Of a stretch of 64,000 bases of DNA, positions 1 through 64,000 are shown piece after piece (positions within the stretch are counted from its first letter, which is position 1; each line of letters opens with the position of its first letter). Location: positions 32,001 to 96,000 of the forward strand of contig JAHQWL010000070.1 of NCBI GenBank assembly GCA_029856155.1, read 5' to 3'. The notes under the pieces are model-generated. The model was not told the DNA's origin and did not search any database. It saw only the letters and a list, made by a program, of their open reading frames with translations. The DNA comes from Promethearchaeia archaeon. GTDB taxonomy: Archaea > Asgardarchaeota > Lokiarchaeia > Sigyniarchaeales > SOKP01. Made by a program: the position numbers and the translations under genes.

Positions 1-1
1 T

Positions 2-1348
2 CCTATACATCCTAAATTGGAGAATATTCAGGGTTTAAAGGCCTATAAATCAATATTAGACCTTTCAGAAACTCCAGATTTGGCTTTTATCATTTTAAGA
101 CCCAATCATGTTCCAAAAGTAATGGAAGAATGTGGAAAAAAAGGAATAAAACGAGTAATTATAGTATCAGGAGGATTTCGAGAATTTGGTTCAGATGGAA
201 TTCAACTTTCTAATAAAATTCTCGAGATAACTAGAAAATATGATATTAGATTTATTGGTCCAAACTGTTTGGGAGTTTATAACGCATTTTTTAATTATCC
301 TGAATTTAGAGATATATGTTTGAATACAATGTGGATATATGAGACTCCTCACCGAGGTAATATTTCTATTATTGCTCATTCAGGTACAGTTGCATCTCAT
401 GTATTTTGGTATTGTAACAGGATTGGAGTAAAAATAGGGAAATCTCTTTCTATTGGGAATGAAGAAAACATAGATTTAGTTGATTTTTTAGATTATCTTA
501 AAGATGATCCAGAGACAGATGTTATTGGCTTATATATTGAAGAAGTAAAGAAGGGAAAAGAATTTATAAATATAGTAAAGAAAATTACGCCTAAAAAACC
601 GATTGTCGCGATTTATGCTGGAGGAACAGCAGCAGCTTCACGTTCAATCATGGGACATACAGGCTCAATTGCGGGAGATAATAAAATTTTTGAAGCTGTG
701 TTTAAAGAAACAGGTATAATTTCTACTGATTCAATTAAAGAATTTTTTTATTACTTAAGGGTATTTTCACATAATATTATTCCAAAAGGTAATAGATTAG
801 GAATAATAACAGATTCAGGAGGATGTGGTGCGATGATGGCAAAGGTTGCTGAGAAAATAGGTTTGATGGTACCTGAATTTTCAGATGAATTAAAAGGTAA
901 ATTAAGACCGTATGTCCCACCTGTAGCAAATATTGATAATCCTTTAGATTTAACTTTTCAATTCAATCAATACAATCTTTATATAAAAATTCCAAAAGCT
1001 ATGATTAATTCTGGTGAAGTTGATGGAATAATTATCTATGCTGCATTTGGTTTTGAAGAAATTTTAAATATAATTAAAGCCTCAGGCGGTAAAAGTTATG
1101 AAGAATTTGAGATATCTAATGATATGATGAAAGGTTTATATTTAAAACCAATTCAAAGGCTAGTAAAGAAGAAAGGAGTTCCTGTTTTTTATATTGGTCC
1201 ACAAGGGTATTCTAATCCATGGGTTCGAGAATTCATCAAATCAAATATTCCTATTTTTGATTTATGGGATATGCCCGTTAAATGCTTCTCAGTATTGGCA
1301 AAATATTCTGAATATCGTAAAAATTTAAATCCTAAATTTAAAAATTGA
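2..1348 (+). CDS. Acyl-CoA synthetase (NDP-forming) alpha-type / CoA-binding protein, 5'-truncated by window edge
   Basis: Frame is open to the window start (PIHPK); IGPNCLG, SIGNE, phospho-His motif GHTGSIAG, SGGCG, NPLDL. Confidence 0.85.
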   Translation, partial: PIHPKLENIQGLKAYKSILDLSETPDLAFIILRPNHVPKVMEECGKKGIKRVIIVSGGFREFGSDGIQLSNKILEITRKYDIRFIGPNCLGVYNAFFNYPEFRDICLNTMWIYETPHRGNISIIAHSGTVASHVFWYCNRIGVKIGKSLSIGNEENIDLVDFLDYLKDDPETDVIGLYIEEVKKGKEFINIVKKITPKKPIVAIYAGGTAAASRSIMGHTGSIAGDNKIFEAVFKETGIISTDSIKEFFYYLRVFSHNIIPKGNRLGIITDSGGCGAMMAKVAEKIGLMVPEFSDELKGKLRPYVPPVANIDNPLDLTFQFNQYNLYIKIPKAMINSGEVDGIIIYAAFGFEEILNIIKASGGKSYEEFEISNDMMKGLYLKPIQRLVKKKGVPVFYIGPQGYSNPWVREFIKSNIPIFDLWDMPVKCFSVLAKYSEYRKNLNPKFKN

Positions 1349-1488
1349 AAATTTAAGTAGTAAAAGCTCTACTTATTTCACTAATTATATATATGTTTTT
1401 TATCTATAATTATTAGAATTACTTCAAAAAGTTATTTCAGATATAAGAAAATTTACTTATAATAAATTATACGAGCGTAGCTTTAATT

Positions 1489-2487
1489 TTGCCAATAGAA
1501 TTTTATAATCCTCCTTTAGCGATTTTAGCGTCTGGATCAAAATTAGGGGTTGACCTTGGAGGCAGCAAAAGCATTTTAAGTATGGATGCTCGTCATAACT
1601 TATATTCTGAAGGTATAATCTTTAGTGAGCTCAGCTGGGGTGCATTTTATCAAGAAGAGGGGTTAGAAGATCAAATTGATACATTTGAAACTAAAGAGTA
1701 TGACTCTGTTCGCGAAGACCCGGAAGCTTTAGTTAAAACGATCGTAAGAAGTATTTATAATATCATTAATAACAAAAAACTTTTCTATGGTATTGCTGAT
1801 TTTGAAGTAGATGCTTTTCTTAACCAAAATACTATTATTCCTGGACTTAAATTGGATTATTCAATAATCAATAAATTATTAAATGCCCATAAAAATATTA
1901 GAGATAAGGATTTATTTCCCCAGATCTTATCGGATGCAAGAGGCGCAAAAAGAATTAAGATTGAATTTCAAGGAACGAAAAAAAAGAACCTCCATTTAAT
2001 AGGAAGTAAATTAGAAGATTTTGCAGATATGTTAAGATTAGCAAAGGGATTTGCTACAGGTATTGTCTGTACTTCCCGGGGAGCAGCAAACCTTTACATT
2101 ATGAGCGATAATATTGTTTTTCAAGAAGATTTATTACCAGATCTCTATATTGATGATGATAATTTAGCTATTATTGAGATGGGTATCCAAAGAGAACTAT
2201 TATTTCCAATTAGTTGGTTCAGAATAGATCTTGGAATTAAATCATTAGAGACCTTAGAACTTTGGGACAAAATTAAAGATCACTCTAAATTGAACAAAGC
2301 TTTTGAGCACTATGAGAAATATATTAGCAGTTTAGTCTATAAAAAGTTTCAAGTTATGGCTTCTACTGAAAAAATAGGGAAGGATGGAGAAGAAGATTTT
2401 CACGAGATGAGCCCCGCAGAAAGAAGGCAAGCACTAAGAGATATGGCTGAAACTATAAGAAAATTAACTGATGAGTATAAAAAGTAG
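1489..2487 (+). CDS. Hypothetical protein (332 aa)
   Basis: Long ORF with globular composition, TTG start; no motif recognised. Confidence 0.7.
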   Translation: MPIEFYNPPLAILASGSKLGVDLGGSKSILSMDARHNLYSEGIIFSELSWGAFYQEEGLEDQIDTFETKEYDSVREDPEALVKTIVRSIYNIINNKKLFYGIADFEVDAFLNQNTIIPGLKLDYSIINKLLNAHKNIRDKDLFPQILSDARGAKRIKIEFQGTKKKNLHLIGSKLEDFADMLRLAKGFATGIVCTSRGAANLYIMSDNIVFQEDLLPDLYIDDDNLAIIEMGIQRELLFPISWFRIDLGIKSLETLELWDKIKDHSKLNKAFEHYEKYISSLVYKKFQVMASTEKIGKDGEEDFHEMSPAERRQALRDMAETIRKLTDEYKK

Positions 2488-2491
2488 AATT

Positions 2492-2800
2492 TTATTTTTC
2501 TTTTAGAATTCTCGGAGCTTTAAAATAACCATCTTTTGTATGTTTTGCATTTTTTAATGCATCTTCGGTTGAAAGTGATTCCCAAGGTATATCTTCTCTA
2601 AAAACATTCTTTAAGCCATCTATCGGATGGGTCATGGGTTTAATATTGCTAGTATCTAATTTATCCAATTTTTTAAAGTAATTTAGGATATCACCTACTT
2701 CTTTTGCAAGTTTTACTTTTTCTTCCTCAGATAAATCAAGTAAAGCTAATTTTGCAATATGGTCTATAGTTTCTTTTGATAACTCTTTATTCTGATTCAT
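2492..2800 (-). CDS. gatC: Asp-tRNA(Asn)/Glu-tRNA(Gln) amidotransferase subunit C
   Basis: HIAKLALL, ILNYFKKLDKLDT, NVFRED, GYFKAPRI; 102 aa. Confidence 0.93.
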   Translation of the reverse strand: MNQNKELSKETIDHIAKLALLDLSEEEKVKLAKEVGDILNYFKKLDKLDTSNIKPMTHPIDGLKNVFREDIPWESLSTEDALKNAKHTKDGYFKAPRILKEK

Positions 2801-2940
2801 AGCTTAGCTCACATAGTTATAGTCATATATAATAATTAAGCTTGATCCTATATTGTTTTTTAAAAGTATTGAATTGAAAGTTATACTTTTTACTTATTTA
2901 AACTCAGTTTTAAACTGTGATATATAAGAATATCAAATAA

Positions 2941-2999
2941 AAAGTTATAAATATCCAATAATCATTATATCAGTTACTGGTAGTCCAGTGACTGGTAAT
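2941..2999 (+). promoter_or_regulatory. BRE/TATA-like promoter followed by a doubled palindromic operator (probable PadR autoregulatory site)
   Basis: AAAGTTATAAATA at 2941-2953; CAGTTACTGGTA (2971-2982) and CAGTGACTGGTA (2986-2997), each with a CAGTnACTG palindrome. Confidence 0.55.
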
Positions 3000-3056
3000 T
3001 AGAGTAAAATTAGTTATATTGACTATTAAAACGCTATCGATGATTTTGAGTTAACT

Positions 3057-3638
3057 ATGGTTGAAAATTATAATAAAAATTTTGAAAAGGTAATGAAAAA
3101 AAATTTCACTAATATCTTTATACTTTCTATACTTGAAAAAGGTCCTTCTCATGGTTATAGAATAGGCAACGAAATTGAAAAACGCACTTTGGGAATGTGG
3201 AATCCATCTGCATCGACACTATATTGGATATTAAATAACTTAAGGGAAAAAGGATTCATAAAACTCCTTGAAGAAGATAAAAATAAAAAAGTGTATGAAA
3301 TTTCAGATACAGGGAAAGAAGCATTAAGATTAATGAAATTAACTCAACGAAATATAAGAAATACATATCGGCGGTTTTTAGCAGCATCAATAGATAATAG
3401 TAATACAATTGATTTAGAGGATCTCGAACACTTTGATGAAATTCCTTCAATCCAAGTGCTACCGACCGCCTTAAGACCAGAAAGGTTTAAGGGTAATTTA
3501 ACTCTTAATGAAAGAATCCAACTACTTGAGTCTAAAAAAGCAGCATTTATAGAAACTCGAGATCGAATGAATGAATACATCAAGGACTTTGATGAAACAA
3601 TTTTAAAAATTAGAAAAGAATTGGATAAACAGGAATAG
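3057..3638 (+). CDS. PadR-family transcriptional regulator
   Basis: ILSILEKGPSHGYRI, PSASTLYWILNNL, KKVYEISDTGK; C-terminal coiled coil. Confidence 0.9.
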   Translation: MVENYNKNFEKVMKKNFTNIFILSILEKGPSHGYRIGNEIEKRTLGMWNPSASTLYWILNNLREKGFIKLLEEDKNKKVYEISDTGKEALRLMKLTQRNIRNTYRRFLAASIDNSNTIDLEDLEHFDEIPSIQVLPTALRPERFKGNLTLNERIQLLESKKAAFIETRDRMNEYIKDFDETILKIRKELDKQE

Positions 3639-3702
3639 TATTCTCTACCAGGAAAATTTAGAAAAAACAAAAAATAATGATTAAAAAAGAGTTGATATAA
3701 AA

Positions 3703-4674
3703 ACGAGTATTGACCAAAATAAAAAAAGAATACCTTTTCTTACTTTTCTTATATCTTATAAATGCACTAATGAATGCAAGCATTGTGCACTTCATGGATC
3801 TCCAAATCAAGACGACATTTCAATGGAATTAGGGGATGTAAAAAGATATTTAGAAGACATTACAACTAATTATATTATTGATGAAGTTGGTTTTTTTGGA
3901 GGAGAACCTCTACTTAATGTTGATTTACTAATAAGTCTCATTGAAGAGGTGAAAAGATATGATATTCCAAATATTGGATTACCAACGAATGGATATTGGG
4001 GAAAAAATGATGCAACTGCTAAAAAATATGCCCTAAAGTTAAAAGAAGCAGGTTTAAATACTATCGGTTTTAGTATTGACACGTTTCATCAAGAATTTAT
4101 TCCACTCGATGTAGTGAAACGAGCAATGAAAGCTGCACATGAAGTTGGAATTGAACGGATATATTCAATAACTCAAAATCTAGGGCCTGGTAATATAAAT
4201 GATTCTTTTAATGAACAGAATAAAAAAATTACAGAAGTGATTTCCAATGAGTTTGAGTTTTGTCAGGTAATAAATAGTGAGTTACAAGTAAGAGGTCGAG
4301 CGGCAAAAAAACTTACCAAATATTACTCAATGAATACAATACCCTCAGATAAGTGTCTTATTTTCAAAGTTCCGATGTTTATGATTGATCCTAATGGATG
4401 GGTTTTCCATCAATTATGTCAAGGGATTTGTATTGGGAATGCCAAAAAAAATTCTTTATCTAAAATAATAATGGACTTTAACTATAGAAAACATCCGATA
4501 ATAGGGAAGTTGGTGGCTAAAGGAGGCACTAATAATCTTCTTGAAATTGCAATTGAAAAAGGATATGAGCCTCAAAATGGATATGCGGACATATGTCACG
4601 TCTGTTCTTTAGCGAGGAATTTTCTCCGTCCTTTTTATCCAAATATCCTCGAACCTTCAAATATATATTATTAA
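3703..4674 (+). CDS. Radical SAM protein with SPASM/twitch-like C-terminus; true start lies upstream of the listed ORF (non-canonical ATA 3697, ACG 3703 or ATT 3709)
   Basis: In-frame CTNECKHC (CxxxCxxC) at about 3763-3786, upstream of ATG 3823; FGGEPLL, PTNGYW, SID..HQ, IDPNG, CHVC. Confidence 0.85.
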   Translation, partial: TSIDQNKKRIPFLTFLISYKCTNECKHCALHGSPNQDDISMELGDVKRYLEDITTNYIIDEVGFFGGEPLLNVDLLISLIEEVKRYDIPNIGLPTNGYWGKNDATAKKYALKLKEAGLNTIGFSIDTFHQEFIPLDVVKRAMKAAHEVGIERIYSITQNLGPGNINDSFNEQNKKITEVISNEFEFCQVINSELQVRGRAAKKLTKYYSMNTIPSDKCLIFKVPMFMIDPNGWVFHQLCQGICIGNAKKNSLSKIIMDFNYRKHPIIGKLVAKGGTNNLLEIAIEKGYEPQNGYADICHVCSLARNFLRPFYPNILEPSNIYY

Positions 4675-4773
4675 ATACTACGAGAAGAGATAGAACATCC
4701 ATTAAAGAAATTTATAGAGAAACTTTAAAAAATAATAATAAGAATTAAGTGATATCTCTATTTTATTATAAAT

Positions 4774-5127
4774 ATGGTGGATGAAGAAGATTTAAGGGAT
4801 ATGATCCCTAGCTATGCTTTTATCTCGTTAGCGAGACGTGGAATGGAGAAAATCTCTTTAGATCAATGTTTTCTTAAAGATTGCGATAATCAAGACCTTA
4901 AATTATTACAACCGTTTAAAAAAGAAGAATATGAAGAGGAGAAGAAAGAAATTAAGAAAATTCATATAAAATGTAAAAAGTGCAATGGTATTTTCATATT
5001 AAAACTTGAGACATTAAAATATGTAGCAAAATCGACTAAAGATGAAGAAGAGAAACCATTATCTATGGGATTAGTATACGCATTAGATGAAAATGGCAAT
5101 TCTCTTGGACATATAGGGTATTTTTAA
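4774..5127 (+). CDS. Small hypothetical protein, possible Zn-binding
   Basis: 117 aa ORF with CFLKDC and CKKC. Confidence 0.7.
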   Translation: MVDEEDLRDMIPSYAFISLARRGMEKISLDQCFLKDCDNQDLKLLQPFKKEEYEEEKKEIKKIHIKCKKCNGIFILKLETLKYVAKSTKDEEEKPLSMGLVYALDENGNSLGHIGYF

Positions 5128-5143
5128 ATAAATTACATAAACC

Positions 5144-7165
5144 CTATAAGTTTTTATGGATGAAAATATCTGTAAGAAGGAATTTGAGTGGGGGATTTTC
5201 CTTTAATTCTATAGTTTGATGAGTTCTATAAAAACTATTAAAAGTTTCTTTTATTTCATCTGAATTCTGAATTTGTTCGATAAAGCTATTTATCCTTTTT
5301 TGAGCTAGATATGATACTCCTTTAAATAAATAACATATTGAAAATGTTTCAAATGATTTCATCAAGACGGTATGTCGACCAAATTTAGCACGATCTAGTC
5401 CTTCAGAAAACAATTCACCGCTAAAAGAATTAAGAGCAGAGAGGAACCCTCCAACTAGATCATCTTCATGAGACCAATCCTTAGAAAATATATGAGAAAA
5501 CATTGTCACACCACCTTCAGCTAAGATTAAAATTAAGACTGGATCTTCATCAGAATTTTCTAGAGAACTTAAATCACGATCCCAGAGCAAGCTTTTCATC
5601 TGATCATCTATTTGTGCCATTTCCATACGTTCACTTAAAGTTATCTCTTGTTCTTTCAGATTTTCCCATTTGCTTAATTCTTTGAGTAAATTATCATGCT
5701 CAATTGAAATTTTCATAGCAAGGCGATGCATACCCTGTTTTTCAGCTATTTGTTGAGCTTGAGTAAGTAATCGTCTAGCTCCTTTTAGATCTAATGTTAA
5801 TAATGCCAACTTGGCTTGTAATGTGTAAGTTTCAGCTAGAACCCAGTATGAGTTTGACTCTCTTGTAATATCTAATAATTGAGTTATAAAAGTATTTATC
5901 TCATTAAGTACTTCGATAGAATTAGTAATTCTTAATTCATCTAATAGTAATTCACAAAGATTTAACAAAGCACTTATGTAAACATCACTTGCTAACATTT
6001 CACTGTGAATGATTTGTTTTAATAATTCTTCTGCTTTTGCCCGATTATGAATCCTTGAGCTTGCTTTTAAAACTACGGCTTTAGAAAAGAGATATTTTTG
6101 TTTAATCAATTTATTATCAGACTGTTCATTTAATTCTTCCAATTGTTCCAAATATCTCTGAGCCTGTTCCAAATCGCCCTTTAAAACAAATAATTCTATT
6201 TTATTACAGATGATCCCACATAAAAAAAATAAATTTTCAATTTCCTTTGCTACTTTAGAGGATCGTTCTAAATATTTAAAGGCTTGATCCAAATCACCTA
6301 GATAAAAGTAATTATTAGAAATATTAACGAGAATTGGAACAATCAATTGTTTATTATCAAATTTTTCAAACATCAATAAGGCTTGTTTATTATATATTTG
6401 TGATTGCTCATAATCACCTTTTAAAAAATAAATAATCCCTAAATTCATGAGATTAAATGAAATGATTTGCTGGGCGTTGATTTCCTCCGCCAGCGTTTGA
6501 CAGCGCTGAGCGTATATAAGAGCTTGATCGGTATCAATTTTTAACCAGGCATAATGAGCTCCAATTAAAAAGAGAGATTCAACAATTTCATGTTTCTTTC
6601 CAAATTTTTCACGGATTTCTAGACTATGTTTCGCATATTCTAAGCCCTGAGCTGAATTACCTTGAAAATAGCAAACACCTGATTTAATAAAATCTATTGA
6701 TGCCAGTCTTAGATCAATTTCAATAGATTTCTTTTTTCTGAAAGGTTTAATTAAATCTTCGCATTTCCCTATTAAATCTAAAGTTTTTTCCAAATTCCCT
6801 AACCACATAGTGGCAAACGCTATATTTACAAGAGCGTCAATTGAATAAAGATTATCTCGCAATCTCTGACTTTCTTGATAAGCTTGCTCGCCAATTTTAA
6901 TACTTTCCTCATAATTCGCCATTTTATTTAAAAGAGAACTTTTAAGAATGTGAAGTGTTAGTTGATCAGAAGCTGATAAACTCTCTTCTTCTAAATTGTT
7001 CAATATTAATAGTACTTCATCATATTTTCCAGAGTTCATTAATTCTTCTGCATTATTTAATTCTCGCGATTTTGATATAATTTCATGCTTACTTCGTGGA
7101 AAAAAATATTCTTTTAATTTTTTAAAAAATTCTTTCCCTTTTCCAGGTATTTTTTTTTCATTCAT
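5144..7165 (-). CDS. TPR-repeat protein with C-terminal longin-like domain
   Basis: Repeated NLG..Y...GD...A TPR units; C-terminal ILILAEGGVTMFS...LVGGFLSALNSF...TVLM...ICYLFKG. Confidence 0.8.
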   Translation of the reverse strand: MNEKKIPGKGKEFFKKLKEYFFPRSKHEIISKSRELNNAEELMNSGKYDEVLLILNNLEEESLSASDQLTLHILKSSLLNKMANYEESIKIGEQAYQESQRLRDNLYSIDALVNIAFATMWLGNLEKTLDLIGKCEDLIKPFRKKKSIEIDLRLASIDFIKSGVCYFQGNSAQGLEYAKHSLEIREKFGKKHEIVESLFLIGAHYAWLKIDTDQALIYAQRCQTLAEEINAQQIISFNLMNLGIIYFLKGDYEQSQIYNKQALLMFEKFDNKQLIVPILVNISNNYFYLGDLDQAFKYLERSSKVAKEIENLFFLCGIICNKIELFVLKGDLEQAQRYLEQLEELNEQSDNKLIKQKYLFSKAVVLKASSRIHNRAKAEELLKQIIHSEMLASDVYISALLNLCELLLDELRITNSIEVLNEINTFITQLLDITRESNSYWVLAETYTLQAKLALLTLDLKGARRLLTQAQQIAEKQGMHRLAMKISIEHDNLLKELSKWENLKEQEITLSERMEMAQIDDQMKSLLWDRDLSSLENSDEDPVLILILAEGGVTMFSHIFSKDWSHEDDLVGGFLSALNSFSGELFSEGLDRAKFGRHTVLMKSFETFSICYLFKGVSYLAQKRINSFIEQIQNSDEIKETFNSFYRTHQTIELKENPPLKFLLTDIFIHKNL

Positions 7166-7318
7166 AATAGAGTGAAACCAGATTATATTTAGATTTTTAG
7201 ACAGTTTTTAATCAAATTATATTTATAAATAAATAGATTATGATTATTATTATAAATTCGATAGTATTAGGATTACTAAAATATATAAAAAATCTTGTTT
7301 AATCTCTTTAAATATCTA

Positions 7319-8014
7319 ATGAAATTTGATTTTTATTTATTTGATTTAGATGGAACTTTGCTCCATCTTGGTAATATCGGAACTTATGTAGATCAGATAT
7401 TAATAGAAACCTTTACAAGATTGGGAGCCACTAATCCTCCAAAAAAGAATGAAAAATATAAACTATGGTCTCCAGAAGAAGACTTCTTTGAAGTCTTAAA
7501 AGAATGGGGTGTCAAGAATCCTCAGAATTTTTGGAAGGTTTTTGATGAGATAGATTTTAATTTAAGAAAAAAGCTAATAGAAAAGAGTCAGGTTTTCCTA
7601 TATAAAGATGTTTATAATATATTAGAAAGAATTCATCATCACAAAAATAATAAAAAACTCGCAATAGTTTCAAACACAGCATATTATATAGTTGAGTTTA
7701 TATTGAAAAAATTTAATATCACTAGATTTTTTCATGAAACTTTTAGTTTAGGGTATTATACTAATGATCAAGAACTAGCCAAACCGTCTCCAAAAGGCGT
7801 TCTCACGATATTGGATAAATTTAATTATGATCCAAAAGAATCAAAAGCTCTTTTCGTTGGAGACTCTAAATTTGATATTATTGCTGCTAAAAAAGCTGAC
7901 ATTTATGCTTGTTTAATAAGAAGGGAAATAAATACACATAATAAAAATTATAATAAATGGGATATTCAGCCAGATTTCGTCATAGAAGGGTTGGATGAAC
8001 TACTTCATTTGTAA
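7319..8014 (+). CDS. HAD-superfamily hydrolase (phosphoglycolate phosphatase-like)
   Basis: LFDLDGTL, IVSN, KPSP, FVGDSKFDI. Confidence 0.9.
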   Translation: MKFDFYLFDLDGTLLHLGNIGTYVDQILIETFTRLGATNPPKKNEKYKLWSPEEDFFEVLKEWGVKNPQNFWKVFDEIDFNLRKKLIEKSQVFLYKDVYNILERIHHHKNNKKLAIVSNTAYYIVEFILKKFNITRFFHETFSLGYYTNDQELAKPSPKGVLTILDKFNYDPKESKALFVGDSKFDIIAAKKADIYACLIRREINTHNKNYNKWDIQPDFVIEGLDELLHL

Positions 8015-8142
8015 TAATAGGAAATCTAAAAATTATTAACTTAATCATTCAAAATTAATGAAATAATAGATATTGAATGAATAAAATTAAATAATCAAAC
8101 TGATTTTTATTTAATATTGAAAATCTTAAGAGACTTGTCCAA

Positions 8143-9870
8143 ATGTCGACAAAATTAGGAGAGGAAGACGGTTTACGAAAAAAAGTGTGGAAAATTATCA
8201 ATTTAATACAAGCGAACCAATTATTTGTACACTATAAAGATTTGAGCATCAAATTCTTACCTGAAAAGAGTAAAAAAGTAAATACAAAATTATTACCTGA
8301 AATATTATCATTATGCATCCTTAATGCTATAGTTCCCAACTCCGCTATGTTATTGATTGGAGGACACGGAGGGGGTAAAACAACTCTTGTAAAGCTTCTA
8401 GGTAGGATGTTCACAGCAAATTCACTTAGCAATATTGAAAATTCAATCATCAGAGGGCATCCTCAACTGACTGAAGAGAAATTAATTGGTACATTAAAGT
8501 TAGGAAAATTAATGAAAGAAGGTGAAGAAGTGGTAGTATGGAGACAATTTGTTACAAATTTTTGGAAAATTATTGACGAGGTGAATCGGCTAACTCCATA
8601 TGCTCAAGACATCTTATTATCTTTGCTTGCTGAGGGAACAGTTAAATACTACGACTCGATAGCAACTATTAATAAATTTTGTCTATTTGCAACGATTAAT
8701 CCTCATGATGTTGGAACTTTTGAACTATCTCAACCATTTTTAGATAGATTTGGAATTTCAGTTCCAATATCAATGCCGAGCAGTCATGATTTACAACTTA
8801 TCTTAACAGGAAAAGATGAGAAATATTCGGGGATGGATGAATTAATTCAAGTTCCCGAAATATTAACTATTGATGAATTGATGGAAATTTGGTATTACGT
8901 GAATAGAGTCTCATTCACTCCTGAAGTTAATAATTATATCCACGCTATAATAAGAGAATTTACACTTTGTTCAAGAGTAGACAAGGGTAATACTGAAGAC
9001 ATAAAACCTAGCACTGGATTATGTTCAGGCTGTCATTTCAATACAGCTCAAAATATCTGTAACAAAATTGATTCGATTCTAAGTGTAAGGGTTGCTAAAG
9101 ATCTTTTAAGGTATTCTAAAGCTTTAGCATGGTTATTGGGAATAGATAAGATCGATGTTAATATTGTAAACACTATAGCACCATATGTAATTTCACATAG
9201 AACAATTTATGTAAAAAGGGAAATAGATAAGTCTCCGTATTTTGGAAATAAGTATGAGTTTTCTAAGAATATTTTAACAACAGTTCAAAAAAGGTTTAAA
9301 AATCGTGAAATCTGCTATGAAATTGCTGATAGATTTCGAGGAGGAAATCCTAATGAAAATGATTTAGCAGAGTTAAAAAAGTTTGAAAAGAATGATTTAA
9401 TTGTACAATACGATTTAATCCCGTTTGTAACTTCTGTTAATAACAAGGAATATTCTCCGATTGCCCAACAAATACAACAAGTTGTAAAAAAAGGAGATAT
9501 TAATAAGTTAGCTGAAATAAGAAATAATCTTTTAGAAGAAATCAATTTCCCAAATAGAGGAGACTTAATTGAATGGTGTAATCGAGAACTTTTTAGGCAA
9601 ACAGTTACCGATTATGTTATTAAATATTCTTATTGGAAAGAAGTATGGGCAGATATCGCGGCTGAATTCTCTAATTTAGATCAACCATTGAAGGAAGCGT
9701 TTAGTCAAAGACAAACTAAACAAATTCGTACAGAGGATATGCTAATTGAAATTAATGTGACAGGGACTAAAGAAGACTCGTTAGTAAATATTCAAATTTC
9801 TGGTGGATCTGAAGCTTTAAGACTAAAAACAATTTTAGATAATTTTGAATACATGCTAAAGGAAGAATAG
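8143..9870 (+). CDS. MoxR-like AAA+ ATPase with Cys-rich insertion
   Basis: Walker A GGHGGGKT, Walker B IIDEVNR, ATINP, FLDRF; CSR...CSGC...C cluster. Confidence 0.85.
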   Translation: MSTKLGEEDGLRKKVWKIINLIQANQLFVHYKDLSIKFLPEKSKKVNTKLLPEILSLCILNAIVPNSAMLLIGGHGGGKTTLVKLLGRMFTANSLSNIENSIIRGHPQLTEEKLIGTLKLGKLMKEGEEVVVWRQFVTNFWKIIDEVNRLTPYAQDILLSLLAEGTVKYYDSIATINKFCLFATINPHDVGTFELSQPFLDRFGISVPISMPSSHDLQLILTGKDEKYSGMDELIQVPEILTIDELMEIWYYVNRVSFTPEVNNYIHAIIREFTLCSRVDKGNTEDIKPSTGLCSGCHFNTAQNICNKIDSILSVRVAKDLLRYSKALAWLLGIDKIDVNIVNTIAPYVISHRTIYVKREIDKSPYFGNKYEFSKNILTTVQKRFKNREICYEIADRFRGGNPNENDLAELKKFEKNDLIVQYDLIPFVTSVNNKEYSPIAQQIQQVVKKGDINKLAEIRNNLLEEINFPNRGDLIEWCNRELFRQTVTDYVIKYSYWKEVWADIAAEFSNLDQPLKEAFSQRQTKQIRTEDMLIEINVTGTKEDSLVNIQISGGSEALRLKTILDNFEYMLKEE

Positions 9871-9887
9871 ATAAATTTAACGGTAAG

Positions 9888-11606
9888 ATGATTCAATCTA
9901 GAAGAAGAAAAGGTAAAAAAATAAATAAAGAGCTCACAGAAAAGGAAAAGAAAACAATAGAGTTAGCTAATGTTGCATGGAGTAAGACGTTAAAGGAATT
10001 TTATTATCCTCCATTAAACGATCCTAATTATGTATTTGATTACACGCACTTAGAGGGTTTTTATATCGATCCTGAACACCGATGGCAAATAACAATGAAT
10101 CTAGCTAACACACCATTATTTAAAGATGATCAAGAATATATTAACTATTTTTACATCATCTCTCTTCATGAAGTATCTCATTATCAAATCATTCCTTACG
10201 ATGGTCTGACTCACGCTAAATTATTAAGAGCCGCTATGACCCATGTGAATCAAAATTATGCTCCTATTGTTGTAAATATTTTTGCTGATTTGGTTATTGA
10301 CACTAAATTATACCAGAAATATTCTAATCTCATTGAATGGGAAATGGCTGAAACCTATAAACATATCACAAATAAAGGCCCAGTAAGTAATTTTAGTAAA
10401 TTTTTATTTCGAGCCTATGAAAAAATGTGGGATAAAGATGTTATAGGTGATGAGAAGCTTAAGGAGATGGATTCCTTAGCAGATAGGGTAACTAAAATAA
10501 TTCTCAAAAATTTCGAGGATGAATCAACGTGGGAAAAGAAGGTATCTCAAGTTGCGTTATCTTTGAAAATGTTAATCCAAGATACATTTGCCTTAATAGG
10601 AACTGGAGGTGTTGTAGATAAAAACAAGGAAAAGAGAAAAAGTCCCGGAGGAGCATTTTTAGAAGTTCCAAAAGATGTGCTAGAAGTAATGGATAATCCG
10701 TTAGAAAATAAAAATGCAGACAAATTAAAAGAAGGGAATGAAGATAATTTACGACAAAAATCAGAAGAATTTGCTAAAGATATCCCATATTCTGAATTTG
10801 GTGGACCTGCGCGTCAAGCTGGAATTTTGATTGATGGAAATGCTTTAGCTACTTGGTATAGAGGGCTAGCAAGAAATCTAATAGAAATAAAAATTTTTGA
10901 AGAAAAACCAGGAGGGCAATTACCAGTTTATCCAGAAGTTTGGCGTATTGGAGATAGAATAGAAGATTTAGATATAGTTCAGAGTTTATTAAATAGTCCC
11001 GTAATGATTCCTAATATCACTACAAGAAAATGGGCATATAAAGAAGGACCAGGTCATTTGGTTGATAAACAAATCCCTGATCTTCTAATTGTTTTAGATT
11101 CTTCGGGTTCTATGGGTTGGAACTATACTTCAAGATCAACTCGTGGTAAGGGGCCATATCACACAGCTTTAGTAGCGGCATTTGCCTCTTTACATTGTGC
11201 TGCAAGTAAGGGTGCTAAATTTAGTATAATTAATTTCTCAAATAGAGCAGATATATGCCAATGGACATCCGATTATAATAAAGCCGAGAACGTGCTGTTG
11301 AGGTATCAGGGGGGAGGAACCTTTTTACCAATTAGAGAAATTGCAAATCAATGTGAAAAAGCAGAAAAAAAGGCTCTTGTTTTTATCATCACCGATTTTG
11401 GCATCTATAATTGGAGTAAAACAAAAAAAATAATGATTGAGTTAGCTCAAAAAGGACATAAAATTGTTGGATTTTTCATAGGTTCTACTAAGATACCTAA
11501 AGACAAATTTAAAAACCTTCTAAATAATGTAACCTTTTACGGGATAGGAAATGCTAAAGATTTAATTAGTTTGGTTATAACTGAAGTCAAAAAATATTAT
11601 TTATAG
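9888..11606 (+). CDS. HEXXH metallopeptidase-like domain fused to a vWA domain
   Basis: SLHEVSHY, N..AD..ID; MIDAS VLDSSGSM, GGGT, IITD; 17 bp downstream of the AAA+ gene. Confidence 0.85.
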   Translation: MIQSRRRKGKKINKELTEKEKKTIELANVAWSKTLKEFYYPPLNDPNYVFDYTHLEGFYIDPEHRWQITMNLANTPLFKDDQEYINYFYIISLHEVSHYQIIPYDGLTHAKLLRAAMTHVNQNYAPIVVNIFADLVIDTKLYQKYSNLIEWEMAETYKHITNKGPVSNFSKFLFRAYEKMWDKDVIGDEKLKEMDSLADRVTKIILKNFEDESTWEKKVSQVALSLKMLIQDTFALIGTGGVVDKNKEKRKSPGGAFLEVPKDVLEVMDNPLENKNADKLKEGNEDNLRQKSEEFAKDIPYSEFGGPARQAGILIDGNALATWYRGLARNLIEIKIFEEKPGGQLPVYPEVWRIGDRIEDLDIVQSLLNSPVMIPNITTRKWAYKEGPGHLVDKQIPDLLIVLDSSGSMGWNYTSRSTRGKGPYHTALVAAFASLHCAASKGAKFSIINFSNRADICQWTSDYNKAENVLLRYQGGGTFLPIREIANQCEKAEKKALVFIITDFGIYNWSKTKKIMIELAQKGHKIVGFFIGSTKIPKDKFKNLLNNVTFYGIGNAKDLISLVITEVKKYYL

Positions 11607-11790
11607 TTCATTTTTTTTACTTAAAGATACTTAATCAATTTCTTTGAGTTTTTTTTTTCTCCTATGAAGTCTTCAAACTAAGTACCTTTATAAACAGGAG
11701 GATTAATTCTACTTATAATCTATTGACTGACCAAGAAAAAGTTCATTTAGATTTGGAGGAAAAAGTTGCAAATGCATAAGTAGTAATGTA

Positions 11791-12282
11791 TTACCTTGAA
11801 TCAGGTTTGTTAATTTCCCGTAAATACAATTTCATAAAATATCTTTGACTTTGACAATACATTAGTTTATCTCTTTGTGTTAAATGCTTGCATTTTTGTA
11901 ATACCCTCTGGATATCTGTAAGTAGTTTGAAACTATCATATTTTGCCTTTTGTGGGAAAATTTCTACTCTATTTTTTATATCATTATTTACCTTAATTTC
12001 AAAAAACAAATTCTTAAGATTTAAAACGGGTTCTGAATTTTCTAATCTTAAATCTGTCAATACTTCTATTTCCTCTTCAAGATTTATTGAATTATCACTA
12101 ATGGAATTACCAGAATTATATTCAATAAATATATCGCATATTCCTTTATGTCTATATCTACAATCTTGGCAATCATAAGAACAAGGAGAATATTTGACTC
12201 GACAAATGTTTTGGATTTTTTTAAGAACATTTTCCGATTCTTGCATATTTGAACTCATCATTTTCATTACTCTTGCATTCAA
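11791..12282 (-). CDS. Hypothetical protein, Cys-rich N-terminus
   Basis: 163 aa ORF with C..PCSYDCQDC...C; start uncertain. Confidence 0.5.
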   Translation of the reverse strand: MNARVMKMMSSNMQESENVLKKIQNICRVKYSPCSYDCQDCRYRHKGICDIFIEYNSGNSISDNSINLEEEIEVLTDLRLENSEPVLNLKNLFFEIKVNNDIKNRVEIFPQKAKYDSFKLLTDIQRVLQKCKHLTQRDKLMYCQSQRYFMKLYLREINKPDSR

Positions 12283-12483
12283 TTTTATGTAATTCTTCTA
12301 ATATTTTTCTTAGACTTTTCTGGTAATAGCAGAGAGATATGTAGATATATATTAAAAACATATGGTTTGGTCTTTTGAAACTAAGCAATATCTAGGTAAC
12401 ATCTTCATTTAGTTTAGAAATATAAATTAATAAAAATTCAAAAAAATTCAAAAAAATGATAGAATCTTCTTTGATTTCAATGA

Positions 12484-13002
12484 TTAAAGTACGGAAAGAA
12501 GACTATCAATATCAAGCCAACCTTTTAAGGCGTGAATAATTGTTCCTTGTTCATCAATAACAAATTGTCCAGGTCCTTGTTTTTCCCATCCTTCATATTC
12601 TCCATGTTTTATACCTAATTTTGTAGCTTCTTTCAATTTAGATCTCACTTTAGTGAACGCTTCTGCTGTCATTAATCCTAATCCATATTCTGAATATAAT
12701 TCATCTTTTGAGCTTGGAATAACTGGAAAATCAATTTTTTCTTTTTCTATAAATTCTTTAGCTACTTTTTCACCTGATTGCGTGATATACAAAATTTTTC
12801 CTCCTTTCTCTTTGATTGCATTTTTATTTTCAAGAAGAGTTTTTAAATCCAACTGACATAGAGGGCAACCAAAATATCTTGAAAAAATCAAGACGATTTT
12901 TTGATCTCCAATTAATTCTGCCAAATTAATAGTTCCTGCGTTATATGATTCTATTGTAAATAATGGAGCTTTATCTCCTTCATTTATATCTTTTTTTCCC
13001 AT
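12484..13002 (-). CDS. Peroxiredoxin-like AhpC/TSA (redoxin) family protein
   Basis: GDKAPLFT, FSRYFGCPLC, PGQFVIDEQGTI. Confidence 0.85.
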   Translation of the reverse strand: MGKKDINEGDKAPLFTIESYNAGTINLAELIGDQKIVLIFSRYFGCPLCQLDLKTLLENKNAIKEKGGKILYITQSGEKVAKEFIEKEKIDFPVIPSSKDELYSEYGLGLMTAEAFTKVRSKLKEATKLGIKHGEYEGWEKQGPGQFVIDEQGTIIHALKGWLDIDSLLSVL

Positions 13003-13084
13003 AATTTCCCACATTACGTTAGTTATTTGATATTTAAATTAATATTTTTATAAAAAATTTATTAAAATTTTCTTCTTTTCTATA

Positions 13085-13873
13085 CTAATCATATCTTTCT
13101 TCAACAGACATCAAAACAAACCCTAGCAAAATTGGAGTTAGCGAAAGCAAAAATAAAAAATACCAGATAAAGTATAAATATACTACATCTTGAAAATGCC
13201 AAGGAGCCCATCCATGATAAGATACCATAAGAACAAAAAATCCAAGTCCTACTAATTTTGGCCCTGTCTCTTTTGCTTTATACCCATAGTATACGAAAAT
13301 ATACGCCATAGTAAAGCAAATGGGAATCCAAATCGTATGAAGAAAAAGATACATAGTTACTTCAATTGGATTTCCTGAAGGAATTATAAATAACCCAATG
13401 ATTAACAATAGAAATCCAATAATAAGCACCGAAACACTAGGAATTTGCTGTTTTTTTTTATTTTCAGTTAAAATTAATAAAATTCCATATAATATTCCCG
13501 CAGAAAAGCATGGCATGCCCCATCTCCATGCAAAAAAATGGAAGGTAGACAAATTCTCATTAGCATTTGGAAATCCTAAAGCTCTAAAGATATGGGCTAC
13601 AAATGTAATGCTATATATGAAAAAAGATATACTCCAAATCAATAAAGAAGTATTTTTTCTTTTAGTTTTAATCCACCTTAATAATAGATATCCTCCTATA
13701 GTCCACAATAATATGGTGCTATTCAAACCAAGGCCGAATAAGAAGAAATTTAATTTTAATACAAGTACTGGTGCACCATGAGGAAGAACGATTAATACAT
13801 AAGCAGAAATAATTGAAATAATAATGATTCCCACTATATAAATGAAGTGAGTCTTTTCCAAATTAATTACCAT
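13085..13873 (-). CDS. Integral membrane protein (about 8 TM), sensor-like
   Basis: About 8 hydrophobic segments; start overlaps the stop of the upstream gene. Confidence 0.75.
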   Translation of the reverse strand: MVINLEKTHFIYIVGIIIISIISAYVLIVLPHGAPVLVLKLNFFLFGLGLNSTILLWTIGGYLLLRWIKTKRKNTSLLIWSISFFIYSITFVAHIFRALGFPNANENLSTFHFFAWRWGMPCFSAGILYGILLILTENKKKQQIPSVSVLIIGFLLLIIGLFIIPSGNPIEVTMYLFLHTIWIPICFTMAYIFVYYGYKAKETGPKLVGLGFFVLMVSYHGWAPWHFQDVVYLYFIWYFLFLLSLTPILLGFVLMSVEERYD

Positions 13874-14361
13874 TTAAATTTCTTAAATTTTTTAATTATT
13901 TTTTCATCATCGATTTTTTCTTTTAACCTTTCTCCTAAGCTATCATAAAATTCCAGAAGTATTTCATATAATTCTGTTACTTTTTCATCAATCTCTGGAT
14001 CATTCTCTTTTAGATACCCTTTAGTATAGAAAGCTTTATATAAGTTCACTATTGACATTATCTTATTAGAATAATCTTTCATTATATCGTAAAGTAATTC
14101 ATTCCTGAAATTTTTATCAGTAATTACTGAAAGCATTAACATTTCTTTATTACCACGAGCCCAACAAGAAGTAATTTCAAAGTACAAGTTTGTTATCTTT
14201 AAATCTTCCTCGATTAATGAAACTTCGAAGAATTTATCTGACATATCTAAATCAAAGAAACCTAACATTTTTCTGCCAACTTTCTCTAAAATCGAACCCG
14301 GGTGAGAAAAGTAGATCTCAGGACCAATAACTGTATTAAAATATAATAAAGCTAATTTCAT
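13867..14361 (-). CDS. Stand-alone longin/uDENN-like domain protein
   Basis: YFNTVIGPEIYFSHP and YFEI...WARG..EMLMLSVIT patterns. Confidence 0.6.
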   Translation of the reverse strand: MKLALLYFNTVIGPEIYFSHPGSILEKVGRKMLGFFDLDMSDKFFEVSLIEEDLKITNLYFEITSCWARGNKEMLMLSVITDKNFRNELLYDIMKDYSNKIMSIVNLYKAFYTKGYLKENDPEIDEKVTELYEILLEFYDSLGERLKEKIDDEKIIKKFKKFKW

Positions 14362-14546
14362 TATATCAAATTTCTTTAAACTTGTTATTTCTTTTTTTTT
14401 TTTAAAAGCTTGAGTTAATTTTTATTAATTTGATTTTTTGAATATTTAATTCTTATTATTTTTCAAATACTACTTTTACTATAACTCTTATAATTTTCAT
14501 TAATTACCTTTAAAAAAGAGATTTTATAGAGATCCTAAGAATTTTT

Positions 14547-15191
14547 TTAAAAATTCTGTTTTATCCAATCTCCAAATTTAATCTTTCTAAGTTGTTCTGC
14601 CCATAAAGCCTTTATATTAGGTGTATCGGGAATTAAATTTTCTCTTTTGAGAATTTTATATAAATTTTCGATTGTTTTTTCAATTAAAATTTCGTATAAA
14701 GGAGTTTCCTCATTAGAATCTGCCAATTCTTCTTGAATCTCGATGTATAACTGCTTAATAATAGTTATCAAATTTTCTGCAAACTTAATGATGTATTCTT
14801 CTAATTTCTCGGACTTTTCTATTGATATAATGGGGATGGTTAGTTCATATTTATTATTGGTTAATTCAATTAAATTATACCATTCTAAATTCATAAGATG
14901 ATTCTCAATGGTTTCTTTTGTCCATTGATAAGAAATTTGGCAATCATATTCCTCGTTTGTAATTAATAAAGGTTTAGGAGAAAAATTAATACGTTCATAG
15001 ATCTCTTGAAATGTTTTTGGGTTATCAGCAAGTATTATTAAAATTTCACGTCTAACCTTATTATCTAAGATCCATGGAATTTCGGGATCATCCCACGGTT
15101 TTGATGTGCCAAAATCGAACCATGGTTCGATTTCATCTACATTTATTCTTCCAACAAAACGATAATTATGATATTTTGTATTTTCTCTCAT
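14547..15191 (-). CDS. Hypothetical protein with winged-helix (ArsR-like) region
   Basis: LDNKVRREILIILADNPKT...IENHLMNLEWYNLIE...YEL. Confidence 0.6.
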   Translation of the reverse strand: MRENTKYHNYRFVGRINVDEIEPWFDFGTSKPWDDPEIPWILDNKVRREILIILADNPKTFQEIYERINFSPKPLLITNEEYDCQISYQWTKETIENHLMNLEWYNLIELTNNKYELTIPIISIEKSEKLEEYIIKFAENLITIIKQLYIEIQEELADSNEETPLYEILIEKTIENLYKILKRENLIPDTPNIKALWAEQLRKIKFGDWIKQNF

Positions 15192-15236
15192 TTTTAGTTT
15201 CTATTTCCAATTTAATTTATCTTATATATTTTTTAA

Positions 15237-16199
15237 TTATTTTTCTTGAAGCATTGCCTCTATAAGGACTTGAGTAGCCTCTTCCTCAGATAAACCCCTA
15301 GATTGTAGTTCATCAAGCCATTTTTGTGGAAACCTACCTAAGGAAGCTTCATGTGAAACACTTGAAGTTGGATCTATAGCTCTGATAAAAGGACGAGCTC
15401 TACATATAGATCCTTTTCCTAATACAATTTCAGTACACTCTACATGACCGTTGCATCGTGGAGCATTTCCCTCAGTAATCCCATACATTAGTACTTCTCC
15501 ACCATCTTTAGCAGCTGCTTTCATTTTAATTACGCTTCTTGCATTTTCTCCCTCAAGAAAGACAGAATCTCTTATTCTGATTGAATCCTTTTTACATTTT
15601 CCAAATGCTCGTATGTTTGATTTTATAACACTGTTTTTCATTGCATATATATCTAGCAAAATTTTTACTTGTCCAGGAGTCCCTCTTGTTAAGTTAAAAT
15701 TATTTTCAAAAATACTATTTTCTCCAACGTACATATAACCAACTGGTGCAACTAATGCTCCTGAATTTTCACCATGATAATGAGTTTCACTATAAGTAAA
15801 TTTACAATTTTTTCCAATGTAGAAATGACCAAACATTTTGTGAATGAGTCCATTTGCTTTTGGGAAACTACAATGTGCTTGTATAGTTACTTCTGTATTA
15901 TCTTCAGCAATAATTCTAGGAAATATCTCTTGAATTCCTGTCTCTTTATTAACTCCAAAGCATAAATGAACGGGGTCTTCAATTTTTGTTCCTTGTTTAA
16001 TTACAATATCTGCTACAATTCCATTTTCAATCTCTCTACCTTTTAAGATAACGCCCTCTACTTGTTCTAATCCGCTAATCTTATTAAAATCTAATAAAAG
16101 TTTAGCCCCCTTTCCATGTCCCGGTAAAAAATCTCTAATGTCTATATTATAGTCCTCAAGACTTGCTAATATCTCTTCTGGATATTCTGTTCTACTCAT
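15237..16199 (-). CDS. sufB: SufB/SufD-family Fe-S scaffold (minimal SmsB type)
   Basis: PVHLCFG, AHCSFP, ETHYHG, GHVECTEI, VSHEASLG, RGLSEEEA. Confidence 0.88.
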   Translation of the reverse strand: MSRTEYPEEILASLEDYNIDIRDFLPGHGKGAKLLLDFNKISGLEQVEGVILKGREIENGIVADIVIKQGTKIEDPVHLCFGVNKETGIQEIFPRIIAEDNTEVTIQAHCSFPKANGLIHKMFGHFYIGKNCKFTYSETHYHGENSGALVAPVGYMYVGENSIFENNFNLTRGTPGQVKILLDIYAMKNSVIKSNIRAFGKCKKDSIRIRDSVFLEGENARSVIKMKAAAKDGGEVLMYGITEGNAPRCNGHVECTEIVLGKGSICRARPFIRAIDPTSSVSHEASLGRFPQKWLDELQSRGLSEEEATQVLIEAMLQEK

Positions 16200-16981
16200 A
16201 ATCCTTGCTCCTCCCTAAATATTTTATCGATATAATCATCATGCTTCCCATTGAATAATTTTCTTTTGCAAAATTCTTTTAATCCCGCTTTAGCACAATA
16301 TCTTAACATAACTTTCGGAAACACATCTGTTAATATAGCATCACCCCTCCATATAAGAGTTCCATAATCTGCAACCATCCCAATATCTTCTCTGTGGGTA
16401 ATCAATAGGATTGTCATATTCAATCCCTTGATTTTACCAAAAATATGTAGAAAATCTTCAATAACAATGAAATCTAATCCTGAATCAGGCTCATCTAATA
16501 TAACCAACCGAGGTCTCATCGCAATGGTTGCTGCTAACTCTACTCTCTTTCTTTCTCCTCCACTTAAAGATTCATCAATAGTGCGATTCATATATCTATC
16601 AGGCTCTAAGTTTACAATCTCTAAAGCTTCCTGTATTATATCTTTCATATTTGCTTTATCCTTAATACCAAGCGAGATGTATTTAGGAATTGATAATCCG
16701 TCGATTCTTGCTGGTTCTTGCCATGCTAAAGTTATACCTAATTTGGCACGTTCTGTTATACTCATATCTGTAATGTCAATTCCATCAAAATATATTTTTC
16801 CTCCTGAGGGCTTATAATTATTTAATCCCATTATAGTATAAGCTAATGTTGATTTTCCAGATCCATTTGGACCAATAATAGCATGAATTGAACCTTCTTT
16901 AACATCAAATGAGACCTTATTTATTATTACACATTCTTGATCAAATGTAGGTATCGTTAGATCTTTTACTTCCAAAATCAA
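16196..16981 (-). CDS. sufC: SufC-like ABC ATPase (SmsC)
   Basis: GPNGSGKST, AWQEP, LSGGERKR, LDEPDSGLD; 4-bp overlap with sufB. Confidence 0.88.
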   Translation of the reverse strand: MILEVKDLTIPTFDQECVIINKVSFDVKEGSIHAIIGPNGSGKSTLAYTIMGLNNYKPSGGKIYFDGIDITDMSITERAKLGITLAWQEPARIDGLSIPKYISLGIKDKANMKDIIQEALEIVNLEPDRYMNRTIDESLSGGERKRVELAATIAMRPRLVILDEPDSGLDFIVIEDFLHIFGKIKGLNMTILLITHREDIGMVADYGTLIWRGDAILTDVFPKVMLRYCAKAGLKEFCKRKLFNGKHDDYIDKIFREEQGL

Positions 16982-17240
16982 TTTGATTCACTCGAAATCT
17001 TTCATTTTAATCTTTATTGAGAATTCAACTAAGATATTAAATTCTTTGTGTAATAAAAATTTAAATTAAAATGCTCTTCATTTCATAGACTCTTCCTTTT
17101 TTAACAATTTTTTTAAAGAAATTTAAAATTTATATATAAAAAGATTTAAAATACTTATTATGGAAATCTATAAAAAATATTTTAGCAAATATTATTCAGA
17201 ATTAGTTCTTATTGCTCTTTTATTCCTGTTCTTTTAACAT

Positions 17241-17674
17241 TTGATTAAAGGAGAACAGACAGCCACGATTGAAGCACAGATTTCAATTGGAGCTCTTACA
17301 TATAATGTCTATGTAACTCATCTTGGAAATTATGAGGATCTGGCGATTGATAGATCTCAAATAATCCAACAAGAACAAATATTAGAAAGAATTGGAGTAA
17401 AAACTAATGTTATTTTGATGGGAGATTTTAATTTTGAACCTTATACTGAACAATATAATATTACGACGGCAGTGCTAGATGATTGTTGGGAAATTGCAAA
17501 TTCAACATTAATAGGGAATATTCCATTAAGTTGGGCCCTCGCCTACCAGCTGAAAGAATCGATCATGTTTTTATTTCACCAGATTTAACAATTTTAAGCG
17601 AAAATATTAAAGTAACCTACTTCGGAGGTACTGTTGCTGACCATCCCGCCTTATTAACTACTATTAGGGTATAA
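17241..17674 (+). pseudogene. Truncated, frameshifted endonuclease/exonuclease/phosphatase (EEP) family gene
   Basis: VTHL and ILMGDFN in one frame; RIDHVF and ADHP in another, switching near 17530; N-terminal half missing. Confidence 0.75.
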
Positions 17675-17895
17675 CTTATTTTTAAATTCTCTTTTTTTTT
17701 TAAGCTTCTTAGACAAGAATTATCAGTCTTAATATTCCTGAATTAAAGCCGATTATTATTAATACAATTTTAAAATACTATAAATGGAATATAGTAGATA
17801 AATTAAAAAAGACCTTTAATATTATATTCATAGATTCTAATATATTCATAAAATAAAATATATAATGATTATAGAATTTTTAGGAAGTGAGAAAT

Positions 17896-18684
17896 ATGGT
17901 AAAAAAGGAGTATATTTGTAATAAAGGAAAAAGAAGTACAATAGTAATTGAAGATCTTACTACCGAAATTAAGGAAGGCGCAACTTTTGTTATAGGTTTC
18001 GCGGGAATTGGGCTAATAGGTCCTATTGTGGCTAATACTTTAATTGAACAACTTTCAGATGTAAAAGAAATTGGTTTTGTTACTTCAGAGTATCTGCCAC
18101 CTATCTCAGTATTCTATGCAGGTGTTTTAAAACATCCCTTTCGATTGCTTTATTCTCCACAAAATAACTTGATTATAGGTATATGTGAGGTTCCTTTTCA
18201 AATACCAACTGCCTACAACGATTTAAGTAAAACTTTATGTAATTGGGCTTTATCTGAGGATGTTAAAGCAAAGGAGATAGTGATTTTTCAGGGAATCCCC
18301 CAGAGAGGAATTATTGATGAATACCCTGTTTATTATGCTGCAGAGGAAGCTATGATAGAGCATCTTGAAAAATTCGGAATTGCTAAAGTTGAGAAAGGAA
18401 TCATTGTAGGACCTGAGGCAACTGTTTTAAACGAAGCATTAACGAACAGACTTGATGCTTATGCATTATTTACTCCTGTATTAGAAATACCTACCCCAGA
18501 AGGTGCTGCTAGTATTTTAGAAGTTTTAAATAAGATATATGATTTAAAAATTGACACTACATCTCTTATCGAGCAAGGAAAAGAAATAAAAGCCAAAATG
18601 TTGGAGCTCGCTCAGAAGGCGCAGCAATATCAACAACAACAATTACCCGGAACTGGGAAAGAATACACAGGATATTTCCAATAA
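17896..18684 (+). CDS. PAC2-family proteasome assembly chaperone (PbaA/PbaB-like)
   Basis: IGFAGIGLIGPI, P.RLLY, GIIVGP, P.PEGAA, IDT..LIE. Confidence 0.85.
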   Translation: MVKKEYICNKGKRSTIVIEDLTTEIKEGATFVIGFAGIGLIGPIVANTLIEQLSDVKEIGFVTSEYLPPISVFYAGVLKHPFRLLYSPQNNLIIGICEVPFQIPTAYNDLSKTLCNWALSEDVKAKEIVIFQGIPQRGIIDEYPVYYAAEEAMIEHLEKFGIAKVEKGIIVGPEATVLNEALTNRLDAYALFTPVLEIPTPEGAASILEVLNKIYDLKIDTTSLIEQGKEIKAKMLELAQKAQQYQQQQLPGTGKEYTGYFQ

Positions 18685-18874
18685 CGTAAATGTATTGTTC
18701 AATTTATATTCAGATTGTCTAATTAATTTTTTCTTTAATTTTTATATTAAATATGTACATATCTTTTGTCTAATATTGATATTCTATAAAAATTACATTT
18801 ATAATTCACCTATATTTAGATAAATTGAATAAATATAACGCTAAAAATTAAAATAGTCTGTAAGGTAATTTGCT

Positions 18875-19321
18875 ATTAAAGAAAAATTTATACCTGTCCA
18901 AATTGATCAGGAGCTTTGTTTAAGGTGTGAACGATGTCTACGAGCATGTCAAGCTAAAGCAATATATTTTGAGCATGGAGTAAGAAAAGTTGATTATACT
19001 AAATGTAGAGCTTGTTTAAACTGTGTTCAAGTATGTCCAAGAAACGCAATAGTGGTAACTTCTATTACACATCCAGATCAAATTATAAGTATTAAGATAG
19101 ACCACGAAAAATGTAATATGTGTGAAAATTGCCTTGATGAAAATGGAAAATTTTGTCCTAAAAACCTTTTTTATAAAGATATCGTGAAAAAAGTAGGAAG
19201 AGAAGAAGAAGGAATAAGATTTAAATTTAAAGAAATATCTAAATGTCAGGGTTGCTTAAAATGCGAATTATCTTGCCCAGAAAGGGCTATAAAACCTGTA
19301 AAATTTGAAGCTGAAATATAA
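18875..19321 (+). CDS. Polyferredoxin (four 4Fe-4S motifs), probable ATT start
   Basis: CLRCERCLRAC and CRACLNCVQVCP are in frame upstream of the listed GTG; CNMCENC..CP and CQGCLKCELSCP downstream. Confidence 0.85.
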   Translation: MKEKFIPVQIDQELCLRCERCLRACQAKAIYFEHGVRKVDYTKCRACLNCVQVCPRNAIVVTSITHPDQIISIKIDHEKCNMCENCLDENGKFCPKNLFYKDIVKKVGREEEGIRFKFKEISKCQGCLKCELSCPERAIKPVKFEAEI

Positions 19322-19331
19322 AATGAAAATT

Positions 19332-19886
19332 TTAGCTTTTCTCCTTAACTTTTTTTAAAATTAGTTTTCTAATATCTTCAAATTTCTTTATTACAACAAT
19401 CCCTTCCATCTGATTTAATCTTTTTATATTTTCAATTTCAACATCCCTAATTTTTAAGATTAAAGGAGAACCGTCAGGTCGAGAAGTAACAATTGGCTCA
19501 GTATCTTGATCCGAGGGAAAAATATAGACTATCTGTCCTCCTTTAATGGCTTGAGCCACACAATTTGTTATTAAAGTATCTGCAATACCATAAACAATTT
19601 TAGCTACACTATTAGCAGAAACCGGGCAAGTTAAAAATAAGTCGTAATTTCCAAGTTGTAGATGTCCAGCATAAAAAGGAATATTTGGAGTCTTTTCAAC
19701 TTTTAACTTTTTAACAGTTTCAGTGAGAGCTAACCACTTTTTATACCACTTAACGACAGCACTCCCTTCTTTTGATAAAATAACAGTTAAATCTATATTA
19801 AAATCGTCTTGTAATTCTTTCATCAAATCAATGGATTCTTGAAGAACATAACCCGTTCCTGTCATACCCCACATTAATTTAAACAT
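19332..19886 (-). CDS. afpA: Archaeoflavoprotein AfpA-like (HFCD flavoprotein family)
   Basis: WGMTGTG, LSKEG, CPVSANSVAKIVYGIADTLITN, PSD. Confidence 0.75.
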   Translation of the reverse strand: MFKLMWGMTGTGYVLQESIDLMKELQDDFNIDLTVILSKEGSAVVKWYKKWLALTETVKKLKVEKTPNIPFYAGHLQLGNYDLFLTCPVSANSVAKIVYGIADTLITNCVAQAIKGGQIVYIFPSDQDTEPIVTSRPDGSPLILKIRDVEIENIKRLNQMEGIVVIKKFEDIRKLILKKVKEKS

Positions 19887-19998
19887 TTCAAATACTTAGT
19901 TTTATTTATTATTATATCTACTAATAAGAAGAATTAATAATTTAAGCATAATAAATATTTAATGAGAATAACCTAAAATTATTAGCTATAGATTTAAT

Positions 19999-21231
19999 AT
20001 GAATGATTCAAAATATATCTATCTTGATAATGCTGCGACGACTCCAATGGATCCTAGGGTTATTGAAGAGGTTACTAAACACTTTAGGGAGACTTATGGA
20101 AATTCTTCGAGCTTGCACTCAGTTGGGCAAAAAGCAGGCCAGGTATTAAATAAATCTCGTGAAATGATTGCAACATTAATTAATGCGAATAGAGATGATA
20201 TTTTTTTCACTTCTTCTGGAACTGAGGCAGATAACATTGCTATTTTTGGTGTTGCTTCTAAAAATAAAGAAAGGGGTAACCATATTATTATGAGTTCAAT
20301 TGAACACCATGCGGTAGAAAATCCTTATAAAGAATTAGAAAAAAGAGGGTTTAAGGTTACTTTCTTACCAGTTGATAATTATGGTCTTATTAATATTAAA
20401 GATTTAGAAAATGCAATAACGAAAAAGACAATCTTAATTAGCATAATGTTTGCTAACAATGAAATTGGTACAATTGAGCCAATTAAAGAAATTGGAACAA
20501 TAGCCAAAACTCATGATGTTATTTTTCATACAGATGCAGTGCAAGCTTTTGGGAAAGTTCCAATTGATGTAGATGATATGAAAATTGATTTATTATCTGC
20601 TGCTGCTCATAAGCTTTATGGTCCGAAAGGAGTAGGTATGTTATATATTCGAAATAAGGGAGTAAGAGAGGGTTGGGGTAAATTTATTGACCCTATTATG
20701 TATGGTGGAGGACATGAAAGGGATATGAGACCAAGTACCGTCAATGTACCGGGAATTGCAGGTTTTGCAAAAGCTGTAGAAATCGCAAAGGAAGAAATGG
20801 AAAAAGAGATGGAAAGACATATTAGATTAAGGGATAAAATTATAAATTTTGCGATTACAAATATAGAAGACTGTTATTTAAACGGACATCCTACTCAAAG
20901 ACTGCCAAATAATGTAAATTTAGGTTTTAAATACATAGAAGGAGAGTCAATTGTATTAGATTTGGATGGAGAAGGAATTGCATCCTCTACTGGCTCAGCA
21001 TGTTCCTCAAAATCATTAGATCCTAGTCATGTACTGCTAGCTATAGGGTTAAAACCTGAGGACGCTCATGGCTCATTGAGAATTTCAATAGGTAGATTTA
21101 CAACCGAGGAAGATATTGATTATTTCCTTGAAAAATTACCCTATGTTATAGAGAGACTTAGAAAAATATCCCCTCTTAAAAAAGGAGTTAAATATATGTC
21201 TAATGAAACAGTTGTAAATCATCATCATTAA
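19999..21231 (+). CDS. iscS: Cysteine desulfurase, group I
   Basis: YLDNAATT, FHTDAVQ, AHKLYGPKG, catalytic SSTGSACSS. Confidence 0.95.
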   Translation: MNDSKYIYLDNAATTPMDPRVIEEVTKHFRETYGNSSSLHSVGQKAGQVLNKSREMIATLINANRDDIFFTSSGTEADNIAIFGVASKNKERGNHIIMSSIEHHAVENPYKELEKRGFKVTFLPVDNYGLINIKDLENAITKKTILISIMFANNEIGTIEPIKEIGTIAKTHDVIFHTDAVQAFGKVPIDVDDMKIDLLSAAAHKLYGPKGVGMLYIRNKGVREGWGKFIDPIMYGGGHERDMRPSTVNVPGIAGFAKAVEIAKEEMEKEMERHIRLRDKIINFAITNIEDCYLNGHPTQRLPNNVNLGFKYIEGESIVLDLDGEGIASSTGSACSSKSLDPSHVLLAIGLKPEDAHGSLRISIGRFTTEEDIDYFLEKLPYVIERLRKISPLKKGVKYMSNETVVNHHH

Positions 21232-21267
21232 CTATTTTTTTCTAATAATTATTAACAATTAGGACAA

Positions 21268-22011
21268 CTAACGATATATTTCATCAGGGGGTTCTGTCTC
21301 TATTATTGTATGATTTCCACTACTCCAAGAATTAATAGTTCCAGACCAATTTGGATATAAACTAAATCTCGGTCTTAAGTAAATTTTAACCCAATCATAG
21401 GGAGCAACCATAACATGCCTTGCTAATTCTATTTCCCAAAATGCTGATTTGAAAAGATAATGTTCGACTACTAATATAAATGGTGCATTTCCAAACCCTT
21501 CCCAAACTGTACTCTTATTAATTTTAAAATTCGAATGATTACTGGATAGATAATTAACAAAAACGTCTCTCATTGTTTCTATTGTAGGTGAAATATTCGA
21601 TGTCCAGTTTAGCACCTGCACTTTTGCATAATCTTTTTTGGAAATCCTCCCACTGCTAGCTACTGCTTCAATTTCAATTATATTATCAAGATGAGTTATA
21701 TTAGGATATAAAAATACTTCAACAATCTTCCTTAATGGTTCATTTTCCCAAATTTTATATTCTAATTCAATCGATACATTAGTCTTTATCGATATCGATA
21801 AATTAGACATCAATTCATTGTTGCTGGTTTTTATTTCTAAAAGTAACCATGCTGTATGATTTGAATGTGATTTCATTTCTTTAGGCGTAAATTCAATTTG
21901 GAGGGTTTTTTGTCCTGGTATATTAATAATAAAAAAAACAACTGAAATTGAAGCTACAATCAATGTAATTCCCACTATAGCCACAATCGTATACCTTTTA
22001 TTCCGTTTCAT
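21268..22011 (-). CDS. Exported or membrane-anchored hypothetical protein
   Basis: Basic N-terminus plus one hydrophobic helix; soluble remainder. Confidence 0.7.
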   Translation of the reverse strand: MKRNKRYTIVAIVGITLIVASISVVFFIINIPGQKTLQIEFTPKEMKSHSNHTAWLLLEIKTSNNELMSNLSISIKTNVSIELEYKIWENEPLRKIVEVFLYPNITHLDNIIEIEAVASSGRISKKDYAKVQVLNWTSNISPTIETMRDVFVNYLSSNHSNFKINKSTVWEGFGNAPFILVVEHYLFKSAFWEIELARHVMVAPYDWVKIYLRPRFSLYPNWSGTINSWSSGNHTIIETEPPDEIYR

Positions 22012-22017
22012 AACAAA

Positions 22018-23334
22018 TCAACTAAAAAATAGCGATAATAAGAATAAATATCCAATGGATAAAATAATATGAATTATAGCAAATGTCGCGCCAACTTTCA
22101 ACAATCTTTTAAAATTTAAATTTGGTACATCATTATTTTGAGCAATTTTAAGTGTCATTACATCACAAGCTGCTCCTTGAGGTATAAGGTTTCCACCAAG
22201 ATTTACTGCTATAATTAATGAGTAATATAAGGGGATTGAAGGAAATCCAAAGCCATCAGGGATTGGGGCCACCAACAAATTTACGATTGGAATAAAAACT
22301 AATGCAGTAGGAGTATTAGCAACAAATCCCGACACAAAACTAACAAGTACTAAAATAATTAAACTTACTAAGAAAGGGTTCAAAGTTTCAAACGGGATTC
22401 CTTTGAAAAGCTCATCAAAACCGGCTACTTCTAAACAGCCAACAACAACATATAATGAAATAAAGAAAAATATGATTTCCCATTCAATATCTTTTAAAAA
22501 CTCACTCATTTTTTTGTTTGTAAATTTTTTATTAATTAACACTAATAAAAATGCTGAAAATGCTGCCGTTAAATAAAGAAATGGTAAAATTGCAAAAAGA
22601 ACTATAGTAACAATTATAGCAATACTATTAAAATAAAACATTCTTTTATCTGATATCATTACTTTAGCATCTACTAAATCCAAAACGTATTTTTTTTGAA
22701 GATCTTCTATTTCTGGTTCTTTACTCAATTGGAATTTATCTAATAAAAAAGCTGTTATGAATAAAAGGAAAAAAGAAAATATCCAATAGTAGGTTATGAA
22801 ATAAACAGTATCTAGATTAAATGCAGCAGAGATAATAATATTTTCTCCACTAGAGAATGGAGTTATAATTGACCCTATATTTATACAAATTGTCATTCCT
22901 AATAAATAAGTTCCTGCTCTTATTTTTAAAAAACGACATAAACGTATTACAACTGGTGCTAATATTAATACAACAACAACATCACTAATAATTGATGCTA
23001 AAATAGTTGTAATAAAACATAATAAATAAAAGAATATTTTTCTATTTCCCTTTGAAATTTTAAAAAGTTTTACAGCTAAAAATTCTAAAATATTCGAATC
23101 TTGTGCGATTTTAGTGATAATACTCATACACAAGATAACTATTATGGCTTCAAATTCAATAAATGATATAAAAGTAGATATTGTTAAACCCTTCGTTATA
23201 CCAGTAATTGTGCCAGCTGTAAAACAGCATAATAAAGAAATGGTTACAAAATCTAATTTCTTTGACGAATAACTAATTAATATAATAATAAAAATAATAA
23301 ATATTACAATTAGGAGCCATGGATCTTCCAACAT
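22018..23334 (-). CDS. ArsB/NhaD (ion transporter superfamily) permease
   Basis: Many TM helices; NIGSIITPF..ENIII, SGFVANTP, NLGGNL.P. Confidence 0.85.
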   Translation of the reverse strand: MLEDPWLLIVIFIIFIIILISYSSKKLDFVTISLLCCFTAGTITGITKGLTISTFISFIEFEAIIVILCMSIITKIAQDSNILEFLAVKLFKISKGNRKIFFYLLCFITTILASIISDVVVVLILAPVVIRLCRFLKIRAGTYLLGMTICINIGSIITPFSSGENIIISAAFNLDTVYFITYYWIFSFFLLFITAFLLDKFQLSKEPEIEDLQKKYVLDLVDAKVMISDKRMFYFNSIAIIVTIVLFAILPFLYLTAAFSAFLLVLINKKFTNKKMSEFLKDIEWEIIFFFISLYVVVGCLEVAGFDELFKGIPFETLNPFLVSLIILVLVSFVSGFVANTPTALVFIPIVNLLVAPIPDGFGFPSIPLYYSLIIAVNLGGNLIPQGAACDVMTLKIAQNNDVPNLNFKRLLKVGATFAIIHIILSIGYLFLLSLFFS

Positions 23335-23477
23335 AGTTAATTATAAAGGAATTTATTTATAAAATAATTTTTATTAAAGCTAATTAATAATTTAAATTTG
23401 ATTAATTGCTTGTTCGTTATTCCTTCTTTTTCAAATTGGAATGTAAGAATTATTTAAATTAAATGAATTGCATATAA

Positions 23478-23699
23478 TACATTAATTATTATTTAGCAGG
23501 GATTTATACATATTTAGGGGATTTATTTCAATTAAAAGAATGGAGTAATAGTATAAGGCATCGTCTTGAAACATTAGAAGATATTTATAATGTCACACAA
23601 TCCAATATTAATGAAAAATTTTTACTTTATTTAGAAATTCTACTAAGTTTTATTTTTATAATGGAGTTTATACTCCTATTATTTGATTTCTTTTTATAA
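23478..23699 (+). pseudogene. C-terminal remnant of an RMD1/DUF155-like membrane-anchored protein
   Basis: Stop-to-stop frame YINYYLAGIYTYLGDLFQLKEWSNSIRHRLETLEDIY...YLEILLSFIFIMEFILLLFDFFL*; no canonical start near its 5' end. Confidence 0.5.
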
Positions 23700-23706
23700 T
23701 TCCAAT

Positions 23707-24918
23707 TTATAAGAAAATGTCTGATGTTGGAAAATCCTCTTTTTTTTTTGACATAATTTTATCTATGGCCATGATAAAATCTTCATAAGAAATAATTTCA
23801 GAATTTTTTCTAATAGCATACATTCCTGCTTCTGTACAAATACCTTTAATGTCAGAACCTGTTGCGCCTTGAGTACGAGCACTTAAATGCTTTATTTCAA
23901 TATTTGCTTCAATATTTAAATTTTTCATATGAACTCTAAAGATTGATTCTCTGGCTTTTTCATTAGGAATGGGAAATTCTACTATTCGATCAAATCGACC
24001 TGGTCTTAATAAAGCGGGATCCAATATATCTGCTCTATTTGTTGCTCCTATAAATTTTATATCACCTCTTTGATCGAATCCATCTAATTCACTTAATAAT
24101 TGCATTAATGTTCTATTTACTTCTCTATCACCTGAAGTATCATCTTGCATTCTAACAGCACCTATTGCGTCTAATTCATCAATAAACAAAATAGTAGGTG
24201 CTTTCTGTCTTGCTAAACTAAATATTTCTCTAACATATTGCGCACCTTCCCCTATAAATTTTTGAACTAATTCTGTTGCAACCACTTTAATAAATGTTGC
24301 ATTTGTTTCACGAGCAACAGCTTTAGCTAGTAATGTTTTCCCCGTTCCTGGCAAACCATAAAAAAGAACGCCTTTGGGTGGTTCTATCCCAATCTTTTTG
24401 AATAATCCAGGTTTTTTCAATGGTAATTCTATTATTTCTTTAACTTCTTGAATTTGATATTCTAAACCCCCTATATCATCATAGGACACGTCAATTGGAC
24501 TATCTATTATTTCCATCCCCCTAACAAATGGGCTAAAATTGGAAGGTAATATTTCCATTATAGCATAGTTTCTTTGATTTAAGGCAACTTGTAAACCAGG
24601 TACTAGCTTCTCTTTTTGCAATCTATTGCTAATTCTAACAATAAAACTAGCGCTAGGTGAACTATCTACAATAGCACGGTCATTATTATCATCTAACATA
24701 TCAGTTATACATCCCGATATTAATGGAAGTTCACTTAACCGTCCAATTTCTTCACGTAAACTTTTTACTTCAAATTCCGCTTTTTTTACTCCGTTATTTA
24801 GTAAATTTATTACGATTTTAATATCCTCTATTTTTTTTTCAAGATGGCGTATATAGGAAGAAATTTTTTCGACATTCTCTGGATCTTTTTTACCATTTTC
24901 AATTTCTGTAGAGGTCAT
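23707..24918 (-). CDS. pan: Proteasome-activating nucleotidase (PAN), divergent
   Basis: N-terminal coiled coil + OB region; YDDIGGL, PPKGVLFYGLPGTGKT, KFIGEG, FIDELDAIG, LDPALLRPGRFDR. Confidence 0.9.
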   Translation of the reverse strand: MTSTEIENGKKDPENVEKISSYIRHLEKKIEDIKIVINLLNNGVKKAEFEVKSLREEIGRLSELPLISGCITDMLDDNNDRAIVDSSPSASFIVRISNRLQKEKLVPGLQVALNQRNYAIMEILPSNFSPFVRGMEIIDSPIDVSYDDIGGLEYQIQEVKEIIELPLKKPGLFKKIGIEPPKGVLFYGLPGTGKTLLAKAVARETNATFIKVVATELVQKFIGEGAQYVREIFSLARQKAPTILFIDELDAIGAVRMQDDTSGDREVNRTLMQLLSELDGFDQRGDIKFIGATNRADILDPALLRPGRFDRIVEFPIPNEKARESIFRVHMKNLNIEANIEIKHLSARTQGATGSDIKGICTEAGMYAIRKNSEIISYEDFIMAIDKIMSKKKEDFPTSDIFL

Positions 24919-24956
24919 TTTATTATAGGTATTTGATATTAGAATTATAATTAAGT

Positions 24957-26885
24957 TTATCCAATTCTTTTCACTGCGACTTCTAAAATCTTATTTATCA
25001 TTTCCTTATATGGAATATTAGCAAAATTACACATTTTTGCTAAATGACCATCCCAACACCAACCGGGATTAGGATTTACTTCTAAAAGCTTTGGATTTCC
25101 TTTCGCATCCAAACGCCAATCAAATCTAGCATAATCTTGACATTCTAATCGTTCAAATAATTTGAGAGAATAATTTTCAATAATTTCTATTATATTTTGA
25201 GGAAGATTTGCTGGAATTGATTTAATATTCCAATAAGGAGAATCTGGTAGCCATTTTGCTTCATACCCACAAATTTTTGGTAATTCAGCAGGCAAATTTG
25301 AATAATCTTCTTCAATTATTGGAAGAATTATAAAATTATCTGGTTTATTTCCGATAATTCCAATTGTGAGATCCTTACCAGTAAGAAACTGTTCAACTAA
25401 AACTGGTTTATCATAACCAAAATTTTCACGAATCTCTGAAATTGCATTTAATAATTCCTCTCCGTTTTTAACTACACTTCTCTGAGTAATTCCAAAACTC
25501 GAGTCCCCAAAATTTGGTTTTACAATTGCAGGGAAATATAAAGGCAAATCTATTATTTTTTCTTCTGGTTTAATGAAAATAGCTTCAGGAACGGGAATCT
25601 CTAATTCTTTTGCAATACCTCTTACTAAGGATTTATCATAACAAAAGGCTAGACATTGAGGTCCAGATCCGGTATATGGAATTTTTAGAATTTCTAATAA
25701 AGCGGGTATATGCAACTCCTTCCTAGCATCGTTGTAATAACCTTCATCGCACAAATTAAAAACAAAATCAATCTTTCCTTTCAAATTAAGTAAATCTTGA
25801 ACAAGAGTGCTGTGATTATCTAAAAATGAAAAATTATATTCATTAAGGTCCTTTATTGCTGTTTTTAATTGAAATATAGTAAAGAAATCATCATCATCGA
25901 ATTTATTTAAGGGTTTAAGTAAATCGGGTCTATGGGGGTCTCCAAAAATAACAACAGTATTTCTTTTCGCCTTTTTTTCTTTCTTTTTAACCTCTGTCCA
26001 TTCTTTTTTAACAATAGCACTAACGATAATCCTTTTCTCCATCATACCTAAATCTTGGTCTCTTGCAGATTCAGGCGTAATTGATCCATGGAATACTACA
26101 TCACTAAACCCTACATTTTCTAATAACTCTGAAATCCCTCTTTTTGAGTATAATCTTTCTGCATAGAACTGATCCACTAATACCCCTTTATTAACATGGG
26201 TTATTACTTCCCGTGCAATCAATTTTTGTTTGTCAAAAGATAAAGATCTCTCTCGACAAACGAAAAGATTCTTATCAATCCATTCCCATGAACGTGGTTG
26301 ATAATTATACTTGATGTATTCACCATCAGTTATATCTATTAATATTTTTCCCCAAGGTTTTAAAACACGGAAAACTTCTTTTAATACCAGAAGATCATCA
26401 TTGATTGATTCAAAATATCCAAAGCTATTACCTAAAATCATAACAAAATCAAATGTATCAGGAGCATATGGTAGTTTTCTTGCATCACCTTCACGAAATT
26501 TGCATGAAACCCCACTTTTTTTAGCGTTTGCTTTAGCTTTTTGAATTAGAAATCTTGAACGATCTAACCCATATATATTTTTAAAATTATTATCAGCAAG
26601 CTCAATAGAATGTCTTCCTTGTCCACAACATAGATCAAGAATCTGATGATCTGGCTGGAAATTCATTATTTTCAAAAAATATTTCACTTCAAATTCAGTA
26701 ATTTTATGATCTTCTACTACATCACTATCTGTTTTTAGATAATATGCATTGAATATCCTTTTCCACCAATCCTTTTTGACATATTCTTCTAAGTCAAGAA
26801 CAGGACCAAGACATTTGGATGAATTTTTTTCTTTACTTTCAAAATTTCTTTTTTTATTATTTATGTTTTCTGTTTGAGATGCCAT
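24957..26885 (-). CDS. Class I SAM methyltransferase fused to a D-Ala-D-Ala-ligase-like ATP-grasp domain
   Basis: ILDLCCGQGRH, GDAR.LP, GNSFGYF; FVFNLCDEG, IPYTGS, VKP...DSSFGI, YEAKW, YARFDWR, LEVNPNPG. Confidence 0.88.
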   Translation of the reverse strand: MASQTENINNKKRNFESKEKNSSKCLGPVLDLEEYVKKDWWKRIFNAYYLKTDSDVVEDHKITEFEVKYFLKIMNFQPDHQILDLCCGQGRHSIELADNNFKNIYGLDRSRFLIQKAKANAKKSGVSCKFREGDARKLPYAPDTFDFVMILGNSFGYFESINDDLLVLKEVFRVLKPWGKILIDITDGEYIKYNYQPRSWEWIDKNLFVCRERSLSFDKQKLIAREVITHVNKGVLVDQFYAERLYSKRGISELLENVGFSDVVFHGSITPESARDQDLGMMEKRIIVSAIVKKEWTEVKKKEKKAKRNTVVIFGDPHRPDLLKPLNKFDDDDFFTIFQLKTAIKDLNEYNFSFLDNHSTLVQDLLNLKGKIDFVFNLCDEGYYNDARKELHIPALLEILKIPYTGSGPQCLAFCYDKSLVRGIAKELEIPVPEAIFIKPEEKIIDLPLYFPAIVKPNFGDSSFGITQRSVVKNGEELLNAISEIRENFGYDKPVLVEQFLTGKDLTIGIIGNKPDNFIILPIIEEDYSNLPAELPKICGYEAKWLPDSPYWNIKSIPANLPQNIIEIIENYSLKLFERLECQDYARFDWRLDAKGNPKLLEVNPNPGWCWDGHLAKMCNFANIPYKEMINKILEVAVKRIG

Positions 26886-27657
26886 TATCGTTTTATAATT
26901 AATATTTTAATTTTGATAAAATTGGAGTAAAATAAAGACTTTTTACATTGAATGAAGTTTTTAAGAATTTTATATTATTACTAAAAAGTTTTACACAGAG
27001 ATTAATCCATCTTAAATTCTCAATTATAATATAATATATCATCTATTATTTAATCGAATACCCTTAATATGTTATTTAGATTTAATTTTACTTCATTCTA
27101 TTGAAAATTTATATTTGAAGTTAAATATAAATAATCTTATTTAAAAACTTTTCCTTTAAATTTTTACACTCCAAGACAAATTTTATTTAGATTAGATATC
27201 TTGGAATTAATAAAAAAATTGTTCAATCTTAGATATAGGATACTAACTTAATCTAATGAGATAAATGTGAGTTTAATTTAACACCTTCTCCTCTTTTTAT
27301 ATGCATTTTGGAATATTAGGTAATTTCTAATAATTATTATTTATTTGCGTCCTAAAGGGGTTATTTTTTACAATTGATGGATTTAAATATTAAATTTTTA
27401 GAACCTAATCAAGTATTAAATTCCATTTTTAATTAAAGTAAAAAGTATTACTTTATGTATAATAAAAATTAACTGTTATAATTAATAAAAGTACCCATAA
27501 TGAGTTTTGAATCGTATGCAATTTCGATTAATCTTCTTTATTTTAATTATTGTTATTAAAATTAAAAAACTTTTAATATTGAATAAGTCTTTAATCGTAA
27601 TTGAAAATATATCATTATTTTAATCTATTATAAATAATAAAAAAAGAGGTCTAAATC

Positions 27658-27794
27658 GTGAATACAAAACGAAAATTTGAAAAAAAAAATTCGTGGAAGA
27701 TGATGATTGGGATGAGGACGTAGAATATGATGATGATACAGACTGGGATGAAGACTGGGAAGATTATGATGACTTAAAAGAAGACTTTTTCTAA
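27658..27794 (+). CDS. Small acidic Trp-rich peptide (33 aa from GTG 27693, or about 45 aa from GTG 27658 with a -1 shift at an A10 run)
   Basis: VEDDDWDEDVEYDDDTDWDEDWEDYDDLKEDFF*; GAGGT 7 nt before GTG 27658; purine-rich island in an AT-rich intergenic region. Confidence 0.6.
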
Positions 27795-27913
27795 TTGACT
27801 TTAGAATGATATTACACCTAATTCGATTAATCCATCCCTTACAAAATGTTTAATTGATCTAATTTTTTTAATAAATGATTTAATACTCTAAAATATTAAA
27901 TTTAAATAACAAC

Positions 27914-28573
27914 ATGGAAAAACAAACTAATTTAGCAATTCTAATATTAATCGGTGGAAAGAGTACTCGTTTTGGGACCGAAAAAGCGATTGTAGAGATA
28001 TATGGTAAACCTTTAATCTTACATCAATTAGAGATTTTGGCTCAAATTGATCAAGATATCTATTTGGTCGCTCATTCTGAAGAGCAAATATATAGCTATC
28101 GAAAACAAATAGATTTTCCAAAAGATACTAATTTTATAGTAGATGATAGGGAAATTTTTGAACATCCCAAAATTTTCAAACCAATGTTAGGCATATATTC
28201 TGGATTTAAAGAATTGAATAGATTAGGATTTGAAAAAGCATTTGTACTATCTTGCGATATGCCTCTCATTAATCCCGATATAATTAATTTAATGATAAAT
28301 GAATCCAAGGAATTTGAATGTTGTATTCCAAGATGGAGTAATGGCTTCTTAGAGTTATTTTTTGCTATATATCCGGTCGGGAAAGGATATCTAAAAGCAA
28401 AACAAATTCTGTTAACTGAAAATTATGGGTTAATAAATTTTATTGACAAGAATTGGAAAATAAAATATGTGTCCGTAGAAAATACTATTCGACCTTTTGA
28501 TAAAAATTTATCAAGTTTAATAAACATTAACGGACCAATAGATTTGGATAAATTAATAAAATTAAATAAATAA
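27914..28573 (+). CDS. mobA: Molybdenum cofactor guanylyltransferase
   Basis: ILIGGKSTRFGTEKA, PMLGIYSG, LSCDMPLI, ININ.P.DL. Confidence 0.85.
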   Translation: MEKQTNLAILILIGGKSTRFGTEKAIVEIYGKPLILHQLEILAQIDQDIYLVAHSEEQIYSYRKQIDFPKDTNFIVDDREIFEHPKIFKPMLGIYSGFKELNRLGFEKAFVLSCDMPLINPDIINLMINESKEFECCIPRWSNGFLELFFAIYPVGKGYLKAKQILLTENYGLINFIDKNWKIKYVSVENTIRPFDKNLSSLININGPIDLDKLIKLNK

Positions 28574-28615
28574 AAATTTAATTCATAAAAAAAAATTTAA
28601 ACCTGTGATAGTATA

Positions 28616-28984
28616 ATGACCGGAAATGACACTAAATACAATAAATTGGAAAATAATGTATTTTATATAAAAGAGGATTTTAAGAAAAAAGGAAAGGAAT
28701 ATGGCATAGTGAAATTAAATAAAAGACAATTTAATGCACTAGTAGAATGTATAGATTTACAATCGGTAGCTCCATTAGTTTCTCCAAGATTTAGTCAGAG
28801 AATAGAACATTTTCTAATACCTCGAATTGATGAAATAAGTAGAATACTATATGCATTAAAACCATTTCCTGATGAGTTGGGAATTGAAATGTCAAAAGAA
28901 AATTGTAACGATATTCTTAAAGGACTTAAACTTGGTATTGTTAGTAGTGGGTTAAAAACAGAGGTTATTCCGCGGAGGAATTAA
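28616..28984 (+). CDS. Hypothetical protein (122 aa)
   Basis: ORF downstream of mobA; no motif recognised. Confidence 0.6.
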   Translation: MTGNDTKYNKLENNVFYIKEDFKKKGKEYGIVKLNKRQFNALVECIDLQSVAPLVSPRFSQRIEHFLIPRIDEISRILYALKPFPDELGIEMSKENCNDILKGLKLGIVSSGLKTEVIPRRN

Positions 28985-29295
28985 ATACAACACTCAAAAA
29001 AATCAAATTTCATAAGTAAAATAAGTTATCTAGACTTTCAAAATTTTTATTTTCAATTCAAATCTTTATCATCAAATAATTTAAATATTTCTTATCTACA
29101 CAACAAAAATAACTAGGCTATAATAGAACTCTAAAATTTCTAGCATATCAATAAACGAAGTTATTTAAATTTATATTTCAATATTTCTAAAAAATTAAAA
29201 TAATAGATAAGTTTATTAAGCTGATACTCTAATTAGAATATTCAACGGAGTAATGTATTTTATTCAATTAAAATCAGTAAAAAGTGATATTGTAA

Positions 29296-30213
29296 ATGAA
29301 AAGTTATAGAGAACAATTGAACCCTAGAGAAAAATCAGAGGATAAATGCTGCGAAGACCAGTGTATAGTTCTTAAAGGAGGTAATAAAGTTTGTTTGAAT
29401 TGTGGTATGGTATTAGATGTTCATTTGGTCGATAATGGAAGAAGGGCTTATAATAATGAAGAAATGGTAAAAAGAAAACAAAATGAACCTAGATGGAGAG
29501 AATTTGGTTCGAGAACAGTGCTTCCTAATCACAAAATAGACTACAAAGGAAATTATTTAAATGCTGAAAAGAAGACTTTATTTTTACGTTTATCTAAAAT
29601 TCAAAATTCTTTAATTTCAAGCATAGAAAGAAATTTTTGGGAAGCAAAACCAAAAATGAAACAAATTACTTCAAAATTAAATATTCCTGAATATATTCAT
29701 GAAACAGCATGGAAAATTTACACTCTCACAGCAAAAAAAAAATTAACAATGGGGCGCTCAATTGAGGGATTTATAGCTGCTTCTTTATATGTTGCTGTTA
29801 GAGTCCATGAATTTCCAAAAGTATTAGAAGAAATTAGTGATGCTGCTATGATTCCCCGAAAATCTATAATACATTCATTAGGTTTACTTCTTAAAGAAGT
29901 TTTACCCGAATTAAACCTTAGTTATAAGCCAATTAGTGTTAAACAGTTGATAATTAAATTTGGAAATGAATTAGGACTTCCAATAGAAACCCAGAAGAAC
30001 GCTTTATATTTAGTTTCTATCACATCTAAGATGGGACTTGCTTTAATAGGTAAAGACCCAAAAGGACTTGCTGCTTCAGCTATTTACTTAGCAGTAAAAT
30101 CAACAGATAAAAGGATGACTCAAACTGAAATTGCTAAAGCTGCTAAAATAACAGAAGTTACATTAAGATCACGAATAAAAGATTTTAAAAGCAAGCTTGC
30201 ATTAGTGGAGTAA
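29296..30213 (+). CDS. tfb: Transcription initiation factor IIB (TFB) paralog
   Basis: VCLNCGMVL; two cyclin repeats with GRSIEG..AASLY and GKDPKGLAASAIY; TEVTLRSR. Confidence 0.92.
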   Translation: MKSYREQLNPREKSEDKCCEDQCIVLKGGNKVCLNCGMVLDVHLVDNGRRAYNNEEMVKRKQNEPRWREFGSRTVLPNHKIDYKGNYLNAEKKTLFLRLSKIQNSLISSIERNFWEAKPKMKQITSKLNIPEYIHETAWKIYTLTAKKKLTMGRSIEGFIAASLYVAVRVHEFPKVLEEISDAAMIPRKSIIHSLGLLLKEVLPELNLSYKPISVKQLIIKFGNELGLPIETQKNALYLVSITSKMGLALIGKDPKGLAASAIYLAVKSTDKRMTQTEIAKAAKITEVTLRSRIKDFKSKLALVE

Positions 30214-30320
30214 TCCAATAACTCTAAATTTAAAAATTTTTATGGACTTATTTTGTTAAAAATGAGATAACCGCTTAATTTTTTAAAAATTAAAATATAA
30301 TAATGAAATCGGTTAAATAG

Positions 30321-30907
30321 ATGACTCTTTTTATTGCCTTAATGGAAAATCCATTTTTTTCTCTTATTATTTTACCTCTATTGATTCTTATAGCTCGGGT
30401 TTTTGATGTAACACTTGGAACTTTAAGAATCGTGTTTATATCTCAAGGTAGACGCAAATTAGCTCCAATTGTTGGTTTTTTTGAAATATTCATTTGGCTA
30501 TTAGCAATGGGACAAATTTTCAGTAATTTAACGAATTTTATATATTACTTTGCATACGCTGGAGGATTTGCAATAGGCAACTATGTTGGATTAATAGTTG
30601 AAGATAAAATATCTTTAGGTTTATTAAGTTTACAATTAATCATTAGAGATAATCCCGATAATTTAATTGGACTATTAAAAGAAAATGGTTATAGTTTAAC
30701 TACAATGTCTGCTGAGGGCCAAGAGGTATAGTTAAATTAGTATTATTAATTATTAAACGCAAAAATCTACCAAAAATCCTAGAATTTATACGACAGAATA
30801 ATCCAAAAGCATTTATATCAATTGAACAAGTAAAATCTGTGAGAGGGGGTAATTTTCCTTCACATTCAAAAACTAGATGGGAACTTTTTAGTAGAAGAAA
30901 GAAATAA
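30321..30907 (+). pseudogene. DUF2179/UPF0316 membrane protein, frameshifted near 30720
   Basis: ARVFDVTLGTLR, GFFE, YAGGFAIGNYVG; the conserved C-terminus (RGIVKLV...IKRK...NPKAFI.IE.VK.VRGG.F) continues in another frame to TAA 30905-30907. Confidence 0.8.
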
Positions 30908-31163
30908 TAATTCTAATTTAAAAGAGGGAGCAACTTTTTCTTTTTAAATTAAAATTATATTAGGATTTGCTATTAAAAATTATTTAATATCTAAAAATGA
31001 AAAGATATAGAAATTGATATTAATAAATTTAATTTATTATCATCTTTAACTTATAAATAAGAAGAATTTGATAATTTTAATGCTTATAGTGTTAATAAAT
31101 TAATTCCAGAATCAATAAAAAAAATAGTAATTGTTAATTTACTTGACAAATATCATTAAATAA

Positions 31164-33461
31164 ATGATTGTTGAGGAATTTAAATTTTCAGAAAAAAAAA
31201 TTCCAATTGAACGAAGAGAAGAAATTAGCTCTTCTTATAAAATCAAATCTTATGAAAGAAAAATAAGATACATGGAAGAGAGAAAAATTCCTCAGAAAGA
31301 TATTAAAGATGTTCTTGCTCATTTTTTCAATATTAATAAAAACATCTCGAGAAAAACGAAAGACTCAATATCTAAAATAATATTTTCCCAAAAAGATAGA
31401 ATTTTAATAATAATTACCCCTTCTGGGAAAGATATTATTCTAAATAGAGAAAGATTAATTAAAGATTATGGATGGTTCTTTTTCATAGAAATGCCAGAAA
31501 AAGAAGAAAAAGTATTAAAAAAGAAGAAGCCTAAAAAAGAAAAGGAAAGAATGGAAGAAAAAACCATAAGTACAGAAGAATTTCGCTTTGAAGAAGTAAT
31601 ACTTCCTCTAAAACAAAAGGAAAATATGAGAGCATTATATAGAACAAAAGAATATAATCATTACCTAAAAATAATTAAATCCAAAGAATTACCTCAAATT
31701 CCTATAAAAGACGTACTTCATGATTTTTTTTTTAAAGATGCGCTCGTTCCAGTTGAAGAAAAAAAAGGAATTCGAAAGATCATCTATTACCAAAAAGAAA
31801 AAGTCATAGTCATTAAATCATTAATAGGTGATGAAATGTATGAAAACTTGGAGAACTTAGTTAAAAAATATGGATGGTATTTTTACATAACTGGAGTCCC
31901 TGTAGGAAAAAGTGAACTTTGCATTGCAATAGATAAAATAGAAAAAAAATTTGATGCCGAATACTTTTCTAATATCTCTCTTAAAAATGATAATGATAAA
32001 GATATTAGAGTAACTATTTACCCTATTGTTCTTAAACCGAATCATAATTGTCACATTTTAGGATTAGGTAATCTCAATATATTATTAGATTGTGGTCTTT
32101 CAGAGAAAGATGAAATAAATGAAATTGAAGGGGATCTACGGCATATAGAAGATTATCTTCAGAATTTACCGCGATATCTTTTAGAAGAAGAAAAATTTAG
32201 AAAAAATATTACAACAGATGATCAAGATGATTTAATTTTAGAAAAAATCTCAAAAAATCCTAAAATAGATGCTATATTTATATCACATAGTCATTATGAT
32301 CATGTTTCTGGGCTGAAAGAATTAAACAAATTATATCCGGAAGTACCTATTTTCTGCTCTAGAATTACTCTTGATTTATATCTCCTTAGGGATTCAAACT
32401 TCTTAAAACAAGAGAATCACGATGAAATTGAACAAGATGAATACCGAAATATAGTCAGAAATGTAATTTATGTTGAAAATGGTACTAAAATCAACTTTAA
32501 AGAAAAAAACTCTTTTCTTTCATTTTTCCATGCGGGTCATATGCCCGGTGCTTTGATGATGTTAGCAAAAACAGACGATTTTAAATTTCTATATACTGGG
32601 GATTATACTTACATTGATATCACTCCATTTGCAGGCACAAGACGGTTCTTAGAACAGATATCTCACCCTATAGACTATTTACTTATCGATGGTACCGCTG
32701 CTCAAGAAGATTTTGGAAATATATCTGATCAATTTCATAGTTTAATCTTATTTTTAGAGCAAAAGGCAGAATATGGAGATAACTCTCTAATTGGGGCCGA
32801 TCCATCAAGTTTAGCTATAAGCTTTATGTTAATCTTTTGGAGATATTTTAGAAAACTTCAATTAAGGCGTGGTTTCGAGAAACGACCTAATATTTACGTA
32901 GATATGATGGTGAGGAAAAATATACAAGTTATAAACCATCGCTATGAATATATCTATGGTCCGATTTCAAGATTAATTAGAGACAAGGCAAATCCCTTCA
33001 ACAGTATAAAATTTAGATGGTTTGATCACCCTAATTTAGACTTTTTACGTAAAAAAAACAACATTATTATTTCTCATCCACCAGACCTTTCTTACGGATT
33101 AATAAGAAATATTATTAATATAATAGGCCGTAGTCCTCACAATTTTGTTTTTCTCGCAGGTTCTATTCATGAATCTCCTGGTGCAGAATTGATCGGAGGT
33201 GCTAATGAAATTCAGTTCTCCGAGACATGGAAAATGCCATTTCGAGCATTTTTACTTAATACTTTTGCTCCTCACATTAAAATAAAACTGCATGCCGATA
33301 AAAATCAATTGAGAGAAATGATAAAAAATTTAGAACCAAAAGAGGTATGTTTTTTCCACCAATCTGCTAAAAATTTAACAGATGTAGTGGAATATGTAAA
33401 AGAATTAGGAGTTGAAAAAGTTTCATTGCCCATAAAAAGAAAACTCTTAGTATTGAATTAA
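31164..33461 (+). CDS. Beta-CASP metallo-beta-lactamase ribonuclease (CPSF-like) with duplicated N-terminal domain
   Basis: LLDCG, SHSHYDHVSG, AGHMPGA, YTGD, LHAD, FFH. Confidence 0.85.
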   Translation: MIVEEFKFSEKKIPIERREEISSSYKIKSYERKIRYMEERKIPQKDIKDVLAHFFNINKNISRKTKDSISKIIFSQKDRILIIITPSGKDIILNRERLIKDYGWFFFIEMPEKEEKVLKKKKPKKEKERMEEKTISTEEFRFEEVILPLKQKENMRALYRTKEYNHYLKIIKSKELPQIPIKDVLHDFFFKDALVPVEEKKGIRKIIYYQKEKVIVIKSLIGDEMYENLENLVKKYGWYFYITGVPVGKSELCIAIDKIEKKFDAEYFSNISLKNDNDKDIRVTIYPIVLKPNHNCHILGLGNLNILLDCGLSEKDEINEIEGDLRHIEDYLQNLPRYLLEEEKFRKNITTDDQDDLILEKISKNPKIDAIFISHSHYDHVSGLKELNKLYPEVPIFCSRITLDLYLLRDSNFLKQENHDEIEQDEYRNIVRNVIYVENGTKINFKEKNSFLSFFHAGHMPGALMMLAKTDDFKFLYTGDYTYIDITPFAGTRRFLEQISHPIDYLLIDGTAAQEDFGNISDQFHSLILFLEQKAEYGDNSLIGADPSSLAISFMLIFWRYFRKLQLRRGFEKRPNIYVDMMVRKNIQVINHRYEYIYGPISRLIRDKANPFNSIKFRWFDHPNLDFLRKKNNIIISHPPDLSYGLIRNIINIIGRSPHNFVFLAGSIHESPGAELIGGANEIQFSETWKMPFRAFLLNTFAPHIKIKLHADKNQLREMIKNLEPKEVCFFHQSAKNLTDVVEYVKELGVEKVSLPIKRKLLVLN

Positions 33462-33552
33462 TGAGTATAATTTATGAGAAATAAACCATAAATCTTTAAG
33501 ATAATAAATTCTTATTTTTCATAGAATTACATATATACTAAGGTGAATATAC

Positions 33553-33933
33553 ATATACTCTGAAAAAGTAATGGAGCACTTTAGAAATCCTCGAAATATG
33601 GGAGAAATGAAAGATGCTGATGCAATTGGGGAGATAGGTAACCCAGTTTGCGGTGATATTAGTTTAATCTATATTAAAGTTAAAGAAGAGAATGGAGAAG
33701 AAATTATTAATGATATATCTTTTCAAACATTTGGGTGTGCTGCGGCAATTGCAACATCATCGATGTTAACAGAACTAGCTAAGGGGAAGGGCTTAGATGA
33801 GGCAATGAATATTTCTAGAGACGATGTTGCTAATTCTTTAGATGGATTACCTCCCATTAAATTGCACTGCTCTAATTTAGCAGCAGACGCATTACAAGAT
33901 GCTATTAAAAAATATCGAGAAAAGAAAAAATAG
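33553..33933 (+). CDS. iscU: Fe-S cluster scaffold IscU/NifU-like, probable ATA start
   Basis: YSEKVMEHFRNPRNMG, GNPVCGD, FQTFGCAAAIA, LPPIKLHCSNL. Confidence 0.93.
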   Translation: MYSEKVMEHFRNPRNMGEMKDADAIGEIGNPVCGDISLIYIKVKEENGEEIINDISFQTFGCAAAIATSSMLTELAKGKGLDEAMNISRDDVANSLDGLPPIKLHCSNLAADALQDAIKKYREKKK

Positions 33934-34008
33934 AATTTATGTATTTTAACTCTGTTAAAATTTCTTTTATAATAAAAAAGTAAGAGATTTTTTGTCGTTG
34001 AGATTATT

Positions 34009-34863
34009 ATGAACTTTTCTAAACCAGTAACTGATATAATTCGAGAGCGAACATCTCGTCGGACTTATTCAGGTCAACCTCTTGAGGACACTATGAGAGA
34101 AAAGATAATTAAATTATTGAAGAATCATAATTTAAAAAGTCCATTCAGTGAATATGCGGGAAAAGCGAGATTCGAACTAATTAGTGTACCTGAATTTGAT
34201 CCTAATGAAAGAAAAAAAATAGGGACTTATGGTTTAATTAAAGGAGCTCAAGATTTTATGGTGGGAGCTGTTGAAAATTCTAAGTGTGATCGTGAACATT
34301 TTGGATATCTTATGGAAACTATTATATTAGCAGCCACAGATATGGGTTTAGGAACTTGTTGGTTAGGAGGTTTCTTTAATAAGAGTCTTTTTTCAGCAAA
34401 AATTAATAGCAGTTCAAATGAAATTGTCCCTGCTATTACTCCTATTGGCAATTATATTAAAAGAACAATAAAGGAAAAAGCAATTCGTAAATTTGTGAAA
34501 GCAAATAAACGATTCTCATGGGATCACCTTTTTTTTAATGGCATAATGAATATTCCACTTACTCCTGAGGATTGTGGAAAGTATTCTGAATTACTCGAAA
34601 TGGTTAGATTGGGTCCTTCGGCTAGTAATAAACAACCTTGGAGGATTATTAAAGATTCAAAGAAGAATATGTTTCACTTTTATACTGTGAAAACTAATTC
34701 AGTTTATAGCAAATTTCCACCTCTAGATATCGGAATAGCAGTATGCCACTTTAATCTTACAGCACAAGAATTAGGGTTCAATGGAATCTGGATATTTGAT
34801 AACCCTCAAATTTTAGGAACAGAGGACCTAATATATAAGATTACTTGGAATACCGTACTCTAG
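34009..34863 (+). CDS. Nitroreductase-family protein (double domain)
   Basis: RTSRRTY, GTYGLIKGA, GLGTCWLGG, PSASNKQPW, DIGIAVCHF. Confidence 0.88.
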   Translation: MNFSKPVTDIIRERTSRRTYSGQPLEDTMREKIIKLLKNHNLKSPFSEYAGKARFELISVPEFDPNERKKIGTYGLIKGAQDFMVGAVENSKCDREHFGYLMETIILAATDMGLGTCWLGGFFNKSLFSAKINSSSNEIVPAITPIGNYIKRTIKEKAIRKFVKANKRFSWDHLFFNGIMNIPLTPEDCGKYSELLEMVRLGPSASNKQPWRIIKDSKKNMFHFYTVKTNSVYSKFPPLDIGIAVCHFNLTAQELGFNGIWIFDNPQILGTEDLIYKITWNTVL

Positions 34864-35044
34864 ATAAAATTAAAATGATATTGATCTATATTTACTAATT
34901 CTGTTAAATTAATTATAAATCTATGGGTAAGTCTAAATTAGTTCGAGAACCAAAATCGGGAAAAACTTTTCAAATTATAACCACAACTTATAATAACTGA
35001 GCTTAGTAATTAATCAATAGATATTGAGGTGAATTTTACTTAAA

Positions 35045-37918
35045 ATGGAATCTACTGAAAAAGTAAAAATCAAGCTTAGTGGAATGACATGCGCAAATTG
35101 TGCTTATAAAATTGAGACAAAATTAAAAAGCTTGGAAGGTGTAAATAGTTCGGTTGTCAATTTTGCAAATGAAGAGGCAACTGTTGAATATAATCCTAAA
35201 ATGACTAATTATGATGATTTTAATAAAGCTATTTACGATTTAGGTTATAAAGGTTCATTAGCTAAAATTGATGTTAAAGTTATGGACTCCTTAACTGAAT
35301 CAGAATTTAATGAACTGTTAAATAGAGTAAAAAATATCGATGGAATCTATGACGTTAGGGGGAATATCAAGGCAAATAAATTATTTATAGAATTTAACGA
35401 ATTGCTATTAGATGAAAATAAAATCTTTACAAGTATTAAAAAACTAGGTTATATAATTGAGAAAACAGCAGGGGTATTGGATAAAGAGATTGAAAAACAT
35501 AAAAAAGAAATGAGATATAGACTTCGAATTTTAACAATATCATTAATCTTCACTCTGATCATTACACCAATAAGTTGGTTTGTGGAAGAATCCCTTACAA
35601 GAAATATTATATTGTTTTTTTTCGCAATTGGCAATTATATGATTGCGGGTTCTTTCTTTTTAATCGGGGCATACAAATCATTAAGAAATAAATCCACTAA
35701 CATGGATGTGTTAGTTGCATTAGGTACAACAACAGCTTTGGTTTATTCAATATTAACAACGTTTCTAATTGAGGGTAAGACATTCTATGAAGCGATGAGT
35801 ATGATATTATCCTTTTTACTAATTGGAAAATATTTTGAACATAAAACGAAAGGGCAAACGTCTGAAGCAATTAAAAAATTAATTGGTTTACAGCCAAAAA
35901 CCGCAACTTTAATAAAAGATAATGTAGAACTCGAAATCCCGATTGAAGAAATTGAACTTGGGGATATTTTAATAGTAAGACCTGGTGAGAAAATACCGGT
36001 AGATGGGATTGTAATTAAAGGAAAAACGAAAGTTGATGAATCAATGATTACTGGTGAAAGTAAATATGTGAAAAAGGAAATTGATAGTGAAGTGATCGGG
36101 GCGACAGTCAATCAGACCGGACTGATACACATAATTACTGAAAAAGTAGGTAAAGAAACTTTTTTATATCAAATAATTGACTTTGTAAAAGAAGCTCAAA
36201 GTAAAAAAGCTGCAAAACAAAAATTAGCAGATAAAGTAAGCAATTACTTTGTACCCGTCGTTGTCGTCATAGCATTAGGTGCATTTCTGTATTGGTATCT
36301 AATTGCTCAAATTGGATTAGAATTTTCTTTATTAATATTTACTTCCGTTGTTGTAATATCATGTCCTTGTGCTTTAGGTTTGGCAATTCCAACAGCGATG
36401 ATGGTTGGAACGGGTAAAGGAGCAGAAAATGGAATTCTATTAAAGGGTGGAGATTCATTAGAAGCAATAAATACAATAAATACTATTGTTTTTGATAAAA
36501 CGGGAACACTAACTGTTGGGAAACCAAAAGTGTCTGTAATGTTTGCTGAAAAAGATTTAGAAGGTCAAGGGTATGATAATAATGAATTATTATTTTTCGC
36601 AGGGAGCGCTGAAATGGGTTCTGAACATACTCTCGGACAGGCTATTATAGAAGAAGCAAATCAAAGAGGATTGAAACTTGAAACTCCAACAGAATTTGAT
36701 GCAGTTCCAGGAAAAGGGATTATTACTACCATTAAAGAGAAGAATATATTGATTGGTAATGAAAAATTAATTTTAGAAAATAAAATCTCTTTTGAAGCTT
36801 ATAGAAACAAATATAATGAATTTCAACAACAGGGGATAACAACTATCTTAGTTAGTATTGATAATAAAGTAAGAGGGATTATTGGAATTTCTGATAAAAT
36901 TAAAGATCAAGCACCATACGCTTTAGATAAATTGAGAGAAAAGGGTTTAGATATATATATAATTACAGGAGATAATAAACAAACCGCTTTAAGTATTGGA
37001 AACCAGCTAAAAATTGATGAAGACCATATCTTAGCAGAAGTCCTACCTAATGAAAAGGCTCTTACAATAAAAAAATTACAAGAATCAAGTGATCATAAAG
37101 TTGTAGGGATGGTAGGGGATGGTATTAACGACGCTCCTGCATTAGCACAAGCAGATGTAGGAATTGCAATAGGATCTGGTACTGATATTGCTATAGAAAC
37201 AGCAGATATTGTATTAATGAGAGGAGACTTAAGAAACGTAGTATCAGCTATAAATTTGTCAAAAAAAACTTACAAAAAAATGATTACAAATCTATTTTGG
37301 GCTTTCATTTATAATTTAATTGGAATTCCTATTGCTGCTGGTGTCTTATATTATGCTACAGGTTTCTTTTTACCTCCCTACCTAGCTGCTGTTTTCATGG
37401 CATCAAGCTCAGTTTCAGTAGTAACTAATGCGTTGTTTTTGAAGCGATATGAACCTAAAACACCTCAACAAGTTGAAGAAGAAATGTTATTACTCTCTCA
37501 AGAAAAAGTTGTTGATCCAGTCTGTGGAATGGAAATTGATCCAAGACGAGCTATTGAATATGAGTATAAAGATAAAATTTATCACTTTTGTAATCCAAAT
37601 TGTGAGGTTCATTTCAAAAGGGATCCTGAGAGATTTAAAAATTATGATGCGATGGATCCAAAATTAATGCAAATGAAAAATACTAATAGAAATGAGAAAA
37701 TAGAAATAAAAAATGAAAATATACAAAAAAAAGAGGATGATAAAAAAATGGGTAAATTAAAATGTTTAGAATGTGGAATTGAACAAGATATTCCAATGCA
37801 TTGTGGACAATCAATGCATAAAGAAGGTAATCAATTGGTCTGCTGGATGGGGGCATCTTGTGGAGCTCAACCAATCCCAGAACATCATGGTACACCAATG
37901 AAAATAATAGAAAAGTAA
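35045..37918 (+). CDS. copA: Cu(I)-translocating P1B-ATPase with C-terminal YHS/TRASH and an extra Cys/His domain
   Basis: [34 protein letters not shown]; DPVCGM...FC..C. Confidence 0.95.
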
Positions 37919-37942
37919 TTAATAAAAGAGGTGAATTATGAT

Positions 37943-38125
37943 ATGGGAGTGTACAAATGTAGTGGATGTGGCAAAGTTATAGATACAATTCCAAAATGTT
38001 GTTCTGAAGATATGATTTATAATCAAGAAAAAAACCGATTTGAATGTAATATGGGACCAAATTGTGGATATCTTCCTTTAGATGAGTTGAAATGTGAAGA
38101 ATGTTGTAATTCAAAATCAAATTAA
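37943..38125 (+). CDS. Small Cys-rich metal-binding protein
   Basis: GAGGTGA 8 nt before ATG 37943; YKCSGCG..PKCC..ECNMGPNCG..KCEECC. Confidence 0.75.
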   Translation: MGVYKCSGCGKVIDTIPKCCSEDMIYNQEKNRFECNMGPNCGYLPLDELKCEECCNSKSN

Positions 38126-38235
38126 GTTTTTCTTTTTCTATTTAATTTATAAAAATAATTCAAATCTTCAAAAATCAATTACAACAAAATTTCTTTAAAA
38201 AAATTGAAGATAAATAATATCTAATTTCAATTAGG

Positions 38236-39522
38236 TTAATTTATTATATCCTGAGCTTTTAAACGTATTTCTAAAAAGATGAAAATTATTACCCCAATAA
38301 AGCACATCAATGCACCTACAATAAAGCTCACTTGGTAAGAAAAGGCTTCGCTCTTACCTTGACTTATTAAGAAATCAATCAATGGACCAGATACAAGTGT
38401 TGAGGTTACTCCCCAAGAGAGAAAGAAAGTCGTATTATATATGGCAAATAATTTTGCTCGCATTCTCGCGGGTATAAGTATAGAAGCTATAGCATAAGAT
38501 GCCGCATATATTATCACTTCAGACGCGCCTAATAAAAAACTACCTAAAAACATAAGTCCTAAGAGGGTTGTGGTGGCTGTTACTATTAAGGCAATAATCC
38601 CTATAGAAGCTCCTAATATTAATGCTCGAGCGTGACCTATTTTTTTACTTAAAACCCCCGCTGTAAATCCAATTAACATTGTTGCGACTGAACGTGTATT
38701 AGCTATAAAGCTCAACATAATACTATCTACATTAAACCCCGAATCTAAAGAAAGATATTGAGAATAAGGAACCGCTATGCTATTTCTACCAAAATTAATA
38801 AAAATTAGTGCTATGATAAAAACAACAAAAATTGCTATATTCTTTTGATTATTCCTTTCTAATTCTTGAGAATCTTCTTTAATGCTTATGTCTGAATCAA
38901 TTCCTCCTTCTGGTGCAAAAAGCATTGGTATTGTTGAAATAAACATTACAAATGAAGCAACAAAAAAGAGTGGTCCATTTCTAAATCCAAAACCCGAATC
39001 ATACAAGAATCCACCAATGAAAATTCCAAAAATACGCCCTAAACCACCAAGACTAGTTAATTGCCCCATTATTTTACTCCTTTTTTCAGAAGGATATAAA
39101 TCACTCACCAAAGCACTCCAACCTATATTAGACATTGACCAAAACATCTCTATAAAACTAAGACCTATAATGATTACCCATCCAGCTATTATAAAATTGT
39201 TAAATATAGAATGAATCCCCCAAACGATTATAGTGCCTATTCCCGCTAAAATCTCTCCACAGACTATTAAAGTTCTTCGACGTTGAATTCTATCACTAAT
39301 TGGACCCCAAACAAAATTCTGAAATATGACACTCATAAACATGGGAATACTTGCATAGAGTGTTGTAATTGTTACGGATAAATTTAAAAAATCTCTCATA
39401 TAAATCGATAAATAGGTATAGAAAAGACCTCTTCTAAACATCGCTAGCATTTGAAAAGAGGACAATCCAGAAAATACTCGGATAGAAGATTTAGAATGGT
39501 CCTTCTTCTGTACTTTTCTCAT
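38236..39522 (-). CDS. MFS transporter
   Basis: About 12 TM; motif A WGPISDRIQRRR. Confidence 0.9.
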   Translation of the reverse strand: MRKVQKKDHSKSSIRVFSGLSSFQMLAMFRRGLFYTYLSIYMRDFLNLSVTITTLYASIPMFMSVIFQNFVWGPISDRIQRRRTLIVCGEILAGIGTIIVWGIHSIFNNFIIAGWVIIIGLSFIEMFWSMSNIGWSALVSDLYPSEKRSKIMGQLTSLGGLGRIFGIFIGGFLYDSGFGFRNGPLFFVASFVMFISTIPMLFAPEGGIDSDISIKEDSQELERNNQKNIAIFVVFIIALIFINFGRNSIAVPYSQYLSLDSGFNVDSIMLSFIANTRSVATMLIGFTAGVLSKKIGHARALILGASIGIIALIVTATTTLLGLMFLGSFLLGASEVIIYAASYAIASILIPARMRAKLFAIYNTTFFLSWGVTSTLVSGPLIDFLISQGKSEAFSYQVSFIVGALMCFIGVIIFIFLEIRLKAQDIIN

Positions 39523-39656
39523 AAAAGCAAAAATAGTGAATTTTAGATTATTGAAAGAAACGTATATTGTAAAGTTTTCTAATTATTAAATCTTAAATTA
39601 GATTGTGGTAATAATTTACATGATATACATAAAATTTAAAGCAATAATCCATAGAT

Positions 39657-42137
39657 TTAAGCATGTTTCGATTTATTTGAACTACCTATCTTCTCGATTC
39701 CCTTAATCCAACTATCCAACTGCTTTAATAATTTCTGTGTATTTGGTACGCGGCTTATCTGCTCAGAATATAGAGGATAATATAGATATAGACCATTGAG
39801 TAATTCAAGTAAAGATTTCTGGCTTTCTGTTTGACCTGATATGTCTTTTTTCAACTGAAAAAGAGATCTTTTTTCCTTCTTAGATTTTAAGGCTTTTAAA
39901 AAGTTTTTAGTAACAATTATTCTAAAAGCGGAATATTCTTCAGGTCTAAAGTTAAATAGAGAAAAATTCATGCTATAGTCTGCAAATGGTAAAAATAGTA
40001 TTCTTTTATCCTCTGGCTCATCTGGGTTATCAATTAAAGTAAATTCAATATCTCTTTTATCAAGTTCATCTAAAATTGGATATAATTCTCCTGGGTTGAT
40101 TTTTGTAGCTTGCTCAATTTGATTTGAAATTTCAGAAATAGGAAAATTAAATTCGGGAGTTTTTTCAGGATTTTCAATTCGATAAATATATTCTTTTCTT
40201 ATTATTTGCATAATTTGGCTTTCTAAATCTTCAGCAAGATTCTCTGCTGTAAAAGAAAATTGAGTTTCCTTTCTTTTTTGTTTGAAGAATTCACTATCTC
40301 TTTGTTTCTTGCTATAATCAGCTGAAAGTGATGAGATAAAACTATCTGTTGGCTGATCACCTTCTACTGTACCTAATCTACTAGTTTTAGTTTTCTTTTC
40401 TATAGCTGTTTCGTATAACCTTTCACTCAAATATCTCCTAGCTTTCTGATGAGCAACTTCCTTTTTCTCAAAACGCTCAGTTACGGAAACAAAATCAAGC
40501 ATTTTCACAGGTTTTCCTAAATCTTGCTTTTCCTCCCTTATTAGAATGTCCATGTCTTTCTTTACCAATGTATTTAGAAGTGCATAAACATTACTTTTTG
40601 ATAATTGAGTTGCTTTAATTAATTCTCGTTCAATTATTTCAATCGGATAAGCCTCGCCTCTTCGAATGTATTCACTTCTAATAATTTTATAGACCTTGTC
40701 TAGGCTTCTCTCCTCTTCACTAACAGTTTCTTTTTGTAATCTCATAAACATTGAAGTCTCGTGAGGTTTTATATAGTAAACTAATAGTGTGGTACCTAAG
40801 AAAAAAATCATAATTACTGAGATAATGTATTTATCCCACATTAAAATTACACCCACATCAGATATTATTTGATTTTGTATTTGATTTGCAAGAGAGAAAC
40901 GTGTCAATGTTTGAGCGAAAACACAAGCTAAACAAAATAAAATTAAGCCATCTTTTTTGAAGATAAGTATACGCCAACCAAGAGTTTTCCCTAGTTTCTT
41001 TACAATTCGATATAAAAAATACATTGATATGATAAATTCGAATAGAAAGATATATGAAACAGCAGACCCTGTTGCCCCAATTGTTGCTTTAAAAGCAGTG
41101 ATTGTCTCATCTTGAAGCAACATATACATACTGATTTGTAAAATTTGAAAGAAAAAGATAAAAAAAACAATCAAAGCAAAAGTTAAATTATCAAAAGTAC
41201 CCGCTCTTTTAGTTTCAGCTCGTCGTCTAGTAGATACATATTCAAAAATGATAAAAACTAATGTCATTACTAAACTAAAGTAAATCAAGGGCATAATTCT
41301 TGTCATTTCTAAATTATAAACTGCCACAGCACTGCTTGGATCACTACGTCCGAAAAATTCCAGAGATAAGATTACTAAAAAACTCCTGTAAAATAATGAG
41401 ATTACTACAAGCATAGCCAATATTATAAAAGGAATGATAATGGCTAAGAAATATCTTGGAATTGAATATTTCTTAATGAATCTGGCTTCTATTTTAGTTG
41501 AGAATTTTCTTGAATAAATATAAAACCGACTACTCAATAAGACTAACCAAATCATCGCTAGGCTTAATAAATAGCTCATAAAGTTGAGACTTGTCCCAAC
41601 ATATAGAAAAAGTATAAATAAAGATAAAATAAGACCACAATAAAATATTAATTGCTTAATTGCACTGTTTTTTTCAAAAATAAAGAGCCTAAACTTATCT
41701 ATACTAAGGAGAATGGATAAAATTAGAAAAAACGCCACAATTGTATTTGAAAATGCAAATGGATTACCAAATGTTAAGATATTAATCCAAGACCCTGGAA
41801 AATTAATTGCTGTAATTAAAACTAAAGAATAAAAAATGAATATTGCATATAATCCAAAAAATTTCTTTTCAAAAGAATATGATTTTGGCTCTTGACCATT
41901 AATATACACTTCTTGATGGATAATTTTATCATAAAAACTAGATTTCATTTTAGATTTTAAAGCACCTAAATTTGCCCTTTTTCGTGAAGAAAAGTCTTTA
42001 ACCTTCTTTTTTGCCCCTATTTTCCCCCGTTTTGAGGTTTTTGGTAATTTTAATACTTTAAATTTCTCTTGTTTTTTCTTGGTTTCTTCTTCAGAATCAT
42101 TTGACTTTTTTGAAGAATTAGATTGCTTTCCAGACAT
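39657..42137 (-). CDS. Large multi-pass membrane protein with duplicated soluble C-terminal domain
   Basis: Lys-rich N-terminus, about 10 hydrophobic segments, about 370 aa soluble tail with an internal repeat. Confidence 0.8.
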   Translation of the reverse strand: MSGKQSNSSKKSNDSEEETKKKQEKFKVLKLPKTSKRGKIGAKKKVKDFSSRKRANLGALKSKMKSSFYDKIIHQEVYINGQEPKSYSFEKKFFGLYAIFIFYSLVLITAINFPGSWINILTFGNPFAFSNTIVAFFLILSILLSIDKFRLFIFEKNSAIKQLIFYCGLILSLFILFLYVGTSLNFMSYLLSLAMIWLVLLSSRFYIYSRKFSTKIEARFIKKYSIPRYFLAIIIPFIILAMLVVISLFYRSFLVILSLEFFGRSDPSSAVAVYNLEMTRIMPLIYFSLVMTLVFIIFEYVSTRRRAETKRAGTFDNLTFALIVFFIFFFQILQISMYMLLQDETITAFKATIGATGSAVSYIFLFEFIISMYFLYRIVKKLGKTLGWRILIFKKDGLILFCLACVFAQTLTRFSLANQIQNQIISDVGVILMWDKYIISVIMIFFLGTTLLVYYIKPHETSMFMRLQKETVSEEERSLDKVYKIIRSEYIRRGEAYPIEIIERELIKATQLSKSNVYALLNTLVKKDMDILIREEKQDLGKPVKMLDFVSVTERFEKKEVAHQKARRYLSERLYETAIEKKTKTSRLGTVEGDQPTDSFISSLSADYSKKQRDSEFFKQKRKETQFSFTAENLAEDLESQIMQIIRKEYIYRIENPEKTPEFNFPISEISNQIEQATKINPGELYPILDELDKRDIEFTLIDNPDEPEDKRILFLPFADYSMNFSLFNFRPEEYSAFRIIVTKNFLKALKSKKEKRSLFQLKKDISGQTESQKSLLELLNGLYLYYPLYSEQISRVPNTQKLLKQLDSWIKGIEKIGSSNKSKHA

Positions 42138-42273
42138 TATATAAATAAATCTTTTTTATTCATATAAACCTAATTGTAATATAAAATTGAAAACTAATGG
42201 TACTATATTTAGTAAAGTATAAGTTCTATATACAAATTTTAAAAATATTCCAATATAAATTTAAATATAGTTA

Positions 42274-42570
42274 ATGCATTTTAGTATTGTGAAAATGGAA
42301 AGAAAAGTTGAAAACAGAGAAAGCCTTTTAAAGTTAATCAAAAAAGCTATTGAATTGCTTGCCGAGAAAAATGTATCTCAAACAGTGATTTTATCTTCTT
42401 ATAAGATTAACTCCGTTTTAAAAGAAAATTACGGCATAAATATAAAAGTTGATAAAATTGGTAGAATTCTGAGTAAAATAGCTAAGTTAAATGAATTAAA
42501 AAGGCTTAATACTAACATCCCGAAATATAAATTACAAATCTCTAAGGTTTCGAGTTTAGAATTCTTTTAA
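42274..42570 (+). CDS. Small basic protein, winged-helix-like
   Basis: 98 aa, Lys-rich; SSYKINSVLKE.YG..IKVDKIGRILSK...PKYKL. Confidence 0.6.
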   Translation: MHFSIVKMERKVENRESLLKLIKKAIELLAEKNVSQTVILSSYKINSVLKENYGINIKVDKIGRILSKIAKLNELKRLNTNIPKYKLQISKVSSLEFF

Positions 42571-42572
42571 GT

Positions 42573-43979
42573 TTACCTTTCACCTAAATTTCGAAACGTA
42601 GTAATTGTTTTTTGAAGTTTCTCAATTAAAACTTTTATTTCTGAGTTAAATTCTTTGAATGGTTCCAACTCCGTGTTCATTTTTTCGATTTTGTCCTCAA
42701 GATTTGTTTGAAATGAAGTATTAGAATTTTCAAACTTTTTTTCAGTATTTTGAGCTAAAGAATTTACTTGATTATTAGTAATTATTAATTCAGATTGAAG
42801 TTTTTTTATTAATTTTTCGATTTGTGAATTTATTTGCATAGATTCTTCAACCTTTCCAGATATAGAACTACCTACCAGTTCCATCTCATTTTTAATATTT
42901 GATATGTAATCTTCGATGAGATTGTTTAGACTATCAATAAGAATGTTCTTAGTAGTAGAGATCTCTGTTATGAATTCTTTATTATTTTCAATTCGAGCAT
43001 TAATATAATTAGATACACTTTTTTTAAACTCAGTTCCCGTTTCATTCAATGTCATATTGAACCAATTGGCAACTTTATTTATTCCAGATGATATTGCTTC
43101 CTTCATTTTATTTATTGACTTACTAATATATTCAGTTCCTTTAGAGGTTCCTAGATTTACATCTTTAATCCAATCTCCAATTTGAGTTTTGGTAATATTT
43201 ATGAACATCTCTGAGAGTTTTTCTGTTCCTTGTTGAAAACCTAAAACGATTGAGGTTAATTCAGGATTTTCTACAATTTCCTCTTGAACTTTCTGTGTTT
43301 CTTCTGTTTTTGGAATTTCTTGTAATTCTCCGAGAGGCTGTTCAGCAAATTCATTTATTTCCTTAATAAGAATAGGATCTTTTTTCTGAAAATCCTCTGA
43401 AAATTTTTGAACCCACTTAAAATACTCTAATGAGTTTGGAATTTCAATTTTAAATGGTACAGTATGATATTTATCAACTTTAGTATAATCATCTAATCTA
43501 TAAATTTCAAATCCAAGATTCCCATCCTTCCCCATGAGTGCATGATCAAACACTATACTAAAACCATAAGGAAATTCTTCCTTTTGGAAATATTGTAAAT
43601 TTACTACATCACTCTCACTGAGATATAAACCCCAAGAAGGGTGAGAATGGTAATAGCCTATTAAAGTAGATGAATATTTTTTACCGATCTCAGTAAACAA
43701 ATCATAAGCATCTTTATCAAATCCAATTTCTGCTTTATCTCCATGAATTAGAGGAACGGCATTTTCTACAATGACCTTTTCTTCGATATTATCATATTTT
43801 CCTATACAGATCCCCATTACTTCTATGCTTTGTTCTAATTTATCACTACCAAAACGTAGAACATGTGTTAGCATGTTTCTAAAAGCTTCCTTCTTAATAA
43901 ATAAATCTCCCTTTTCAGATTTACTTGAACCTTTAAAACTTTTTTGATCCGTATTTTGATTAGATTTTTTTTCAACCAT
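42573..43979 (-). CDS. JAMM/MPN+ metalloprotease with long helical C-terminus
   Basis: EVMGICIG, GYYHSHPSWGLYLSESD, IVFDH. Confidence 0.85.
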   Translation of the reverse strand: MVEKKSNQNTDQKSFKGSSKSEKGDLFIKKEAFRNMLTHVLRFGSDKLEQSIEVMGICIGKYDNIEEKVIVENAVPLIHGDKAEIGFDKDAYDLFTEIGKKYSSTLIGYYHSHPSWGLYLSESDVVNLQYFQKEEFPYGFSIVFDHALMGKDGNLGFEIYRLDDYTKVDKYHTVPFKIEIPNSLEYFKWVQKFSEDFQKKDPILIKEINEFAEQPLGELQEIPKTEETQKVQEEIVENPELTSIVLGFQQGTEKLSEMFINITKTQIGDWIKDVNLGTSKGTEYISKSINKMKEAISSGINKVANWFNMTLNETGTEFKKSVSNYINARIENNKEFITEISTTKNILIDSLNNLIEDYISNIKNEMELVGSSISGKVEESMQINSQIEKLIKKLQSELIITNNQVNSLAQNTEKKFENSNTSFQTNLEDKIEKMNTELEPFKEFNSEIKVLIEKLQKTITTFRNLGER

Positions 43980-43985
43980 TTTCAC

Positions 43986-45464
43986 TCAACCCTCTCCTTT
44001 TTCTAACTTTTTTATCGTTGCTAATAAATCTTGCTTTTCTTTTCTTAAATCTGTGAGATCTTTTTGAAGTGCCCTGATTTCAACTTTTTGTGTATCAATT
44101 TTGTTTTGTAATGGTGTTTTTGAGCTCTCTAATAATATTATAGCAGCTTTTAGATCTGATAGAAAGCTCTTAGATTCTCTATTTAAATTGATAAAATTCC
44201 CTATAATTTTATTAACATTTTTTGTAAATATTCCAGATATATCTTCTATGACATTGTCAAATTTTTCTGGGATTATGTTTTCTATTGAATTGAGGGTTTT
44301 AGATAAATTTTTTATATTATCACTTTGCCCAACCAAACTTTTAGAAGATTCTAGAACTAAATTATTTATCGTAGTTAATTTATCTTTTTGGTTATTAAAT
44401 TGATTTATAATATTATTGACATTTTCCTTTAATTTTTCTTCAACCATAGATTTAAATTGTTCATTAAGTTCAGTCTTGATATTATCAAATAGATCTTTAA
44501 AGTGTTTTTGATCAGAATCAAATTCTTCAAATTTATCATCAATGTACATGTCCAATTCATTTAATTTTTCCTTTAAAGAAAATTTAAAATTTTTTTGAAG
44601 ATTAGAAATACCCTCGCTTAACTTGTCTTTGATTGTAATCACATCTTTTCTTATTTGCAGATTATTCTTAACAGTAGTATTTATTAAATTTTCACTCCAA
44701 GAATTAAGAAATTTGATAAATGGTACAGTAACAACTTCTAATAACTTTGTAAATTCTATATTGAGTTCAGATAAGATCTTTGCAGAATCCAATTCTGGTT
44801 TCTTTGCAAAAATTTGATTTTCACTTGGAAATGCAATATCTCCAAAAAAATCGGGCATTTCATTAATTTCTAGTATGGGCGGTTCTTTTGAATGAACACT
44901 ATTTATTAAATCGATTAATTTTACATAAAATTCAATACTATCAGGAGGTATTACAGTTGCTTTTACCTCGTGATAACCTGACATTTGACCCTTAGCAGGA
45001 TTATCTAATCGAAATGTACGAAATCCTAAATCTCCCGGTTTTTCTAAATAAACATGGTCAAAAACAATTCCTATTGCGCTAGGGTTTGGAGTCTGCCAAC
45101 CAAGTTGATTACGTATATCTGTTGAAGAAAAGAAAATATCCAATCCTGGGTGAGAATGGTACCACCCACAACTAAACCAGTTTTTTTCAGCATAAGCAGC
45201 ATCAACCATAGAAAATGTGACATAATCTTCTGGGGCAAACGCAACTTCTATTGCACCACCATGTGAAATAGGAACAACATCTTCAATTATAACATCTCTA
45301 ATTCCCTTCTTATCAGGTTCACCTTCACCTAAGGACCCTATAAGCATTCCCATTACTTCACGGTACTGCCTTTTATCTCTTTCTTTATTTCCAAAACGAA
45401 GGACATGTAGTAGCATTTTATAATAAGCTTCTGGTTTAATAATAACAGTTTTTTCAGAAGTCAT
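43986..45464 (-). CDS. JAMM/MPN+ metalloprotease (Rpn11/CSN5-like) with long helical C-terminus
   Basis: AYYKMLLH, EVMGMLIG, GWYHSHPGLDIFFSSTDIRNQ, IGIVFD. Confidence 0.88.
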   Translation of the reverse strand: MTSEKTVIIKPEAYYKMLLHVLRFGNKERDKRQYREVMGMLIGSLGEGEPDKKGIRDVIIEDVVPISHGGAIEVAFAPEDYVTFSMVDAAYAEKNWFSCGWYHSHPGLDIFFSSTDIRNQLGWQTPNPSAIGIVFDHVYLEKPGDLGFRTFRLDNPAKGQMSGYHEVKATVIPPDSIEFYVKLIDLINSVHSKEPPILEINEMPDFFGDIAFPSENQIFAKKPELDSAKILSELNIEFTKLLEVVTVPFIKFLNSWSENLINTTVKNNLQIRKDVITIKDKLSEGISNLQKNFKFSLKEKLNELDMYIDDKFEEFDSDQKHFKDLFDNIKTELNEQFKSMVEEKLKENVNNIINQFNNQKDKLTTINNLVLESSKSLVGQSDNIKNLSKTLNSIENIIPEKFDNVIEDISGIFTKNVNKIIGNFINLNRESKSFLSDLKAAIILLESSKTPLQNKIDTQKVEIRALQKDLTDLRKEKQDLLATIKKLEKGEG

Positions 45465-45690
45465 TGTTCATCACGTTTTATGTTTTAGATTTAGTTTGTT
45501 AATGATCTATATATAGTTTAATTTGTTTTAAATATTTGAATAAAAAATTGAAAATTAAAACTGAACTTTTAATTTATTCTGTATTTTGTTTTCTTTTTCA
45601 GAGTAAACTCTAATTCTCTTTCCTTATTCTCTTATCATTATTAAATCAAATAAAAAATAAAAGCAGAATTAAATGTAATTTACTAAATCA

Positions 45691-46347
45691 TTAATCATGA
45701 GGTAATGGCTTACCACAGAAAGGACAGAATCGGAAATCTAAATCTTTACCACAATGTGGACAAAAAGAACCCTCTGTTCCTACTGGTGCTTTTTCCTCAA
45801 CACCTTCTTTTGGTATTGAAGGTAACTGTCTTTTAGTTTTAAGAGTTATAGCAGATGAGGCAGCACTAGGAGTTACTTCTTGTCTTGCCTTCACTCTTTC
45901 CTTAAAAGCTTGTCTTCGTTCTTCCTCAAGTTCTTCTTGTGTTTTAGTACCTTCTGTTTTTACCCATCCTTGAACTTTGGGTCTTTTTAATTCACTTTCG
46001 GGAACCCTTTCCAATTCTACTTCTTTAGTTTCTGAAATTGGAGCAACTAATTTTCTCTCATCCTTCTTCTGTAGGGCTTGTTTTACAAGAGCTTGAGTTG
46101 TTTTCATTACTTGATGGGGATTAATATTAGGAATCGCTACAGTTCTAAGAACCCAACCTACAATAAGATTTTGATTTGGAAAATCGCCTTCGACATCTTC
46201 ATCTTTAAAAACATAAGAATCAATAATATCTTTTCCTTTTAACATGCGAACAGCCCATTTCTCATTAATTAAACCTAATTGTAGTCTGTAAGATGTTCCA
46301 GGTACGCCAAGCTGGCTCGTTAATGGTTCGAATCCTCTCTCTGTCAC
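45691..46347 (-). CDS. Hypothetical protein with C-terminal double zinc ribbon
   Basis: FCPHCGKDLDFRFCPFCGKP; charged linker. Confidence 0.8.
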   Translation of the reverse strand: MTERGFEPLTSQLGVPGTSYRLQLGLINEKWAVRMLKGKDIIDSYVFKDEDVEGDFPNQNLIVGWVLRTVAIPNINPHQVMKTTQALVKQALQKKDERKLVAPISETKEVELERVPESELKRPKVQGWVKTEGTKTQEELEEERRQAFKERVKARQEVTPSAASSAITLKTKRQLPSIPKEGVEEKAPVGTEGSFCPHCGKDLDFRFCPFCGKPLPHD

Positions 46348-46556
46348 TTCAAATCACTTTTTTTCCATAAATTATATGATTTCAGTAATATAATAATGAT
46401 AAATTTTGAATTTATATTATTTTTTATTTATAGTAAAAATTGGTTTTAAAGATAAAAATTTTTTTCGGATAAATTAGAGATTAAAAACACATAAATACAA
46501 AAAATTGTATTAATTTGTAAAAAGCATCCTTAAAAAAAATGTAAAGTGTTTTTAAC

Positions 46557-47507
46557 ATGGTCGTTATAATCCCAAAGAAAGAATATTTAACTTTTGTCGC
46601 TGCTGCTGTTAGATACGCTAATGCACGTATTCCTAAGGATGATTGGTTAGAAGTTAGTGGGGTTTTTATAGGTAAAAATGAGGGTGATAATGTCAGAATT
46701 ACCACTACTTATCCAATCATGCACCAAGAGTTAGATAAAGATGCTGTAATTGATCAATATAAATGGTCTGATGAAGATTATATTGCTCTTAGTATAATTG
46801 ATGACGAAGCATTTTCAGAAGGAGAATTTACAGTAGGATGGTGGCATTCACATCCGGGATTTAAGGTAATGATGTCTCATATTGATATCCGAACAACCCT
46901 ATCTTATCAGCAAAATAATCCTTTAGCTATTTCACTTGTATTTAACCCTACGAGATTAATACGTCAAATTGAAGTAGCTAACAAGAAAGGAGATCCCGAT
47001 AAACAGTTAAAAAATGATCCTGGTTTTAAAATTTATCGGTTAGATGATACAAATCAAGGATTAGAAGCATCTTATCACACTGTAGAGTATATAATAGAAG
47101 GGTATGAAAGTATGGAGCAGTTAATTACTCAAACTCAGAAATTTATTGTTGATGTAACTATTTTTTTCCCAAAGGATAATGTTCCGCAAACTTATGAAAA
47201 ATTCGTTGACGATCGAATAACTCAACTGAATTCAATATTCCTTGGTACTGAAGAATATTTAACTACATTGACCAATCGTGGTGAAAAACAAAGGATCCCA
47301 GAAGTTTTAGAAAATCAAAGCAAAGAAATTAGGAAATTTGTAGCTGAAACTATTATTAAGATAGAAAATGTTAAGGAATTCATGAATTATTTAGAATATA
47401 AAGAAAGAGAAACAATAATTCCACAAATCAAGACTATAATAAACAAGTGGGATGAACAGGTTGCTGAATTAGATAAGAAAATAAAACAACTGAAGAAGAA
47501 ATTTTAA
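46557..47507 (+). CDS. JAMM/MPN+ metalloprotease with helical C-terminus
   Basis: EVSGVFIG, GWWHSHPGFKVMMSHID, ISLVFNP. Confidence 0.85.
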   Translation: MVVIIPKKEYLTFVAAAVRYANARIPKDDWLEVSGVFIGKNEGDNVRITTTYPIMHQELDKDAVIDQYKWSDEDYIALSIIDDEAFSEGEFTVGWWHSHPGFKVMMSHIDIRTTLSYQQNNPLAISLVFNPTRLIRQIEVANKKGDPDKQLKNDPGFKIYRLDDTNQGLEASYHTVEYIIEGYESMEQLITQTQKFIVDVTIFFPKDNVPQTYEKFVDDRITQLNSIFLGTEEYLTTLTNRGEKQRIPEVLENQSKEIRKFVAETIIKIENVKEFMNYLEYKERETIIPQIKTIINKWDEQVAELDKKIKQLKKKF

Positions 47508-47631
47508 CTCTAATAATTTTCATCTTATTTTTAGTTTTGATAAATTTTTATTTGATTACGCTTTTTCTTGATTAACTACACGATTATTTTAAAAAAAAAT
47601 ATCAGAGAAATTTTAGTATATAGTCATTATC

Positions 47632-49836
47632 ATGAGAAAAATTAATTTTCCTTTTACAGCGATTCTTGGTCAAGAGAAAATGAAAATGGGGTTAATCTTG
47701 AACGTAATTGACCCTCAAATAGGTGGGATCTTGTTAACTGGCCAACAAGGTACTGGAAAAAGTACCGCTGTAAGATCTCTCGTAGAACTGATGCCTCAAA
47801 TTGAAATTGTTGCGGGTTGTGAATTTTCATGTGACCCTAATTCAGATATTGATGATTTATGCCAAAATTGTATAGGAAAAAAGGAAAATGAGCAAATAGT
47901 CGCAGAATTGCGTGATATGTGGCTTGTAAATCTACCTTTAGGAGTCACAGAAGATATGGTTTGTGGAAGTCTATCAATAGATAAGGTATTAACTGAGGGA
48001 ATAAGAGCTTTACACCCTGGATTACTCGCGAAAGCAAATAGAGGTATTTTATATGTAGATGAAATTAATTTACTCCAAGATCATATAGTTGATGTTCTTT
48101 TAGATTCTGCAGCGTCAGGGGTAAATATCATAGAAAGAGAAGGAATCTCTATATCTCATCCTTCAAGATTCGTTCTGGTTGGTTCAATGAATCCAGAAGA
48201 AGGTGATTTAAGGCCACAAATAGCAGATCGCTTAGGATTAGAAGTTAGAATTAAAGCCCCTAGAGACTCAGAATTAAGAGCAGAAATAACTAAAAGGGTT
48301 ATAGAATTTGATGATCATCCAAAAGAATTTATTAAAAATTTTGAAGATGAACAAGAAAAATTAAGACAACAAATCCTTAATGCTCGTGATATTTTAAAGG
48401 AAGTTCAAATCCCTAGTTCTGTATATGAATTTGTATCTAAAATTGTAAATGAGTTAGAAATCTTTTCTCAAAGAGCAGATATTACGTTTATTCGATGTGC
48501 GAGAGCTCATGCTGCTTTAAATGGTAGAAAGGATATAGTTGAAGAAGATCTTAATGTAGCTATGGATCTAGTATTCGAACATAGAATTCAATCACTTCAT
48601 TATGAAATGACACCGATAGAAATAAAAGCAAAAATAGCTGAAGTATATGGCAAAATAAGAGAGGCTTATGAAAATACAAAAGTACTCCAACCTAATAGAG
48701 AAACAGAAGGCCCTTTAAAGCATTCAGATGAACATCAAAAAGAGTTCAAACGTCAATCTGTTGATCCAGATAAAGTTGATATTCCTGAGACAAGAGAACA
48801 AAAACTACCCCCGCCAAAATATCCCGATGATAAAAGAAGAAATCCTAAACCAGCGGGAGGGTGGAAGGTAAAAAATATTCCTCATATTGATGATCTTAAA
48901 TTTTTCCAAGCTAAAAATGGAACGATACCTTTTATCTATAAAATGGAAAAAAAAATGACTTCAATTCTAGATAGTATTAGAAAAGACAGGAAAATTACGG
49001 ATTATGGTGGAAGAGGAATAGGGCGTCGGATTAAAATATCTTCTTCTCAAAAAGGGAGGTATGTATCATACAGGACACCTATTCGTGAAGAACCAAGAAG
49101 TATCGCTTTAGACGCCACAATTAGGAATTATTTAAAAAATGTTGAGTATAATGAAACTGTAATAGATTTTCCTATACACTTTAATAAGTATGATCTGATG
49201 GATAAAATCTATGAATATCGGGCCCCTTTGGTTATGTTTTTCGTATTAGATAGTTCAGCCTCGATGTACTACGTAATAAAACAAATGACCGATGTAATAT
49301 TATCTCTACACCAAGAAGGATACAGAAAGAGAGATAAAATAGCTCTAATTATATTTCGAGGTAAGGATGCTGTTGTTTTACAAAAACCTACAGTAAATTT
49401 TAAGATGGCGGTAAATAAATTGAAAAAAATAGAAGGAAAGTCTTATACGCCTATGGCTGCGGCATTGAAAAAGGTTTCAGAACTTATTAGAATTGAGCAA
49501 CTAAAAAATCGGCAATCAGTTCCAGTAGCTTTCATTTTATCTGATTGTGGTGCTAATATCTCCGTTAAATATCCGGATTTAATTGCCCAAATCGAAACGG
49601 ATTATACTTTAATTACGCATGAATTAAAAGAATTAACAAAAAAATTATCAAAACAAAAAATACATATGGTAGTTCTGGAACCAAGAAAATCTTATGCAAC
49701 ACACGCTCTTGGAGTACACACATATTCGGCAGATAAAATTAAAAGGAATTTTAAAAAATATGGGAATGCTGAAATTTTTAAATTTAATAAGTATGATCCT
49801 AAATCCTTAATCTTAGAATTGAAAAAAATGCTATAA
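47632..49836 (+). CDS. ChlI/ChlD-like (Mg/Co chelatase-type) AAA+ ATPase fused to vWA
   Basis: FPFTAILGQ, GQQGTGKST, PGLLAKANRGILYVDEINLL, MNPEEG; MIDAS VLDSSASM. Confidence 0.88.
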   Translation: MRKINFPFTAILGQEKMKMGLILNVIDPQIGGILLTGQQGTGKSTAVRSLVELMPQIEIVAGCEFSCDPNSDIDDLCQNCIGKKENEQIVAELRDMWLVNLPLGVTEDMVCGSLSIDKVLTEGIRALHPGLLAKANRGILYVDEINLLQDHIVDVLLDSAASGVNIIEREGISISHPSRFVLVGSMNPEEGDLRPQIADRLGLEVRIKAPRDSELRAEITKRVIEFDDHPKEFIKNFEDEQEKLRQQILNARDILKEVQIPSSVYEFVSKIVNELEIFSQRADITFIRCARAHAALNGRKDIVEEDLNVAMDLVFEHRIQSLHYEMTPIEIKAKIAEVYGKIREAYENTKVLQPNRETEGPLKHSDEHQKEFKRQSVDPDKVDIPETREQKLPPPKYPDDKRRNPKPAGGWKVKNIPHIDDLKFFQAKNGTIPFIYKMEKKMTSILDSIRKDRKITDYGGRGIGRRIKISSSQKGRYVSYRTPIREEPRSIALDATIRNYLKNVEYNETVIDFPIHFNKYDLMDKIYEYRAPLVMFFVLDSSASMYYVIKQMTDVILSLHQEGYRKRDKIALIIFRGKDAVVLQKPTVNFKMAVNKLKKIEGKSYTPMAAALKKVSELIRIEQLKNRQSVPVAFILSDCGANISVKYPDLIAQIETDYTLITHELKELTKKLSKQKIHMVVLEPRKSYATHALGVHTYSADKIKRNFKKYGNAEIFKFNKYDPKSLILELKKML

Positions 49837-49879
49837 TTATTAAAAATTGCTTTAATGTTTCATTTTTATTTATTATATA

Positions 49880-51121
49880 ATGGTGAAAAATTCAAATTCA
49901 GTCTTAGTTGTTGGATTTAATATACGATCATTAGCTTATTCCTTAAAGAAAGCGGGATATAACGTGTATGCTGTAGATTTCTTTGGTGATTTAGATCTTT
50001 ATCCATATGTAGAAGATTCTATTATCGTTGTAAAAGAATTAAGTGCTAATTATAACACAATGAAAGATACGTATGGTAAATTTCTAGTTGATTTTACGAT
50101 AAGTTTACACCGTAAACATCGAGATATAAAGTTTTTATTGATTGGGAGTGGCTTAGATGATGAATATAACGGAAGAAAATTGATATTTGATGAGATTAAG
50201 AATTTTAATACGATTAGTGTCAATAATAGATTAAAAACGATAGAGAAATCAAGAGATATTGAATATTTGTTTCATTATCTGAAATCTCAAGGTTATAAAG
50301 TGCCAAAGTATTACTCTTTTGAAAAATTTGAATTAAAAAGTAATACTTTGGACTATCCCTTTGTTTTTAAAAAAAAAAGAAGTGCTGGTGGTACGAACGT
50401 TTATAAAATTAAGGATAAAGCGAACTTAATTTCTCAAATAGAAATTTTGGAAAATAAGTTGTTTACATCATCAGAATGGTTAGTTCAAGAATACGTTGAA
50501 GGAATTCCTATTAGTTGCACAGTGATTTCAGATGGAAATGAGTGTGAAGTAATTACTATTAATCGTCAAATTATCGGAGAAAAGTTTCTTAATGCTCCTA
50601 AGGATTTTATGTATTGTGGCAATATCGTTCCTGCTGGATTATCAGCTGATGAAGAAAAAATCATATCCGAGATTTCATTAATTTTAACAAAAGAATTAGG
50701 TCTAAAAGGAATTAATGGATTTGATTTTGTTTTAAAAGATAAATATCCTTATTTAATGGAATGTAATCCAAGAATTCCTGGCTCAATTAGAGCTTCAGAA
50801 TCTATTCTGAATTTGAACCTCTTAGATCTACATATAAGATGCTTTATAAACAACAAATGGGATAATATTAAAAAATTGATTAAATCTGCGATACCTAAAA
50901 ATTTTGCAACAAAATTGGTATTTTTTGCTCCAAAAAATATAGAAAAGAGTATTTTAACAAAAATAAATAATCTTGAATTTGTACATGATAAAACCGAACT
51001 AACTAAAGATGTTTTAAGAGGTGAACCTTTATGTACGGTCTTATATGTAGCTAAAAACTACTCTAAATCTTTTAATGGAGCGAAAAAGATCATAAACAGA
51101 ATTAAGAGAATTATTGGATAA
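49880..51121 (+). CDS. ATP-grasp domain carboligase
   Basis: R.LA.S, AVDFFGDLD, GSG, QEYVEG, YCGN, GINGFDF, ECNPR. Confidence 0.85.
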   Translation: MVKNSNSVLVVGFNIRSLAYSLKKAGYNVYAVDFFGDLDLYPYVEDSIIVVKELSANYNTMKDTYGKFLVDFTISLHRKHRDIKFLLIGSGLDDEYNGRKLIFDEIKNFNTISVNNRLKTIEKSRDIEYLFHYLKSQGYKVPKYYSFEKFELKSNTLDYPFVFKKKRSAGGTNVYKIKDKANLISQIEILENKLFTSSEWLVQEYVEGIPISCTVISDGNECEVITINRQIIGEKFLNAPKDFMYCGNIVPAGLSADEEKIISEISLILTKELGLKGINGFDFVLKDKYPYLMECNPRIPGSIRASESILNLNLLDLHIRCFINNKWDNIKKLIKSAIPKNFATKLVFFAPKNIEKSILTKINNLEFVHDKTELTKDVLRGEPLCTVLYVAKNYSKSFNGAKKIINRIKRIIG

Positions 51122-51851
51122 TAGCCTTAATTTTAGCGATGTAAGATCCTAGTTTCCTTTCATCAGACTCCGGAACAGCAAGAGCTAAGACTCTGTTTTC
51201 ATCTAAATCATGTATTATGACGGAACCATTCTCTCCTCCAATAATACAGTACTCCATATGACTTTCTAATAATACGCCAGATAAATTATATAATGCAGCT
51301 ACCATAGCTGAAAGAATTGGTTCGGGCATTGTTGATTGTATCTTAATTGGTAATCCGTCTTTAGTAATAATTGCTAAAACGAGAGTATTTGGTATCGCTC
51401 TTTTCAAACCTTTAAATATTTCTTCTTTAAGAATATCTGATGTCTCTGCAATAGCGGTTATTTGTAGGCTTAATTTTTGTAGTCTATTTATAAATGAATC
51501 TAATCCTTCAAGTTCAGCTAATTCTCGATTTAAATAAGTAATCATAGTAATATTTTCTGTTAAAATTGAAAGGACAATTTTTTCCTTAGAAAAAATTAAA
51601 TTATAAGAAACGTCTTGATTTAATGAATCTCTTAACATTTTAGATGAAAGGAATACAAGTGAGCTATTTGCTGCTGTAATTTCACCCGTTGTCATTTTAA
51701 TTTCTTCTTTTTTGAATTTGCTTGCTATTTTTGTTCCCTCGGCGGTTCCAACATTGATACCCAGAATAGCTGGTGCTGAATCAAGCTCTTTTTCTATTAG
51801 TTCAGATACATCTGATTCTAATTCTTCGATTATTTTTTCTTGCTTTTCCAT
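51111..51851 (-). CDS. Tandem roadblock/LC7 (MglB/LAMTOR-like) domain protein
   Basis: Two repeats: INVGTAEGTKIAS..ITAANSSL and LAIITKDGLPI..LSAMVAAL..IGGENGSVII. Confidence 0.8.
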   Translation of the reverse strand: MEKQEKIIEELESDVSELIEKELDSAPAILGINVGTAEGTKIASKFKKEEIKMTTGEITAANSSLVFLSSKMLRDSLNQDVSYNLIFSKEKIVLSILTENITMITYLNRELAELEGLDSFINRLQKLSLQITAIAETSDILKEEIFKGLKRAIPNTLVLAIITKDGLPIKIQSTMPEPILSAMVAALYNLSGVLLESHMEYCIIGGENGSVIIHDLDENRVLALAVPESDERKLGSYIAKIKAIIQ

Positions 51852-52112
51852 GGAAGAATATTGTATATCTGAAAATAAAAAGATATTCTAATTATTTAAT
51901 AATAATAATAAAAAAATATGAATTAGTACCCCTAGAATGCTTAAAAAATGAAGATGAAATCAAGTATTTATATAATTAAATTAACAGATGATTATAGTAC
52001 AAGATAAAGACCACTTTCTTATCGAATTATAAAAGAATTAGTAATAATAACTTTTTAAATTTTAATCATTATAGTAAAAATTATAAATAAATAATATTGT
52101 GATCTTGTTATA

Positions 52113-52913
52113 ATGGATTACGAAATAAAAAAACAATTAGAGACTAAGGATAATCTTATAAAATTAAAAGATGAACAAGTAAAAACTCTTGAAAATTCTT
52201 TACAGTTAAAAGATGAGCAAATCAAAACTCTTGAGAAGACAATAAAAACTAAGGACGAAGAAACTAAAACTTTAGAAAAAACTGTCGCATTAAAAGAAGA
52301 AGAAATTAAAAAATTAAGTTCTTCTGCCATTGATCCAAATTTTTTAAAAGATAAAGATGATACAATTATTCAGCTTCAGAAAGAGATTGAAATATTAAAT
52401 GATGAATTAGCTAAAGCGGATGAAGATTTAGAAGGTTTAGAATTAGAAAATGAGAAACTAAAAAATGCTCAAACTAGTTCTAAAGAAGTAAAAATCATAG
52501 ATTTTACAAATACTCAGATTAAAAAATCTGAAATTCTAGAAAAAATGAAAACTTTGTTAGAAAATGCTATAGCGAATGTTACCATTGTTGTTCCTAGTAT
52601 TGAAGATTTGCAGGAACTCTGTTTATATGAACTTAGATCTTCTGTTAGTATGAAGATTGCTTGTTCAATTAATCCCGGAATTGAGGAGCATAATGAACTT
52701 CTGGAAGAATTTGAAAGTTTAGATAACATTTCCCTTAGAAATTACGAAAGAAAAGATAGATATGTCATAACTAGGGATGGAGAGGAATTACTTTTTGCTG
52801 CAATTGGTAACTCTGATGAGAATAATCTCGTATTCCATACAAGAGACCCAAAACATATCACTTTATTCAGTTCTTTAGCCACTGATGGCTGGATCCAGAG
52901 TAGAAAAGTATAG
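52113..52913 (+). CDS. Coiled-coil protein with C-terminal TrmB/PLD-like domain
   Basis: 14-aa periodic coiled coil; LENAIANVTIVVP...RDGEELLFA...W. Confidence 0.7.
   Translation: MDYEIKKQLETKDNLIKLKDEQVKTLENSLQLKDEQIKTLEKTIKTKDEETKTLEKTVALKEEEIKKLSSSAIDPNFLKDKDDTIIQLQKEIEILNDELAKADEDLEGLELENEKLKNAQTSSKEVKIIDFTNTQIKKSEILEKMKTLLENAIANVTIVVPSIEDLQELCLYELRSSVSMKIACSINPGIEEHNELLEEFESLDNISLRNYERKDRYVITRDGEELLFAAIGNSDENNLVFHTRDPKHITLFSSLATDGWIQSRKV
52167..52316 (+). repeat. Degenerate 42-bp (14-aa) coding tandem repeat, about 3.5 copies
   Basis: KDEQVKTLENSLQL / KDEQIKTLEKTIKT / KDEETKTLEKTVAL / KEEEIKKL. Confidence 0.75.
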
Positions 52914-52916
52914 AAT

Positions 52917-53633
52917 TTAGAAGATCGGGCACTTCTCTTTTACACATTTATCATTAATGTGTGAAAAACAACACCTTTGAAAGGTGTAACTTAAATCTAT
53001 ATTAAACTTTTCTTTTAAGAATTTTAAGGTTTCGATGATTGATAATCGAACGGACCTTTTACAACAATGTTCTAAATTATCGGCAATTTTATTTAATGAT
53101 CGAGATGTTATTTGATTTGCTAATGTCCTTGGAAAATCTGTAGATGGTGTTGCTCCTGTAAAAATACTAATTGCTACACCCGAACCCATTCCAGCACCAC
53201 ACGAACCGTAAAAACCACACCACCCTCCTGGAATTTTAGAGGCTCTTCGTATTGCTTCTTTAATATCAAATAAATTTATCTCGTTTCCATCAGGTTTTTT
53301 TATATTGTTGTTTTTAAGAGCTGTTAAAATAACTGCGGGGGTTAAGACATGATGCTCTGGACCATAAAATTTGAATTTAGGATGCTTCATAATTAAGTCC
53401 GCTAATTCAAATGGATTTTTAATCTTTGTTTCCTCACAAATTCTTTCAATAATTTCAATAGGGCCTTTGGAATGACAAGCATCGCAAATGTAATGCCCTT
53501 CTTCACAATAAATATTAGAATTAAATATATATCCACAAAATTCACATTCAAGTTTTCTATAGTCTTCCTGTTTTGTTCCATAAATTAAACTTTTATGGCA
53601 AATCTCACACTTATCACTTTTTTTTTCAGACAT
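52917..53633 (-). CDS. Cys-rich protein (DUF5714-like)
   Basis: CEIC, CEFCG, CEEGHYICDACH, GPEHH, PGGWCGFYGSCG, CCKR, CPIF. Confidence 0.75.
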   Translation of the reverse strand: MSEKKSDKCEICHKSLIYGTKQEDYRKLECEFCGYIFNSNIYCEEGHYICDACHSKGPIEIIERICEETKIKNPFELADLIMKHPKFKFYGPEHHVLTPAVILTALKNNNIKKPDGNEINLFDIKEAIRRASKIPGGWCGFYGSCGAGMGSGVAISIFTGATPSTDFPRTLANQITSRSLNKIADNLEHCCKRSVRLSIIETLKFLKEKFNIDLSYTFQRCCFSHINDKCVKEKCPIF

Positions 53634-53654
53634 TAATAATCGCAACCTTAATTT

Positions 53655-54518
53655 TTACGTTATTTCTATAAATGCTCTTTTTCTTTTGTAAAAATGAGCT
53701 AACTTAGTATAACCTATCTTGCTTACCAATTTTATTATTTTATTAAATTTATAACCTAAATCATTAGGATGATGAGCATCTGACCCTAAGAGAATTGGAA
53801 TATCTAATTCATACATTTTTTCAATAATTTCAAAACTAGGGTATTGTTCTTTTATTTCTTTTCTTAATCCCCCTGTATTAATTTCAATTGTTAAATCTCT
53901 CCTTTTAATAAGCTCAAGAGTTTTAATTACTTCATTCATAACCAATTCTTTGTCTATTGCTCTTTTTTTATATTTTTTTGGTAAATCAAAATGACTTACA
54001 ACGTCAAAGTCAAATTCTTCTGAGTTGATCATATCCTGTAATTTATGATAATATTCCAGGTAGATATTATCAATACTTTCGTATTCTTTATACATACTTA
54101 AAAATCTTCTATCATCAACAGCAAATAATTTTGATTTTCCATGTAATATATGAACAGAACCTAAGATATAATCTAAATTATTCAATCTATTCTTAATCTG
54201 TAAATTTAAAAAACTCTCTTGACTTTTAAAATAATCGACCTCAAATGCTACTCTTAATTGAATTTTATTTTTATATATCTCCTTTAATTTTTGTATAGAG
54301 GAGAGGTATAAATCAACTTCATTTAAGCTCATAGCATATTCTTGATATGGAACTTCTTCTATTAAGATAGAACTGCTCTTAAGATATTCATATGGGAAAT
54401 GATCACTAATTCCAATAAGATCTAACTTCTTATCGATTGCTTTTTTAATATAATCCTCAATCGAGCCAACTGCGTGATGGCACATTTGATTGTGAGTATG
54501 ATAATCTTCTAAAACCAT
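53655..54518 (-). CDS. hisK: Histidinol-phosphatase, PHP (HisJ/HisK) family
   Basis: DYHTH, SDH, DYILGSVH, SHFDL.K, EINTGG, GSDAH. Confidence 0.85.
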   Translation of the reverse strand: MVLEDYHTHNQMCHHAVGSIEDYIKKAIDKKLDLIGISDHFPYEYLKSSSILIEEVPYQEYAMSLNEVDLYLSSIQKLKEIYKNKIQLRVAFEVDYFKSQESFLNLQIKNRLNNLDYILGSVHILHGKSKLFAVDDRRFLSMYKEYESIDNIYLEYYHKLQDMINSEEFDFDVVSHFDLPKKYKKRAIDKELVMNEVIKTLELIKRRDLTIEINTGGLRKEIKEQYPSFEIIEKMYELDIPILLGSDAHHPNDLGYKFNKIIKLVSKIGYTKLAHFYKRKRAFIEIT

Positions 54519-54584
54519 CTTGTATTTATTAAATAATATAAATTAGATAAAATTAATCATAACTAAATATAAGCTGATTAGTTT

Positions 54585-55394
54585 TTGGAATTTAAAAACA
54601 AAATATTTGACGGTGAATATGAAGTATCTGAAGTTCAAATTAATAATGAAGGGCAAATCTTTCGAGGATTATTATATTTTCCCGCAGAAAGATTTAAAAA
54701 ACCTTATCCATTAGTGATATATTTCCATGGATTTCCAGAGTTATTCACATTAACAGAGATTGTAAGAAAGTATAAATATATTTTAGATTTGGGTTATTCC
54801 CTTCTTATTTTTAATTTTCGAGGATATCGAATTAGTGAGGGCTCCATTTCAATTGGTTCTCAAATCTCTGATAGTTTAAAAATGCTTGAATTCGTAGAAA
54901 TAATGGCAAAAAACAAAATTTTCAATGTTAATAATATTAATATATTAGGTTATGATTTTGGAGCATATATAGCTTTAATGCTATGTTCTAGAATTAACAC
55001 TATAAATAAATTGATAATTGTCAGTCCGATTCTAGATTTAAAAAAACATGTTAATAGCATAGACTTTCCGAGAGCATTGAGTTATATTAATAGATTTCTT
55101 CCAGGTTATATCAGAGGAATTGAAAATATTGAAAAATTTATTGAAACTACAAAAGAAGAGTTAAATAATGATCAATTTCAGATAGAGAAATTTATAAATC
55201 AGTTGAAGATAAAAAAGTTAAAAATAGTTATCGGAGAAATTGATAATCTCACACCAATTTCAGAAGTTAAAAAGGTCTTTCAAAAAACAAATGTTAGATA
55301 TGAACTTTCAATCATTGACAACATGGATCATGAATGTGGGGATGAGGCGGAATTAGAAAACTTGAATAAAGAGATATTGAAATATTATATATAA
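54585..55394 (+). CDS. Alpha/beta hydrolase fold protein
   Basis: YFHGFP, FNFRGY..SEG, nucleophile elbow GYDFG, GEID, DH. Confidence 0.8.
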   Translation: MEFKNKIFDGEYEVSEVQINNEGQIFRGLLYFPAERFKKPYPLVIYFHGFPELFTLTEIVRKYKYILDLGYSLLIFNFRGYRISEGSISIGSQISDSLKMLEFVEIMAKNKIFNVNNINILGYDFGAYIALMLCSRINTINKLIIVSPILDLKKHVNSIDFPRALSYINRFLPGYIRGIENIEKFIETTKEELNNDQFQIEKFINQLKIKKLKIVIGEIDNLTPISEVKKVFQKTNVRYELSIIDNMDHECGDEAELENLNKEILKYYI

Positions 55395-55406
55395 ACACAT
55401 ATTCTT

Positions 55407-55913
55407 TTGAGGGAATTAAATTTGACGAAATATCATATGAGAAAAGTTGAAAAAGAAATCAAAAATAAGAAAAACTTAATAGAAATATTAAGGGGTGGAA
55501 AGTTTACAACCATTTCAATGTGCAAGGAAAATGAACCCTATATAATAACATTAAGTTATGGTTATGACGAATCTAAACATGCTCTATATTTTCATTGCGC
55601 AAAAGAAGGGCAAAAAATTGATTTTATACAAGCTAATCCTTATGTGTGTGGTACTATTATAGAAGATAATGGTTATAAAGATGGATGTGGACAGACATTC
55701 CGATCTATTATATTTAGGGGTAAGATAGTGATTATTGAAGAATTAGAGGAAAAAAAATATGGATTCGACATTCTCATAAATCAGTTAGAAACCGATCCCA
55801 TTGCCATTAAAAATAAATTCCTCAAACAAGATATAACTTATGAAAATTGTGGTATTTTAAGATTAGACTTAACCGATATTTCTGGTAAAGAAGAAAAAAT
55901 AGATTCTGAATAA
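55407..55913 (+). CDS. Pyridoxamine 5'-phosphate oxidase-like (NimA-type) flavin-binding protein
   Basis: PYIITLSYGY, LYFHCAKEGQKID, NPYVC, RSIIFRG. Confidence 0.85.
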   Translation: MRELNLTKYHMRKVEKEIKNKKNLIEILRGGKFTTISMCKENEPYIITLSYGYDESKHALYFHCAKEGQKIDFIQANPYVCGTIIEDNGYKDGCGQTFRSIIFRGKIVIIEELEEKKYGFDILINQLETDPIAIKNKFLKQDITYENCGILRLDLTDISGKEEKIDSE

Positions 55914-55926
55914 TATAATTTGAACT

Positions 55927-56712
55927 TTAAAATTTTATTGATTTAAAAACAGTTTGCCAGCAATATTGTCTAAAAAAATTGATTTTGTATAAAGGAAATT
56001 CAATAAATTGAAGAAATTTATATAGAACACTGTAAATTCTTGGTTTTTTGAAAAAAATTTTAAAAAGCATGGTTGATGGAGAAATAATATAATATTCAGC
56101 ATGCTTGATATTACCAAATATCTTTTTTGCATTCATAACCTCTGATAATAATAAAGGATGTTCATGTTTTGTCCTTTTTTTTGGATTTAGATGTTTTCTA
56201 TTCATTTCTACTATAGGATTTTTCTTTAGTGGTTCTATAAAGGTAATGAACCCTTTTTTTTTAAGTAATCGTTTACATTCTCGGAAGAATAGTTCGATAT
56301 CTGGTAAGTGATGAAGAATTCTTGAACCTACTATAATATCAAATGTGTTATCTTCAAAATCTGGAATTTGAGCGTTCATAACTCTAAAATCTACATTGAG
56401 ATTTAAAAGATTCATTTGATTTTTACAGAATTTTATAAAATTTTTTGATAAGTCGATTCCTATTACACTTGCTCCCTTTCGAGCTAAATAAAAGGAAAGA
56501 TTCCCTCGACCACATCCAATATCTAATACTTTCTTTCCTTCAATATTTCCTAGCATGTTTTTTAATTTTATATTAACCTGCTTAAAGAAGTTCTCATCCT
56601 CTAAATCAAATTTTTTTCCCGGACGTAAGATCTTTTTATTATAATACTTTTCTTCATTTCTGAATATGTGGTTAAACTTTGATAGTGTTTTCTTTTTTTC
56701 TTGATCATCCAT
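55927..56712 (-). CDS. Class I SAM-dependent methyltransferase
   Basis: VLDIGCGRG, GIDLS, FDII, LHH, FIEP. Confidence 0.9.
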   Translation of the reverse strand: MDDQEKKKTLSKFNHIFRNEEKYYNKKILRPGKKFDLEDENFFKQVNIKLKNMLGNIEGKKVLDIGCGRGNLSFYLARKGASVIGIDLSKNFIKFCKNQMNLLNLNVDFRVMNAQIPDFEDNTFDIIVGSRILHHLPDIELFFRECKRLLKKKGFITFIEPLKKNPIVEMNRKHLNPKKRTKHEHPLLLSEVMNAKKIFGNIKHAEYYIISPSTMLFKIFFKKPRIYSVLYKFLQFIEFPLYKINFFRQYCWQTVFKSIKF

Positions 56713-56815
56713 GAATATCGAATCTTACAGTATCTTAATAGTAATATTTAATTCTTTAAAATAAATATATTGAAATGTTATTGAATGCGATCACTAAAAA
56801 CGTCGATAAAAATAT

Positions 56816-58177
56816 ATGATTAAAAAGTATCAAGAAATATATGATATAGATATTGAGGAAGCAGAATTTTTTTTAGAATTAGAAAAGACGCAAACTGAAG
56901 CTAAAAGGATTGAAGGTTCGAAAATAGGGTACTTTAAAAAGTTTCAAGCCAATAATATGGATGTATTCAATAATGATGACTATTATGGTTATGTAAAAGA
57001 AGAATCACATATTATTGCATTAGATTTGAGTCGATGGGAAATAAAAGAACTTCCAGAATCTATTGGAAAACTGTCAAAACTGCAATATTTAAGTTTAGCA
57101 AATCTTGAATTGGAAAGTTTACCTGAATCCATTAAATATCTCTCTCACCTTAAATATTTTAATTTAGGGGGAAATAAGATTAGTACTCTACCAAATTGGT
57201 TGATAGATTTTATTGAAAGTAAATTCTCACAAAATTATATAAATAAGGGAGTAAATTCTACAGAAGTAAAAGTACTAGGTATATTAGAAGTTCTCAAAGG
57301 AAATAGATTGGAGAAAGTAAGCATAGATAGTGATGTAATTCACTGGGAGTATGCTTTAAATTATAAGATTAACAAAGAAGGACATATTATAGGGATTTAT
57401 ATAAATGATGAGAAAAGCGGAGTTGCAATCTTCCCAGAAATAATATGTACTCTTAGATATCTCCAAGAATTAGTTTTATCACAATCGTCAATCGAATTCT
57501 TGCCAAATTGTATTGGTGAACTTCATAATCTCAGATATTTGGATCTATCATTTAACAGAATTAACTGTATCCCAGAGTCAATAAATGAATTAGTAAATTT
57601 AGAGTATTTGGATCTAAATGATAATAATCTCTCTGAAGAAGTGTTATCATTTCTAAACTGGAACAAAAATGGGCAAAATTCTCTTGATAAAGGTGATTAT
57701 AATAGTGTAATTCAAGAATGCAACAATACATTAAAAATATATCCTAAGAATAAAAGTGCTTGGTTCAACCTAGGAATCGCTTATAAAGAGGAAGGGGAAT
57801 ATTCTAAAGCTGAAAATGCACTTAAACAATTTTTAGAAATCGATCCGCAGGCTTCAGTTGTATGGAGTAATCTAAGTGATATTTATTATCAAAAGGGAGA
57901 TTATACTAACGCTATTGTTGCAATAAAGCGAGCATTAAAAACTGAACCGAATGTTGCATTTTTATGGAGTAACCTTGGTTTTAATTTTAAGAAATTGGGA
58001 AAATATGATAAAGCTATTGGTGCCTATTTACACTCACTCGGTATAAATCCAAAAAATAAAAATGTATGGAAAGATCTAGCTTCAATATATCGCTACAAAG
58101 GTGACTACATGAAAGCAATTGAAGCTGATGAACATGCTTTAGAAATTGAATTAAACTCAAACGATGAGGACGAATAA
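56816..58177 (+). CDS. Leucine-rich-repeat + TPR protein
   Basis: LPESIGKLSKLQYLSL-type LRRs in two blocks; AWFNLG, VWSNL, LWSNLG TPRs. Confidence 0.88.
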   Translation: MIKKYQEIYDIDIEEAEFFLELEKTQTEAKRIEGSKIGYFKKFQANNMDVFNNDDYYGYVKEESHIIALDLSRWEIKELPESIGKLSKLQYLSLANLELESLPESIKYLSHLKYFNLGGNKISTLPNWLIDFIESKFSQNYINKGVNSTEVKVLGILEVLKGNRLEKVSIDSDVIHWEYALNYKINKEGHIIGIYINDEKSGVAIFPEIICTLRYLQELVLSQSSIEFLPNCIGELHNLRYLDLSFNRINCIPESINELVNLEYLDLNDNNLSEEVLSFLNWNKNGQNSLDKGDYNSVIQECNNTLKIYPKNKSAWFNLGIAYKEEGEYSKAENALKQFLEIDPQASVVWSNLSDIYYQKGDYTNAIVAIKRALKTEPNVAFLWSNLGFNFKKLGKYDKAIGAYLHSLGINPKNKNVWKDLASIYRYKGDYMKAIEADEHALEIELNSNDEDE

Positions 58178-58184
58178 AGAAAAA

Positions 58185-58835
58185 CTAATCTAAGTATTGA
58201 CTAATGTATCGTTGAACTTCGCTCGCAGGTTGAAAAATCCCAAAATGCCCCTCACATAGGATATCAGCGTTAAGATCTAAGAGTTTTTTTAACGAATTTT
58301 GATAATCATCATAATTACTTACTCCAGGAATAATAGGTCCATGCAAATCTTGCCCAAATAGAATTTTCTTATTATCCTCAGTTTCAGTCAATATTGAAAT
58401 AGAGCCGGGAGTATGGCCCGGAGTATGAATGCATTGAAAATCATAGATTCCAAAACTTAAAATTTCAGAATTTCCTTTCAATCTTTTTGTGAGTTTAACA
58501 GGTTGATATCTTACACCATACCACATAGCTGCTGTTTCTCTATCATGGCCTTTCTCTTCTATTGCGTTTGCATCAAATTCATGAGCGTAATAATTCACAT
58601 TTTTATTAAATTGTTTCAAATCATAACAAGCACCGATATGGTCTATATGGAAATGGGTTATAATGCAATGTCTTATGTCCAATGGATTCAAATTAACTTT
58701 ATTGATCTTCTTTATCATTTCAAGACTCATTCCACAATCTATTAAAACAAGACCTTCCTCACTATGAGTATTTACTAAATATACTGAACAACCAGAATCT
58801 CCGATATGATAAAAATCCTTAGTTATTTCTTTCAA
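58185..58835 (-). CDS. MBL-fold metallo-hydrolase (glyoxalase II-like)
   Basis: LIDCG, THFHIDHIG, TPGHTPG, GQD, EGH. Confidence 0.9.
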   Translation of the reverse strand: MKEITKDFYHIGDSGCSVYLVNTHSEEGLVLIDCGMSLEMIKKINKVNLNPLDIRHCIITHFHIDHIGACYDLKQFNKNVNYYAHEFDANAIEEKGHDRETAAMWYGVRYQPVKLTKRLKGNSEILSFGIYDFQCIHTPGHTPGSISILTETEDNKKILFGQDLHGPIIPGVSNYDDYQNSLKKLLDLNADILCEGHFGIFQPASEVQRYISQYLD

Positions 58836-58962
58836 ATTTTATTCTCCTTATTACTATTAATCAATCATTATGATTAATTATTTAAAAAATAATAGTTTTG
58901 TATAAATCCAGATTTAAATGATATTATTTTTAAAAAACCTTTTAATTAAATTTCATTTAAGA

Positions 58963-59760
58963 TTAGGATCTTTTGATATAAAGTTTTTTGTAGAGCAGAA
59001 TTGTAATAACTGCTGCCAACATTGTTGAAAATAAAACGTCTGAAGTATAATGAGCTCCAATGACAATGCGAGATAAACCAACAAATAGTCCCCATCCAAA
59101 AATTAAGATATAGAATAAAATCTTAACAATATCCGTATTCTTTCGATCTTTTACTACAATTAATAAAGGTAAAAACATCCATCCCATTGCGGTATGACCG
59201 CTAGGAAAACTCTGGTTTCCAGTTATCCCTTGCGGCAAAAACCAAGGAGTATAATCTATAAAACCAGGAGCAAGGTCTCTAAATCGAACTCTTCCCCATA
59301 AAAGCTTGCTTATTTGTACAAATACTAGTGGATTGATAATTGCTAACAGCAAAATTATTCCTGCTAAAGTTCTGTAGTTCTTCCAATCTTTATTCCATGT
59401 GATAATTACATAAAATATCAATGGAATAATTAAACCCCATCCTGTATAAAAGTCTGTCTCATCATTAGCAAATATAATGAAAAGGATTCCAACAATTACG
59501 GATATATAAGCAGGGATTTTTTGCAAATTTAAATTCTTATTAAAACTCCCTAAGTAAGTTGCTAGCGCTATTGCTATTAATGCATATCCAGGAACTTCTC
59601 CATAATCTCTTCCAAAGATACCCCACGCTGAATTTTCATCTACAACTGCTTTTGATATCTCTAAATCAGTAAAACCAAAAACTAAAGCAAGTATCACCCA
59701 TACTATTATAAGAATGAGTAATAATTTTGATGTAAATGATTTTTTCAACTTTTCAAGCAT
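58963..59760 (-). CDS. PAP2-family membrane phosphatase
   Basis: K.LWGRVR, SFPSGHT, SRIVIGAHYTSDV. Confidence 0.9.
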   Translation of the reverse strand: MLEKLKKSFTSKLLLILIIVWVILALVFGFTDLEISKAVVDENSAWGIFGRDYGEVPGYALIAIALATYLGSFNKNLNLQKIPAYISVIVGILFIIFANDETDFYTGWGLIIPLIFYVIITWNKDWKNYRTLAGIILLLAIINPLVFVQISKLLWGRVRFRDLAPGFIDYTPWFLPQGITGNQSFPSGHTAMGWMFLPLLIVVKDRKNTDIVKILFYILIFGWGLFVGLSRIVIGAHYTSDVLFSTMLAAVITILLYKKLYIKRS

Positions 59761-60044
59761 TCTTATACCCTTGTAGAGTTAATCGAATCAAAATTAATAA
59801 ATAGAGAACTTTTTACTAATAATCCTAATTAACTCTTTTTTTATTTAAAATATTCCATTTTAAAAGTAAAGGGTACGTCTAGATAATCTGTGTAAATTGC
59901 TTTTACTCGTAGATTATGATAGTTTAAATCTATAACTCTCTTCCCACCCATTTTTGCATTGACTCCCCAAATATAACATTTGAATCATTTGTCTTATTCC
60001 CTTTTAATTAAAATGTAAAAGAGAGTTACTATACATAGCAAATT

Positions 60045-60851
60045 TTACGTGATTCTTAAAACATTATTGAGCAAAAAATCTAGACTTTGTAAAGCATCTT
60101 TAAATGATTTATTTTCGATAATTAGATTTTTATTTTTTAAACTTGGTAATTTTAAAAATAATGATTTAATTGGAATTGTTCCCTCTTCCAAGTTTCCATG
60201 GGTATCTTTCCCAAAATTATTTGATAAGTGAATAGCAATTACAGGAAAGTCACAGATAATTGAAATATCAACTAATAAAGCGTCGGAATTAATATAAAAG
60301 GTATTTAAATGTCCTATATCAAGTAAAAATTGTAGAGTAGGGAATTTTTGGCTATAATATTGAAAATCATTTATATTTTCAATCAAACCAGTTGTCATAG
60401 ATTTTTGACGATTTTCAATTGCTAATGGAATTGAATAGAAATCAGATATTTTGATTAATTCTGAAATAGTCTTAATTTGTTGTTTATGAGCTTTTTCTTT
60501 TACTAAAGACATTTGATAAAATGTATCACTAATCTTTCCTGTATGTATAACAATATAAAGAGGATTCCATTTCTTTACGAATATAATCTCCTTTCTTAAT
60601 AATCTACTTGAATAATAACGCATTTTATCATCTAATGAGGCAATATTTACATCAATAAATGATAAATGGAAAGAAAGTTGTAAATCTGATGAATAAAGTC
60701 TGTTAATAAGTTTTATTGATTTTTTCCGATGCTCTCGAAATTTAAATATTGTATTATCTAATTGAATTTCACATAAATCGATATTTAGATCAAATATTGA
60801 ATTTATTACTTTCTCAAAATCCCACTTAGCACGAATTGAAATTCCTAACAT
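60045..60851 (-). CDS. Sugar phosphate isomerase/epimerase (xylose isomerase-like TIM barrel)
   Basis: SFHL, VIHTG, IEN, LDIGH, IHLSNN.GKDTH, IIE. Confidence 0.8.
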   Translation of the reverse strand: MLGISIRAKWDFEKVINSIFDLNIDLCEIQLDNTIFKFREHRKKSIKLINRLYSSDLQLSFHLSFIDVNIASLDDKMRYYSSRLLRKEIIFVKKWNPLYIVIHTGKISDTFYQMSLVKEKAHKQQIKTISELIKISDFYSIPLAIENRQKSMTTGLIENINDFQYYSQKFPTLQFLLDIGHLNTFYINSDALLVDISIICDFPVIAIHLSNNFGKDTHGNLEEGTIPIKSLFLKLPSLKNKNLIIENKSFKDALQSLDFLLNNVLRIT

Positions 60852-60917
60852 ATTAACATATAAACTATTAAATCCTAAAAAATTTTAGGGATTAAAATTA
60901 ATAAATAATAGATATAA

Positions 60918-61538
60918 ATGCCTGCAAAAGGAGATGGTTTGGTTTCAAAACATATTAATAGACCTTTTTCTCGTCAACTTACCAAATTTATTTTGCATTT
61001 TTGGCCAAAATGTAACCCAAATCTAATATCTATTATATCCGCTTTAACTGGAATTATTGGTTCAATCTTATTTTTTATGAATTTTCCTTTTTTGGGAGTT
61101 GTTTTTATTCAAATTTCAAGTATAATTGATGGTTCTGATGGTGAAGTAGCCCGTGCCAATGGGAGAACATCCTTTTTTGGAGGTTTCTTTGATTCTGTAA
61201 TGGATCGTTATGTTGATGTTTTTATATTTGTAAGTCTCACGTTCTATTCTCTAAGAGTTCTTTTAATTACACAAGCATTTTTATTAGGAATAATTGCTAT
61301 AACTGGTGCCTATTCAATAAGCTATACTGCTGCTAAGGTCGAGTTAAAAGAAGAAATTAATTTTTCTAGAACAGTTCAAGGTCGTGATACACGACTGTTT
61401 ATTGTGTTTTTAGCAGGAATTTGTGCAATATTCTCAGATTGGGCGATTCCAATATGCTTAATCTTAATTTCAATTCTAACTCATGGATCTGTTATTTTAA
61501 GAATAAATCAAATCAGAAAAAATAGTGATTTAGACTGA
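60918..61538 (+). CDS. CDP-alcohol phosphotransferase (DIPP synthase-like)
   Basis: DGSDGEVARANGRTSFFGGFFDSVMD signature; N-terminal GDGLVSKHINR. Confidence 0.85.
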   Translation: MPAKGDGLVSKHINRPFSRQLTKFILHFWPKCNPNLISIISALTGIIGSILFFMNFPFLGVVFIQISSIIDGSDGEVARANGRTSFFGGFFDSVMDRYVDVFIFVSLTFYSLRVLLITQAFLLGIIAITGAYSISYTAAKVELKEEINFSRTVQGRDTRLFIVFLAGICAIFSDWAIPICLILISILTHGSVILRINQIRKNSDLD

Positions 61539-61605
61539 TATACTATATCAGCAGAATTCAACTATTTTTCATCAATTCTAATATTTTCTATAAATACTAA
61601 TTTTC

Positions 61606-62235
61606 CTATATAAATGTTAACTCAAATTCATCTTCGACAACTTTTTCACTAGTTACATCCATATTATTAATCTCTCGTTTTAACTTTAAAATTGCTCTTT
61701 CTAATATTTCCTTTTTTTTTATTCCTGTACACACAAATTTTCCAGTTGAAAAAAGTAGAAATACAGCACGAGGATCTTTCATATTATATATTAAACCTGG
61801 AAAAACTTCAGGTTCATACATTACAAATTCCATGAGAAGAACCGCCTTATTCAAATTTATAATTGTATGTAAATCACCATTTGCAACAATATTTTGAATA
61901 GTGATTTCGGGATCAGATGATCTAATACCAAACTTTTTTAATTTTTTTAATAATTTGCTGACTGCTTTCTCAGCATCTTGAACAAATTCGAGTCCAGTAA
62001 CGACCATTTTACCGGTTGAGAAAATTAAAAATGTAGCTCGAGGATTATCCTGTCTGAAAATAACACCGGGGAACCTTTCAGGATGATATTCCGCGTCATA
62101 TAATTTTTGCGCTATTTTAACAAGATCTAACTTTTCTGTAAGATCTATTTTTGCTGTTGCTACAATATTATTTACTTTATAATCTAAGATATTATCAGAT
62201 TCATCTATTTCTTTAGAATTCTTTATGTTTGTTAT
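61606..62235 (-). CDS. tbp: TATA-box binding protein, probable ATA start
   Basis: First repeat NIVAT..YHPERFPGVIFR..FLIFSTGK lies in frame upstream of the listed ATG; second repeat QNIVAN..YEPEVFPGLIY..LLFSTGK. Confidence 0.93.
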   Translation of the reverse strand: MTNIKNSKEIDESDNILDYKVNNIVATAKIDLTEKLDLVKIAQKLYDAEYHPERFPGVIFRQDNPRATFLIFSTGKMVVTGLEFVQDAEKAVSKLLKKLKKFGIRSSDPEITIQNIVANGDLHTIINLNKAVLLMEFVMYEPEVFPGLIYNMKDPRAVFLLFSTGKFVCTGIKKKEILERAILKLKREINNMDVTSEKVVEDEFELTFI

Positions 62236-62237
62236 TT

Positions 62238-62498
62238 TTATCTCCTTTTTTCATTTTTTATTAATTTGATAATTTCATTTTTATAGAGCTGCTGATTTCC
62301 AGATGATTTCATTTTTTTTAACAACGTATGAATTTGTCGTTTTGCAATTGGTCTAAGTGTGTCGAGTTTTACCTTTATATTTTCATCATCTATAATGTTG
62401 GCTTTACGTGAAACTTCTCTTTTATAATTTAAATGGTCTTTATAGATTTTCCCCCTATAATGGTATTTTTTACATTTATTACAATAATATTTATGCAT
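62238..62498 (-). CDS. Small basic protein with CxxC...H...H putative zinc finger
   Basis: YYCNKCKKYH...KDH; ends 2 nt before the proposed tbp start. Confidence 0.65.
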   Translation of the reverse strand: MHKYYCNKCKKYHYRGKIYKDHLNYKREVSRKANIIDDENIKVKLDTLRPIAKRQIHTLLKKMKSSGNQQLYKNEIIKLIKNEKRR

Positions 62499-62947
62499 AT
62501 TACTTTCGCTTTTCTTTTGATAATGTTGATAATTTTTATACTAAATTTAGAAATTCTAACTTTAAGATTCCATTTAATTAATTAATTTTTTAAATTAACT
62601 AATTTAAGTATATACATTAAAAAACTCTAATGGTAAAACAATTATTTTCTACTTTATTTCCATTTGAATATCTCATTTGATATTCAGGTCAATTTAAAAT
62701 AACAATTGCAATTAAAGGATATCAAATCATTTTTATATCTATTCTACTAATAAAAATTAGAATTTATAATTTTTTCGAAAAATAAAAGATAGATTTGAAA
62801 GTTTTTTTTAAGACTGTAGTTACTTTTACATTCCTTTATCAGCCTATTTTTTAATTAAATCAACAATTACGTTATCATAAATGATATTTTTTTTTATAAT
62901 TTCTTCTAATGTTATATCATATCAAAATGAAAAATCTCTTGAAAATG

Positions 62948-64000
62948 TTAATAGGTACCTTTTTCATTTTGTTCAGCCATTTTATCAATTGATTGTATAC
63001 GTGCTTCTGAATTACCTTCAATAAATTCTTCTGTTAATTGATAAGCTTCGTCATCACTATATTGTATTGGTGGATGTTTCATAAAATATGAAGAAGGACT
63101 ATATAATACTCCACCTTGATTTCTATCAAGTGCTATTTTTAAATATCTTATAGCATCAATTACTACTCCTGCAGAATTAGGAGAATCTTCTACTGATAGG
63201 CGTAATTCGAGGTTTATTGGAATGTCTCCAAATATGTTCCCCTCCATTCTAATAAAACATACTTTATTATCCTTTTGCCAAGGAACCCAATCACTTGGCC
63301 CAATATGTATATTTTCATTTTTCAATCTGACCGCAGTCTGAGATTGAACAGCTTCAGTTTTTGATCGTTTCTTGGAAATTAATCTACGCCTGTCAAGCAT
63401 ATTCAAGAAATCTGTATTACCCCCTGTATTAAGTTGATATGTTCGCTTAAGTTTTACGCCTCTTTTTTTGAAAAGATTTGTTAATACGCGGTGTACGATT
63501 GTCGCGCCGATTTGAGACTTAATATCATCACCTATTATTGGTATGTTATCATCTTTAAATCTCTGAGCCCATGTTGGATTACTCGCAATAAATACAGGAA
63601 TACAGTTTATAAAGCCTACTTTTGCTTTTAACGCACATTCAGCATAAAATTTTGCTGCTTGCTCAGATCCTACTGGAAGATAATTTATAAGCATATCTGC
63701 TTTTGATTTTTTGAGTTCTTGTATTATTTCTTCTTGTGTTAATTCCTTTTGATCAGATAAAATAAATGTATGTTGTTCATCGTAGGATTGCATGTGATCT
63801 GCAAAACTATCCAAGATTTTTCCCATTTTAGTAATAACCCCTGTATTAGGGATATCTTTATAAAATATTTTTGTGCAATTAGGTGGTTGAAAAATAGCCT
63901 TGGACATCTCCTTTCCAACTTTCCTTCGATCAATATCAAAAACAGCCACAACTTCAATATCTCCTGGTTTATACCCACCAATATCCCAGTGCATTAAGCC
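62948..64000 (-). CDS. ino1: myo-inositol-1-phosphate synthase, 5'-truncated by window edge
   Basis: NYLPVGS, GDDIKSQIGAT, YQLNTGGNTDFLNM, SK..SKT, EDSPNSAG. Confidence 0.95.
   Translation of the reverse strand, partial: GLMHWDIGGYKPGDIEVVAVFDIDRRKVGKEMSKAIFQPPNCTKIFYKDIPNTGVITKMGKILDSFADHMQSYDEQHTFILSDQKELTQEEIIQELKKSKADMLINYLPVGSEQAAKFYAECALKAKVGFINCIPVFIASNPTWAQRFKDDNIPIIGDDIKSQIGATIVHRVLTNLFKKRGVKLKRTYQLNTGGNTDFLNMLDRRRLISKKRSKTEAVQSQTAVRLKNENIHIGPSDWVPWQKDNKVCFIRMEGNIFGDIPINLELRLSVEDSPNSAGVVIDAIRYLKIALDRNQGGVLYSPSSYFMKHPPIQYSDDEAYQLTEEFIEGNSEARIQSIDKMAEQNEKGTY

Follow-up and report, generated by a model that had tools for sequence, protein, structure and literature searches.

The eukaryotic JAMM deubiquitinases Rpn11, CSN5 and BRCC36 need a dead paralogue as heterodimer partner in order to work, and to our knowledge the origin of such enzyme and dead-paralogue pairs is known from end states only. 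Positions 42573-47507 of the window contain three paralogous JAB/MPN+ genes whose products have helical tails and a full E…HxH…S..D motif, the window being the 64,000-nucleotide stretch of a Lokiarchaeial genome analysed in this study. They raise the question of whether their products work as one complex, as a pair or singly, and how they are related to the eukaryotic heterodimers.

Identity and Paralogy of the Three MPN Genes

The genes and their catalytic positions were located as follows.

42573..43979, minus strand: MPN_A, 468 aa from the ATG (470 aa from a GTG at 43985); Pfam JAB 35.8 bits, E 7.8e-9
43608..43649, minus strand: JAMM motif of MPN_A, HSHPSWGLYLSESD, residues 113-126; exact motif match
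43821-43823, minus strand: catalytic Glu55 of MPN_A, JAMM site
43986..45464, minus strand: MPN_B, 492 aa; Pfam JAB 44.0 bits, E 2.2e-11; AF2 model, Foldseek matches and intact relatives
45117..45158, minus strand: JAMM motif of MPN_B, HSHPGLDIFFSSTD, residues 103-116; invariant columns in the alignment of relatives
45357-45359, minus strand: catalytic Glu36 of MPN_B, JAMM site
46557..47507, plus strand: MPN_C, 316 aa; Pfam JAB 50.8 bits, E 1.8e-13; MPN domain 1-190, tail 191-316
46845-46886, plus strand: JAMM motif of MPN_C, HSHPGFKVMMSHID, residues 97-110, with Glu32; exact motif match

All three proteins exceeded the Pfam JAB (PF01398) cut-off of 22.5 bits, and the catalytic Glu and HxH-x7-S-x2-D zinc site was complete in each. 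MPN_A and MPN_B were 30% identical along 320 aa that take in some of the tail (E 3e-34), MPN_B and MPN_C shared 31% confined to the MPN domain (E 5e-24), and MPN_A and MPN_C shared 25% (E 2e-11); judged from these alignments, the paralogy of the three is far above chance. The first-pass annotation had placed three MPN ORFs here (A at 42573-43985 and B at 43986-45464 on the minus strand, C at 46557-47507 on the plus strand) and had described the two minus-strand genes as adjacent paralogs with long helical tails, all of which was borne out, and the JAMM motifs and catalytic Glu that it quoted were matched exactly in A, B and C. The start of MPN_A is most likely the ATG at 43979, which gives 468 aa as in the protein database.

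MPN_A consists of an MPN head (about residues 27-206) and a helical tail (about 262-470). In the AF2 model of MPN_B, residues 1-191 folded as an MPN domain (pLDDT about 80-90) and 246-489 as a single continuous helix (~244 residues), joined by a linker of low confidence at 192-245. The best Foldseek match of this model was BRCC36 (6gvw_B, E 3.6e-13), with the alignment extending into the tail helix; Rpn11 (4o8x_B, TM by target 0.73), CsRpn11 (6fjv, 0.75) and CSN5 were also matched, and TM by target on Rpn11, CsRpn11 and BRCC36 was 0.73-0.77. The E/H/H/S/D positions of MPN_B were kept in 115/115 full-length relatives.

Linkage and Predicted Pairing of MPN_B and MPN_A

Two further features concern the expression of the minus-strand genes.

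43977..44000, minus strand: B/A junction, with the B stop TGA (43986-43988), a GTG immediately after it and the ATG 6 nt further on
45508..45515, minus strand: TATATATA, a box-like run about 45 nt 5' of the ATG of MPN_B, in a 226-bp AT-rich spacer

The spacing from the stop of B to the start of A was 0-6 nt, and GGAGAGGG, a Shine-Dalgarno-like run, was present in the last codons of B, 5' of the ATG of A; together these suggest close or translational coupling of the two genes. The TATATATA run is a candidate promoter of the B-A unit. Within the genus, all 24 genomes searched had the B-then-A tandem; it was also found elsewhere in the family, in further genera, and three genomes from other families had it as well. 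By sequence and gene order, MPN_B and MPN_A are a close-coupled two-gene unit, kept across one Lokiarchaeial family and present in some neighbouring families. A fourth family had single, longer stalked MPN+ proteins without a partner gene.

The A:B complex was predicted with an ipSAE of 0.66 (0.66, 0.67 and 0.64 in three runs) against 0.00 for the best of three controls, a value which is the predictor's own confidence, which close relatives tend to pass and which does not separate A:B from B:B or A:A. The same mark was attained by 58 of 80 solved complexes and by 2 of 110 mismatched pairs. At least 84% of the contacts were common to the runs, and the partner pLDDT was at least 67. In the predicted head interface, B 11-29 and 173-193 packed against A 33-48 and 178-204, and tail contacts with 3-4 spacing were predicted between B 253-312 and A 270-329 and between B 353-452 and A 369-462, with an unconfident gap in the coiled coil at B 313-352. 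Since MPN+/MPN- heterodimers with C-terminal helices are among the solved structures, the pass may partly reflect the predictor's memory of them.

Decay of the Zinc Site of MPN_A in Relatives

The zinc site of MPN_A was intact in the window genome, and E/H/H/S/D was intact in 73 of 121 relatives and the zinc site lost in 47, with many differing dead variants; the segment swapped for these variants was the JAMM motif (43608-43649). The dead A genes were still full-length ORFs, retained the conserved non-catalytic blocks and stood alongside an intact B. Such natural MPN+/MPN- pairs occurred in sister species, and another family had an MPN+/MPN- pair with overlapping genes. On the tree of adjacent B genes, the intact or dead state of A required 6 changes, and the starred branches force at least 4 of them. 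In the full-length A tree from which the motif columns had been removed, one dead group lay inside an intact crown clade (supports 99, 96 and 99, all starred). An identical dead site (I-S-R-P…D-F-T; in full I/Q-S-R-P-G-W-G-L-D-F-T-D/E-I-T/S, where Arg and Asp replace former zinc ligands) was found on three A backgrounds that are unrelated to one another. The hypothesis that this site arose once was rejected (AU p 5.5e-68), and the local similarity of the DNA suggests that a patch was recombined.

MPN_C and Its Zn-Ribbon Neighbour

Between the pair and MPN_C lies one more gene.

45691..46347, minus strand: Zn-ribbon protein, 218 aa; matches to Pfam Zn-ribbon families, all below cut-offs; AF2 model

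MPN_C was more conserved than the A/B pair and was present in 57/61 genomes of the order, and its zinc site was intact in 120/120 relatives and likewise in a second family. Its tail was shorter, and no similarity to the A/B tails was found in pairwise alignments. According to the AF2 model and the alignment, the Zn-ribbon protein had a confidently folded N-domain (10-100), then a disordered linker with the conserved motifs VELEKVPE…KRP…GWVK and R-x-LPSIP, and a C-terminal CxxC…CxxC ribbon. Its gene was the constant divergent neighbour of MPN_C, an adjacency conserved in two families, and throughout the order the two occurred in genomes in which an A/B pair was not found. In three genomes (G006, G065 and G043), MPN_C was located elsewhere or 13-21 kb from the A/B pair. 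On this comparative evidence, MPN_C is a separate MPN+ enzyme, paired order-wide with the divergent Zn-ribbon gene and not with A/B.

Other Neighbours and the Ubiquitin Genes of the Genome

Two genes on the other side of the pair were also considered.

42274..42570, plus strand: small protein, 98 aa; adjoins MPN_A throughout the family
39657..42137, minus strand: polytopic membrane protein, 826 aa, with a soluble tail of winged-helix-like units

The 826-aa membrane protein was a conserved neighbour in the family, and in a single genome from a different family it was encoded 2 kb away from the pair; that it anchors the stalk is speculative. Genes for AAA+-vWA, ATP-grasp and Roadblock proteins were adjacent within one family only, with 2.5-3.5 kb inserts interrupting in two genera. 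Genome-wide Pfam searches agreed with the earlier remark that the window lacks genes for ubiquitin, E1, E2 and ESCRT: matches to ubiquitin, ThiF/E1, UQ_con/E2 and Snf7 were on other contigs only, those to Ub, E1 and E2 being on contigs C44, C54, C35, C52 and C24. The genome has ubiquitin/E1/E2 operons, and its operon-type Rpn11-like JAMM is a 276-aa gene on contig C44. A Pfam PCI search of the genome returned winged-helix parts only, with matches also in 4 of 14 control genomes.

Comparison With Known MPN Systems

The BRCC36-KIAA0157/Abraxas heterodimer, the core of BRISC and BRCA1-A, resembles the predicted A:B pair in joining an MPN+ enzyme to an MPN paralogue, dead there and dead in many relatives here, and BRCC36 chains were the best structural matches of MPN_B, tail helix included. 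In BRCC36-KIAA0157, the heads associate around helix alpha-1, and the two chains contribute their C-terminal helices to a coiled-coil bundle (Zeqiraj 2015, PMC4579573). The predicted A:B interface may be comparable, with B 11-29 against A 33-48, then the post-MPN helices and the tails. In contrast, the tails here are about 200-240 residues long and are predicted to form a long two-stranded stalk instead of a short two-helix bundle, partner A is still MPN+ in the window genome, and the A/B system is confined to one archaeal order in the genomes sampled. The sequence similarity to BRCC36 was weak (E 5e-5), so orthology is not claimed.

Rpn11-Rpn8 of the 26S proteasome lid and CSN5-CSN6 of the COP9 signalosome share with the window proteins the eukaryote-type MPN fold, the GW(Y/W)HSHPG context and, for the predicted A:B pair, the logic of an MPN+/MPN- heterodimer with MPN contacts and C-terminal helices, and Rpn11 and CSN5 were the nearest solved sequences (E 1e-7 to 4e-9). 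However, the A/B tails are predicted to be long coiled coils, a helical bundle of PCI subunits cannot be inferred here, and an Rpn11-like gene of the operon-encoded kind is present elsewhere in the window genome. CsRpn11 from Caldiarchaeum subterraneum is a short protein whose gene lies within a Ub-E1-E2 operon (Fuchs 2018, PMC6043591). It was the best single PDB sequence match of MPN_B (6fjv, E 1.7e-10) and both are archaeal eukaryote-type MPN+ proteins, but unlike it and the JAMM of Asgard ubiquitin operons, A, B and C have no Ub-E1-E2(-RING) operon linkage and have long tails, and two of them are a paralogue pair. The archaeal JAMM1 desampylase HvJAMM1, also an archaeal JAMM/MPN+ metalloprotease, represents a short single-domain, tailless family acting on Ubl (SAMP) conjugates. 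Membership of JAMM1 desampylase (NF041370) was rejected, with 18.3, 18.5 and 20.3 bits against an equivalog cut-off of 130.

PDB sequence matches had E-values of 1e-7 to 1e-10 with no clear preference, B matching CsRpn11 and then Rpn11, and A and C matching CSN5. Searches of 124 Asgard genomes sampled beyond the order recovered none of the three genes, with neither B-type nor C-type proteins found. With such weak E-values, no consistent preference and this distribution, no orthology with Rpn11, CSN5 or their partners was found. The absence from these 124 genomes indicates a lineage-specific parallel, and the resemblance to BRCC36-Abraxas and Rpn11-Rpn8 is best read, from the sequences, as parallel evolution. 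The suggestion that the trio resembles a precursor of eukaryotic MPN heterodimers was not upheld, given this distribution and a weak, unselective sequence affinity.

Discussion

Considering all the above results, we think it fairly probable that A and B form a coiled-coil heterodimer from one coupled unit, with B as the obligatory isopeptidase and A as a structural or regulatory partner, and that MPN_C acts separately with the Zn-ribbon protein. A and B, made from one close-coupled unit, would associate in parallel, their MPN heads packing via the first helix and the post-MPN helix, which is the type of contact in Rpn11-Rpn8 and BRCC36-KIAA0157, and their tails of roughly 200-240 residues would twist around each other as a two-stranded coiled coil with a length of about 30-36 nm, a stalk that may be anchored. 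B would be an obligatory zinc isopeptidase (Glu36, His103, His105, Ser113 and Asp116), probably with deubiquitinase-type activity. The zinc site of A would be dispensable, destroyed as it is in many relatives that keep the remaining protein. As both sites are intact in the window genome, the division into a catalytic B and a scaffold A is an extrapolation from relatives, and A may be a second active site there. Likely substrates would be the ubiquitin-like proteins of the organism itself, in conjugated or precursor form; the E1/E2 operons for these are elsewhere in the genome. MPN_C would be a different MPN+ enzyme, older and under stronger constraint, whose partner is the Zn-ribbon protein encoded divergently beside it and not A/B.

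The first-pass annotation had proposed a coiled-coil hetero-oligomer of all three proteins with all subunits still active, and a single isopeptidase of this kind, possibly with the Zn-ribbon and AAA+-vWA proteins added, would fit the clustering of the three MPN genes and the Zn-ribbon gene within about 5 kb across most of the family and the three intact zinc sites of the window genome. We consider it very unlikely, because MPN_C is conserved with the Zn-ribbon gene, its constant neighbour, where no A/B pair was found, is distant from the pair in some genomes and has a shorter, dissimilar tail, because the AAA+-vWA, ATP-grasp and Roadblock adjacency is limited and broken by inserts, and because A is dead in many relatives. 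A hetero-oligomer is supported for A and B, with their conserved tandem, an ipSAE of 0.66 against 0.00 and the catalytic site lost in A only, and is not supported for C as a subunit; full activity would fit the intact sites of the window genome, but as a property of the system it is not supported, given the MPN+/MPN- pairs of sister species. The opposite arrangement, in which the three enzymes act independently, each homodimeric via its own coiled coil, and the tandem reflects merely a recent duplication, also seems unlikely. The partnerless proteins of the fourth family indicate that homodimers are possible for a stalked MPN fold, the complex test is blind to hetero- versus homodimers, and every site is intact in the window genome. 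Against this, the A/B duplication is old (just 30% identity remains), but the two genes have stayed close-coupled in this order throughout the family and beyond, and the loss of zinc ligands in 47 of 121 relatives, with a full-length conserved ORF kept beside an always-intact B, argues that A is not a free-standing enzyme.

It is likewise improbable that these proteins are not ubiquitin-type isopeptidases at all and that the MPN heads have a scaffold role or cleave something else (a different Ubl, a peptide or a modified metabolite), with amphipathic tails that may bind membranes. MPN domains do have non-protease roles in eIF3f/h and Prp8, the Ub, E1 and E2 genes are unlinked to the locus, the tails gave weak sub-threshold matches to apolipoprotein and amphiphysin BAR, and a polytopic membrane protein is conserved in the neighbourhood. 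However, all five catalytic positions are strictly conserved in B and C, which argues for catalysis in both, every one of the closest solved relatives is a Ub/Nedd8 isopeptidase, the tail matches score far under curated cut-offs (apolipoprotein 18.7 bits against 90), and the predicted dimer contacts have the 3-4 spacing typical of coiled coils.

Beyond the preferred A:B heterodimer, we tentatively put forward, as a possible but doubtful reading, that A and B are a living series from an enzyme pair to an enzyme with a dead twin, in which the dead cassette was recombined onto at least three unrelated A backgrounds and the stalk is a spacer. If so, the dead state would be selected for and not just tolerated, dead A would perhaps activate B allosterically, as KIAA0157 does BRCC36, and the ~30-36 nm stalk would space the isopeptidase head from its anchor, perhaps the adjacent membrane/winged-helix protein.

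The tempting ancestor reading is thus corrected, the trio being lineage-specific and not ancestral to the eukaryotic complexes. The same design would instead have arisen independently in an archaeal lineage with a ubiquitin system, where intermediates survive, with both partners intact in the window genome and a partly or fully dead partner in close relatives, and natural matched A/B pairs are available in which the contribution of a pseudo-deubiquitinase partner can be studied. Should both the stalk and the activity be confirmed, an MPN protease that carries its catalytic head on a coiled coil of 30-36 nm would be an architecture not reported before.

Three MPN genes with complete zinc sites

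Reading of the open reading frames in 42573-47507 gave three that carry MPN domains, with a Zn-ribbon gene lying between them. The genes of this block are as follows.

39657-42137, minus strand, membrane/winged-helix protein of 826 aa
42274-42570, plus strand, 98-aa protein
42573-43979, minus strand, MPN_A (A)
43986-45464, minus strand, MPN_B (B)
45691-46347, minus strand, Zn-ribbon protein of 218 aa
46557-47507, plus strand, MPN_C (C)

The Pfam JAB scores were 35.8, 44.0 and 50.8 bits for A, B and C, respectively (cut-off 22.5), and the catalytic Glu and the full HxH-x7-S-x2-D motif were present in all three where the first-pass annotation, which had described them as intact MPN+ proteases, had placed them. 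A and B share 30% identity over 320 residues in an alignment that extends into the tail (E 3e-34), and across the MPN domain only, identity was 31% between B and C and 25% between A and C; as judged from these alignments, the three are true paralogues. The tail of C (residues 191-316) is unrelated to those of A and B. AF2 models B as an MPN head of good confidence (1-191), then a poorly defined linker (192-245) and an unbroken single helix (246-489). The tail alone, used as query, found no paralogue in the genome and no match in the Atlas, and an apolipoprotein- or BAR-like lipid-binding role was rejected, the matches being below threshold: the apolipoprotein model scored 18.7 bits where 90 are required, and amphiphysin reached E 3e-3.

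The TGA stop of B is followed directly by a GTG and, 6 nt past it, by an ATG that is preceded by the run GGAGAGGG; the protein database gives A as 468 aa, starting at that ATG. The genome has 4.1 Mb and about 29% GC, and near-identical proteins carry the source names Promethearchaeota or Lokiarchaeia. For window positions 42200-47600, the matches listed were only DNA contigs from sediment and salt-marsh metagenomes, with no RNA among them.

Distribution of the genes

All 24 members of the genus that were searched carry B followed by A as a tandem, as do other genera of the family and three genomes that belong to two other families of the order. Across the family, the membrane/winged-helix protein, the 98-aa protein, A, B, the Zn-ribbon protein and C form a block with occasional breaks. 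Of 61 genomes in the order, 57 have a full-length orthologue of C (40-44% identity), including some with no detected A/B pair, and the constant neighbour of C is the divergently transcribed Zn-ribbon gene. C has a history different from that of A and B. The proposal of one complex built from all three gene products held in part: a stalked A/B pair was supported as a prediction, and the inclusion of C as a third subunit was not, given the order-wide presence of C without A/B and its constant Zn-ribbon neighbour.

When 151 genomes of 29 families across the phylum were sampled, proteins of the B and C types (threshold E <= 1e-25) turned up in this order only, and the 124 Asgard genomes outside it gave none. 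Database proteins 65-72% identical to MPN_B are labelled at NCBI as Thor-, Odin-, Hod-, Hermodarchaeota or Promethearchaeota, five Asgard lineages. Because identity is at this level, the mixed labels probably reflect unreliable labelling of metagenome bins and not a wide range. No description of stalked MPN pairs in Asgard archaea was found in the literature, of which our coverage is incomplete.

The genes that follow C, encoding an AAA+-vWA (ChlI/ChlD-like) protein, an ATP-grasp protein and tandem Roadblock proteins, are adjacent to it in this one family only, and inserts of 2.5-3.5 kb separate them from C in two genera; they were rejected as parts of the system and are regarded as synteny only. 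The first of these (window 47632-49836) is a 734-aa fusion of an AAA+ (ChlI-like) and a vWA (ChlD-like) part, 84-91% conserved within the genus, which scored 592 bits on TIGR02442 (putative cobaltochelatase), below the cut-off of 779. In a genome from another family of the order (G039, L028:5446-9670), four MPN genes of 203, 246, 471 and 452 aa stand in tandem, with a homologue of the 826-aa membrane/winged-helix protein 2 kb downstream.

Predicted A:B complex

Full-length A and B were submitted with both alignments in one job, and the complex prediction gave an ipSAE of 0.66 (0.66, 0.67 and 0.64 in the separate runs), compared with 0.00 for the best of three controls; among benchmark pairs, 58 of the 80 solved complexes and 2 of the 110 mismatched pairs attained this mark. 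The runs had at least 84% of their contacts in common, and partner pLDDT was at least 67. The confidently predicted contacts join residues 11-29 and 173-193 of B with residues 33-48 and 178-204 of A, each chain contributing its first helix and the helix after the MPN fold. Further contacts run along the tails, B 253-312 pairing with A 270-329 and B 353-452 with A 369-462, and because they are spaced at 3-4 residues, the model indicates that the tails of A and B form a parallel coiled coil. The pass may partly reflect prior exposure of the predictor to solved MPN+/MPN- heterodimers with C-terminal helices, and the score does not discriminate A:B from homodimers.

Repeated loss of the zinc site in A

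The five catalytic columns were read in alignments of about 120 database relatives per protein. B had E-H-H-S-D in 115 of 115 full-length relatives and C had an intact site in 120 of 120; in A it was intact in 73 of 121 only, and the degenerate rows vary widely (EIRTT, ESHSA, ESHSE, ELHSG, ENHSA and EQRTS are further examples among others). Dead A genes adjoin an intact B, have full-length open reading frames and keep the non-catalytic blocks HVLRFG, EVMG, FDHT, FKWVQKF and ELQEIP; one natural dead-A pair is L025:9843-11402 with L025:8487-9836. Another family has an MPN+ gene overlapped by a 422-aa gene that lacks all five catalytic residues (Glu, two His, Ser and Asp), and a fourth family has a lone, longer stalked MPN+ gene with no partner.

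The number of losses depends on which tree is read. In trees of the MPN part of A only (first 235 residues), the dead groups form a ladder below the intact clade of the window, and an AU test with all dead sequences as a single clade just missed rejection (p 0.058). The ladder is contradicted by the partner-gene tree and the full-length tree, and we place no weight on it. On the tree of the B genes adjoining 43 of these A genes, the state of A needs 6 changes, and the well-supported branches force at least 4. When full-length A sequences were treed without the motif columns, the dead group RTi fell deep within the intact crown clade (supports 99, 96, 99), and RTi is 62-67% identical to an intact crown A, compared with 40-43% to the other group bearing the same dead motif. 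Because of the B-gene tree, the full-length A tree and these pairwise identities, we read A as having been inactivated at least twice, and probably four or more times; one dead group was misplaced in the MPN-only trees, probably through faster evolution of the head.

The dead motif I/Q-S-R-P-G-W-G-L-D-F-T-D/E-I-T/S occurs in three groups that lie far apart in the A gene tree, and constraining these to one clade cost 217 log-likelihood units (p-AU 5.5e-68), in a test whose groups were defined by the motif and which postdates inspection of the tree. At the DNA level, one RTi gene resembles the distant group in codons 100-140 round the motif, where identity is 76-82%, compared with 49-68% to its crown relative. 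On either side, in codons 20-40 and 180-220, the same gene is nearer to the crown relative (81-85%) than to the distant group (56-67%). Next to the motif, the RTi patch has residues of the older A type (GWY, PGWGL), not of the crown type (GYY, PSWGL). In this single comparison, the dead-site patch of RTi, placed at about codons 80-140, is read as recombined, rather than as convergent point mutation.

MPN_C, its Zn-ribbon neighbour and a candidate mini-intron

The N-domain of the Zn-ribbon protein (residues 10-100) was modelled by AF2 with pLDDT of about 90 as three strands and two helices, and this domain and the linear motifs VELEKVPE…KRP…GWVK and R-x-LPSIP are kept across two families (further copies at L055:8160-8891 and L056:8448-9317); two genera have a coiled coil in place of the C-terminal ribbon. 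Searches with the N-domain yielded no convincing structural relative: Foldseek had no PDB match at E <= 0.001, the top row of a wide VIA search was a de novo design (Z 6.7), PH/EVH1-like entries being scattered at Z 4-5, which is within the background range, and the Atlas returned its own Promethearchaeota cluster only. From conserved divergent adjacency alone, we infer that C and the Zn-ribbon protein work together.

Five members of the genus have a C orthologue that is broken by a 30-31-nt insert with in-frame stops directly after the HSHPGF codons, the remaining reading frame being intact. The inserts lie at L020:12660-12689 (genome G005), at L027:12354-12384 (genome G004) and in loci L049, L050 and L051; the homologous site in the window is at about 46862/46863, where C has no insert. 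Insert and flanks fold as a bulge-helix-bulge, in which the outer helix pairs in 87% of cells and the 4-bp central helix in 100%, with one compensatory change (C-G to U-A); pairing overall was 83.8% of cells, compared with at most 53% when partners were slid. Because the predicted cuts, two nucleotides into each 3-nt bulge, would leave the same TTT|AAG junction that the window's uninterrupted C has, the insert is likely a tRNA-type mini-intron in mRNA.

One or two stop codons also lie inside A or B matches of another genus (G047:C11:60150-61601, G046:C31:14984-16354 and G056:C25:246-1610), which could be further mini-introns, frameshifts or match overruns. An apparent stop inside the A orthologue of genome G009 was dismissed, as the match ran beyond the gene ends and the reading frame is intact.

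Ubiquitin system of the genome

Contig C44 of the window's own genome (about 55100-61600) carries a canonical Asgard-type ubiquitin operon with ubiquitin-like genes (one at 57362-57538), an E1, a 175-aa E2 and a 276-aa Rpn11-like JAMM, together with a membrane protein of 395 aa whose C-terminus is Cys-rich and RING-like. On contig C54 lie an E2-like, an E1-like and a 178-aa MPN gene, and on contig C35 a further E1 and E2; contig C52 has another ubiquitin-like gene at 101469-101657. Because ubiquitin-like, E1 and E2 genes are present, conjugates would exist as possible substrates for the MPN enzymes, none of them being tied to A/B or C. The genome total is seven MPN matches. Among them are an MPN+ protein of 374 aa that also bears a helical tail and, as another tailed paralogue, a 536-aa MPN+ protein (L003:352-1962, contig C10; conserved at about 510-570 aa across the family) with a TPR/SNAP-like helical-repeat C-terminal domain. 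A Pfam PCI search of the genome was not diagnostic.

Relation to known MPN systems

By sequence, B is nearest among solved structures to CsRpn11 and Rpn11, and A and C are nearest to CSN5, with E-values of only 1e-7 to 1e-10, and on the haloarchaeal desampylase model A, B and C scored 18-20 bits against a cut-off of 130. Foldseek of the B model matched BRCC36 at E 3.6e-13, in an alignment that takes in the tail helix, and also retrieved Rpn11, CSN5 and the Rpn11 homologue of Caldiarchaeum. In BRCC36-KIAA0157, the heads are fused round helix alpha-1, alpha-4 and alpha-5 of both chains form a coiled-coil bundle, and the dead partner is needed for activity (PMC4579573). This structure is the nearest counterpart of A/B, as an analogue and not an established orthologue. 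Unlike it, A/B would have a stalk of about 200-240 residues and is confined to one archaeal order, and whereas BRCC36-KIAA0157 has a dead partner, A in the window's genome is still MPN+. Independent, evolutionary support for the pairing of A and B is an old duplication, kept closely coupled, in which one copy has been free to lose catalysis.
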